From: Sminthopsis crassicaudata
Taxonomy: Eukaryota
Direction: 5' to 3'
Length of the DNA stretch: 64,000 nucleotides
Assembly: GCF_048593235.1 (NCBI RefSeq)
Contig: NC_133619.1
Coordinates: 330,164,454-330,228,453, forward strand
The notes under the pieces: generated by a model
Database searches by the model: none
Told to the model about the DNA's origin: nothing
The model's input: the letters and a program-made list of their open reading frames with translations, nothing else
Part shown: piece by piece, positions 1 through 64,000 of the stretch
Numbering within the stretch: the first letter of the stretch is position 1
How the letters are laid out: every line of letters starts with the position of its first letter
Translations under genes and position numbers: made by a program

Positions 1-1600
1 GAGCAAAAGAATGAAATGGCAAACCAGTATCTTTGTCAAGAAAATCCCAAATGGGGTCACAGAGAGTCAGCAGACAATTGAAATGATTTAGCAATAAAAT
101 AATAGAAACCCTCTACAATGGGCATCTAAAAGCAAGGTATGTCATTGCATATCCCAATGTCCCTGTAGCCACAGGAAGAGATGCTTGTAAAGTATCTAGT
201 CCATTTCCTTCATTTTACAGATGAGAAAATAATTAGAGTAGCTGATATCCAGAAACATTAAATTATGGTTTTACATATATTATCATATTTATCCCCTCTA
301 TTACCTGTATTGCCATTCATTACATCTGTGTGATATTTCCCTATAAAGTGTGAACTCCTAGAGTGTAAATATCTTCTCTGAGGTAAACTTTGTATTTCCC
401 TGAGCAAGGAAGAGAAGGGAATATATTTTCCTATTATGTGCCAATTGCTGTGTTAAAAGCTTAATAAAAATGGTTTGATCTTCACAACAATGCTAGGTGC
501 TATTTTGCAACTAAGGAAACAGGAAAACAAAAGTGAAATGACTGGCTTAGGATCACATACCTACTAAAGTCCAACTCTCTAACTACTGTGCTACTTGGCA
601 TTTAATAAGCGTATCATCGTAATAGTTACATGATAACTTTACTATATTGTCACCTGGATGAATCCAGCCTCTAAACTAGAGCAAGAGCAAAATAGAGTAG
701 ACTAGAGACAGGAAAGTCAGGAATCAAACAGAAGTTTAATTTTCAAGTAAGGGAAATAGCTTGCAAGCAGCAATACATGTACTGGAGCCCTGCCCTTTTG
801 GGGGGACTCGAGGCAGTGTGGGGAGATCTCAGTACTTACACCAATAATTGTATAATGAGCTATAGCCCTGACAGTGAGGGTTAAGGTTTGATTCATAGCA
901 GGGGTGAACACAAAGAATTGTTGTTATGCTAAATTCAGGGCTCAACCTGCTTGCTTAGTCATAACTCTGGAAAACAGAGTATCTCCTCATATTTTGGCAA
1001 TATATATATTTTAAAATAGCAAGTTGTACAAAGTAGATTTGCAGTTTCATGTTCAATCATCATTTTTATAGATTATGTTTTAGAAATGCTTGTTTTGTTC
1101 CATAAGTTAAAATAAAGTAAATTTTTTAAATTAAATTGTAAAGTCTGTGAAGCCAGCAATTCCCATTTTTCATTTTTGCATTCTTAGTGCTTCAACGAAT
1201 AAATAACATGTACTTAATAATTATGAAATGTAACTGAACTAATTGAATTATGTTTTACGGAACAGGCCTAGTAATTAGTCAAAGACAATATGGTCTGAAG
1301 GGCATTATTACCAATAGTATGTTGGTAAATTTTTAACAATCGCCTCTCAAAAAAAAAAAAAGTGCAAAGCACACTTTTAAATTTAACTTGCATCATTAAC
1401 ATTTGCCCAAGTCTAGAAATTCACAAAAAAATGAATCAAACCTTATTACATTGCAGCATCATATTTATTCATACAATTATTATTAGTCTTCTAGTTATGA
1501 GTCAGCCTCCTCTAATCTACAACTCAAATATTTAGTGAGAACCTAATTGTATTGGAGACTGGGATGAGAAGGAGCTCAGAAATAAAAGTCATGGTTCTGC

Positions 1601-1760
1601 CTTTTAGTAGGAGAAGGAAATGAGTGTTTAAATAGCACCTACTATGTGCCAAACTTTTAGTGGGAGAAAGAAATGAGTGTTTATGTAGTACCTATTATGT
1701 ACCAAGCCTTTTAGTGAGGGGAAGGAAATAAGTGTTTAAATAGCACATACTATGTCCCAG
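1601..1760. repeat. Diverged tandem triplication of a 53-54 bp unit (MIR-tail-like)
   Basis: Units start at 1601, 1654 and 1708 (cttttagt.ggagaaggaaatgagtgtttaaatagcacctactatgtgcc), with several substitutions between copies. Confidence 0.85.
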
Positions 1761-2138
1761 GCACTAAGAACTTTTACAAATATCTCCTTTGAACTCTTTA
1801 GGATAGTATAATCCATTTGGAGAGTTAAGCTAGCTTAAGGTCTTATTTGTGGGGGTGGAAGGGACTTTAAAGGTCATCTAGTTCAATGTTCTCTTATTAT
1901 AGAGTCCTAAAGAACTCAAATGATTTGTCTGAGATCACATCGGTAGAAAATGACCAAGTTTTGGTTTTAACCCTGGTCTTCTTGACTTCTGACCTAGGGT
2001 TCTTTCCCATTGTACCTCACTGAGAGTTGGAATGACTTAATTCAATGTCATTTAAAGTCAAGGGACCACTAAATGGCATAGTGTGTCTATTGAGTTCTGG
2101 GTCTAGAGTCAGGAATTCTCCTCTTCCTGAGTTCCAAT

Positions 2139-2320
2139 NNNNNNNNNNNNNNNNNNNNNNNNNNNNNNNNNNNNNNNNNNNNNNNNNNNNNNNNNNNNNN
2201 NNNNNNNNNNNNNNNNNNNNNNNNNNNNNNNNNNNNNNNNNNNNNNNNNNNNNNNNNNNNNNNNNNNNNNNNNNNNNNNNNNNNNNNNNNNNNNNNNNNN
2301 NNNNNNNNNNNNNNNNNNNN
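2139..2320. other. Assembly gap (182 N)
   Basis: Run of N inside a SINE. Confidence 1.
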
Positions 2321-3016
2321 CCAAATCTATTATCTCTGCCAAGAAAACCCCAAATGGGGTGATGGAGAGTCAGGTGACTGAACAATAACCATAAGAGAGC
2401 AATCAGTTAATGGCTAGGTAGTATATTATCAACCATAAGCACAGTGAAAATTCAGAAAAGAGCAAATGAATTAATATAAAAAGCTTTATTAAACAAATAC
2501 TATATGTCAAGCATCGAGTTATGGTGGGGGTTGTCATGGAGAAGAGTGATGAGACTTGAGTTAAGCCTTTGGGTCTTTGGTGGGGGGGAATTGAATAGGC
2601 AAAGAGGAAGAAGGTGGGCATTCTATATTGGGGAAAATAATAAAAGGATGGAAAGAGAGAAATGGAAAGACTGGAAAATTGGCCTGCTTCCCCATTTCCT
2701 TCAACTCTTTTCTAATTGCCAGATCCCTTTTTTCCTTCCCTTCCCTTCTCCACTGAGATTGATGGCTTTGTCTAAAAATGAACTCCATATCCATAGCTGA
2801 GCATTGGAAGTAATACCTGAATTGAATTTGGAGTCAGAGAGCCCAGATTCACCCACATTCCCTATTTAGTCTATATAATTACTAATTGAGTCACTTTCTT
2901 CTATGGGCTTCATTTTCCTTGGTTGTCCAATAAGGGCAATGCACTAGACATTCTCTAAAGGCCTTTCCACACCTCTAGGATCCTGTAATGAGATGTCATC
3001 TTTAAGATTCTTATTA

Positions 3017-3147
3017 GGGCAGCTAGATGGCGCAGAGGATAAAGCACCAGCCCTGTCCTGGATTCAGACACTTAATGTTTCCCAGTTGTGAGAACCTGGG
3101 CAAGTCACTTAACCCCAATTTCCTCAGCAAAAAAATAAAAAAATAAA
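3017..3147 (+). mobile_element. WSINE1-like tRNA-derived SINE
   Basis: gggcagctagatggcgcag...agcaccagccctg...cagacacttaa...gggcaagtcacttaaccccaatttcctcagc plus A-tail; partial TSD aagattc. Confidence 0.8.
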
Positions 3148-3929
3148 GATTCCTCTCAAGCTGTCAGGGGCCCATAAATTAGAGACAGAATTTGTAGGAG
3201 GAAAGAAAGAGGGGAGAAGTGAGTCATCTTACTATAACAACTTTTTATTACAAAGGAAATTGAAATATAAAATAAACAATTTCCTTTAACAACAGAAAAG
3301 CACTGAACCGTTAAGATGCTGTTTAAATCAACAGTGTGTTCATATTCTTCTGAAAACACCTTTCTCTATAATAATTTAGTGCTATTGGCTAAAGCAAACA
3401 ATTCGTAAATGAAAGAAGAAAAAGCATTCTAATGCTTCTGCCTCTCAGAATTCCTTGTTTTCTTCCATTTCCATCTGCTACCTGAGGACTGTCCTTATCA
3501 CTCCCACTTTCTGACCACCTTGTTAGTATTTTCTCCTTAAAATTACTTTAACTTTGAATGTAATTGTAATTAGGCTTTACCTGCAGGCTTCCACCTCTGC
3601 TGTGTTTCTCTTTGGCAGGAAGACAAAGTTTGCAAACTTACAAAGTAACAAAGGTTACTTACTCATGTCTATGTATGTAGTAGATGACACACAACTCACA
3701 GATGTGCACACACACAAATACACACATACATGATTGTAAACTCATTGATACTTGCTATCTGTATGTGTTAGGAAAGGTATCTATCTTGGACCTCAGTTTC
3801 CTCATCTATATGGTACCCAGATCTGAGCATACTACTTTACATAGAGTGTGTCCAATGCAGAAAACAGTGAGAATATTACTTTACTTACTCAGCACAAGAT
3901 TACATTTACTAATTTTTTTTTTGGCTGAC

Positions 3930-4280
3930 ATCCCACATTGTTGATTCATGCTCAGTTTACAATACACTAAAACCACAATTTTTTTTTTTCTGTACAAACT
4001 ATCCAGCTATGTTGCCCCTATCATGAAGAAGATTTTTGGAACCCAAAGTTAAGAATTCTCATTGAGCCATGATGAATTTCATCTAATTAAGTTCAACCCA
4101 ATATTCTAGGATCTCATGATCTTTTTGGATTCAGTATGTTAGCTATCTCTCCAAGTTATGTCATATAAAAAGTTGACAAGCATATCATCTATACCTTTAT
4201 TTAAGACATTGATGAAAATTTAAACAAAATAAGACAGGACAGGGTAAGGTCAAACTCCTGGGGTTTTCCACTAAGAAACA
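3930..4280 (-). mobile_element. L3/CR1 LINE fragment (continues at ~4680-4830 and in each 470-bp unit)
   Basis: Reverse strand resembles the CR1 RT 3' region. The downstream piece reads V-C-L-D-F-S-K-A-L-D-K, like the CR1 YLDFSKAFD motif, at ~4745-4780. Confidence 0.7.
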
Positions 4281-4367
4281 TCTTTTATAGGGAGCCTATC
4301 CCAACCCTTCTTGATTTTAGTGTCTTCCATGTGTTAATTATTTCTTGTTTTTATTGTGTATACATAC

Positions 4368-4401
<34 letters not shown>

Positions 4402-4459
4402 ATTTGTTTTCATGTCATTTCCTCTACTGTAAGCTCTTTAAGGGCTGAGACTATCTCTC

Positions 4460-4672
4460 GTTATCTGATGTTGCTTCAGTCAAACTGAGACCTATCAAAG
4501 ACCTTAGCTTAAAAAGACCACAGTCTCCCACTGCATGCAGGGCCATCTCCAGTTATCCTGATCTATAATCTTGCCCCTGGACCCAGATGGCTCTGGAGGA
4601 GAAAGTGACTTTACACACCCCTTTCTCACTTAAATCTAATTCATTTGAATGTCATGGCATTATCTTCCTGAT
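4460..4672 (-). mobile_element. Mar1-like marsupial SINE
   Basis: Reverse complement matches my recollection of Mar1 (...ctcctccagagccatctgggtccag...gatggccctg...cttttaagctaaggtct...gtctcagtttgactgaagcaac). Confidence 0.7.
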
Positions 4673-4696
4673 AGGTACTTAACTGGTTACAGACTC

Positions 4697-6110
4697 ATGA
4701 TAGTCTAGCCCATATTTCTCCTTTTACCCAAGGATTTCAACAGAAGCTTTGTCCAATGCTTTGCTGAAATCTAGGCAAACTTAACAGCATTTCCCTGGTT
4801 TTAACAGTCTAGTAATCCCAGGATAAAGTCTTTCCACACCAAGCCAAGGAAGAGAATTTTCTTCTTACTAGTGAATTTTCCCCACCCAGCCCATCTTCCA
4901 TCAGGAACAGGTTGGGAGTGGGAGGGTGTAGAAGGAAGTGGTTTGGAAAGCATGGGGAAGGAGAAGGGAGGCTTGAAAAACCAAGATCAGTGGTGAAAGA
5001 AGACCCTAAAAGGGAGTCCACCTGACATGGTGACTCAGAGAGAGGTTAAATAACTTTTGCCTATATTTTGTAAGCATTAGACTCTGAAGCCCAGAATTTC
5101 CTCTGCACCATGTTATACCCCTTTCTTAAGTATCCATAAAATCCCTATGACCATATGAAATGTGTAATGATAGTCTAGCCCATATTTCTCCTTTTACCCA
5201 AGGATTTCAACAGAAGCTTTGTCCAATGCTTTGCTGAAATCTAGGCAAACTTAACAGCATTTCCCTGGTTTTACCAGTCTAGTAATCCCAGGATAAAGTC
5301 TTTCCACACCAAGCCAAGGAAGAGAATTTTCTTCTTACTAGTGAATTTTCCCCACCCAGCCCATCTTCCATCAGGAACAGGTTGGGAGTGGGAGGGTGTA
5401 GAAGGAAGTGGTTTGGAAAGCATGGGGAAGGAGAAGGGAGGCTTGAAAAACCAAGATCAGTGGTGAAAGAAGACCCTAAAAGGGAGTCCACCTGACATGG
5501 TGACTCAGAGAGAGGTTAAGTAACTTTTGCCTATATTTTGTAAGCATTAGACTCTGAAGCCCAGAATTTCCTCTGCACCATGTTATACCCCTTTCTTAAG
5601 TATCCATAAAATCCCTATGACCATATCAAATGTGTAATGATAGTCTAGCCCATATTTCTCCTTTTACCCAAGGATTTCAACAGAAGCTTTGTCCAATGCT
5701 TTGCTGAAATCTAGGCAAACTTAACAGCATTTCCCTGGTTTTACCAGTCTAGTAATCCCAGGATAAAGTCTTTCCACACCAAGCCAAGGAAGAGAATTTT
5801 CTTCTTACTAGTGAATTTTCCCCACCCAGCCCATCTTCCATCAGGAACAGGTTAGGAGTGGGAGGGTGTAGAAGGAAGTGGTTTGGAAAGCATGGGGAAG
5901 GAGAAGGGAGGCTTGAAAAACCAAGATCAGTGGTGAAAGAAGACCCTAAAAGGGAGTCCACCTGACATGGTGACTCAGAGAGAGGTTAAGTAACTTTTGC
6001 CTATATTTTGTAAGCATTAGACTCTGAAGCCCAGAATTTCCTCTGCACCATGTTATACCCCTTTCTTAAGTATCCATAAAATCCCTATGACCATATCAAA
6101 TGTGTAATGA
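4697..6110. repeat. Tandem triplication, 3 x 470 bp, >99% identical
   Basis: Units 4701-5170, 5171-5640 and 5641-6110. The identical 70-aa ORF recurs at 470-nt spacing. I found only 4 variant positions, and ATGA microhomology at the junctions. Confidence 0.97.
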
Positions 6111-6279
6111 GCAACTAATAAATAAATGCTGGTCACTTAGATAAAATTACTGTTGTATCTATTGCCATGCCCTGACCAGGACTCATAGAACTGAGAGATG
6201 AAAGATAGAAAGAGAGATCATCTAGCCAATGTATTCATTTCATAATAAAATATAGTAAACATTCATTTATTCTCCCTCT

Positions 6280-6830
6280 TTCCTCCCACCCCTAAAAAAT
6301 CCTTATTAAAATATGCATAGTCAAGAAAATTAAAACCAAATTGAATTAGACACATTTAAAAATATGTCTCATTCTGCATTTCCATCATCTTCTCTCTATT
6401 GGGAGGTAGTGTGCTTCATCATCAGTCCTCTGATATGGTTGTTCATTTTGTTGATTAGAGTTCTTAAGAATTTCAAAGTTGTTCATTTATTGCAAGATTA
6501 GCATTATTATGTAAATTGTTCCCCTGGTTCCATACACTTCAATCTACAATAGTTCATATAAGTTTTCCCAAGTTTTTTTTTTCTGAAACCATCCCCTCCC
6601 TCATTTCTAACAACACTATAGTATTCCATCATATTCATCTACCAAAACTTGTTCAGTTATTCCTCAGTTAACAAATCATCAGAATAAGTTTTTAGATCTC
6701 TGTCACCCCAAAAAGAGCTCCTTTTTTGGTTACTATGGGTTCTTTCCCTCTTTCTTTGATCTCTTTGCTATATAGACCTCATAGTGATATTGCTAGATCA
6801 AAGTATATACAAAGTTTTGTAACTTTTTGC
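6280..6830 (-). mobile_element. Old L1 3' end fragment
   Basis: Antisense L1 3' motifs (tgctagatcaaagtatatac, tctttgatctctttg, ttccatcatattcat). Confidence 0.65.
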
Positions 6831-8416
6831 CAATGCCCTCATTTTGGAGAGAGAAACCAAGTCCAAGAAATAAGGAAGTCACACACTTGGTAAGTGTCAG
6901 AGCTGGGATTCAAATCCAGGACTTTGGACTCCAAATCCTATGTATATTTAGGATGGTATTGGCCATCACTGCCATCAGTAACTTGGTTGCTTCTGGAAGT
7001 CAAGGGCAAGATACTGATAATAGCAGTGCTCTATGCCTAACTCAGCCTGAGAAATGGAAAGAATTCTGGATTTGGAATCAAAGGATGTTCAATTGATGTT
7101 CAAATTAAGTTCAAATACCAGTTCTGTTATTCACTGACTATATGGCTTTGGAAAATTCACTTACCTACTCTGGGCCTATAAAAAATTAAAGGATTAAACC
7201 AAATGAACTTTAAAATGTATTCTATTGCACATATTTAACTTATATCAGATTGTTTGCTGTCTTGAGAAAGGGAGGAGAGAGGGAGAACAATTTGGAACAC
7301 AAGGTTTTGCAGAGGTGAATATTGAAAACTATCTTTGCAGGTATTTGGAAAAATTAAATATTATTAAGTACAAAAAATTAAAAAGTTGTCTTCCAGCTCT
7401 AAATTTATGAATTTAATCAAAATAAAAAATTATAGGATCATATATTTAAATCCAGAAAGGAACCTTAGATATCTTTTGGGTAACATAGTGGATAGAGTAT
7501 ATATTTAGAGTCAAGAAGAGCTAAATTCAAATACTGCTTCATATATTTACTAGTTATGTGACCTCTTATGAGGATAATAATTGAATCTACCAGACAGAGT
7601 TGTTGTGAGGATCAAGATATAAATGCAAAATGCTATGCAAATCTTCAAGCACTATACAAATGTTAGTTATCATTATCATTATCATCATCATTATCAGGTC
7701 CAATCCCCCATTTTGCAGATGAAGAAACCAAGGAAAAGAGGAATTAAGTGACTTAAAGTTAAACAAGATGTAGCATTATTAGGTGAGATTCAAGTCCAGT
7801 TCTTCTGATTCTATTTGGAATATTCCATTTCATCAAGCTATGAGTCAATAAATTTTAACCTTGCCCCTTTCATTCCACACCCACTGTCCAACCCTACTCG
7901 TTTGTGATTAACAGTTCAATGTTAGAGAAATAGCAACTATGGAGGATCATAGATTCGGAAACGACTTTAGAGTCATTTAATCCAATCCCTTCACATTATA
8001 AAAGGGGAAACTGAAGCCCAGGGAGGTTTGTGAGTTTTTCCAGGTAACACAGGCAATAAATGGTAAAACCAGGATTAGATTTGAAGACTTCTCATTCCAA
8101 ATTCAATATTCCTTCCACAATATCACACTGATTCTCAAAAAGACATCAACAATGGCACTATCCACAAGTTCTGACCCTCTCCACCAGTATGCATGTCTCC
8201 ATGTTACTGGGAGCAGAAAAATTAATGGTCCCTTCTTCATCATCCCAATGATGGCAGAATTCTTAGTCTGGCCAGCTTACTTACTCAGTGGTTTGACCGA
8301 TTTCCTCTTATGACCTGAAGGGGTGACCCCAACCCCAAACCCCAAGAGTTTTATAAAGGAAGCCACTCTTTGGGATGGCATTTACACTCAAAATGTCCTT
8401 CTCTGCTCTTTCTTAG

Positions 8417-8665
<249 letters not shown>

Positions 8666-9488
8666 TAAGCCATGACAACGGCAAATAAAGTGTGGGCAAG
8701 GTGGGTGATTACTTCAGGGAAGTGTTAGCTCAAAAATAAATGCATAACACTGTCCAAATTGAGAGCTTCTTTGCCAGTGGAAATTTAGCTGCAATAGAAT
8801 CATAACAATCATTCACAAGAATTCACATGAAGGGAGGTAAAGGTAAAAGGGAATTCAACCTTTCTAGAAATCCCCCTAGATCATTCTTGAAGTTTGAAAT
8901 ACTTTACCAGGCTTATAGAATGTTCCAGAAAGATAAATAATGATACTAGCTCCTGACATTTTTTATAACACTTTAAGATTTGCAAAGTGCTTTACATATG
9001 TTATTTCATTCGGTCATGATAGCAATCCTCTGTGATGGATATTCTAGATTATTATTGAGAAAACCCTCAATGTAAAAAAACAAAAGATATCAACAAAAAA
9101 AATTGAAGATAAAAAAGAAAGTCCTCAGCCCCAATCTCTCAGGTTGTTAAAAAACAAAGAAAAACACCAGTTATGCCTGCCTCTGTTCTCATTTATTGTC
9201 CTTTTTCTTTTATTTACTCCCCATTCCTATTTCTGACTTGAGCAATTCCAAACCATCAAACAAATTGTGTAATAATGCTATAGGTGAACAGAGGGAGGGA
9301 GGAAGAAAGAGAAGAGAACCTTTAAATCTCTTATTTTATCTCCCTTCTTCCTATGTCTCTAGGTGTTTTCTAGTCATTTCCTGAAGGTGAAATAGAGTAT
9401 GGAAAGGGAGGAGGGGAAAAACTAAATTTCTCTTTTCCTTCTTGCATTTCTGATGAAATTTTCTAATGATAATATATTTTTAATTATA

Positions 9489-9890
9489 GATTTTTGTTGA
9501 CAGAACATAAGCATGGGTAATTTTTCAACACTGACTCTTGCAATCATTTCTGGTCCAACTTTTCTCTTCCTTCCCTCCACCTCCTCCCTCTAGATGGCAG
9601 GCAGTCTCATACATATTAAACATATTAAAGTATATCTAAAATACATATTTATACAATTCTCTTGTTGCACAAGAAAAATCGGATTTAGAAAGGTAAAAAT
9701 AACCTGGGAAGAAAAACAAAAATGCAAGCAGTCCATACTCATTTCCCAGTGTTCTTTCATTGGGTGAGCTGGTTCTGTTCATCACTGATCAGTTGGAATT
9801 GAATTGGATCCTCTCATTGCTGAAGAGAGCCACTTCCATCAGAGTTGATCCCCATATAGTATTGTTGGTGAAGTATATAATGATCTCCTG
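9489..9890 (-). mobile_element. 5'-truncated marsupial L1 3' end
   Basis: Antisense L1 3' UTR (cccctctagatggcaggcag...ctcatttcccagtgttct...atgatctcctg), flanked by degenerate TSD taat(g/a)ataatat...ttttaa. Confidence 0.8.
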
Positions 9891-9964
9891 TAATAATAAT
9901 ATTTTTAAGTCCACACAATACTACAGCTGTGTGAGGTAGATAGTGTTTCATATTTTACAGGTAG

Positions 9965-10210
9965 GAGTAGCTAGGGTGGTACAGTGGATAGAACACTGGG
10001 CCTAAAGTCAGGAAGACTCATTTTGGTTAGTTTATCTGGCTTCAGACATTTACTAATTGTGTAACCCTAGGCTAGTCACTTAACCTGGTTTGCTTCAGTT
10101 TTCTCACCTGTAAAAATGACCTAGAAAAGAAAATAGTAAACCACTCTGGTAGCTTTACCAAGAAAACCTTAAATGGGGTCATGAAGAGTCTGAAATAATT
10201 AAACAACAAA
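9965..10210 (+). mobile_element. MIR/Mar3-type CORE SINE (representative of many copies, e.g. 1-100, 2085-2390, 14925-15060, 19455-19705, 24850-25085, 50395-50655, 52858-53084; antisense 12590-12790, 40140-40400)
   Basis: tRNA head (gctagggtggtacagtggatagaacactgggcc), CORE (gtcacttaacc...cagttttctcacctgtaaaatg) and tail (ccaagaaaacc...aaatggggtcatgaagagtc). Confidence 0.8.
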
Positions 10211-11395
10211 ATTTTACGGTAAGAACCCTGGGATAGAGAGATAAGTTTCTATTGGGTGTCTTACTCCATTTCCTATTACTTTTGCCTCTATGTTTTTGTG
10301 GATTGGGTTAGGGGAGTTGAGTAGAGGAGGAATGGATAAAGCTATATATATTTTTAGCACTTTTATGATCAAAGAGACTTGGAGGTGCTATTCTTCCAAA
10401 GTAGATAATAGGATCTTGGAGAAATTCTATCCAGCCGGCTGCTTTTCCACCCAGAGTACTCCTCCCTCAACCCTATAACACTCCCTCCCCACTGATTTAT
10501 CAAACATTATTCCAACACTACTTAGTGTACCCTCTTTATTTAATCCCAGCTACTGGGCTACAACAGGCCATTCTTATCACAGACTCCTTGTGGGCAAGGG
10601 CAGATCCTATTTATTTTTACATCTTCTCTCAGGTCTTAGTACAATGTGTGAGGACATCAGTAAATATTTATGGAATAAACTCTTGTTATGTAAGCCCCCC
10701 AGCTAATATTGTATGACTTCACAGAATTCAATTTGCTTCCATTACTTCTTTTCCTCCACATACAGAGATACTGAAAAGGTTGTTTAACATGTGAAGAGAA
10801 ATTCTAGAGGCCTAGAGTCAGTGTCTCTTCCTACTTTTGAAGTAATTTATTACCTTAAGCAGGCAAAGGCCATAGGACCACAGATAATGTATTTTATTCT
10901 TCTCAGGAACCTAAGGCCTTCTGATAGCAACTGTGCTGTTTAGAAAAGGGCATTTACTCTTTTAGGTCTCCAGGTTAACCCATTCAATCTATTATTCCAG
11001 AAATAACCAACTTTCTATAAAATTCACCTGATCCATTATTGACATTGCAGTTTGTCCAGAGTGCTCTTTGCTTTTGTTGTCAGTATTATCTATTTCCAGC
11101 TGTGTCTACACATAACTAATCTGGCCATTTCCCTGAATTGATGTGTCACTTTAATATAAAAATACTTAAAATTACTTCTACCTGAGTCATGGCCTCTGCC
11201 TTCTCTTCTTCCAAATTCATTCCTTCATTCAAAAGGAGATGAAAGGGAAAGAAATTGGATTTCCTCTCCTGTTTAGGGGTTAGTTTCAATCACCAAAAGA
11301 GTAATTTTATTTCCTATTTATCTCCCTGGTCAGGATTGAAGCATAGGAATCCATATATACAGGAAGATTAGAGATGGAAGGGAGAGAATAATAAA

Positions 11396-11872
11396 GGAAA
11401 AGAGGAAAGGAGGGAGGGGCAAAAAAGAAGGAGGGAAGGAAGGAAGAGAGGAAAAGAAAAAAACAGAGAGAAGGAGGGAGAAAAGGAAGGAAGCAAGCAA
11501 GCAAGGAAGAAAAGAACAAAGGAAGAGAGGAAGAGAAAGGACAGAAGGAGGTAGGGAAAGAAGAGGAGAGGAAGGAAGAAAAAAGGAAGGGAGGGAGAGA
11601 AAAAAGGAAGAAAAAGGAAGAAGAAAGGAAGGGAGAGAGGGAGGGAGAGAGAAAGAAGGAAGCAAACAAGGAAGGAAGGAAGAAAAGAACAAAGGAAGAG
11701 AGGAAGAGAAAGGATAGAAGAAGGAAGGAAAGGAAGAGAAGGAGAGAAAGGAAGAAGGGAGAGAGAGAGAGAAGGAAGGAAGGAAGCAAGGAGGGTGGGA
11801 AGAAGGGAAAAAGGGAAGGAAGGAAAAGGGAAGGAAGAAGGGAACAAAGGAGGAAAGGAAGGAAGAAAAAAA
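11396..11872. repeat. Polypurine (AAGG/GAAG) low-complexity tract
   Basis: ~480 nt almost entirely A/G on the + strand, with an internal ~45-nt duplication at ~11503 and ~11676. Confidence 0.95.
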
Positions 11873-12897
11873 TATACATTGATTAAGTGCTTACACTATG
11901 CTAAGCATTTACAAATACTATTTCATTTCATTCTAATCACTCTGGGAGATGGTACTATTATTATCCCCAGTTTACAGATGAGGAAACTGAGGCACAGAAG
12001 TTTAAGACTTAGGGTTCCACATCTAGTCTGAGGCTGGACTTGAACTCAGGTCTTTTTTATTCGAAACTCATCACTGTCCCATTTATCAACTAGCTGACTC
12101 TGATTCACAGAGAAGATGCAGCTCACATTGGTAGAGTGACTTTCCTTAACCTACACTAAGACCAGTCCTTAGTTAAAGTTTACAAAGCACTTATCTCACT
12201 GTAACAATGAGAAGTCCATAGTCCATAGTATTATCCATTTTTTTTTTTTTACAAATCAGGACCAAGGCTCACAGAGGCAAATTAGTTTCTCCAAAGAGAC
12301 AAAATTTATTAAGTTTGAGAGCACGGGCATGAATCCAAGTCTTCTGATTCTAAGGCCAGTGCTCTTTCTATGACATCTCTTTAACTCTATAGAAGCTTCA
12401 GGTTTGAATATTCAACAGCATTTTCCATTATTTGTCACCATACAGTTGTGTCAGTAACCCATCCTGAAACTGAGAGAAATTTTCATCTTTACTCTCTCAC
12501 CTTTTTCCAGAATAAGAATTTGACTTCATTTTGTACTTCTTATTTGTAGTTTCTCCATTTATATTATATAAAAACAATTTCCTTTTTCTGGTTTATTGTT
12601 ATTATTCATGTTTGACTCTCTGTGACCCCATTTGAGGTTTTCTTGGCAAAGATAATAGAATGGTCACTGAAGGAATTTGCTATTTCTTTCTCCCATTCAT
12701 TTTACAGATGAGGAAACTGAGGTATTCAGGGCTTGCCCAGTCTCCCAGCCATTAAGTGTCTGAGGCAAGATTTGAATTCAAGAAGATGAGTCTCCCTGAC
12801 TATCGTTTTGACATCAGGGGCTAAGCAACATAAAAATTAACTTTTATATTTAATGATGTGAAAGGAAATTAAGTAATTAAGATGAATTTAATTAAAT

Positions 12898-13005
12898 AGC
12901 ATCTTCTCTGATGAGGGCACACCATGCTGGGGCAGTCCTATACTAGCGTCTCCTATGTCACACAAATCAATTCCAAAATTTTTAAGATAGACTTTGAAAT
13001 CCCAT
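12898..13005 (-). mobile_element. RTE LINE C-terminal fragment
   Basis: Minus strand reads KVYLKNFGID/CVT*ETLV*DCPAWCALIRE, like the marsupial RTE ORF end (LKNFGIDCxTWETLAQDRPAWRALIRE). Confidence 0.7.
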
Positions 13006-14279
13006 GAGCCCTTGAATAATAAAAATAACCTCCACTAAAATAGTGTTTTAGGTTTGCCGAATGCTCTGATTACATTATCTCATTTGAGCCTTTCAATTAT
13101 CAGCTATCATTATCCTCATTTAACAAACATGGAAGCTGACGTTTAGGAGAGGGTAATTGATGATTAATGTTAATCCATTTTAACTGAGGTCTTCTTTATT
13201 CCAAGTCCAGAACTTTTATCGACTCCACTAAGTTGTCTCTTAATGCATCATGCATGGTGTTTGAGGGGACGACTAGCACCTCCAGTGGGAGGGCTTGCTG
13301 ATCCTTTTTCAAGGCTGCTCAATCACCTTAGATATCCACCTGGCATGCAACTCTCAGTAGTGGCTCCAAGAACTTGGAGTATGTGCAATAGTCACACTGG
13401 GGCAAGCATATCCAGGTTTCATTTTCCTATTTTGTAAAATGAATGGGCTCAACTATATGACTACTACTGTAAATCACAAAAAGGGCCAGCATAAAGAATA
13501 CCAACCCAGACCTGTCCCAGTATTCATTCTTGCTAATAATTAGATTGTTTTCCTATTAACATTTAAAGCTGTCTTGAATGAATTTTTGAGCTTCAGGGAA
13601 TACTGGATTTCTTCCCCTGACCAGTTATATCCCAGTGGTTAAAATTTCCCCATTAAAATGTAAATTCTCTATTACACAAAGTAAATGATCATCCCTACTC
13701 ATTAATAAATCTAGATTTTATACATTTAAATAGACTTTATCTAAAACTATGCATGTAAAAATCTATTCATCATTCATTATAGAACCTATAAAACTTGCAA
13801 GGGTTTAAATATAATGTTTAATGACAGAGAACATATAGTCATAATTAAAAAGGAAGGTAATATGAGTGCCACTAAAATCTCCAGCTTCCTTCAAGATTCC
13901 ACTCATGTGTCATCTTTCCCAAAAAGTCTTTTCTTATCCCTCTCGTTATTAATGCATTCTCCTTCTTAAATCATCATCTATTTACATAGTGGATCTCCTG
14001 AAAAGAACATGAGGCTCTTGAGGAAAGAGACTGTGTTTATTTTTACTTTGAATTCTTATTACCCTGCACTGTACCTTGTATAAAGTATGCACTTTAAAAT
14101 GATTTCTGGATTGGCAAAACCAAAAGAATTTAACCTCTTTGAGAGCAGAGATTGTTTCATTTATTGTATATTTATTCCTGACACCCAGCACACAGCTTGC
14201 CACACAGCAGGCACTTAATAAATGCTTGTTGATTCATCCAAGGATGTTTTTAGACCATGTTTCACTGTCATTAACTGTA

Positions 14280-14740
14280 TTTTAACTGTGGTCAGAGAGC
14301 AGTTTGTCTGAAAAAGACCTGGGGTTTCAATGAATCACACTTAAGGGTGATTGGTAACAGCTGATCAGGCTGGGGAGTGAGGTAAAGATCACACCAAACA
14401 AGGAGTTATTGAAGAAACAGAGGATGTTTAGACTGGAGAAATCTTACTTAGGGGGACACAGCTTTACTGTATTCAAATATTTGCAGGTCTCACTGAAGGA
14501 AAAGGATTTATTTGTTTTGCAGAATTAAAAGTAGTGCATGGAAGGGGGATTTCAGATTGATATAAGGAAAAATTTGCTGATAATTAAAGCCTTGGAAAAG
14601 TGGGGTGCCCCCTCTTAGGAAGGGGCAGCTCATCCATCACAAAGCACAGAGTAGGTGACCAGTGATCAAGAATGCTGTACATGTGACTCCTTTTCAGGAA
14701 GGAATTGAACTAGCTGCTCTTATCTATGATGCTCTGAATG
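14280..14740 (+). mobile_element. L3/CR1 3' end fragment
   Basis: ggatgtttagactggagaa...gtattcaaatatttg...gatttcagattgatataaggaaaaattt, typical of the L3 3' region. Confidence 0.65.
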
Positions 14741-15640
14741 ATAATAAATAACCCAGCACTGCATTCCCTGCTGACCTGCCAGTATTAACATAAAATTCAA
14801 ATCTAGAAATTTTCATTTAATCTCTTAGGCTCCCTAGTTGAATGTCATAAAGTATATTATTCTTGCTTACAGCAGGAAAAGAAGTTAGAAGATTCATAGT
14901 CCAATGTCATTACTATCCCGTGAGCCTTCATAGGGCCTACTTGTTCAGTAAAAATAAGCTGGAAGAAGGAAGGTTTTCTTTGCCAAGAAAACCCCAAATG
15001 GGGTAGCAGAATCAGGCGTGACTGAAATGATTGGACAAACAACCACCATCACAACAAAATAATACACATAGGTATTATATACTAACAACCGAATACTCCT
15101 CTTCCACTTTAAATGGTACAATGGAAAAGGAAGTGGATGTGGAATCAAGATAACCAGAGTTCATATCCTGCCTCAAATACTTATTATGTGCCTCAGTTTC
15201 TTCATTTGTAAAATAGTGATTATAATAGCACTTACTTCCCAGAATTGTTTTGAGGATAAAATTAATTAATTTTTCTAAAATACTTTGCAAACCTTCAAGT
15301 GTTATTATAAATGCTAGCTATAATTATTTATTTTATGCCCCTTCTCACATTTAGAAGCCATCAAGTCCAATCCCCTCACTTTACAGATGAAGTAATTAAG
15401 GCCTAGGGAGAATAAAAGACTTACCTCAAGAACATACAAAGTTAAGTAACAGTGCCAGGATTTTAATATAGGTTTTCTGCCTCCAAAGTCACTGCTTTTT
15501 TCATTTTCCACATATTTTTCAATAAGTATTTTATTAGGTCCAATTGTACTTCCTTATGTCATCAATTTTTTAATTTTTAGAAAAAATTTTGAAATTTTTG
15601 AAATTTTCTTTTCCCATGTCATTTTCTTAAAAGGCCATTA

Positions 15641-15772
15641 GAGGGGGCAGCTATGTGGTGCAGTAGATAGAGCACCAGCCCTGAAATCAGGAGGGCCTCA
15701 GACACTTAACACTTCCTAGCTGTGTGATCCTGGGTTTAACCCCAATTGCCTCAGACAAAAAAAAAAAAAAAA
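15641..15772 (+). mobile_element. WSINE1-like SINE with TSD
   Basis: Diagnostic cagacacttaacacttcctagc, poly(A) tail, TSD aaaagg(c/t)catta at 15629-15640 and 15773-15784. An antisense copy lies at ~15915-16050. Confidence 0.85.
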
Positions 15773-15799
15773 AAAAGGTCATTATAATTTTCTCACATA

Positions 15800-16800
15800 G
15801 TACATGGGGGCTTTAAGGTAGTAGAATAGACCATTATAGAAACACCACCAATCTGTTCCATTTTTCATTAATTTGTTTTATCCTTCCAATTTCATCCAAA
15901 CTTGTTCTGGCCTTTTTAAGAGGCAACTAGGGTTAAGTGACTAACCCAGGGTCACACAGCTACAAAGTGTTACGTGTCTGAGGTAAAATTTGAACTCAGG
16001 TCCTCCTGACTACAGGGCTGGTGTTCTATCCACTGCACCATCTACCTGTTCTTGTCTGGCTATGTTTCTAACAAACTTTCTGTATTTTTTTTTCCAACTG
16101 CATTCTACTGTTTTATGAGGTAATAACATTTCATAATACTGTCATCTTCCTCAATCATATTTTACAAGTGGGCTCATAAAGTAAGAGAACTTTTCTCTTG
16201 GCTTTCAGGTTTGTCAACTTGGCAAAAAGACCAAATGTCTGCTGGCCAAGGTTTATGGACTTTTTTGGCTAACTCCTCCTAGTGACTATTATTTTAATTA
16301 AGCTATTTAAAGGAATGGTCATTATCAACCAATGTTTCTGTTTCTGCTCATTTCCCATTTTTCTCAATCAATAGCTTCTTTAAGTCCTTTGGGTATGAAA
16401 TGATTTTTTAAAAAGTCTTTTCATCTTTACCTTTTCTTCAAATTTGATATTAAGTTTGCTTTTACCAGCCAATGATCTAACTACATATAGATAGTTGACT
16501 CTGAAATGCCTGCTACACTAGGCTCCAGTCCTTTAGCATCTGTTAAAATATAATCAGTGTCACTTTTTGGTGACATTATTTGAGATTTGTAGCATGGTTT
16601 CTTCCAGATTCCTTTTGAAGAAAGGAAAAATAATGTACAAAAGTCTTGATACCTCATTGCTTAATCCTGATTCTTATTTTCCAATTTCTTTGGGCCATCT
16701 TCTTATGTTTACTTTTGCTGTGAACTTCCCTAATATCATGACATTTGTTAACTTAGTTTTGAGGATCTTGTCAAGTTCTTCCTAGAATTGTTCTACTTTA
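15800..16800 (-). mobile_element. Old RTE-like LINE, endonuclease region
   Basis: Minus strand reads EELDKILKTKLTNVMILGKFTAKV...DYILTD...DHWLVKA, like decayed APE motifs (LGDFNAKV, IDYIL, SDHRLV). Confidence 0.6.
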
Positions 16801-18689
16801 TCAATCCCTAAAACAAATGTATGTGTACATCTTTTTGTTTCTGTTCATTATAAACATTAGAAGCTGAATAATTAAAACTCCATGAAAATGATGTTTTTGG
16901 TTGCCTTCTTACCATCCATTTAGACTGTACATACCTGTTTGTATATTGTCCCATTCCCATTAGAATGGGAGCTCTTTGAGAGATTTATTTTTGCCTTTTT
17001 TATATCTCCAGGGCTTAATACAATGTTTGACACATAATTAGTGCTTAATAAATGCTCACTAATGATGAGGCCAGCTTTACCAACTCTAGTACTTACCTTT
17101 AAAAGGAAAAATTTTCCATATAGCTGTAACATTCTCAAGTCTTTTGAAAGCTTCTCGTCATTTTCTGAAGAAAATGTCTATTTGGATATATTAAGCAACA
17201 AAAGAAGTCTATTGATCATTGAACAAAGGTGTGGTAAGAGAACTAGAAGTTGAATTTTGTAGTCAAGGGCAAGCCCAGTGATATATATTTAATAACACAT
17301 CCTGAACTAAATGCTTAATCAACAGTAGTCTCAAGACCAAGAGAGCTAAAACATCTCCAAGATGTCAAGGTCCTTAGGGGCTCATATATCACCATGAATG
17401 TGTATATTTGTGTAATCTGTGGCATGATATTTTAAAAAATCAGAAAATATGTATGAAGAGGGTTTTTTTGCTCTTTCCTTACCCCCTCCCCACAAGTGGC
17501 AAAAAGGCAATGGAATTATTTCTAGAAATAGGCAAGAAAGAATTTTTTTGGAAAGTTTGTCCAATTTATTTGCTTTCTTTATCCTAGGTTTCCCTTGGTC
17601 ATTTCTAATGAAAAATCCTCTTGGGAGGATTTATAGAAAGACATGGACAAAAATGCACAGAATAAAAAAATTATGTAAAAGGTTTACAATTTGTTCTGTT
17701 TTTGAAATTCCAACCCTGATGAGATCTCAGATCCATAAAAGCCAGTTTTTTGTTTGTTTGTGTTATTTCAAATACTGACAGTGCTAAAAGTCCAAACTTT
17801 GGGTGCACTCTGTGGATCCTGAAGAAATATACCAAAGTAGCTCACAAAGTACGATAGCTAGATGTACCATTGTCTTCATATTGGTCATGAAACCTTTGTA
17901 CAGAATCTCTCATGAGGAGATGAATAGAACATTAAAGCTATTTAGGTGGAGATGCGAGAGATAGGTATAGAGTTAATGCTTAAGATAATTGAAAGTTGAC
18001 TGGTGTGATAGATATGTGGCCAAAATATCCAAGTAGTTATATCATCCTCAGGCCACCAGAGGATAAGTTTGATACTTAAATTCATGAGAGCTGTTCTATC
18101 ATTAAAATGTCTCGTGTACAGGGATCATTACCCACTTGGGGAACAAAGTGAATATGTTGTGCTTAAGGGCTGAATGAGTTCATTCTGTGATAACAACCTT
18201 GGATAAAATTTACAACTCTCTATTTTCTCAAATTCTTGTCTGTAAGCATTTTATTACTTCAGGTTGCAAATTATATGATCCTAGAATGGAGAATCATCCC
18301 TAAGGTCCTTCCCAGTGCTAAAATTCTCTGATGCTATAATGTTGATGTAGTGTGTATTATCACCTATTGAATCTCATGAGTGTCAGAGAAAAGGGATTCT
18401 CACCTGTCCTTTTTTTCCCCAAACAATCTACTTTAACAATAATACACACTCTATGCAATAAGCAAAAAATTTTTCTCAATACTGTAGTGCTCAGTATTTT
18501 TTTTAAAACAAAACTCTCATGTCTGGAGCATAGATCTTATTTAAAGAGACGTGATATTCTGGGGACCATCAGCAATGAAGGGGATGTGGAAATACATTCT
18601 AGAAGATATTAAAGAAGACCACCTAGGTTGCAGATGGTCTAAATGAGAAGAAAAGTTGTGCTTTGCATAATCCTGCATGATGACATATT

Positions 18690-19330
18690 TTTAATCATTT
18701 TTCATAAATAAGTATTTCTTCTCCCTCCCAGTATTCCATTTAAAAAATTGGAAAAAGAAAAAAATATATAACAAATATATATAATCCAGCAAAACAAATC
18801 CATGTAGTCCAGCAAAATAAATTAGCACATTGGCCAAGTCCAAAGATGTATGTCTCATTCTGCATCTGAAGTCTATCACCTCTTTGTCAGAAAATGATAA
18901 TTATGTTCTATCATTGGTTCTCCAGAATCATGACTGATTATTATACTGATCAAGGTTCTAAATGTTCAGTGTTGTTGCTCTCACAGTATTGTTCTTATAA
19001 TATAAATTATTTTCTTGGTTCTACTTACTTCATTTTGAATCAGTTCATATAAGTCTTCCCAGGTTTTCTGAAATCACACTCTTTATCACTTCTTAAAGTG
19101 TAATGGTATATCCACTGTGGCTATACTATTATAGTTTAGCCGACTGATTTCCCAACTGATAGACATCCATTTGGTTTCCAGATTTCTGACACTACAAAAA
19201 GAGTTAGTATCAGTATTTTTATCAGTATATTTACATTATATATATATATGATATAAATCTAGTACTGGGATAGCAGTGGTTATGCACAGATTAGTGACTT
19301 TTGGGGCATAGTTTGTGGTGATTTTTCCAA
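18690..19330 (-). mobile_element. Old L1 3' fragment
   Basis: Antisense L1 3' motifs (tcagttcatataagtcttcccagg, catttggtttccag, tatgcacagattagtgactttttggggcatag). Confidence 0.65.
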
Positions 19331-20179
19331 AGGAATAAGACTCCTTGTTCAAAGAAATAAGGTCTTATTACTGACCTATGTCTGGTAGACTTGACAATTA
19401 GAAATCAGTTTTCTAAACGTAATCAGAAAAAAAAAAAAAGCATACTTAAACTGCAGCTAGGCAGTGCTGTACTGCATAGAGTGCAGGTCCTTGAATCCAG
19501 AAGACTCATCTTCCTGAGTTTAAATGTGGCCTTAGACATTTCCTAGCTATGTGTCTCTGGGCAAGTCACAACCCTATTTACTTAGTTTCCTCATCTATAA
19601 AATGAGCTAGAGAAGGAAATGGCAAATCGTTCTAGTATCTTTACCAAGAAAACCCCAAATGGGATCACAAAGAGTTGTACATGACTGAAAAAAATAATTG
19701 AGCAAAAACCCAAAATGCATAAAGTAATATGACTAAAAAGTTCTCTTCAAAGGATCATAGAGTCAAAGCTGGAAGAGATTTTTTTTTAAATAACCTAGTC
19801 TAATTCAATCCTCTGATTTTACAGAGAAAGAAACTGAGATCCAGAAAAGTCATGTGGCTTTCTGAAGGTTACTCATAATTAGAGAAATCATTTAAGCCAA
19901 GGTCCTCTGATTCTAAATTCAAGGTATTTTATCCTGAACCATATTGCTTCAGTGTCTACAATTTCATTAATTTGGTGGAAATATCTCTTTCCACCAGTAA
20001 ATACAGATCTCATGAGTTGCTATGGTTGACAAAGTCATCAGCTAGTGAACTTCAGGATAATGAGCCTTTTTCTAGTTGCTTAGAGTGGGACCTGCTGGAC
20101 AAACACAGCTCGTTACCTGCCATGTACCTGGAATGCTTCACAGGTCTTTCCACAATTTTTATTACATTGGTCTAGGCTT

Positions 20180-20850
20180 TGAGAACTAAATGCACAATGG
20201 AAAGCAATTTGGGACTATCTGCCAAAACTCACTAAGCTATACTTGCCTTCTAACCTAGAGATACCATGATTTATGATCCCAAAGAAATCAGAGAAAGAAA
20301 AAATATCCTGTATGTATAAAAATATTTATAGTAGGGGTTTTTTTTGGTTTTTTTTTTTTTTGATAGTGGTAAAGATGTAGAAACTAAAAAAGTACTCATC
20401 AGTTGGGGAATAGCTGAACAAATTATTGCGTATTAATGCAACATAATACTATTGTGTTGTAAGAAATGAGGAAATAACTAATTTTCAAGGAAACTGAGAG
20501 TCTCCTCTATGAATTGAGGCAGGACAAAATGAGCAGAACTAAGAGAACAATTTAAAAATAAAGTAAAATAATTTTGAAGGACTTTAAAAGAATTCTTATC
20601 AATGCAATGATAAACCACAATTCCATAGGATTAACAATAACCCTACCAGTCTATCTTCTGCCAGACGAATGATGTACTTAAAATGAAGAATGACTATATG
20701 TCTTTGGACATAGCTAATGTGGGAATTTGTGTTTTTTGATTATGCATATCTGTTATGATGATTTACTTTTTTATTGGAAGAAGTAGTTAGGGATAGGGGA
20801 AGAAAATAATTAAATGCTTGGTAATCGGAAGAAAATGATTTTTAAAATCT
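20180..20850 (+). mobile_element. Old L1 ORF2 end and 3' UTR
   Basis: ggaaagcaatttgg...cccaaagaaatcagagaaag...tcagttggggaatagctgaacaaatt...actattgtgttgtaagaaatgag. Confidence 0.65.
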
Positions 20851-21494
20851 TTTAAAAAAAAAAAAAAAGAAGAAGAACCCAGGCTCATTTCTATACTATA
20901 ATCAGAAATCAGAGTAAGACCTCATTGAAAGCCTGAGAAGACAGGCTAGTTAAATAAAGCGGAAAATGACACTTTAAAAGCTATCTTTGAATAAGGGCAG
21001 GTATTCCTCAAACTGCAAGAAAATAAGGGAAAAAATTCCTGAACATTCCCCTAAGTAATTGACTCAAATAATTTTTCTATTTGCCTTTAGTCACTATGAA
21101 AGAATGTTGAGATGAAATGCAGATGGAAATGGACTTTCGATCTTAGAGATAACCCAGGACCAGAAGAGCCAGACTAGATAGGTCTGAAAGTTCTGAGTGG
21201 TTATAAGGTCTAGCATCTAGGAGTGTGTAACCTAAATATTGGTTAACTGTTCCATTATCTGTGTGGATTGAAGCATGGTATTTTCACCTTTTTATTTTGT
21301 CTCCCCCTTTTGGTCTGATTTTTCTTGTATAATATATGGAAATTTAATTTAAACATTTAAATATGAAAATAAATTTAAAAGGATTGCACATATTTAACCT
21401 ATATCAGATTGCTTACAGTCTTGGGAATGAAAGAAGTTAAGGGAGGGAGGGAGAAAAATTTAGAACAAAAAGTTTTTTAAAAAATGAGTATTAT

Positions 21495-21859
21495 GAACTG
21501 AACCAGCTACACCCAGCAAAAGAACTCTGGGAGCTGGCTATGAACCACTATATAGAATTCCCAATCCCTCTATTTTTGTCCACCTGCATTTTTGATTTCC
21601 TTCACAGGCTAATTGTACACTATTTCAAAGTCTGATTCTTTTTGTACAGCAAAACAACTGTTTGGACATGTATACATATATTGTATTTAATTTATACTTT
21701 AACATATTTTACATATATTGGTCAATCTGCCATCTGGGGGGAGGAGGAAGGAGGGGAAAATTAGAACAAAAGGTTTGGCAATTGTCAATGTTATAAAATT
21801 ACCCATGCATATAGCTGGTAAATAAAAATTATTTTAAAATTAAATTAAAATTTTAAAAA
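21495..21859 (+). mobile_element. Young 5'-truncated L1 3' end nested in an older L1 tail (~21240-21900)
   Basis: Dasyurid-type L1 3' UTR with A-rich tail; TSD gagtattat at 21486-21494 and 21860-21868. Confidence 0.8.
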
Positions 21860-24800
21860 GAGTATTATAAACTATATTTACATGTATTTGGAAAAATAAA
21901 ATACTATTATATTTGGGGAAAAAAATCTCATTTTCTGAGGATATGATGGCCTTGTTGAACACCCTGAATGTGTGTACAGATAGGATATATCACCAGCTAA
22001 CAGGTAATCAAAATATTTTATTACTATATTGCATACCCAATCATGGTCAACCACAAAAAATGTCATTTATGAAAAATCCTGATACAATATAAATATAATA
22101 AACCCAGCATAGTTACATCATAAACCTCATGTAGTTAAAAAAGAAAAAAAAAACAACCATTGGGTTTGTAGTCAAAGGATCAATCACAGCTATGTGACTT
22201 TAGACAAGCCACTTCATTCCTCTGGGCTTCCTTAACTCTAAAACAAAGAGGCTGCTAATGCTAATGCTAAAGTCCTTTCTGGTTCTAAATATATAAGCTG
22301 GGGAAAAATAAAATCTCCAGGTACAAACTCAAACCATTTGATTCTAGAAAGGTCATTGTAATAATATATCTGCTACCTCAGAGAGCATGCACTTTTCAAG
22401 ATGGCTTACTCAAAGGGACAAAGGCATCCTAACTGAACTGTCCTTAATACTGGGAGCAATTAAGGATGAACTGTTCATCTTCTGAAAAATACAGTATTAA
22501 GAATATGGATTTGAAGTCTTCATACTTTGGCTTCATACTTTGGTTTTTTAAATAAAATTTGGACTTAGTCCACATGGCCTCTAAATTCTCTTTCAGCCCC
22601 AAATCTGTGGTCTGCGATTTATAAGAAGGATATTTCACTGTGGGCTTTTGAAGGTCACTAATTTTTTGTGTATGAAAATTCTTCAAGTTCAGAGAAAATC
22701 TTTGAGAATATCAGAAACCTGCAAAAAACCACAGTATGACATGGCCATGAATTTCTGCTCATCCTGAGTCAATCTTCATATTCTCCCATGAGTTACTATA
22801 TAATGTCTACCCAACATGGGGTCTTTCTCATGTTTTAAAAACAAACAAACAAGGAAGCCCTCCATTGCTTTAGGTAGATCTTCTATCAAGGACTTAAGGA
22901 AAGCATGGTTGTGACACAACTTTTGCTTTATTTCCCTTGTATTATTATGGTCAGTCTGTTTCTTGCTCTCCTAGTCTTGCCTATTCCATTCTATATCAGT
23001 GAATTCAAAGGACAAAAAACTTGTCAGTGTGCTAAGGAACTTCACTGTGGAAATAGATGGGGAAGTGAGTGATAGCAAAATTGGCCAGTGGAACAAAAAA
23101 CTCACCAGATCTTTTTTGGCTTCAAGACACAGGTATTTTTAATGGAATCACATAATTTTAGAGTAGGAATAAATAAAAGAGGTCATTTAGTTCAATCTCC
23201 TTTCTAACTCAAAAGCCCCATCTAATATCTTTGATAGGTTGGTTCTCTTTTCAAGAGAGACAAACTGGGTTTTTTGCTTTTTTTTTTTTTTTTTCACAGC
23301 TGTTACTGTGAAAAACTACCTTTTCAATGGTTATCTTCATTCAAGGAATGCGCTTCCTCCTTATCTCCATTTCTCAAAATCCATGTTAACTTTCAAGATT
23401 CAAGCTTGGTTTAATAAGTATTTATCAGAATAGGTATTCTTGGCATGAGATGTGACAATATTTCATTTTTTGATTTGGATATGGACTGATAGAAATAACC
23501 AAAGGTTTTAAATTTAAATTTGAAGCCAAAAAAAATCAGCTCAAGCTCCAAATTCTGTATGAGGGCTTTCATGGTCTCTGAAGCTACGGGTGCCTTCCTG
23601 ATATGTGATATGTGTTTTGCACATAGACATATATAATATATTTACATATATATGTTTATTGTCTCTTCCATTAGAATGTGAGTTTCTCAAGAAGAAGGAC
23701 TTTCTTGCTTTTCATTTTATCCACAGTGCACAGGACAGTACCTAGCACATAGAATATACTTCATAAATGTTTGTTGACTGACAGGAAACTTAGTTTTTGT
23801 CTTTTTATCCCCAGTGTTAAGTGCTGTGCTTTAGTACATAGTAGATGCCTAATAAATGCTTGATAATTTAATTGGTCCACTAGAATACCTCTAGTAACAG
23901 AGAGGTATTTAAAAAAGAAACTCCTTTCATTTTCAGACAGTCCTAATAGTTAGGATGTTCTCCCTAACCTTAAATTTAACTCTCTTACTTTACTTCTACT
24001 CTTTTATCTTCTCAAACCACATAGAATAAATCTAATCCTTTTCCAGATTGCAGATTCCAGGCCTTCAACTATAGGAAACCAGAAATTTATTATTCCCTTA
24101 CTTTCTCTTCTATGCTAAATATTTCCAATTCTTTCAGCCGTTTTTCAAACAGAATAGTTTGGGGATTCCTTACAAATCTAGTTGTTCTCCTCCTGACCTC
24201 TTTCATCTTGCCAGTATCTTTGCTAATTAGTAAAATGAAGGGCAGCTATGTGATGCAATCTATAGAGTACTGCCTCAAAGTTAGGAACATGAGTTCAAAT
24301 CTGACCTGAAATATTACCTAGCTGTTTGCCTAGGCAAATTACTTAACCCATATTTGCTTTGATTCTTAAGCTATAAAATAGGGGACATGCTGGAGAAGGA
24401 ACAATTAGAAAGTCATTAAATCTAAAACTCAGTTTCCTCATCTATAAAATGGAGATAATACCTGCAGTGCAGTCTCACAAAATCTCAAAATCTCCTCATC
24501 AGTAAAAATGAGATCATACAATGTCTATCCTCACAAGGTTCTTTGAAGAAAGTATTACAAAAATTACATAAATGTGAGCTATTTTTATTTACTAAATTAT
24601 AAACTCCACAAGAATAGGGACAACATTTTATCTAGATTTTACATATTTCCCACAGTATCTAGCACTGTTCCCTGCACACATGTGATCAATATATACCCAC
24701 ATACTCCAAATGTATATATGATATATTAAAAAACTGGTCAGTTCGATGGGGAAAAATATCAGCCAAATGGTTAGCTACAATATCCATGTCAGTATTTATA

Positions 24801-25182
24801 CACACATACACACACACACATACATACATTTTCACCCTTCTGTATAAGGCAACTAATTGACATTGTAATTAGAATGCTAGACTTGGGAGTCAAGAAGACC
24901 CAAGTTCAAATGTTTAATAGCTTTGTGACTTTGAGCAGATCATTTAACTTCTCTCAGTCTATTTACCTATCTGTAAAATGAGGGGGAGAAGGAAATGGCT
25001 AACCACTTCAGTACCTTTACCAAGAAATCTTTCCCAAAATGGTCAAGAAGACTCAGACAATTAAAATGACTAAATAAAAATTATTACAAGAGCAGTACAA
25101 TAGGCCAGAAAATATGGGATAACATAAATGGAAGTGGGTTTCTTGATCATATTTTGACTTGAGTAACCCCCACTCCTAGACC

Positions 25183-25185
<3 letters not shown>

Positions 25186-25266
<81 letters not shown>
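25186..25266. repeat. (TC)~40 microsatellite
   Basis: Near-perfect CT dinucleotide run with one interruption, ~175 nt upstream of the exon 6 acceptor. Confidence 0.97.
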
Positions 25267-25267
<1 letters not shown>

Positions 25268-25399
25268 ATTGGGAAGGATATGGGAGGAAAAGAAACAGAT
25301 CATTGTTCATTGAAAACTTAAAAAAATTTTAAAGTCTAGGATATACATCAGAAAAAATGTTTTTATTTAAATCAACATCAAACCCCTTTCCTGGGTTAA

Positions 25400-25606
<207 letters not shown>

Positions 25607-26022
25607 TGAAAGCCCTCTGGGGCTTGCCTTAGGATGAGTAAATAAAGTCTATTACCTGGATGGAATTGTTTTTGTCTTTATTTTGTCAACTAAGAATTCT
25701 TGAGATATATCAACACTCTCCATCTATGCATGTATAAATTCTCTCCATTTGTAACTTCAGCAATTTTAAACTTAGAGAACCATTTGGAGGTCACTCAAAT
25801 GTTGTGATTTGTCCATAGTTACACAATTAGCACATTATCAGAGGCAGGATTTTTGCCCAAGTCTTCCTGATTCCAAAGCTATCTTGTTCTCTATGAACGA
25901 TGCCTCTTTGATGGAATAGAATAGTACTGTGAGTCATTGATTCACCAAAAGCATATTAAGTGACTATTGCATATATGAATAGATGAAGGAATAAAAAGGT
26001 ATTTATTAAGTATGGAATATAT

Positions 26023-26233
26023 GTCAAGTTTCATGATGGCATGTGGGCTGGAGAATGGACAATGCTCTCATGCTTTCCCAGTCATCAAGGGAGTAAAGCA
26101 GGACTATGTGCTTGCTCCCATGCTTTTTAACACGATGCTTTCAGAGATGTTTGCAAATGCCTTCAACAAAAATGAAAAGAGCAGCAAGGTCAGCTACTAC
26201 ACTGATGTCAAATTATTCAACGTAAAAAGATAG
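26023..26233 (+). mobile_element. RTE LINE reverse transcriptase fragment
   Basis: ORF 26012-26233 contains NGQCSHAFPVIKGVKQDYVLAPMLF, like the RTE RT motif GVKQGCVLAPxLF. Confidence 0.85.
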
Positions 26234-28629
26234 AGACATGAATTGACTGACATACGCTTTCCAGGAATGGTAGTGTGGGTTTGTTTATTATTCCCAGAAT
26301 TGGAATAAAGAAAATGGTGAGAAATGTGTTCAGATACATGGTATTTAAAGACTTAAAGACTTGTTGGCAATCCCTGCACTTTAAAAGCCTCATTTTTTTA
26401 AGCCTAATTTTCTTCTCAGTCTAGTTTGTTGTAAATTCTAATTACTTTGCTATGGATTTGGCTGGCAAAATTATATGTACAACCCTCTGATGTCTGCTTC
26501 TCTAGTACTCAGATTGGCAGAATCTATAAATGGCCAGAGATGTTTTCCTCATGATATTATGAGTTCATATCTTTAGAAGTAGAAGAAGCCTTAGTAGTCA
26601 CTGAATCCAAGTATCTCAATTTAAACAGATGAAGGTCAGAGGGGTTAGCCAGACTCGTACAGCTAGTAATTGTGATGTAGCATATAAAACCAGGCGTTTC
26701 TGATTCCAGGTCTAAAACTCCCAAATAGAATCTCCCAAAATAATACCTCATTTTCTACTAACTCTGCTTTGGAAAAGCCTTTCTTCTCAAGGCTTGCTAT
26801 GTCCTGGCCCTCTCAGAAATTGCTTACCCTTTCTCACACTGCCTCCATTCTCCTAGTACCTTAAACACAATTTTGTTAATGGAACTTCTGACAATTACTT
26901 CCACCCATTGCTTGTAGCTGTGTGACTTAAACAAACATTTCTGAACCCATTCCTTCTCTCTTTGCTCCATGGTTACTTCCATCAAGACTATCAAGTTTTC
27001 TGATTCTAAACCAGTGCTCCCTTGTCAGCTTACCCCTTTTTCCTCATTTTTGGTTAAGTTAAGCCGACATACCGAACCAAAGGTGAACAGAGACTAGAGA
27101 GCATTTTCTTATCCTTATCTAGAAATCCAGTCACTTTCATACCTCAAAGTGATGAATCACTTGGCTCACTTCGGCCCCTGCCCCTAGGAGGTGAATCCTA
27201 AAAACAATATGTGATCATAATAATTACAAGGATGAAAACTGCATAGATAGATAGCATTAGCAACATATTAAACCAGCTATTCCTTTCCTCGAGTATTTGG
27301 GAAGAATGGTTTCATCTCATATTAACCCGGGTGTTTCAGTTCAACTTTCATTTCAATTCAACATTCATTAAATATTTACCATGAAATCTGGCAGGTTCTA
27401 CTGAGATAGAAAGGCTTTAAGTATGAGCCAGGTGACCAACTCTCTCTCAAAGACCAACCAATTTAAGAGTGGAGAAATTTATCACCATAATATTGGCCAC
27501 AAGGTAGTTTTTCTTTTGTAGTAGGGCCACAGAAATTCAGGAAACCATGTAATAAGGTCTATAAGGTTACATTCTACAATAGTAGTATTCTATCTTTAGA
27601 ATCTTTAGAAGTATTGATGTAAGAATTACTGAATATGGTTTGGCAAAGATTTTATAAATCAGATAAAAATTTTGCTAAATCTATTTACAACTGATATCCT
27701 GGTTTCAAATTCTTCCTCAGAACATTTACTACTTGTGTGATCTTAAGCAAATCACTTAACATGTCTGGTTCTCTGTTTCTTCATCTGTTAAATGAAGTAT
27801 AACTTGATGACTTCCAAGGTCCCTTCCAGTTCTAAATCTATGAGCTTCTAATTCTATGAGCCTGTGAAATGCTGTATTAAAGTCCTGAAGCAATAAACTA
27901 AGGAAGAGATCAGATTATGGTGAAAATTATTCCTGGTTCACTTTGGCAATTTAGACAAAAAAAAAAAAATCAATCTATAAAAAGAAATAAGGGATACAGA
28001 GCCAAAGAACAACTTCAAAAACAAACATAAAACTCCACACAGATTTAGAAAATGTAGCACACTAAATCTTGTTGAAAAAATCACTGGAATATTTTTCCAG
28101 ACCAAGTTGGCACTTGGAGACAGACTATAGACACTGGAAAAGGGTCTGGTCAGGCACAAACTCCCCAGATGTATGCTTGTGCCCAGAGAAAGATGTGAAA
28201 AAGCAGACGAAGAGATCTCAGGGGTGGGAGACTAGGTACCACCTGGCACCTTTGGCTTCTACTACCCAGTTGTAGTTTACAAATCAAAAGTGAACTAAAA
28301 AGTGGATTTTCTCTTCATGATATATTATCAGGTTGGAAGGCTCTGAGTAGTGTATAAAGAAGCAAGCATCATCAGTGTGGCTCAAATTATAGTAGTAGAG
28401 AAGGGTCTCAATTCCACAATCCAATCTACTCTGATACTGGTATGTAAAAAAACAGGAATTCTGGACCAAAAAGAGCCTACAGTTATGCTACTCTGAATCA
28501 GCAGAGCTTCCCAGTTGGCCAGCAGCAATTTTGCTCAAACTCAAATCCCAAATCAGAAACTTTCAGCACTCAGACAAGGAAGCAACCTTGAGGAAAAATT
28601 TAAAGATGTTTTCAATATTGGAGTGTCAT

Positions 28630-29100
28630 AACTAAAAATAGAGTCCAAATATCCTATTTCAAGAAATTTTAAAGAAATAATACCCAAATCTCTTAAAAGC
28701 AGGATGCAAATTGGAAAATAGAAAGAATAATTGATCACCTCCTAATGAAATGAAAATTTCTAGAGACATCACAGCCAAAGTCCAAGATTCTAGATTGAAG
28801 AAAAAATTACTGCAAGCAACACGAAAGAATTCAAAGACTGAGTACAGTAAGAATCACATATGATTTAGCAGCCACCATCATAAAAGAATGAAGAACTTAG
28901 AATGCAATATTCCAGAAGGCAAAAAATAAGGGTTTACATTTGTGAATGATTTGTCCCACAACTCAGAGTATAAACCACAGGAGGAAAATGAATCTTTAAT
29001 TTTATTTCATTAAGTATTTATTTAATGAAATAAATTATTAAGTATTCTTGAAGTTTATACATAGAAGATAAGAGAAATGTTGACAAGTAAACTTAAACAA
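28630..29100 (+). mobile_element. Old L1/HAL1 ORF1 fragment
   Basis: A-rich decayed ORF1-like sequence (cacagccaaagtcc...agaatcacatatgatttagcagc...tggaatgcaatattccagaaggcaaa-like). Confidence 0.6.
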
Positions 29101-29303
29101 CCAAAAAGTACCAAATAAAGAAACTGTTGACATTCAAATTTTGGGAGAAATATGTGTTCCCTTTGAACTTTATCCTCATTAGGGGTCAAATAGGGAACCT
29201 AATTAGACAGAAGACCTAGGAGTGGTTCTGTCATATCTTGATCTCAAGAGAAGAATGGAAAGAAAGAGGAAAAGGAACACACTGGATGTAGGGTGGGGTG
29301 GGG

Positions 29304-29948
29304 TGTAGTATTCTCTGTGGTTTCAGAAAAAAAAAAAAATGGTATCTGAACAGCCTTCCTTTCAGCAGAATAATCACAAGAGTAGCCAGGTGTTAAAGTC
29401 CAAATCCTTTATTTTCTCCTTCATGATCTAGTTTCCTTGCCTGGGGCACTGGGCTAGTTTTCTTAGAGGCCTTCTGGAGTCTTGGTTTCAGTGGAGTGCA
29501 GGAGGCCACCCACCACAGTCTGTGAGATGAAGTGAATGAATCTGGCTCTGGGTCCCTTCCAGATATGTGTCTGGCCCTTCTGAGTCTCTCTCTGAGCCCT
29601 TCTGAGTCTGTCTCAGGCTCTGACTCCAAGCCTCTACTACCCTAGGAGAGCCACCAGGAGCCTGACCAAAGATGGAATTAATCTCTCTCCTTGACTCTGC
29701 AAGCTTGAACTCCTACCTCCGGTCCTTTTGTCTGCTCTGACTCTGGCTCTGGCTGAGGCTCACAGCTTATATGCTCTCTCATAATTACTTTATCATAGGT
29801 GTGAATCTTGTAGAACTATATTAAGTACTAAGTACATGTACTGAACTAGAGAACTGTTAAGCACTATACTAAACTATCAGATAACCATTTTCTTATTAAT
29901 TCCACTGACCTTGTAAGAAACCTTGTTTCAGAGTTCTAGCTCATAACA
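29304..29948 (-). mobile_element. Solo ERV LTR, antisense in CASR intron 6
   Basis: TGT...ACA termini, possible 4-bp TSD gggg, AATAAA (tttatt ~29408) and TATA (cttatat ~29767) on the minus strand. The left boundary is tentative. Confidence 0.7.
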
Positions 29949-30254
29949 GGGGAAATATGAAGATTAGGGGAAAATATCTCTTAGAATCAGGGTGTGCATG
30001 TAGACATCTATACATACAAAGAGGAAAATGGTGGGGATAGCAGTTGATTCTTCAATTTCATTCTCACTTGAACTGGTTAAAAGAGAAAATATACATGTAC
30101 ACACAGAGATACACACATAGATAGGTACCAAAATATATTTCAGTCAACAGGGAAATAGGAAAAAAAAAGGGGAATAAGGAGGTTAAGAAAAGGATTAGTT
30201 CTAATAAAAATAAATAATAGCTAAAAATGCACAAATAATTTATAATTCTTATGC

Positions 30255-30975
30255 CCAAAGGGCTATAAAATTGTGTATACCCTTTGATTCAGCAGTCTCT
30301 AGCCCAAAGAGATCATAGAAAAGGGAAAGGACCCACATGTGCAAAAATGTTTGTGGCAGCCCTTTTTGTACTGGCAAGGAACTAGAAATTGAGTGGATGC
30401 CCAACAGTTGGAGAATGGCTGAATAAGTTATGGTATATGAATGTTAAGTTATATTGTTCTATAAGAACTAATCAGCAGGATGATTTCAGAAAGGCCTGGA
30501 GGGACCTAGATGAACTGGTGCTAAATAAAGTGAGCAGAACAAAAAGAACATTGTACACAGCAACAACAATACTATATGATGATCAATTCTGATGGATGTG
30601 ACTCTTCAACAATGAGATGATTCAAGCCAATTCCAATGATCTTGTCATGAAGAGAGCCATCTGCGTCCCAAAAGAGAACAGGAGGGACTAAATGTGGATC
30701 ACGACATAGTATTTTCATCTTTTTTTGGTTATTGTCTGCTTACTTTTTATTTTCTTTCTCTTTTTTTCCTTTTTGATCTGATTTTTCTTGTGCAGCAAGA
30801 TAATTGTAGAAATATATACAGAAAAATTGCACATGTTTAACAAATATTGGATTACTTGCTGTCTAAGGGATGGATGGAGGGAAGGAAGGGAGAAAAAATT
30901 TGGAACACAAGGTTTTCCAAGGATGAATGCTGAAAATTATGATTTTAAAATGTTTTTAAAAAGAAGAAAAAATTA
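30255..30975 (+). mobile_element. L1 ORF2 end and 3' UTR (followed by older L1 tail ~30985-31530)
   Basis: tatgcccaaagggctataaaa...tgtttgtggcagccc...GCPTVGEWLNKLWYMNV (L1 ORF2 C-terminus). Confidence 0.85.
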
Positions 30976-31906
30976 ATTTACAATTCTTTTTGAGGCAAAG
31001 AATGGGAACTCTGAGAGAGTATCCATAAATCAGAAAATGTCTAAACAGATTATAATTATATATATATATAACCATATATGGTATATAATTGGTCTATAAT
31101 TATACTGAAATACTATTGTTTTGTAAGAAATGATGAAAGATATGGTTTCAGAGAAATCTTAGAAGACATATATGAATAATTGCAGATTGAAGTGAACAAA
31201 ACTAAGAAAACAATTTGTATAATGAGCAACAATACAGTGAAGACCCAACCAACTGAAAGAATTAGGAACTCTGATCAGCATAATGATCAGCCACAATTTC
31301 CAAAGACTCATGATGAAACATGTTATATATTTTCTGATATAGATGTGAAGGATTCAAAGTACAGAAGGAGGCACATTTTTTTTTAACATACCCAATGTGG
31401 AAAATATATTTTGTTTTACTATAAATGCTTGTAATAGAGTTTTGTTTTTCTTTTGTTTTCAATTGGGGGGAGGTGTTGGCAAGTGTGAGAGAGAAGGCAC
31501 ATTTTTGCTGATTGAAAAAAATACAATTAAATAAAACAAATGTTTTCAGTACATTACCAAAAAAAAAAAAAAAAAAAAAAAAAAAGGAGATAAAGGAGTT
31601 GAAGGAACCCTAACAAAAAGCAAAAGATAAGTACATGCTATAATTTGCATAATAGTGCTTCCTGAGTGATGCTGAAGCAAAAGAGTTCAAGGGTAGGGAA
31701 ATTTGCTTCTCCCAGTTCTTCATTTATCATTTTAGTTTTATCTTTTCCCCTCATACTAACATGAATTTCTATGGTTTGATCAGTGTCAATGAATGGAAAT
31801 TAAAATACTCCCATTTTTCCAGGCTCAGCTACAATTCACATAGATGTTTCTGCTCTGATCAGAGGCAGATGTTTATCCCTGATTTCCCTGATTATCCTTC
31901 CCTCAA

Positions 31907-32136
31907 NNNNNNNNNNNNNNNNNNNNNNNNNNNNNNNNNNNNNNNNNNNNNNNNNNNNNNNNNNNNNNNNNNNNNNNNNNNNNNNNNNNNNNNNNNNNNN
32001 NNNNNNNNNNNNNNNNNNNNNNNNNNNNNNNNNNNNNNNNNNNNNNNNNNNNNNNNNNNNNNNNNNNNNNNNNNNNNNNNNNNNNNNNNNNNNNNNNNNN
32101 NNNNNNNNNNNNNNNNNNNNNNNNNNNNNNNNNNNN
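31907..32136. other. Assembly gap (230 N)
   Basis: Run of N. Confidence 1.
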
Positions 32137-32944
32137 CATCTGAAGAAAACTTTAGGATTCTCTGCCCTCAAACACTTGTGGAACATACAGTCTAGGAAAG
32201 AAAAAGGAGGAAAGTAAACAACTCCTTTAGGAGGTAGCTTAGTACAGTGGAAAGAACATTAGTCCTAGGGTTAGAAGACCTCCATTCAGATAATCACTCC
32301 TGACATCAGATGTAGGATTATCAGGAGGTCACTTAATCTTCCTTGGAGTTAGTTTTCTCACCTGTAAAATGGAGGGCTTGAACTAGATGGCTTCTGAGAT
32401 CTTTTTGATCTGTAAATCTATGCCAAGTGACTTTGTGGACAGGGAACTGACACAGGGAAAGCAGATTCAAACACTTAACTAGTTGTGTGACCCTACACAA
32501 CTCACTTCACTTCTGTTAGCTTTTCTTCCTCATCTGTAAAATGAGAGAGTTGCTAATGATGAAGGGAGCCCTGAAACTCTAAAACTCCTTGAAGGACAAA
32601 TTCTCCTTAAATTCTGCCTCTATAAAACTTGTTCACGGAAACATTTTTTTTTTACTGCATTAATGCTTTATGTCCTCACATTTATATTCAAAATTCACAC
32701 ACAAATGAAAATGGAAAAAACTTGCCAATACCTGATTCTGTCCCCTATTTTTCCATTCGCAATCATATACTTAGGTACCTTTTGACCCCATGGGAAAAAA
32801 ATATCTAACGTTCAGAACTACCAGTAACAGGAAGAAGAGATTTTTTTCTGTTTTGAGAATGAAGAATGTTTCCCATCATAGTGGAGTTTAAGTACATTCT
32901 CCACGTATGCGGCGTGCTAGCTGGACCCAAGGACAGTTTCAATC

Positions 32945-33475
32945 TGTTATCTAGGTGGGGCTGGTTGAGTCCTAAACTGGAGAATTCCAATCCTATTCAT
33001 GGAAGATTTTCTATTCAATTCCAGCTCAAGCTGAAACTCAGCTTGTAGATAAAAAGAGCCAACTTGGACCTCACTCCTTGCAGAGGAGCTAATATGCCAT
33101 CCATGGAATATTAGCAAAGCTCTGTCTCCTGGAATATTCTCTTTCAGCATCACCCTCTCTATCCTCACCCATTTCCCTAATGAGACTTTATATCTCTCTG
33201 TCAGGATTTCTCTGCTAGAAACTTTACTTCTCAGTTGGGACCTTGCCACTACGGAATTCAGCCTTTCTATTCATGCATAGCAAAGGCTGACTTCCCAATG
33301 CCAATAATAAACTTCTTTTACCAGTCTAGGTTTTCGGGTTTGCAAATTCCTTTATGAAGGACCTCTGCACTGCCAGAAGGGGGGTTCCCAAAAATCCCTA
33401 CCCAAGTGCTGAATCCAAAGAGGATTTAGGGGAGCCAAACCTCCTCATTTGGTTCCCTGAATCTAATCTCATCAC
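32945..33475 (+). mobile_element. Solo ERV LTR, sense orientation, ~340 nt upstream of CASR exon 7
   Basis: TG...CA termini, TATA-like gataaaaag at 33048-33056, AATAAA at 33306-33311, U5-like tail ending ctcatca. No TSD found, so the 5' boundary is uncertain. Confidence 0.7.
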
Positions 33476-33817
33476 TCTTAAAGGCTTTTAAGGTCTAAAA
33501 TTGTGATTCTAGCTAGGACTAAGTAACCCCTCTGTATTTCATTTTCCTCATCTGTAAACTAAAAAGTTGGAGTTCCTTCTAGCTCTATGTCTATCATCCA
33601 GCTCTCCAAAACCAATGCCCTGTGTATCACAAGACAAGAGCTCACTAACTAGAGTTTTCTACAGACTCCAGCATTTCATCCAGAGTGAGGGAAGGCTAAG
33701 TTTTCTGTGTGAAGCAGGGGTGCTACTTCCCAATACTTCATGTTCTGAGGGCAGCTTCAGTACAATGAGTTATGTTTGCTGTGCTGCAAATTAATTCTAT
33801 TCAATGGTGTTTTACAG

Positions 33818-35298
33818 ATGCAAGTGCTTGCGACAAGTGTCCTGACGATTCCTGGTCCAATGAAAACCATACTTCTTGCATTGCGAAGCAGATCGAATTT
33901 CTTTCTTGGACAGAGCCATTCGGAATTGCCCTCACCCTTTTTGCAGTTCTGGGAATCTTCCTAACATCTTTTGTCCTCGGAGTCTTCATCAAGTTCCGAA
34001 ATACTCCCATCGTCAAGGCAACCAACCGGGAACTGTCCTACCTCCTTCTCTTTTCCTTGATCTGCTGTTTCTCCAGCTCCTTGTTCTTCATCGGGGAGCC
34101 TCAGGACTGGACGTGTTGCCTGCGCCAGCCAGCCTTCGGGATCAGCTTTGTATTATGCATCTCCTGCATCTTGGTGAAAACCAATCGGATCCTTTTGGTA
34201 TTTGAGGCGAAGATCCCCACCAGTCTCCACCGCAAGTGGTGGGGTCTCAACCTGCAGTTTCTCCTCGTTTTCCTCTGCACCTTCATGCAGATTGTCATAT
34301 GTGTCATCTGGCTCTACAATGCCCCCCCTTCTAGCTACCGGAACTACGAGCTGGAGGACGAGATCATCTTTGTCACGTGCCATGAAGGGTCCCTCATGGC
34401 GCTGGGCTTCCTGATCGGGTACACCTGCCTTCTAGCCGCCATCTGCTTCTTCTTCGCGTTCAAGTCCAGGAAGCTGCCCGAGAACTTCAACGAAGCCAAG
34501 TTCATCACCTTCAGTATGCTCATCTTCTTCATCGTCTGGATCTCCTTCATCCCGGCCTACGCCAGCACCTACGGCAAGTTCGTCTCGGCCGTGGAGGTGA
34601 TCGCTATCCTGGCGGCCAGCTTCGGGCTGCTGGCCTGCATCTTCTTCAACAAGGTCTACATCATCCTCTTCAAGCCTTCTCGGAACACCATCGAGGAGGT
34701 GCGCTGCAGCACCGCAGCCCACGCTTTCAAGGTGGCCGCCCGAGCCACCTTGCGCCGCAGCAACGTCTCCAGGAAGCGCTCCAACAGCCTTGGGGGCTCC
34801 ACCGGCTCCACCCCGTCCTCCTCCATGAGCAGCAAGAGCAACTCTGAGGACCCCTTCCCGCAGCCCGACAGGGAGAAAGAGCAGCAGCAGCAGCAGCAGC
34901 CCCTGACCCCTCAGCAGCAGCGGCCGCAACAGCAGCAGCACCGCTGTAAACAGAAAGTGATCTTCGGCAGTGGGACGGTCACCTTTTCTCTGAGCTTCGA
35001 TGAACCACAGAAGAACGCTATGGCCCATAAGGTGGCCAAGCAGCAGAACTCCCTAGAGGCCCAGAATAGTGGTGACAGCCTGGCCCGGCGCCAGGCCTTA
35101 CTCCCCCTTCAGAGCAGCGAAGCTGGATCAGAACTGGACAGCGGGGACTTGGGCTCAAACGAGTCGGTGGTGGGTGATAGCCAGCCAGAGACCCAGATGC
35201 CCGAAGAAATGTCCCCAGCCCTGGTTGTGTCTAACTCAAGGAGTTTCATCATCAGCGGAGGCGGCAGTGCCATCACGGAAAAGAAACTCCATTCCTAA
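33818..35298 (+). CDS. CASR: Calcium-sensing receptor, terminal coding exon (human exon 7 equivalent: end of CRD, 7TM, C-terminal tail)
   Basis: Acceptor tttacag|AT at 33817/33818 completes Asp (G+AT) with exon 6. 493 codons to TAA at 35296-35298. Contains the class C GPCR 7TM ([16 protein letters not shown]...[20 protein letters not shown]...), the T888-equivalent PKC site (ARATLRR), the Arg-rich RRSNVSRKR motif and a Gln-rich tail. Confidence 0.98.
34300..35200. promoter_or_regulatory. CpG-island-like segment within CASR exon 7
   Basis: About 35 CpG dinucleotides by manual count in 34321-34860 with very high GC3, against strongly CpG-depleted AT-rich introns. Confidence 0.6.
34882..34899 (+). 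repeat. (CAG)6 coding polyglutamine tract in CASR tail
   Basis: cagcagcagcagcagcag in frame (QQQQQQ), followed by further CAG/CAA triplets. Confidence 0.95.
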
Positions 35299-36070
35299 AC
35301 TGAAAGAGCCGCTGCTCGGAGAGGATGCCCAAAGTCCAGCCGTAATTGTTGGAGACGGTTATAGTGCGTTGTTGTCCATAGAAATCGCTTTCCCTCTGGA
35401 GACAGAAGGAGAGCCACGTAGATATAAGACACTCGTGTTTTTAGAATCTTGAACTTTAGGTTGAATCATTTAAGTTGCAAGACTGGCTACTAAAAAAAAA
35501 AATAACAAAAGTCATTCTCTATGGGTGATTTAGGTCCATGAAACTGCTTTTTAATGCTGCTTGATGTAGAGGGGGAAATTCCCTCACATTTAGAGCAGAA
35601 GTGGAATGGGGAGTAGTGGGGTCCTTACCACCTGGGGTCTTCAAGCAGAGGCTGGGTGACTGATCATTGCAGGGGATTCCTGCTCAGCTAAAATTGGCCC
35701 AGCTGGTCTCAGAAGTCTTCAAGGCCTGGGATTCTGATATAGTCCTGCTTCTTTTGAAAACAGTTTCCATTCTTCTATTCTAAGCCACCACAGTACCAAC
35801 AAGGCATTGAATTTCTTTCTGCTATGGTGTGTGTGTATACATATTTGTGTAAGCCTATGGGTGAGTGTATTAAATAACATGTTAAATATCTGTCTGTCCT
35901 GGGAAAAACTGAGCCTTATGTGGTTCAGTGAGAACCTGACTGTGGAGTCACAGGATTTCAGTCGGGACATGATCCAAAAAAATGACTGAAAGGCAGAATG
36001 CTGGTGGATAGCCTGGCTGTGTAAAGTATTTTCAGTGTTTGAAATAAAGCACGTGTGAATGCTTCTTCTT
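35299..36070 (+). other. CASR: CASR 3' UTR (to first good poly(A) signal; may extend further)
   Basis: Non-repetitive sequence after the stop codon, ending near AATAAA at 36043-36048. The end is inferred, with no transcript data. Confidence 0.6.
36043..36048 (+). terminator. Candidate CASR polyadenylation signal AATAAA
   Basis: gaAATAAAgc ~745 nt downstream of the stop, followed by gtgtg/ttcttctt downstream elements. Confidence 0.55.
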
Positions 36071-38975
36071 ATTTATAAAACCATAAGACACTGGGATCTT
36101 CTCCTTACTGCTGCTAATTTGGAATGTTTAAATGCTGGCCACCAACCTTTTCTATTAGGGTTTATGCTTACATCCAGAATATGCTACTGACACTGTGATT
36201 GATTTGGAGAAGGAGAACCAGCTCCAGATGTAAATTCAATGAGGATGTATCTGTGATTGAGCTTACTCCATGTGCTTTTGCTTTCATGAATTGTTTCTGC
36301 TTTAATGTTCTGGAAGGAGAGAAAAAGGGGAAGAGGAACATAAAATGAACATTTTCACAATCTTGCTTACATGATATAATGCCATTAAAGCTCCAGTCTC
36401 TCCTTCATTTTCATCAATAAGGTTGTGTACACTCTTGGAAATAGAAGGGTTAGGCTTGGAAGGCAACACAGTATAGTAGGAACACACTAAATACATAAAA
36501 GCATGTAGATACAATCAGAGATCTAGAATTAGAAGGGATATAAGAGGTCCTCTAGTCCAACCCCCTTATTTTACTGATGGAGAAATTGAGGTTTAGTAAG
36601 GTTTTAGCTTGCCCAAGGTAAATAGGTAGTAAATGACTAAGGCAGGGTTTTAATCTTGGTCTGATGACTTCAACTTCACTTCCTCCAATAGCTATTTGAC
36701 ATTGGGCAAATTAATTTAATCAGCCCAAATTCCATCTTGTGTAGGAGGCTTTTCTTAGTTCCCCCAGCTTCTAATGTCTTTGTGCTTCAATTTCTTTCAT
36801 CTACTCTCTCTATATATTTTAAAATTTTATTCAGCTATGTACCTGTTGTTTTACAAATTAGGTTGTATACTCCCTGACAGCAGAAACAGTTTGGGATTTT
36901 TTTGTTTTTGTTTTTACTTTCTTTGTAAATGTCTTTGTCTCTGACATTCACATCAGTATCTACCACATGGTAGGAACTTTAAAAAAATGTTTCTTGACTG
37001 ATTAGCCCCTTTCTACCTTTCTAGTCTTCCTATCCCTTAATTTCCCTCATATACTCTTCAGTCTCAAGACATTGACCTCTTGAACAAGATCCTCTATGTC
37101 ATGACTGAGAATTTTCATTCCTGGAACCCTCTCCCTCCTCATCTTCCCCCTCCTGGCTTTCTACAAGTCTCAGCCAAAGTCCCACCTTCTGCAAAAAGCC
37201 TTTCTCAATCCCTCTCAATGCCAGTGCCTTCCCTCTGCTGATTATCTCCAATTTATCCTGTCTATATCTTGTTTGTACATATTGTTGTTTACATATTGTT
37301 TTCCCCATTAGACTGTAAGCTCTGTGAGGGCAGGGACTCTTTTTGGCTTTCTTTGTACCTGCAGCACTTAATATAGAGCCTGGCAAATAGTAGTTTCATA
37401 ATAAATAAATGCTAGTTGACTGACTGATCAATTCCTCAGTTTCCTCACCTGTAAAACGCAGATAATAATGGTATTTTCTACTTCACAGAGCTATTGGGAG
37501 AAGTCCATGTTGAACACAAAAGGTAAAAGTAAAAAAAGGAAAGTACTTTAATGTGAGCCATTATTATCAAGAAATTTCTTCCATTTCTGTTCAAAGACAA
37601 ATTTATATCTGGACTAAGAAAGAAGTCCCAGCACTACACTTTACTAGCAGAGTGATTTTGCATAAGCCATTTCTCTTTTCTGAAATTCCATTTCTTCATA
37701 TGTTATTTGAGGGGTTGAAATAGCTGTCTTTTAAGGTCTCTTCCAGCTCTAAAGCATGTGATTACAAAGTATATGTCTATCCCTGTCATTTCCATGGTCA
37801 GTAGGCTAACTTTCAAAATCAAATAGAAAGTCACTTTTGACTCTTACATCTTCTCCAGTCTTACTACATTTTCCTCCCCTCCAGGTATTTTATGAATCAG
37901 CAGCACTGCCTTTCCTGCTATTCCTCTATTACAACACTTCATCTCCTATCTCCTCTCCTTTTCACTGATGTCCCTCACTTCCGAATTTCTTTCATTCCTC
38001 AAGACCAGCTCAGATCCCAGCTTCTGCAAAAAGCCTTTTTTGGGCAGCCCTTGTCTCTGATATTACCTTCCATTTATCCTGTCTATATCTTGTTTATATG
38101 TAGATGTCTGCCTGTTGTCTCCCTTGTTAGAATGTGAGCCCCTTGAGAGCAGAGGCTGTTTTTACCTTTCTTTGTATCTCTAAATGCTTAGAAAAGTGCC
38201 TGGCACAGAGTGAAGGCTTAATAAATGGGTGTTGATCCTACAGTGACCTAAAGTCTCCCAGCTGAACAAATGTTTTGAAAATTTAAACAAACAAACAAAC
38301 AAAAAAACCTCTTTAATACTTCTAGAAGTCTTTCCTATGATTTGTTGTTCTACTTGCTCCTCCCCAATATATACATATATCCATCCCTATTAGAACTTTT
38401 TTTCTTTTCAAAAATACTTTCAAATCTTTTGTTTTATCTTCACAAAATTCCATTTGGGTAGATAGGGTAGGTATTATTATTCCTATTTCGCAGTTAGAGA
38501 AATTGATGTATAGAGAGATTGTCCAAAACTGGAATCTAAGCCTGAGAACAGTTAAAAATGGAAAATCTTCATATCTTAATATGAGAATATTAGCTTCATG
38601 TGAAAGAAAAAGAGAAACTAGATGGCAGAGATGAAAGGGGAAGTGTTGAGGAAGTTGGGGTGAGTATGGAGGGAATGGCCCTGTCTAGAAAAGGATTGAT
38701 CTAATATGTTTGGCAAGTATGATATAGAAAATGTGGTCAATTTTTGTTACTGTTGTCCATCCTTCATTCTCAAAGAGGACCAATGACATCACTAGACTAA
38801 TACTTTGACTTACTCATGAATTACATTGAAGTGAGACAGAGCTATACAGATTCACCAATCTTAAGGAAGTTTGGGAAGACAAGCTTGAAAGTCCCCAGAG
38901 AAATATATTAGAAATAGCAGGGGATGTCAAACCAGGGACTTTATTAGAAAAATAAAAGCTACACCTTCCACATAA

Positions 38976-39117
38976 TAAAGTGTGTCCCAAAAGTCTTAAT
39001 GTGATTTTATTTTGAGTTTAAAAGTTTTTGGATTTGGTGTCCCATAGATCTTAGTGCCATTTTAAAGTTGAAACTTTAAATTTAAAAATGACAGTAAGAC
39101 TTTTGGGACATCTTGTG
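38976..39117. mobile_element. Tc1/mariner-type MITE (second copy at ~42168-42261)
   Basis: Perfect 16-bp inverted repeat tgtcccaaaagtctta (38983-38998) / taagacttttgggaca (39095-39110). Confidence 0.75.
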
Positions 39118-42100
39118 TTGTTCAGTCATGTGGTTGACTTTATCTGTCCATTTATTTGTGTGTAGATGGTAGGACAATTACATGTAGATTGTCAAAAACC
39201 AAGAGCCACACATGGAAAAAGTCATAAAATGGTTAGAACAGTAGAGAGCATCTTATCCAGTCTCCTAATTTTTTTCATGAAGAAAATAAGATTTTCCATT
39301 AGATAATAGATGCAGGCCTTAGAGACCATCAAGTCCAAATCAAATCAAATCAAGTCATTTAGCAATGAGTAAAATGAGACTCTGAGAAACCAAGTGATTT
39401 GCCCAGGAGCACATAGCCATTTCAAGAGTCAGAGATGTTTGCATTCCCTTTTTAGATATAGGTCAAAATAACTCCACACATTAGTAGATAGTCTTTACAA
39501 GTTACAGTGAATTATAAAAAGTAATAAAATTAATAACAGTAAGGAGAAAGAAATAATTATATGACATAAATTATATTTTAAAACTTACTCATTGACTTTA
39601 GTATTAATGAAATAATAGCAATGTTAATTCATTGGTTGCTAGCCTCCTTCTGATTATGAGCCTGTTGAAAACCTAATGAAGCTTCTTATTTTACAAGAGA
39701 TATTTTCCTACTAGGTGTGTTACTGAGGTCTTTCCAAGTTTGGTAGAACCTTCCAGGGCTTGGTCTCCTCTGTCACAGCTTTTTTAAGAGTCCAGAATCA
39801 TCACCATGCTATGAGGTGACTTTTGAAGTTCTGTGAGATGTATGATATCAACAAAATCCTCTATTCCCAAAGATATAACAAGGGAACCAGTATAGCCAAA
39901 AGACAGGTGTGAAGCAAAAGCTATGAAATCTAGTTGGTATTCAGTAGTGTACATATAAGGACTATGGGCAGTGTGATAAAGTAGAAAGGGTGTTGTACTT
40001 AGAGCTGAGGATCTAGGTTCAGATTCCAGTTCTGCTTCTGACTAGTTACATGCTCTTTGGAAATAATAATAAGAAGTAGCATTTAAATTATGCTTTAAAA
40101 TTTGCAGAATGCTTTGCAAATATTATCTCACTTTATCTTCACAACAGCCTTGTGTCTGTTGTTTAGCTGTTTTGCAGTCATATTTTATTCTTCAAAACCT
40201 CATTTGGGGTTTTCTTGTCAAAGATGCTGGAGTGGCTTGCCATTTCCTTCTCCAGTTCATTTTATAGATGAAGAAACTGAGGCACACTGGTTGAAGTGAC
40301 TTGCCCAGAATCACATAGCTAATAAGTGTCTTGGGACAGCTTTGAATATAGATCTTCTTGACTTCAGACTGGGTCCTCTCTCCACTGCACCACTTGCCTG
40401 CCCTAACAGAAAGGTGTTAGGGTTGCTCAGTTATAGATCTGGCATCAACAATAGGCTACTATTCTGGGGAAAAACCTGGTCTTAATTCATTCTTTCCAGC
40501 ACTCTATATACTAGGCAATCTACAAGCCCTGTGAGTTATTATCTTCTTTTGTTATCTCCTTTTTGTATCTGGAAAAGCTAAGGCACAGAGCTTCAGAGAC
40601 TCACCTAGAGATCACATAGCTGATAAGAATCTGAGGCTGGGTTAGAAGTGATTCTATTTCCAAGTCTGTTACCTAGCTATTAAGTCATTTCAACTCTCTG
40701 GACATTAATTTCTTCATCTCTAAGATGACCTTGTAGAACTAGGTGGTTTCTAAGGTCTCCTTCAGCCCTAAGTCTATAATTCTGTGAGCCAAAGAAATTT
40801 TAAAATCATCCAGCCCGGCCCCCTTATTATTTGGATGTAGAAATTCAGGTTCTGAGAATTAAGTGATTTGTCCAAAGTTACATTTATTTTGCATTGAAGT
40901 CAAGATTCTCATCCAGATCCTTTGACTCCAAGATTCTTCATTTTTTCAGAATGGGCCACCTTTAGAAGGCCTGTCATTACCAGAAATCACTATTAAGTGG
41001 GAAGGGAGTGACAAAGTTTAGTGACCCACTGTCCCATGGCCTTTGCCAAGATTATTAATGATTAAAGTGATTTCTGGGGACACTGGTAGGCACTTTAAAT
41101 AAGACACAACCATCACAAGATATTATATATTGCTTGAAATTCTAATTTTAGTGGACCATTCAAAGATCTGGAATGAAAGCTGTACAGTCATACAGATATT
41201 GCTCAATAGAATATTAAGCACAGAATAAGCTAATCAAGGTTTTCTACAACTCAAGATCTACTAGTGAGAGTGAAGTAATGAGACAGAAGTCATCAACAGA
41301 ATTCGTTCCCCAGGCAGTAGACTACTTGGGGTTAATTAACCCTCTCCTGTTCACTTAACGCCTTTTTTTCTGGTCTTCCCTGGTCCTGAAGATCCTGGAT
41401 ATCGGGAACCAATGTGTCTTACTGTCTTTCTCTCTCATTTCTATACTCTCTAACACAACAGAGTCCAAAATGAGGAAGGGCTCCTGGCCTTTGGGGAAAT
41501 GAACTTCATCATCATAATATCCACCTAAATGCTGAAAACATGGAAGTATTGCAAAAAATCATGTCTTTCTAGAATCCCCTTTTATTGGTCCCAGTTTCTG
41601 CCCTCTACAGCTGTCTCATTCAGCATCCCACACACACACACACACAATGGCCCTTCAGCTATGGGAAGACAGTGATCAAATTTGTCTTGGATAAAGGAGA
41701 AAGATCTGAAGGACCAAAATGGATACTAACATAAAATAGTGTATTTGCATAATAATGTCCCTGGTCCCAGGGCTGATAAGTACCTTAGAATTCATGTAAT
41801 CTGAGTATTAACTTTACTATATCATGAATTCCTTTCCAAAACAGTGTTTTCATATATATATAAAACCAAACACACAGGATTACCAAGTATAACAATTATA
41901 TTGAAATACATGTGTTAAAGTGCAAAATAAATAAAGATTTTTAAAATAAATTCATAAACTCCAGATTAAGAATACCTGATTGAACCCAATCAGTGAAATA
42001 TTTCCTTCTATAATATCCCTGAAAGGTGATCATCCATTCATCTTCTGCTTAAGTGCTTTCAGCAATAGGAAACTCACTATTTCATGAGTCAACCTATTCC

Positions 42101-43836
42101 ATTATTGCAGTGACCCATAAAAAAGAATTCTCTACACAGTAATTAAATAAAAGACTGTAGGCTAATATTATATGTAAAAACAATCTTGGTATAGTTTTAA
42201 CCTTTAATAGCTTAAAGAGCATAGCTTTAAAAATGTACTAAGACTTTTGGGACACCCTATATGTTCCAAAAGCTCGTCTAAATTTTACAAGGAATTTTTT
42301 TTAATGAATCCCGGGGTTCTGGACTCAAATTTCTTATATGTTTGGCCATTCAGGTTGTCTAATTGGGAATCCACCACAGCTGACCATTACAGTACCCAGT
42401 GGGTTTCAGTCAGAACTTGCAAAGATTGATTGAACACATAGCTTGGTAATCCAGGACAAGGTCCAGATCCCCTGAAAGGGTAATACCTTATCAGCTCTAA
42501 TTTTAAGAAAACTTATCAAGAGTTTCCATCATAGAGTCATCAAGGCCCAAAGAATGTCATTTAACTTTCCACATAGTCACTTGAGATACAATCAGACAGA
42601 ATCTAAGCAAACTCCAAGGACTCACCATTGGCCAGTCCACACTTGCTACACAAGCATTAAATGGACCCATAGACAAAGTGGGTTAAAAAAACAACTTTTG
42701 TTCACCAAGAGTTTCTATTTGGGGAAAAAGGGGGTGAGGAACAGTTAATAATAGGTAATAAATGAACAACAAAATAAACAATAATAAAACCAGTGTCTCT
42801 ATAGATTTAAAACACAATTTCTTTTTTCATGTCCATGCCTGTGATTTCATTGGTGTAGAGAATTCGCATTGAAGAAACTTCTCCTACCAATACAAATCTA
42901 TACTTGTTCTATGTTTTATAGACTTAGAGGGTTGTCCATAGTACTAATAGTGGATTAAATATATTAAGATAAGCCACAAGTTCATTTCAATTCAAATGTA
43001 TTTATTCAGTCCAAGGGGACTGATCTGCAAATCCAATACATGGCATTAAATTGGGGGTTCATCAAGTCAAGAGGCCTAGAAAAAAGGATAAATCAGTGAA
43101 AAGTGACTTACCTCGCAAAGCATCCCCTGGGAAGCTGTGGTATGGAATAAGGGTCCTATAGACCCCAGAAGAGAGAGAGCTCGGAGAGTACTGGGAACTG
43201 AGGCCTTGGAAGCTAGTCCTTGGAGAGTTTGAGGGGCAGGGTGAAGGGGAGTGAGGCATGAGTATGAAATTATACATAGGAATCACAAAGTAAACCAATC
43301 CATCATCTGCCCCCATAACACTATCTAGAACAGTGTTCATAACATAGCAGGTATTCATTAAGTGTCCTGTGATCCTTCCAATTTTACACTAGAAAGAACA
43401 TTAGCTCTGAACCCAAAGGACCTGGTTTCAGACCCCATCATGATTTTTACTACCAGTGTGATCTTGGACTAATCACTGTAAAATTTGTAAATTTGTAAAA
43501 TGACTCAATGGCCCTGCTTCTTCCTTCCAATTCTGTATATGTGATCCTGTATGGGCACAAAAATAGAAATACAGATTTTTTTCAATAAAACATATTCATA
43601 CTTTAACAACAATGTATTTTTTAAATGAAAATTATGGTATTGGAATGTTCCATTAGGTTAGTGAAACAAAATCTTCAGAATGTTTCAGCAATTTGGCATT
43701 TTTGAGAATGGCAGCTATAAATTGAATGCTAGGTGCACATTGAGTACTGGGCTGGAAATTAGGAAGACTCATCTTGAAGAGTTCAGCTCCAACCTAAGAT
43801 ACTTGCTAGCTGTGTAGACCTGGGCAAGTCATCTAT

Positions 43837-44233
43837 TGTAATGTGCTGTTGTCTCCAGAAGCTGTCGATCGCTCTCTGGGAGGAAATCTGCTGTGTCAAC
43901 TCAAATCTCTCGGACAGATTCTTCTTCCTGTAGAGAGCCGACTTCCCTTCCTGCAGAGAGCTGCCTCAAGTCTCATCCAGACAAAACTCCCTTTTCCTCC
44001 AGAGCTGCCTTCTTTTATCCTCCCAGAGAATGTGCGTGGGATAATGCAAGGGCTTCTGGGAAAAATTACTTCAACCAATGAACTTGCTCTTCCTAAGCAT
44101 GCAAGCTCTTCCCCAGGAATTCACAAGTAAAACTCCCAGTAAATGCCAGAACTAGAGAATTGTCAAGTACCGACAGCACTTAGTAAGAACCTAATATCTC
44201 ATTATCTCATTAGCACTTAATAAGAACCTAACA
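43837..44233 (-). mobile_element. Young solo LTR (ERV2-like) inserted in a MIR
   Basis: TGT...ACA termini, perfect 6-bp TSD atctat (43831-43836, 44234-44239), several CpGs retained. Orientation inferred from a minus-strand TATA-like ggataaaag. Confidence 0.88.
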
Positions 44234-45534
44234 ATCTATAAAATAGACTAGAGAGGAAAATAACAAACCATTGCAATATCTTCCTCCCCAGTAGTATTTT
44301 ATTTTTCCAACATTCATTTTTGTAACTTTTTGTTCCAAATTTTTCTTCCTACATCACTGCTTCTTCTCTCTCTAAGACAGTGATCAATCTGATATAGATT
44401 AAATATACATTGCAGTATATTTGCCAAGAAAATCCCAAATGGAGTCATAAAGAGCTAGACATGACTATAGCAATTCAACTACAACAACAACTAAAAACTA
44501 CGTACACATGCACAAAGTTCATATTCATATAGTACCCGCTTTCCAGGTAAATGAGCTCCCAGATAACCCTTGTCTCACACTCATCTCAATTGTGTTACCA
44601 GTTCAGTTTCAGAGTTGCTCCTCAAACATAATTGCCCCTGAATAGCATTTTCTGTTTTCTAATAACACTTAGAGATCCACTTAAACTGTCATGGTTTCTA
44701 CTTCTTTCTCTATATGTCAATTATATAGACAATTCCATAATATAGTCAGCAAAGAGTCATTGATCACTACATTAAAGGGGGAAAAAAAGCCTTAAAGGAC
44801 ACTTGCTCATTCAACAAGTTTTTTTTTAAAGCATCTGTGTTGCTTTAGGGACTATGCTAGATTTTTATATAGTCCTTTCCTTAAGGGATTTGATAGGTGA
44901 TAAGAAAAGCTGAATAAGTTTCTAGGATCTCTTATTTCCATAAGGAAAATAACATGTACACAACTAGAACATAAGATATTCTACGGATTTTATGGGAGTT
45001 CAGAGGAAGGAAACATTACTGTGAAAGAGGCATGGTAGCTTAGTGGAAATGGCATGATGTTTACAGAATTGATGGATTTGGAATCAAGCTTTACCACTTA
45101 ATATCTATGAGACATTGGAAAATCAACTAAGTCCAGTAGACTTGAGTATCACTATTTTCCCCAATGGCACCTCTTCAGACACTATGAATGTGATTTGGGG
45201 AATAACATGGGTGGATGACTTTTACTAATTCCAGAGCATACACATTGGGCATTGGTCCCTTATTCTCTCCTTAGGTCTATAGCCCTGCTGCTCTACTATA
45301 TACTAGGATTTCCAGAGGTATTCTTACTAACTCCATTATATAGAACAGAAGTGTGAAATTCCAGGTCTGCAAGTCACAAGTGGTCCACAAAACTCCTCAG
45401 TTCTTTTAAAGTTTAGAATGTAATCGGAAAATATTTAACAATTTTTTAAAGTAGAATATAAAATATACAATGTTAATTTGTGGCTTTCCAAGTCAATATG
45501 TGTCTGTGGAGATCTGTTTCTATTAGATCATGGC

Positions 45535-47000
45535 ATTCAGGTAACCCAATAATTCTTAGATTGTCTCTACTGGATTTATATTCCAGGATTTTATATTTTC
45601 TTCTACCTTTTCATTTTTTTGATTGATCTTTGTTGTCTCATTGAGTCATTCTCTTCCATTTGTCCAATTCTAATTTTTAGTGAATTATATTCTTCAGTTG
45701 GCTTTTTTTTAACCTTCTTTTGCATTTGATCAATTGTACTTTTAAAGTATTGATTTTTCAGTATATATATTTTTCCATTTTGTCAAATTTGTTTTTAAGA
45801 AGTTCAATATATTTTCCCATTTTGCCAAATTTATTTTTTAAATTGGTTTCTTCAGATAATTTCTGCACTTCCTTTTCTAAGTTGTTGGTTTTTCCTCTCC
45901 AGACTTTCATAGTTCTTCATAGTTCATAGCTTTCATTTCTTTCCTCCATTTTTCTTCTCTCTTATAAGATCTTTTTTGAGCTCTTCCAAGAAAGCCTTTT
46001 TGAGATTGAAACCAGTTCATAGCCCTTTTGAGACTTCACATGTGGCATTTTGCCTTTGTTTCCGGGTTTCTGTTCTGATCTTCCCTTTTACCATAGTAGG
46101 TTTCTATGGTTAGAGCTCTTTTTGCTTTTTTGCTCATTTCTAAAAGTTGACCTCTGTTCCTAGGGCATAAGGAANNNNNNNNNNNNNNNNNNNNNNNNNN
46201 NNNNNNNNNNNNNNNNNNNNNNNNNNNNNNNNNNNNNNNNNNNNNNNNNNNNNNNNNNNNNNNNNNNNNNNNNNNNNNNNNNNNNNNNNNNNNNNNNNNN
46301 NNNNNNNNNNNNNNNNNNNNNNNNNNNNNNNNNNNNNNNNNNNNNNNNNNNNNNNNNNNNNNNNNNNNNNNNNNNNNNNNNNNNNNNNNNNNNNNNNNNN
46401 NNNNNNNNNNNNNNNNNNNNNNNNNNNNNNNNNNNNNNNNNNNNNNNNNNNNNNNNNNNNNNNNNNNNNNNNNNNNNNNNNNNNNNNNNNNNNNNNNNNN
46501 NNNNNNNNNNNNNNNNNNNNNNNNNCAGTCTTTCACAGACTTTCCACTGAGCTGGAGCCAATTGTGCTGTAGGCTCTCCCATTGTCCTAGGTTGCCTGGG
46601 ATTCAGAGACTTACAATTTGTCTTCTGTGGTTGTTTTGGAGGTCTCACAGCTGGTTGCTGATTCACTGGCCCTATGAACCAGGACAGATTAGCCAATGTT
46701 GCTGTACTTTGGCTAACAGCATCCCACTAGATTCCCTGTCCAGACCTCCCCACACTAGGCCTCCCTGCACCTGACTTCCCTGTTCTGTGCCTGCACTAAG
46801 CTGTATCGCCGCCTGCCCAATTCAGACTGACTTTTCCTAAAGTCCTTCCAAGATATTATAAGCTGGAAAAAAATTACACTCTGAATGTTTGTGGGTTCTG
46901 TCATTCCAAATTCATTCAGAGTCTTATTCTAGCATTGATTAAAGCTGGGGAGAGCTCAGGCAATGTCCTGTCTTCTCTCTGCCATTTTGGCTCTGCCTCT
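45535..47000 (-). mobile_element. Old L1/HAL1 5' UTR-ORF1 portion (spans a gap)
   Basis: T-rich antisense ORF1-like sequence, ending in the 5' motif ctgccattttggctctgcc. Confidence 0.65.
46175..46525. other. Assembly gap (351 N)
   Basis: Run of N inside an L1. Confidence 1.
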
Positions 47001-47619
47001 GACCTGTTTCTATTTGAGTTTGACTCTATTAGGGCAGAGTGAATTCTTTCTGCTTACTTATGATTAGTGGAAGCAAGTGAAGATTTAGACAGCTCAGAAT
47101 TTAAGTGAACCAATTGCAACAAAGACTATCAGAACATGTGGTGGATTACCATAAACAAGTAGCCCTAGCAATTGGGCACAGGTCTGATTACTTGAGGGAA
47201 CTAGAAAAGTAATATCTACCAATTCTAGAAAGGTGTGATGCTGTAAAAGTTACAGAACAAGACTCCTGCTCAGTTACTCTTTGGAGAGGCAATAGTGGTC
47301 AACTTGAGCAGCCCCCAACTTTCCAACAATTATTTAATATATACTCAATGGTATGGGCAATGAGTTCTAAGGGAAAAAAACACACATATAAAACATTTTC
47401 ATAATTCCCATCAAGGTATATGACTAAGCCAAATTAGAACAAAATTCTAGAGTGATAATAACATCACATCCTAATTTTACTAGACATAGCTTCACATTAG
47501 ATCTTGTGTTCTTTCTGCTTATTAAAATGGTAACACTGAATGAAGAAATGAATGATTAAGCGTTTAATATACATTTACTATGCTCCAGATGTTAAGAGAA
47601 AAATTTTTTGTTTAATCTG

Positions 47620-48520
47620 ATTAATGAAGCAAAACTTAGGATAAAGACGATTAAAATGAGTCTCTTGTGAGTATGTCAAGGTTTCAACATGTTAGCAGGC
47701 TGATCACTGGAAATAAAGCTTTAAGGTGGGGTCAGCTTTTATAGGTAACTTTCATAAAGAGATATTTCATAATAAGATTGTTCCACATCAGCAACAGAGG
47801 CTGGGTTCTTGTATTTCAGTTCTTCCCCAAGATAGCAATTATGTGACAATTTCTATATATATTCAAGTCGGACAAAACTTGATGCTGTCCCCCCAACCCT
47901 GATTTACAAGCAGAGATGGAAATAATGGTCATTGAGTCAACATAACTTTCAATAAAACACTGTGCTGACATTAAGAATATAAATACAAGCAAGATAATCT
48001 CTACCCTGAAGGAGTTTACATTCTGACAAGAGGATATAACAAATAAAAGTGTATTGGAAAAGGTAGGGAATATCTGGATGGCAAATAAGATGGAGGTCTG
48101 GTTTCCAGCAAAATAAAGGGTGTGCTCTCCTATTAGAGCCTAACATCTCAGGAGTAAAGCCCAAGGTTGGGAAGGAGATGAGGAGAATGGCAGCAGGAGG
48201 AATAGCCTGGTTTGGAGAAAGCATCTGCCTAGGAAAGGGGATTCTTTTATTTAGATGTAAAAGAGAAACTGGGAACCCCAATCAGAAATTTCCTTCTAGC
48301 ACTGAACAACCTCAATCATAGTGAAAAATCCATAAGAAAGAGGGGTCTGAAGGAAAGCAAGGGAAAGGAGAAAGAATAAGCCATCTTGATCAACATCTAT
48401 TATCACTCTAAGGTGGGGATAGAGCTGTGATAAAAACCTATTTTATCAACAATACCCAGAACTGGAGTTGTGCAGCAAGATCCAACTGATCCAATCAATT
48501 TACAGAATTTTTGTTCTCAG
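47620..48520 (-). pseudogene. Gypsy integrase core and C-terminal remnant
   Basis: FITALSPP (cf. DFITDLPP), KMAYSF (cf. KMAHF), ISDWGSQF (cf. VSDRGSQF), MKYLFMKVTYK/KLTP (cf. TKNLxLKVPSKKLAP), RLYPKF (cf. RIHPVF). Confidence 0.7.
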
Positions 48521-49089
48521 TGTATATTTCATAGATAAATGTTATTTTTGTTAGTGTTGTTAGTTGTTAGTGTCCCAACTTTGGTTAACAAAAATCATAA
48601 GAAATTCTGCAAGACATTGAATGGCTTTCTGTGACCCACCACCATACTGTCATGACTAATCATCATCATCATCCCCTGAACCTGGGTTCTTTTCAAATAA
48701 TGTCTCATTTGTGATTCACAATAACCTTATGAGGAAATGCTTTTATTATCCCAATTTTGTAGTTGGGGAAACTGAGGCAAGCAGAGGTTGTTAGGGTTTT
48801 TAAGTGTCTTACCCAGAATTACACAGCTAATAAGGACATTATCTGAGGACACATTTGAAGCTCTTCCTGACTCCAGACCCAGCACTCTACCACTTGCATG
48901 CCCAAAGACAGCAGAGATAGAACTTTGTCAGGAAAAATGTTAAGGCAGGCAGAAGTTCAAGAGCCCATCCAATATTGACTCTCCTCCAGGAGGGTCATTC
49001 CTTCTCCTCTAAATTTAAGCACAATGTCCATGAATTAAAACATTAAAAACTTCATAACCTAATGCAGAAAAGCAGAAATATTTGTTACA

Positions 49090-49400
49090 ACATAGCATTT
49101 TCGCTCTTTTTGTTGTTTGCTTGCATTTTGTTTCTTTCTCATTTTTTTCCCTTTTTGATCTGATTTTTCTTATGTAGCATATTTGTGGAAATGTGTATAG
49201 AAGAACTGCACATGTTTAACATATAGTTTATTACTTGCAGCCTAGGGGAGGGGATGGAGGAAAGAGAGAGAAAAAATTTGGAATATAAAGTTTTGGAAGG
49301 ATGAATGTTGAAAGCTATCTATGCATTTGTTTTGAAAATAAAAAAAAATCTTTAAAGAAAAAAATGAAAAAGAAAAAAATAAAAATAAAAATAAATTTAA
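49090..49400 (+). mobile_element. L1 3' UTR fragment inserted in the Gypsy fossil
   Basis: catagcattttcgctc...ttgatctgatttttct...aaaaaatttggaat...tttgaaaataaaaaa plus A-rich tail. Confidence 0.8.
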
Positions 49401-49863
49401 GTACAAGTATCCCTTCCCAAGCTCTATGAATATACTTCCTCTTCACCCAATCTCTTCCATTAGATCAGAGATTTCCTGATACTCCTTGCTTTGACCTTCC
49501 GCCAGCTCTTTTATTCATGTTATTATTCTCTATTTCAGCCAAACTCACCTGAATCATTCTGCCCTCCCCAGAATATGAACACACTTACCATTGAACACAC
49601 CCAGAAAGTAATCTCTGCTAGCACATGCACTCAGTACCAGCTTCAAAATAATGTCTATAGTCACCTAAGTACTTCCAATAATTATTCACAAAAAAGTAGA
49701 TGAAAATTCTTACTGAAAATGCTGGAACCTAACAATAATTATCACATACCTTTTGCTAGAAAATTAATTTTTAAAATAACTGATGGAATTTAATTGATTG
49801 CAAAGTTTTGGGGGTCTATATTCCTAGATAATTCAGGTTTTGAATGAGCACATCTATCCACAA

Positions 49864-50110
49864 ATTGTATTGTCCAGCAACATAGATAATAAGGAAGTTA
49901 GACCAACTGGGAAATACTGCTCAAGAGATCTGTCATTGATTGAGTTGGTCTATAGTTATTCTATGTCTAGAAAATGGAGGAAACTACACCATTCAAGTTA
50001 GTACCTTTATACCTTACATGTAGCTTTTATTGTGAACAATCATTACACATTTTTCCAGATTCCAAAGTTCCTTTCTATGTCACTCAAATTATAGGAAAAG
50101 TATATATCAA
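49864..50110 (-). pseudogene. Gypsy RNase H remnant
   Basis: YFSYNLSDIERNFGI...LFTIKATCKV*RY*LE...LNQ*QIS*AVFPSWSNFLIIYVAGQYN (cf. YFSRKLSPAERNYDI...LLAIKAAFEEWRHWLE...[27 protein letters not shown]). Stops fall at expected Trp/Arg codons. Confidence 0.85.
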
Positions 50111-50687
50111 GTCATGTCATGGAGTACAGCACATGGAGATGGGAAAAGAATCACTTCCAGATTGTACTATTTCTATAAGGAGGAATAAAATTAAGATGAG
50201 AGCTAAATAAAAATAATTCATTAAATGCAGTCAGCACTTCTGATGTTCACTATATAATGTCTTGTGGTGCTTTTACAGATCTCTGGGAGATACTGTCCAA
50301 GGTCAGATCCTAGGATGGAATGATACTACCATCTGAGTAAAGACAAAGATGAAAGGAAGAGAAAGAAAAAGAAAAAAAGGGGTGGATCATTTAAGTGGCT
50401 ACTATATGGCAGCTAGGTGGTACAGTGGACAGAGTGCTGGACCTAGGATCAGAAAGACTCATCTTCCTAGATTCAAATCTGGCCTCAGACACTTCCTAGC
50501 TGTGTGACACTGCACAAGTCATTTAACCCTGTTTGACTCAGTTTCCTTACCTATAAAATTAGGTGGAGAAGTAAAGGGCAAATCACTTAAGTATCTTGGC
50601 CAAGAAAACCCCAAATGTGGTTACAAAGAGTCAGACACAACTGAAAAACAATATAACGTCATATTAACTAACTTGTTACTCACAACA

Positions 50688-50855
50688 NNNNNNNNNNNNN
50701 NNNNNNNNNNNNNNNNNNNNNNNNNNNNNNNNNNNNNNNNNNNNNNNNNNNNNNNNNNNNNNNNNNNNNNNNNNNNNNNNNNNNNNNNNNNNNNNNNNNN
50801 NNNNNNNNNNNNNNNNNNNNNNNNNNNNNNNNNNNNNNNNNNNNNNNNNNNNNNN
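50688..50855. other. Assembly gap (168 N)
   Basis: Run of N at an L1 3' end. Confidence 1.
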
Positions 50856-52202
50856 TGGTACATTGCATGGGTGATGTTTTACAACATTATCCCTTGCACT
50901 CCTGTTCCAATATTTCCCTTCCTTCCCTCCACCCCCTTCCCTAGATGGCAAGCAGTCTTATACATGTTAGATATATTATAGTATATCCTATGTGTACATA
51001 TGTGTACATATGTGTATATGTGTACAGAACTGAATTTCTTGTTGCACAGGAAGAATTGGATTCAGAAAGTAAAAATAACATGGGAAGAAAAACAAGAATG
51101 CAAACCGTTTACACTCATTTCCCAGTGTTCCTTCTCTGGGTATAGCTGATTCTGTCCATCATTGATCAATTAGAACTGAATTAGATCTTCTCTTTGTCAA
51201 AGATATCCACTTCCATCAGAATACATCTTCATACAGTATTGTTGAAGTGTATAATGATCTCTTGTTCCTGCTCATTTCACTCAGCATCAGATGATGTCTC
51301 TCCAAGCCTCTCTGTATTCATCCTGCTGGTCATTTCTTACAGAGCAATAATATTCCATAACCTTCATATACCATAATTTACCCAACCATTCTCCAATTGA
51401 TGGACATCCATTCATTTTCCAGTTTCTGGCCACTACAAAAAGGGCTGCCACAAACATTCTTGCACATACAGATCCCTTTCCGCTTCTTTAGTATTTCTTT
51501 GGGATATAAGCCCAGTAGTAGCACTGCTGGATCAAAGGGTATGCACAGTTTGATAACTTTTGGGGCATAATTCCAGATTGCTCTCCAGAATGGCTGGATT
51601 CTTTCACAACTCCACCAACTATGTATTAGTGTCCCAGTTTTCCCACATCCTCTTCAACATTCATCATTATTTGTTCCTATCATCTTAGCCAATCTGATAG
51701 ATGTGTAGTGATATCTCAGAGTTGTCTTAATTTGCATTTCTCTTATCAATAGTAATTTGGAACACTCATATGAGTGGAAATAGTTTCAATTTCATCATCT
51801 GAAAATTGTCTGATCATATCCTTTGACCATTTATCAATTGGAGAATGGCTTGATTTCTTATAAATTAGAGTCAGTTCTCCATATATTTTGGAAATGAGGC
51901 CTTTATCAGAACCTTTAACTGTAAAAATATTTTCCCAATTTGTTACTTCCCTTCTAATCTTGTTTGCATTAGTTTTGGTTGTACAAAAGTTTTTTTAATT
52001 TGACGTAATCAAAATCTTCTATTTTGTGATCAATAATGATCTCTAGTTCTCCTTTGGTCATGAATTTCTTCCTCCTCCACAAGTCTGAGAGTTTACCTAT
52101 CCTATGTTCCTCTAATTTATTTATGATCTCGTTCTTTATGCCTAAAACCTGGACCCATTTTGATCTTATCTTGGTATGTGATGTTAAGTGTGGGTCCATG
52201 CC
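50856..52202 (-). mobile_element. Relatively young L1, ORF2 C-terminal part and 3' UTR (3' end runs into a gap)
   Basis: Minus strand reads MDPHLTSHTKIRSKWVQVLGIK...FMTKGELE...FDYVKLK (L1 ORF2), followed by a dasyurid-type 3' UTR. Confidence 0.9.
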
Positions 52203-52334
52203 TAATTTGGCAGACAACAGTTTAATGACTTGCCCAGGGTCTACAGTGAAGAAGAAGAATTTAAAAAGTCTGAGACTGGATTGTAATTCAAGTTTTCCTG
52301 ATTCTAGGTCCAGTGCTCTTTTCAATGTTCCACT

Positions 52335-52552
52335 TAGGTTTTTCAAGATGGCAGGAATCCTCCACTGTAGTACGGTCTCCACATAGATTGGTTTCATATA
52401 GACTCCCCACCGACTGTTTGTGTGCCCCAGTAATTCCATCTCCTCCTTAAAATGGCATTTGTCCAATTCAGTGAATAGCTAGTGCTCCCTCAGGCTCTGG
52501 CAGATGCCCAGATCAATTGAGTGTTCTTGGCAAGATAGTGGGAGTAGGTAAG

Positions 52553-52597
<45 letters not shown>

Positions 52598-53209
52598 CTC
52601 AGAAGGTCCTATTTGGCAATTGTCACTAACTACTTCTACCAGTCAATCAATTAGACTGAATAATATAGTTGAGAAAACTAGTCCCAGAAGGTGATAATAT
52701 TCTATTTCTATAGCTAATCCAGAGCTTCACCTCCCCATTTTTTCATTTTAATAAATTTTGAAATAAAATTTAATTTAAAATAATTTTTTAAATAATAAAT
52801 TTAAAATAATTTAAAATAAAATTTAAAATATTAAAATTTCACTTTAATAAATAGTAGTGGGACATCTACATGACACAGTAGATGGAGCAATGAGCTTGGA
52901 ATTGGAAAGACTCATCTTAAGTTCAAATCCAGCCTCAGACAGTCATTGGACAAGTCACTTCACCCTATATGCCTGAATTTCCTCATCTGTAAAATGAACT
53001 GGAAAAGGGAAGTGATAAAGTGCTCCAATACTTTGTCAAGAAAACTCCAAAATAGGATCACAAAGTGTCAAACATGACTGAAATGGCTGGGGCTCCATTT
53101 TAATGGGAGAGGCAGAATGGTAGACAAAAGCCATCTTGGCATTCTTTAGCAAGAACTCCATCAAAGGTATCAAAACTGTCCTGGACAATGAACATATCAA
53201 GATAGCAGG
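52335..53209 (-). pseudogene. Gypsy reverse transcriptase remnant
   Basis: ICSLSRTVLIPLMEFLLKNAKMAFVYHSASP (cf. IYSLSxxExxxLxEYIxENLxKGFIRPSxSP); FIKMK/NGEVKLWISYR (cf. FVKKKDGSLRLCIDYR); CQSLREH*LFTELDKCHF..EMELLGH (cf. LQRLREHQLFAKLEKCEF..EVEFLGY). Confidence 0.85.
52555..52594. repeat. (GT)20 microsatellite
   Basis: Perfect dinucleotide run inside the Gypsy RT remnant. Confidence 0.97.
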
Positions 53210-53419
53210 AAGCACAGTAGGTAGGTTACAGGGCTTGGATTTAGAGAAGACTTGAATTAAAAATCTACCTACTAGCTAACATGACTATGGACAAATCACT
53301 TAACCTTTCTACCTTCATTTTACTCATCTGTAAAATGCTGGGAATGGAGAAATCTACATCACAGGATTGTTGTGAGATTAAATAAAATGATATTTTTTGC
53401 AAAGCCTTTTATAAACCTT

Positions 53420-53720
53420 AAAAACTGATTTCTGTTAAACCAGACATTAAAGAGATTTATGAAAATAGGTAAAATAATACCATCTTCTCCCCAAAATGTT
53501 TTCTTTGGAAAACATGGTTATTCTTCACAAACATGTCTTCTTTACGTAATATTATTTTTAATATTTTAATAATGTTAACATTTTTAAATCAAGATTTTTA
53601 CATTTTAATTTCTAATATGGTAAATATTGATAATCTATATAACCTAAAATTCTTTAAGCCCCTTGATTATTTTTAAGAATTTAAAGGGATTCTGAAAACA
53701 AAATAGGTTGAGAATTATTG
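53420..53720. mobile_element. hAT-Charlie-type DNA transposon remnant
   Basis: ttttaatttctaatatggtaaatattgata...tttaagaatttaaagggattctgaaaacaaaataggttgagaattattg resembles the end of mammalian non-autonomous hAT elements (from memory). Confidence 0.55.
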
Positions 53721-55129
53721 TTGTAAGGAAACTTATGATAAGGAACTATATTCTGTCAAAGCAGATCAACAACAAATACCCCCTACATAAAAACTTAGGG
53801 AACTGCTTAGGATATTTGCCCAAAGTCACATAGCCAATATTGTTAGAGGCAAAACTTGAAACTATATCTTCCTAAATCCAAGACCAAGTCTCTACCCACT
53901 AACTGACATTGACACCTAAATACAAAAATAAAATAAGAGGGGGAAAATTGAAGCATATCAATGATTTCCTCAAAAGAACAGTTTTGCAGTCAGAAGCAGA
54001 TGCACTTTGTCCAACTAGCCACCTCAACACTAGTCTTTAATCCCCATTCATAGCTCCCTCATTCTGCCCTGAATCCCTTGTTACCCATCTGATTTTCTCT
54101 CCATTTGGATTTCTCCAACAATGAAAGGCATAGCCTTTAACCATTCTAGCTTATGATTCTTTCTCCCTTTCACTCCCTCCCCACTATTAGTCCTTTTCCT
54201 TAAACAGGAAGATCTTCTCACCATGAGACTAAAAATCACCGAATTCATAGTTAAATTGCATCTCCTTTTCTGAAGATTTTGTGTAGATCAGATCAAATAT
54301 TCAAGTACCAGGTTATATTCTCCTCTCATGCTTGGAGCTTTGCAATTCTTCAAAAAACTAGCTGGGGGTACATTCAGTATCTGAAATTATACTACATAGA
54401 ATCAAAATATACATTAATGCTTAACAAAACAAATTGTTGTAGCTATCATGCACCAGTAATATAAACAATAACTATGGAGCAATCACGGGAAGTGATTACA
54501 ATTCTAAATTACATGCAGGACATAATATGTACATATGTCATAAAAGTACATAAAAGTATTATATCCATATAATAAAATAGATAGAAGTAACATTAAGCAA
54601 AATTAAATTAATAATATCATTAGTAGGCTTACAAAAATGTGAAAAATAAGCAAAACTACACACAAATAATAGCAAAATCACAAATAGTTATCAAACGACT
54701 TTAGCTTCAACACATACATGACACAAATATGTAAATAGAAACAATAATAATAGCAAAGCATAGTTAGTAAGTAACATGCATACCAATGAACATATGCAAT
54801 TGCATGCAAGACACATTAATTACATGTTGAGAATTAGCACAGTTGTCTGGTTTTATGTGAAACCACTTTGCCAATTTTCCTTATAACATTCATTATAAAT
54901 TACTCTGGCCACTGGTCATATAGGCTTAGCTTTCATGCTTTCATGCAACCTATCTGCCCCTGTACCTGAGTTAATTGATAGTAAGAACTGGTTATAATTC
55001 TCAGAATAATTATAAATTCTCAGCATAACTATAGTCTTACCTACTTAAACCTAAACTTGCCATGCTCTTTCCTGAAGTAAAAAGTGAGTTCACACCGTTC
55101 CCATCATTTGAACTGGGGGTGCAATACAT

Positions 55130-55990
55130 AGAGTGATCTCACTTGAAAGCCTGATTCAGAGCCAATTTTTGGGCTGGGCTGACTTTGCATGATTAATGGG
55201 CATTTTATTTCACTTAATCTTCTGAGGAAAGAGGCCATCAATCTTTGCTTATTCATCAACGATTCTAACCAATGTACCTCTTGGCAAGTACAGATCACAA
55301 TGGTATATATGTCTTTAGTGGGCCCTCACCAGTCTCTGGGGCTGTTTTATAAACTAATAAGTTGTTCACTCTCTCCAGAGGCATAAAGTAGCTTTCCTTC
55401 AACTTGTACATCCAGCAAACACCAAGATTTCTCAGCAAAATTCTGTCATCTTGTTGAAGGCTTTGAAAACTTACTCAGACATCATATTATCATTTACTTC
55501 TTTCAATATTTTATTTCACCCAGACTGGAATCATTTCACTCAGACTCTCATAGACTCAATTTCATTTAATCTGATGTGAATGGAAATTTTAACCTGTTTC
55601 ATTTCCATGCCCTCCTTAGGTAACCTAAGCTCTCAGATCTCAAGGGTTCCCTATACAACTGCCAGAGTTAGTATGGATGCCAAATTGTCTTAATAGAGTG
55701 AAGCTTGGAACTCAGGTGATCCACCAGCCTCAACCTTCCCAGTAGTAGTTATTACAGGAGTATTCCATGATACTTTCAGCATTCTTCTGGATTGAAATTG
55801 TAACAAGGCGGTGAATTTATTTTTGCTTTTCCCTCTTCTAAGATATATACTGGTTATAAGTGTCTGTAAATCTCTCCATCCTAAGAACTATAAAACACTT
55901 TGTAAGTGGATAGGTATAGCTCAGACCCCAACATCAACAGATAGGGATAAAACTGGTGAGATCGCTCCTCGTAGAAATGGATACTCGTAT
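55130..55990 (-). pseudogene. Gypsy gag (capsid) remnant
   Basis: ELYLSTYKVFY (55890-55922); FQSLQQDDRILLRN...LKESYFMP...TGEGPLKTY...LA/QEVHW...LMASFLRRLSEIKCPLIMQSQP. These resemble RTL1/PEG10 gag (QLTLQSYPRMFY; LLQENSPL; QGxGSVxDY; IAQDLDW; GLNEEIRHYLFRVPQP). Split by a 7SL retrocopy. Confidence 0.65.
55495..55775 (-). pseudogene. 7SL RNA-derived retrocopy
   Basis: Minus strand ctcctgtaat...actgggaaggttgaggctggtggatcac...taggttacctaaggaggg...ggaaatgaaacaggttaaaa...ttccagtctgggtgaaa aligns along 7SL (cctgtagtcccagctactcgggaggctgagg; aggttgcctaaggaggg; ggaaacggagcaggtcaaaa; ctccagcctgggcaa). Confidence 0.75.
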
Positions 55991-56079
55991 ATGGAAAGCC
56001 ACATATTGTCTCTATTGAGATTTTTGCTCAAATCCTCACATCTCTAACATATTCATCAGTAAGCATTTAAAATGATGAA

Positions 56080-57620
56080 TAGTATTTATAATTTTGTTAC
56101 ATTTACTTTTGTTTTGGAGGGGAGGGGATGTTCTTTCCACTTAAATTGTTGTAGTTACTGGCTATATTGTTTTCTTGACTCTTCTATCTTCATACTGCAT
56201 CATTTAATACAAATTTTTTACTGCTCCTCTTACATGCTTCATCATGCACATCATTTTCCCCCAGAACAGTAATATACTAATACATTTCCCATTCACACTT
56301 TTAAATTATTCCCCATTTGATGATGATGTTTTGTTTCCAAATGTACTGGAGTACAATTTTTTTTTATTAATGATTTCCTTGAGTTACAAGCCCAGTATTG
56401 GAGTCTCTGTTCAAAGGATATGGGAATTTTAATTATTTTATTTGCACAATTCTAGATTGCTTTCCAAAGTGGTTGTACCATTTCACCAACATTGACTATG
56501 ACATTTTTAGGTCATTTTTGCCAGGTTTTCAAAGCGTAAGGTGAAACTTTAGTGTTATTTTGATTTGTATCTCTCTTATTGTGATATATATTATATTATA
56601 TCATATATATAATAAGACAATATTATCTTATTACTTGTGATTTGGATAATTTTTTTCATGTGTTTGTGAAAACTTTCCAGTTCTTTTGAGAACTGTTTGT
56701 TCATATCCTTTAACCATTCATCTGTGGGGGAATAACTATACACACACATACACACACACACTAACACAGATATATGTATATATGTACACACACATAAATA
56801 TATGTACATATACAAATATTTTTATATTGCTTGGTACCAAACTCTTAACAGTGAAATTTCTTGCAAAGTTTCCCCCTCCAACATTTGACCACTTAGCTTC
56901 TTATCCTAAACGTACTAATATTGTCTATGAAGTAGCTTTTCAATTTCAAATCATCAAAGTTATATAGTTTATATCTGGTAATTGCTTCTATCTTTTCGTG
57001 GTTAAGAATATATCTCTCAGATGATTCAGGTCAATTCTAATGATCTTGTAATGAAGAGAGCCATCTACACCCAGAGAGAAGACTGTGGGAACTGAGTATG
57101 GATCACAACATAGCATTTTCACTTCTTTTTGTTGTTGTTTACTTGCTTTTTGTTTTCTTTTTCATTTTTTTCTCTTTGACCTGATTTTTCTTGTGCAGCA
57201 AGATAATTGTAAAAGTATGTATGCATATATTGGATTTAATATATATTTTTACCATATTAACATATATTGGATTACTTGCAGTCTGAGGGAGGGGTTAGGA
57301 GAAGGGGAGGAAAATTGGAACATAAGGTTTAGCAAAGGTCAATGTTGAAAAATTGGCCATGCATATGTTTTGAAAATAAAAAGCTTTAATAAAAAAGAAT
57401 ATATCTCTTATCCAAAACTGTGATATACATTTTGTTTCTCTTTAAAAAAAATTTATGCTATGACCTTTAATAATAAAGTTGCATATGAACTGAGGGTAAA
57501 TTATAGAGTATGGTATAAGGTGTTGGTCTAAACCTTTCCAGTTTTCCCATCAGTTTTATGAAATGAAAAGTTCTTCCGTAGGTGATTTATGTTTCCCACT
57601 TCATCAAATACTGCGTTATT
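56080..57620 (-). mobile_element. Old antisense L1 with a younger sense L1 tail nested at ~57020-57394
   Basis: Antisense ORF2-end motifs. The nested insert has TSD aagaatatatctct at 57004-57017 and 57395-57408. Confidence 0.75.
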
Positions 57621-58651
57621 GAGTTATCCTTCTATTGTCTTTTTATTCAGGTGCATTCACCAGAATGGCACTTTGATTCTTTGGTATCATCACATTTATG
57701 CTCACATTACTTCAAAGTCTCACATTAGCCAATTGCTCTCTTTGCCAGTCACTCATAGACAACTGAGGCAAAGAAAATCAGCTCAGTAGAAAGAGGTTCA
57801 CACAGGCTGTTGTCATGCTGTCAAGCAGAACTCTCAAACTTTCAGTTGTACTGTCATGTACTTTTAATCCATCTCCTCGGGTGTTTCACACAGTTTTCAC
57901 CATCACATAGTCTTCTAATTGGTCATCTCTCTCCCAATTATCCTCCCTTGACCAATGGTGGATGCTGAATTCATAGTTGGCTAGCACTGGCACTTATCTA
58001 AGACAAAAAGCATCTAACTTTGCACTAATCAGAATACAGTAGTGGACTTTCCACATTTGCAACTTTACTCCATATACATATAGTTGTTTTGACTTTGAAG
58101 TTGTTGGTGACAGTCTACTTCAAAACCAAAAACTCTAGCTTGTGTTAGGGATAATGAATCTTATTTAAAGTTTATTTTAAAATATTGGCAAAGATTTTGA
58201 GTGACTAATGTATGAGAAATCATTTAGAATTTTCTCATTTCAAATTTCTTGGAGGAATTTGAATTAGAATAAGGTCCTAAAAATCTATGATCCTATGATC
58301 CAAAGAGGACATCAGTACACGATCCCTATTTTTTCTTCCTATTTGGCCTTCCTGGGACTCAGTCTAAACAAGTCAGTCTTCAGTTCTAGGAATGGGCCCA
58401 GGAAAAACCACTTAATTATTGCATAAGTGTCTAGTCTGCCAACTCAATTCTTACAGTAACCTGGTTCAAAGAAGGAAAAAAAGGTTGCTGACAGTGGGAT
58501 TTTTACTTGAGGCTTTTTTTTTTTTTTTTTGACTAAACTATTCACACTTTCTTTCCCAGTAATGCTTATGACTAGAAGAGTCTTTCTGTAAGATGACTAA
58601 CTTCAGAGTATTCCAGATAAGGAAGAGATTATATGCAAAAGACGTTTTCAG

Positions 58652-59329
58652 TGTAGCAACTCCTTTCCAAATAATGAGATTGAAGATATCAAATATTGGA
58701 ATTTGGTCACGTAAAGAATTCACAATGACATTGGTTTTGGCAAAAGATAGGTTTATTTATGAGAAGAGGTTACAGACAAAATGAAGGGATACAATAGAAA
58801 CCAAGAGTGTTAAATATGAAATAGAGTTGGGAGAACATGTAGTGTAACAGGAAAGTGATTTTTAACGATTAACAATGAAAAAGACAAATTCTAGTGGAAC
58901 TCACAATTAACCAGGAGAAAGGAAGTATTCCATGAGGTGGAAGTATGCCTTTCACTGGCAGGCTAAATCCATAGAGAGATTTAGTAACCTGAAAGAATTA
59001 GTTAGCTAAAAGAAGAAGAAAAGACACCCTGAGGCATGGTGAGGGGATGAGAACACCCATACTGTGGGGAATGTGGGAGGGGTGAGGAGAAAGTATCATG
59101 AGGCAGAAAGCTGGGGCAAACTGACCCAAAAGGGGTTCGGCAAAGATGGCATGAGCCATGGACAGATTTAAAGGGGAAATTTAACCTCAGGGATTTGACA
59201 TAACTTGAATTTTTAACTGGACACAGCAAAATGGGTCTACCCAAGACCCTCTACAGAGAGATTATAAGGTTAAACTGATCCCCATCAATACCCTTCCCTT
59301 CTTGCCTCAGGAAGTAATTTTATTCGTAC
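58652..59329 (-). mobile_element. Solo ERV LTR
   Basis: Starts tgtagc, candidate 5-bp TSD ttcag on both sides, minus-strand AATAAA (tttatt ~58752). The terminal CA is imperfect. Confidence 0.6.
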
Positions 59330-60954
59330 TTCAGGCTCTTTCTCTGCCAACCTGTGAAATGCTGAAAAGCTGGGTTTCTACAGATTGGTGAAAACTTCAA
59401 GATAATGTGGGATAGTGGGTACCACTGACCAAGAGGTTTTCAGAATGTGAGAGGTTAAGGAAGGTTAAGATTCCACAGAACAATTAAGTGATCAATAGAA
59501 GTCTTGAGCAAACAAGGAATTGGGGGGATAAAAAGGTAGAGGTGGATTCACCTCATCAGAAAGAGTCTTATGGGTTTAAGAAAACCACAAATTTAAGATA
59601 ATAGCCCATCCAGCCCAAACTAGTTGAGTCAATGACCCAACTTGAACAAATCACTACTGAGCCTGCTTAATAAGCTAATTGAATATTAAACAACACATCC
59701 TGCAGGAGACTTTTCTGCCGTTTTTTAACATGGGACGTATGATGAGGAAGCATAAACATATTTAGGGGGAAACATATGGTGGGCATATAAGAAAGATTGT
59801 AACCCAAAAGGGAATGGACCAATTCAGTCTTTGAAGAGACACTTGTGCTATATTTGTGCTAGCAAGTATAAAGTTCTCCCATTTCTGTGCTCAGAACTTT
59901 GTTTTACCAAAGAGGTGCAGAGTCTGCTTCTGGACAAAAATGTTAAGATGATTCCTTAAGATTTTTCTTTAATAAATTTTCCTTGATATTCTGATTGTCA
60001 GGATCAAGAGTATTTCTAACAAACCCCACCTAGTAATCCAGGACCTCATCACAAAGGCAAGTAAGGATCTCATATCCAGCATGGTGAAACCTAAGCTTGG
60101 GTAGAGCGCAAGAACAGCTGTCAACAGTTCTATTACTTCCCAATTCCAAATCACAAAGTCAGGGCAGACTGAGTAATTCTATAGTGGGGGAGGAATGGGG
60201 GTACACTCACAGAGAGGGAGAGGACATTCCAGGAAGAGGAGCAGCCTTGTTTATTTGGTACTGTATCCAGCAAGGAGAAAGTTCAAAAGTAAGCAATAGC
60301 TGTATAGAACAAACCCCAGCAATAAGATTGAGTCTCAGTTCCAGGTTTTAGTTCGGTCTGAAGTCTGCAGAGAAATAACAAAGAAAGGAATAGAGACCAA
60401 AATGGAGTCTATAGCTTCATCATATTGAATCAGCAGAGCTTTCAAGAAAGCTAGCTAACACTAGCCACATTCACTGAAATTGTAAAGGGGGCAAGCCCAT
60501 AGGCAAGTTGCTCAGTCCTAAACATAAATAAATAATTTACAGTGGTGGAAGAAGGGAAACAGTAATGACTTTGCCTAACATTACACCACTTTTAGACTTC
60601 TGAAAGTTCCTAGCTATTCAGATCCAGGAATAATACAACACTAGGTAGGGCCTGCACTAAAGTGTTTGTAATATCAGGAGAGAGAAGGGGCATATTTAAG
60701 AAATATTGCAAAGGTGAAATCAATAGGCTTGGATTATTGATATAAGAGATAAGAGATGGTGAGGAATCCAGGATGACTCTTGGATAGCAAACCTGAGGGA
60801 CCCAGACAAAGGTGGTGCCCTCTATAGAAATATGGTAAGTAGGAAGGGGGAGGATTTAGGGGGAAAGATAGAGTTCTATTTTGGACATATTGAATTTAAA
60901 ATCTCTATTGGATATTACAATGTCTCTGTAGACCTTGAAATTACTAGGTAAACT

Positions 60955-63900
60955 TGTTGTGTCCTGCTTTCTAGAGCCCCTAAGCTGGGGTGACAAAACA
61001 TACTGTGCTTGATTTTTGATGGAGATGCACTGGTTCTGTGAGAATCCATGTGGGGGTGGTTAAAATATACCTTCCTAGTGAAGGAGTGATGAGGTGGGAC
61101 TCCTGAGGAAGGTGAAAATATTCAGTCTGTTTATTCCAAGGACTTTACCCTTTTTATACCCTCATGCCCTTGTGTAACAAAAACACTGGGCATGTGCCCA
61201 GTATATACTGTGCACGTGGGACCACATAAACAACTTGCTATTGTATGTAGATTGCCACCTGGTATTACTCTGCTTCAATCACAACACAGGTTGTCACCAT
61301 CCTGTGCCGAACCAGACATTGTCAGCAGGTTCCCTCTGGACTGAGGGTCTTATACCTCACCCAGATTTCCCCCAGTATCTGTGCCTCTATATCTCACCTT
61401 TTCTTTTGTTTTAATTGAAGCAGGTATCTAACAGTGGTTAAATCCATTACCAAGGGAGGAAGCACAAGGCAAGTTGTAATATCACACAAGCAAGTAGTAA
61501 CATAACAAACAATATGAATAAACAAAATACTATAAAGATTTCCATGAGTCCCAGAAGGAAGGAGTAAAAAATTATTATGAATTCATAAGCACATATATAC
61601 CTCCTTCAGGAGCCAAGAAATAGTCCAAAACCAATCTATAGTCCATTACTTCACGTGTCAGAGAATCCAATGATTCCTGCAGTTTTTGAAGTCCTGCATC
61701 AGTCTCATTCACAATTATTTTTGATGTTCATGAGTCAATTGTCATACATGTACATGGCATACAATTATGCCATACATAACTGCCAGACTCTTTCAGTGGC
61801 ATACATAGTCAGAGACTGAACCACCCAATGTTTCCTGGGTCTTCTCTGTTTTGAGAGTCTTCTCCTTTTCTGTCTCTCTCTGATGGACAAGGTGAATACG
61901 GCTTGTTGGCACCCATCAGGTTTCTTCTCCATTTGTTGAGATATAAGCAAACCCTCTCCCCCAAGCAGTTAACCTATCTGGTCCCTTCCATTCACCACTT
62001 TCTGGATCTCTCCACAAAACCTGGCAATTATCTAATTATCACATTGAACACTACCTTTCTGGCAGGTTATAAAACCTGTCTTCCAGAGCCAGTGCCTCTC
62101 CATCAAAAATCAAAAAAAAATTAATAGTATAAAGAGCTAAATTTAAAAGTTCTCTAAGGTTACCTGTGGCTCCTCCTTTCTTTAATTTTTGGAGGAGTGT
62201 CTTGATGTCTCTTCCCCATAGATTGATGGGGATTTTTTTTTAACTACAAAAAGAGTAAAAACTCCTGTTTTATCTTCAAATTTCCATCTCAAAGGGGTAG
62301 CACTAATTTTAGCTGCTGTTGATTTAGCTGCCAGACACATGAGTGTTTGCCATAATCTTTGGCCAGTGACTGGGATATCAGCTACACATCTCCCAGTTTC
62401 CCAAATCAGTGTATGGATGGACACTGTTTTGTAAGCACTCTCAGGATATGAAATGGTCAAGCCTACTGTGCTTGGAAGCAAAGGATCCATGGGCCTGACA
62501 GGGACAGGTTTCAGCTCTCCAGGGGATATCTCAGTAGTCCCAGCAACATACAACTCTATTCTCCCTGATTGCAATCTCCTTCCCCTACCAGCTTGCTTAA
62601 AGACTCTCTGGGTATAACAGGAGTTGCCATCATGCCCCAAGTGTTTTTTTTGCATGGGGCCCTGGAGCTGAGTCCCACCTCTTGTAATTAGGACTTAGGG
62701 GGTGGGCAAAACTGCTCATGGGCAGTGCTGATGGCATCATTACCTCTTCCACTCTCCTCCCCGTGCCCATGAAGGTGGAGTTGAGGGAGGAGGGTCAGGA
62801 GATAGGGAATACTCTAAAGGTGCATGCTCAGATATAAGCAGAATTGAAAATGAGCTTTGAAGGTGAAAAGCAAGTTCATCAGCAAGGTACTTTTCTGCCC
62901 AACAGTCAATGGTACTTAAGATACAACTCTTTTCTCACCCAACTGGCCAAGCCCTGCAGATCTCCTAGAGTAGTAATTAGCAAATTAAATCAGTAAAATG
63001 CTTAAAAAAAAAAAAAAAGACTTCCTTAGCTCTGCCCCACATGCTATACTCTCTAGGGTTATGGGCACCAACTCTCTGCTTGTTTTTCTTCTCATGTTTC
63101 CTAGTCTGGCAGCCCAAGTTAAAATCTTTCCTCTTTTTTAAACTTGTAAGATTCCTTAAAACCAATTTCACTCCATTGTATTCAGTTTGTTGTTCTCCTA
63201 CTATCTCCCACATCTCAGGCTCCAATCTCTCCTTCTTGGAGAGAGTGCACTTGGAAAGGTGCACTTCAGAGCATCTGAGAAGTGATCTGTTTCTGAGTTA
63301 CTAACAAACCTTGCTTCATACTTCCCTTGGAGGAAGGCTCTTTTCTTAGTATTCGCCTCATTTTAGTTGAAAAACGAAAGTGACTAAATTAGTCCTTACC
63401 TATTCTTCCCGATTGCCTATTTCTATACTTACCCTATTCCAGGTCACAAGGACTTCTCCACTGAACTCGGCCAATCCCTTCAGTAGAGCTGCTGTGTGTA
63501 GGACCTCACCTAGAGCCCCATGTTGGGTGCCAAATGTTGTGTCCTGCTTCTAGAGCCCCAACACCGGGGTGATTAAAATATTGAGTCCTTCTTTCTAAAG
63601 TCCCCAAGTTGGGGTGACAAAATGTACTGTGCTTTGTAGAGCCCCCACACGGGATGATTAAAATATCCTGTCTTAGTGGAGGAGTGATGAGGCAGGACTT
63701 CTGAGGATGATGGAAAAATGGAGTCCATTTATTACAAAATCTTTCCTCTTTTTATACCTTCATATCCTTATGTAACAAAAACACTGGACATGTGCCCAGT
63801 GTGTATGTGGAACCACAAACAACTTGCCATTGTATGTAGATTGCTATGGTATCACTCTTCCACCTGCTATCACTCTGCTCCAATCACAACACAGATTGTC

Positions 63901-64000
63901 ACTGCTCTCTGACTTCTCAGGAAGGCAGAGAGCTCTTAGGGGAGATGGGGAGCTGAACCAGACATTGTCAGCAGGTTCCCTCTGGGCTGAAGGGTCTCAC
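60955..64000 (-). mobile_element. Internally deleted betaretrovirus-like (ERV2, type D-like) provirus, 5' LTR cut by window end
   Basis: 5' LTR 63535->64000, PBS 63515-63532, splice donor GGTAAG ~63400, gag MA remnant from ATG 63361 (EMWEIVGEQQTEY), dUTPase-like ~62370-62575, integrase 61880-62215 (VLWRDPESGEWKGPDRLTAWGRGFAYIS at 61937-62020), env TM remnant 61575-61709, PPT 61397-61412, 3' LTR 60955-61396 with TG...CA termini. Confidence 0.88.
63515..63532 (-). promoter_or_regulatory. Retroviral primer-binding site, tRNA-Lys(1,2) type
   Basis: Minus strand TGGCACCCAACATGGGGC, 2 nt after the LTR end. It equals the MPMV-type TGGCGCCCAACGTGGGGC with two CpG-decay changes. Confidence 0.85.

What the first reader, a model, noticed from the sequence alone, without database searches (positions are those of the whole stretch)
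47250..56000. Near full-length fossil Ty3/Gypsy (sushi/RTL-like) retrotransposon hidden under younger repeats
Seen by manual minus-strand translation, all in the correct Ty3/Gypsy order. gag: ELYLSTYKVFY 55890-55922; TGEGPLKTY 55307-55333; QEVHW...FLRRLSEIK. Protease: INSG 54964-54975 where DSG is expected; LQA*EENITW ~54300. RT: MEFLLKNAKMAFVYHSASP ~53100-53160; NGEVKLWISYR 52707-52740; LREH*LFTELDKCHF 52450-52495. RNase H: YFSYNLSDIERNFGI 50058-50102; LNQ*QIS*AVF...IIYVAGQYN 49864-49944. Integrase: KMAYSF 48370-48387; ISDWGSQF 48266-48289; KVTYK/KLTP ~47730-47755. RNase H before integrase is diagnostic of Gypsy rather than Copia. Established: mammals lack active Gypsy elements and keep them mainly as domesticated genes (PEG10, RTL1 and other SIRH/Mart genes, PNMA, ARC) and as very old interspersed relics. 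Inference: a rare gag-to-integrase fossil of the family that seeded SIRH/RTL genes. The ORF track shows only two short pieces of it. It may correspond to an already catalogued MamGyp-type internal sequence, which I cannot check.
Basis: partly seen in the sequence, partly recalled or inferred. Interest (0 to 1): 0.85.

Follow-up and report, generated by a model that had tools for sequence, protein, structure and literature searches.

The report
Scattered Ty3/Gypsy pol relics, not full-length
The region holds genuine but badly decayed pieces of ancient Ty3/Gypsy retrotransposon pol, from at least two separate relics cut up by L1 and SINE insertions. It is not one near-complete gag-to-integrase element, and dead relics of this kind are already known in mammals.

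Summary
All the quoted peptides exist at the stated minus-strand coordinates. Only one is significant on its own: the RT thumb at 52544-52335 (phmmer E 1.8e-8 to 5.7e-4 against 1.84 billion proteins; all seven hits I checked are Gypsy-type pol, matched at the RVT_1/RT_RNaseH_2 junction).

Four more blocks score best at the expected pol position and lie in the right order: NGEVKLWISYR, YFSYNLSDIERNFGI, IIYVAGQYN and ISDWGSQF. Each is at noise level alone. The two RNase H blocks fall on the diagonal predicted from the thumb once the SINE+L1+gap+SINE cluster (52338-50400) is skipped (p 0.003-0.006 post hoc; 0.04-0.2 in broader tests).

The gag and protease blocks, KMAYSF and KVTYK/KLTP have no support.

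A probable integrase C-terminus at 55486-55310 goes with it and covers the 'gag' block TGEGPLKTY. The two relics are not collinear.

No LTRs, no YxDD palm, no gag or protease were found. The N gap lies between a SINE and an L1 3' end, so it sits inside young inserts.

A sushi/RTL affinity cannot be tested here. Two unchecked notes of this scan report other Gypsy pol fossils elsewhere in this genome. Verdict: ordinary, low interest.

The parts
52335..52544 (-). Relic B: RT thumb/connection. Profile positions about 505-568, at the junction of RVT_1 and RT_RNaseH_2. One in-frame stop at 52479-52481. Cut downstream by a SINE and upstream by a (CA)n run.
   Evidence: phmmer E 1.8e-8 to 5.7e-4. The hits carry RVT_1, RT_RNaseH_2 and rve, with the match at the domain junction. 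tblastn: 73 of 80 panel queries, best 2.8e-7. hmmsearch: 16.0 bits against a control maximum of 2.2.
52707..52754 (-). Relic B: probable start of RT (contains NGEVKLWISYR), profile 380-395. Only about 200 bp separate it from the thumb, so about 50 residues including the catalytic palm are missing.
   Evidence: Best profile position is the expected one: 12.3 bits against 6.4 for the runner-up. The 15.2-bit HSP is at noise level on its own.
53105..53161 (-). Possible residue of the stretch just before the RT start (MEFLLKNAKMAFVYHSASP). Separated from 52754 by a SINE and an AT-rich tandem repeat.
   Evidence: Best profile position 355-373, at only 7.9 bits. Not significant. Derivation from a SINE could not be shown either.
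50058..50102 (-). Relic B: suggested RNase H block 1 (YFSYNLSDIERNFGI), profile 670-684.
   Evidence: 14.2-bit HSP. It lies on the diagonal predicted from the thumb after skipping 52338-50400. Together with block 2, p 0.003-0.006, but 0.04-0.2 in broader tests.
49846..49899 (-). Relic B: suggested RNase H block 2 (contains IIYVAGQYN), profile 744-761.
   Evidence: 16.0-bit HSP. Its spacing to block 1 is 56 aa against 63 profile positions.
48266..48462 (-). Possible integrase-core remains of relic B: 48462-48412 at profile 971-987, and ISDWGSQF at profile 1014-1021.
   Evidence: 14.6 and 11.4 bits. In order, but at noise level and about 80 residues off the predicted diagonal. Absent from the tblastn hits.
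52208..52338 (-). SINE fragment (5' part) that truncates the RT thumb.
   Evidence: Read directly against the SINE copy at 50400-50660. The family name was not checked in a repeat library.
50856..52208 (-). L1 3' fragment: ORF2 C-terminal part plus 3' UTR.
   Evidence: Matches human L1 ORF2p residues 946-1197, E 2.4e-8, 5.5e-20 and 4.6e-17. 50865-51570 is multi-copy in the window.
50688..50855 (.). Assembly gap, lying between the L1 3' end and a SINE.
50400..50660 (+). Full-length MIR/CORE-type SINE.
   Evidence: Five other copies in the window; sequence read.
52860..53090 (+). SINE of the same kind, next to an AT-rich tandem repeat at 52764-52837.
57925..58165 (-). Relic A: RNase H, profile 681-759, about 80 codons without large indels. 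Stops at 58145-58147, 58115-58117 and 57994-57996. One frame change between 58094 and 58080.
   Evidence: Pair score 49.8 bits. Control maxima are 36.5 (reversed sequence and other strands) and 31.1-38.1 in 24 simulated strands. tblastn: 69 of 80 queries, best 4e-4.
55310..55486 (-). Relic A: probable integrase C-terminal (SH3-like) stretch, profile about 1157-1220.
   Evidence: tblastn: 19 of 80 queries, best 0.008. hmmsearch i-E 0.23, with nothing comparable in the control. Collinear with the RNase H at 58 kb. Not significant alone.
59586..59825 (-). Possible RT thumb of relic A (weak).
   Evidence: 41 of 80 queries, best E 0.076. 20.7-bit HSP at profile 572-582. Noise level on its own.

Best explanation
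The stretch holds dead, very old remains of Ty3/Gypsy (Metaviridae-type) LTR retrotransposon pol genes on the minus strand. They come from at least two separate relics, not one near-complete element.

Relic B runs from about 53.16 or 52.75 kb down to 49.85 kb, and perhaps to 48.27 kb. It keeps a clear RT thumb, a probable RT start, two suggestive RNase H blocks and at most traces of integrase. It has lost the RT catalytic palm. A SINE+L1+gap+SINE cluster of about 1.9 kb splits it, and further SINE, L1-like and microsatellite sequence interrupts it.

Relic A runs from 58.17 kb (perhaps 59.8 kb) down to 55.31 kb. It keeps a clear RNase H and a probable integrase C-terminus.

Both once encoded the enzymes that copy the element's RNA into DNA (RT, RNase H) and insert it (integrase). 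Today they are non-coding debris with stops and frame changes, and nothing suggests a function.

Shown: the Gypsy-type identity of the thumb and of the RNase H at 58 kb; that these two are not collinear; the young inserts.
Inferred: that the weaker blocks belong to the same two relics, and that the relics are ancient.
For: Thumb.
RNase H at 58 kb.
Non-collinearity: profile 681-759 at 58.1 kb lies upstream, on the minus strand, of profile 505-568 at 52.4 kb.
Integrase C-terminus at 55.4 kb.
Reader blocks at the expected profile positions and in order.
RNase H pair of B on the predicted diagonal.
Young inserts.
No stop-free piece of either relic exceeds about 50 residues of pol-like sequence.
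Mammalian Gypsy relics are an established class: PMC5753468, PMC9004415.
Against: Outside the thumb and the 58-kb RNase H, every block is at noise level by itself.
- A loose collinear chain downstream of the thumb is no better than chance (p 0.6).
- The masked full-length chain is marginal (p 0.04-0.2).
- The favourable p 0.003-0.006 depends on placing the insert boundary at 50386-50400. With 50338 it is 0.14.
- The integrase C-terminus does not survive correction for 80 queries.
- The search profile was built from fish and frog elements about 40% identical to these relics, so sensitivity is low in both directions.
- No LTRs delimit either relic, so 'two elements' rests on order alone.
Confidence: 0.6

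Rival explanations
1. One reading: a single near full-length Gypsy element, gag to integrase, spanning 56.0-47.25 kb under younger repeats.
For: Five blocks (RT start, thumb, two RNase H, one integrase motif) are in Gypsy order on one strand. The RNase H blocks fit the diagonal predicted from the thumb.
Against: No support for any gag or protease block. INSG is not the D-S/T-G motif. The 'gag' zone matches integrase C-terminus instead. The RT palm is missing. No LTRs were found. The integrase blocks are at noise level and absent from tblastn. Only about 1.9 kb lies between the integrase-like stretch at 55.3 kb and the RT start, and about 1.1 kb of that is needed for the protease-to-RT part alone.
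Confidence: 0.1
2. There are only two small isolated Gypsy crumbs, about 210 bp of RT thumb and about 240 bp of RNase H. Every other block is a chance motif picked out by eye from 8.7 kb read in three frames.
For: Loose chain p 0.6. 6-23 equally good block pairs occur per 64-kb strand in controls. Pfam is silent on 20 pieces. tblastn shows none of the RNase H or integrase blocks of B.
Against: Four blocks each score best at exactly the expected profile position. The RNase H pair sits within 3-7 residues of the position predicted independently from the insert boundaries.
Confidence: 0.27
3. The relics are endogenous retrovirus pol (ERV1, ERVK or ERVL), not Ty3/Gypsy.
For: ERVs have the same RT, RNase H, integrase order and are far commoner in mammals.
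Against: None of the seven pol hits I checked, out of 1.84 billion proteins searched, is retroviral. Six of the seven carry Gypsy-type RT_RNaseH or RT_RNaseH_2, and one also carries a chromodomain; their sources are plant, fungus, alga, arachnid and frog. The 58-kb RNase H aligns to 69 of 80 fish and frog Gypsy pols.
Confidence: 0.03

Closest known systems
Ancient mammalian Gypsy repeats of Repbase/Dfam (MamGyp-int with MamGypLTR1-3, LTR85/88/104_Mam, X1-X4_LR)
   Same: Very old, non-coding Gypsy-type relics in a mammalian genome, broken up by later repeats (PMC5753468).
   Different: Membership could not be tested, because no Dfam or Repbase sequences are available here. The two relics show no DNA similarity to each other, so they may belong to different families or be too old to tell.
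Gypsy 'protein fossils' found by frameshift-aware DNA-protein alignment (Frith 2022, PMC9004415)
   Same: Short, stop-ridden pol fragments recognisable only at the protein level, often missed by standard annotation.
   Different: Those fossils were dated by cross-species alignment, and some are conserved or exapted. Age and conservation were not assessed here.
sushi-ichi lineage and its domesticated descendants (PEG10, RTL1 and other SIRH/RTL genes)
   Same: Ty3/Gypsy ancestry.
   Different: Those are intact, expressed host genes derived mainly from gag, with or without protease. Here only decayed pol pieces are seen, no gag, and no lineage placement is possible on 70-80 residues at about 40% identity.
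Active vertebrate Gypsy elements of fish and amphibians (panel P0033-P0129)
   Same: The pol domain order and the motifs of thumb, RNase H and integrase C-terminus align.
   Different: About 30-50% identity over short stretches. Those have open reading frames of 1200-1750 aa; here there are none.

Membership tests
Ty3/Gypsy (Metaviridae) LTR retrotransposon | RT with Gypsy-type thumb/connection leading into RT_RNaseH_2 | tested here: met
   52544-52335.
Ty3/Gypsy (Metaviridae) LTR retrotransposon | RT catalytic palm (YxDD) | tested here: not met
   Only about 200 bp, partly (CA)n, lie between profile 395 and 511. No HSP there. The palm is lost in relic B and was not found for relic A.
Ty3/Gypsy (Metaviridae) LTR retrotransposon | Gypsy-type RNase H downstream of RT | tested here: met
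   Relic A, 58165-57925, is significant. Relic B, 50102-49846, is only suggestive.
Ty3/Gypsy (Metaviridae) LTR retrotransposon | Integrase (zinc finger, DDE core, C-terminal domain) after RNase H | tested here: inconclusive
   C-terminal stretch 55486-55310: best E 0.008, i-E 0.23. Core motifs at 48462-48266 are at noise level. No zinc finger found.
Ty3/Gypsy (Metaviridae) LTR retrotransposon | gag (capsid, usually a CCHC knuckle) and aspartic protease (D-S/T-G) | tested here: not met
   No Pfam hit in the proposed gag and protease pieces. No profile support for the protease blocks. INSG is not DSG. gag itself is not covered by my profile.
Ty3/Gypsy (Metaviridae) LTR retrotransposon | Flanking long terminal repeats, target-site duplication, PBS/PPT | tested here: not met
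   No direct repeat pair brackets either relic within 43-60 kb. The only shared repeats are multi-copy L1 or SINE pieces. Very diverged LTRs would escape this test.
sushi-ichi / SIRH-RTL progenitor lineage | Phylogenetic placement of RT/RNase H within the sushi clade | not testable with these tools
   The fragments are too short and decayed. The best hits are spread over plants, fungi, arthropods and frogs.
MamGyp-int or other catalogued Dfam/Repbase Gypsy family | Nucleotide or profile match to the family consensus | not testable with these tools
   No repeat library is available. Only the literature listing was consulted (PMC5753468).
Endogenous retrovirus (Retroviridae) | pol closer to retroviral than to Gypsy pol | tested here: not met
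   No retroviral protein among the hits I checked.

The most novel reading that the evidence does not exclude
The two relics, together with the other Gypsy pol fossils that first-stage readers noted elsewhere in this genome, are copies of a still uncatalogued marsupial-lineage or pre-therian Gypsy family. Its pol would then be recoverable in outline by comparing copies, and it could sit near the stock that gave rise to SIRH/RTL or PNMA genes.
Probability: 0.08. Interest if true: 0.4.

Novelty: new member of a known kind. Interest (0 to 1): 0.15.

Why it matters
It matters little. Old Gypsy relics in mammalian genomes are an established repeat class, and these copies are non-coding debris.

The useful outcome is a corrected map:
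- Only the RT thumb (52.5-52.3 kb) and an RNase H at 58.2-57.9 kb are secure.
- The claimed gag and protease are not there.
- The locus is not a rare intact-order fossil that could inform the origin of RTL or PEG10 genes.

If a repeat library showed that these pieces belong to an uncatalogued family, they would add a data point to the history of Gypsy extinction in mammals.

Tried and rejected
- **PDB search with the thumb.** It returned only an additive WD40-repeat artefact. Hits P0001, P0004 and P0006 show the same multi-stretch pattern and were set aside unexamined.
- **hmmsearch on pieces and on whole frames with X at stops.** Only three hits appeared: thumb, 58-kb RNase H and 55.4-kb integrase C-terminus.
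- **Loose collinear chaining from the thumb.** No better than random anchors (p 0.6 downstream, 0.65-0.8 upstream).
- **MEFLLKNAKMAFVYHSASP as SINE-derived.** This was my first impression, but a local alignment is no better than shuffles, so I withdrew it.
- **DNA paralogy between 55-61.5 kb and 46.6-53.5 kb** (tandem duplication or same-family copies). The only matches are shared L1 and SINE pieces that also occur elsewhere in the window.
- **LTR search.** Nothing found.
- **Rfam.** Only sub-threshold microRNA-like hits in a TG/TA-rich stretch.
- **L1 identity of pieces at 56.3-56.8 kb.** No PDB match. Only weak DNA similarity to the L1 at 51.5-51.8 kb.
- **Weak Gypsy-like hits at 41-45 kb and on the plus strand at 61.1-61.8 kb.** Not significant.
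- **Scan look-up by sequence.** Blank.


Full report
**Observation.** They are spread over all three frames, and most lie in stop-free pieces shorter than 35 residues. The question is therefore whether they exceed what an eye scan of 8.7 kb in three frames would find by chance.

**The gap.** The N run at 50688-50855 has a complete multi-copy SINE on its left (50400-50660, five other copies in the window). On its right is the 3' part of a minus-strand L1. Stop-free pieces at 52208-51381 match human L1 ORF2p residues 946-1197 with E 2.4e-8, 5.5e-20 and 4.6e-17, and 50865-51570 is multi-copy. The gap therefore lies inside young inserts, not inside candidate Gypsy coding sequence. Continuity and frame across it cannot be known. 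I did not try to fill it.

**The one block that stands alone.** The minus-strand stretch 52544-52335, which includes LREH*LFTELDKCHF, was searched as a 50-residue stop-free piece against 1.84 billion proteins.
- It found seven retroelement polyproteins with E 1.8e-8 to 5.7e-4.
- Pfam places the match in each at the end of RVT_1 or just before RT_RNaseH_2. Three hits also carry integrase domains and one a chromodomain.
- Their sources are cacao, a pseudoscorpion, a green alga, a frog, a fungus and two composites. None is retroviral.
- tblastn with 80 fish and frog Gypsy pols (panel) hits it with 73 queries, best 2.8e-7.
- A profile built from that panel gives 16.0 bits against a control maximum of 2.2.

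The piece has one in-frame stop. It ends downstream where a SINE fragment begins (about 52338) and upstream at a (CA)n run. This is a genuine Ty3/Gypsy-type RT thumb.

I scored each block against every position of the 1293-column profile, with domain positions mapped.
- With the thumb, they are in order on one strand.
- Individually they score 10-16 bits, while chance HSPs in reversed or simulated sequence reach 19-29 bits per strand.
- tblastn does not report any of the RNase H or integrase blocks.

The chain tests give mixed results.
- A loose collinear chain downstream of the thumb is no better than random anchors (p 0.6).
- A sharper test is more favourable. If the independently defined insert cluster (SINE fragment, L1, gap, SINE; 52338-50400) is skipped, the thumb predicts profile position 667 at 50102. 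The observed position is 670, and the second RNase H block is 7 residues off. Such a pair occurs at random anchors with p 0.003-0.006.
- That result depends on the boundary chosen (p 0.14 with 50338). A masked chain over the whole downstream 5 kb gives p 0.04-0.2.

I read the RNase H blocks as probably real, the RT-start block as plausible, and the integrase blocks as unproven. Between the RT start and the thumb only about 200 bp remain where about 350 are expected, so the catalytic palm is gone.

**Blocks without support.** ELYLSTYKVFY, QEVHW, FLRRLSEIK, INSG, EENITW, KMAYSF, KVTYK and KLTP have no preferred profile position and no Pfam signal. INSG is not the protease motif. MEFLLKNAKMAFVYHSASP scores 7.9 bits just before the RT start, and a SINE plus an AT-rich repeat separate it from that start. 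This is compatible with RT but untestable. My first idea that it is SINE-derived failed a shuffle test.

The profile scan found a stronger signal outside the interval.
- At 58165-57925 on the minus strand, about 80 codons align without large indels to RNase H positions 681-759. There are three stops and one frame change.
- The pair score is 49.8 bits. Control maxima are 36.5 and 31.1-38.1 in 24 simulated strands.
- 69 of 80 panel queries hit it, best 4e-4.
- Downstream on the same strand, 55486-55310 aligns to the integrase C-terminal domain (19 queries, best 0.008; one of only three hits in a whole-frame hmmsearch, i-E 0.23).
- A weak thumb-like match lies at 59825-59586 (E 0.076).

RNase H at 58 kb lies upstream, in reading direction, of the RT thumb at 52.4 kb. 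The two cannot be parts of one collinear element. They share no DNA similarity beyond common L1 and SINE pieces.

**What it is.** The locus holds at least two dead Gypsy pol relics in the same orientation.
- Relic A: 58.2 kb (perhaps 59.8 kb) to 55.3 kb.
- Relic B: 53.2 or 52.75 kb to 49.85 kb (perhaps 48.3 kb).

Both are riddled with stops and interrupted by L1, SINEs and simple repeats. No LTRs bracket either. No gag, protease or RT palm is detectable. They are non-functional remnants of elements that once replicated through RT, RNase H and integrase. Whether they were two insertions, a tandem array or a rearranged single copy cannot be decided here.

**Comparison with known families.** Traces of Gypsy LTR retrotransposons are catalogued in mammals: MamGyp-int with its LTRs, LTR85/88/104_Mam and X1-X4_LR (PMC5753468). 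Frameshift-aware searches have found many more Gypsy protein fossils (PMC9004415). The present pieces fit that class. Membership in a particular catalogued family, and any sushi/RTL affinity, could not be tested. Two first-stage notes of this scan report other Gypsy pol fossils elsewhere in this genome (unchecked), which argues against rarity.

**Caveats.**
- My profile comes from elements about 40% identical to these relics, so weak true blocks can be missed and p-values near 0.01 are post hoc.
- The profile was used only as a search device.

**Verdict.** The finding is ordinary and of low interest.

Noticed in passing
window 60955-61350 and 63535-63997: Direct repeat pair about 2.6 kb apart: 72% identity over 357 bp, plus 87-93% over two short flanks. 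It is found only twice in the window. It could be an LTR pair of a small deleted element or two copies of a repeat. Weak plus-strand RNase H-like tblastn hits (E 0.02-0.05) overlap the first copy.
   Followed up: partly
window 41311-41430 (+), 43123-43263 (-), 44871-44957 (-): Weak integrase-like matches to the Gypsy panel: zinc-finger region E 0.012 with 21 queries, core region E 0.017 with 18 queries, and a 19.3-bit HSP. Not significant after multiple testing. They could be further crumbs of Gypsy relics beyond the gap at 46175-46525.
   Followed up: partly
window 49087-49382 and 57019-57396 (also 30615-30971, 21493-21828, 9474-9814, 7226-7385): A multi-copy interspersed repeat at 68-78% identity sits inside both relic regions about 8.0 kb apart and mimics a duplication. 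Its translation gives a chance resemblance to the RT start (E 0.13).
   Followed up: yes
window 56373-56733: An older L1 ORF2-like fragment, 70-79% identical to the L1 at 51493-51846, next to a TG/TA-rich low-complexity run at 56740-56830 that gives sub-threshold microRNA-like Rfam hits.
   Followed up: partly
window 57800-58800: Sequencing runs of seven other coded organisms hold about 10% of the sampled words of this stretch, so related species share at least parts of it.
   Followed up: no
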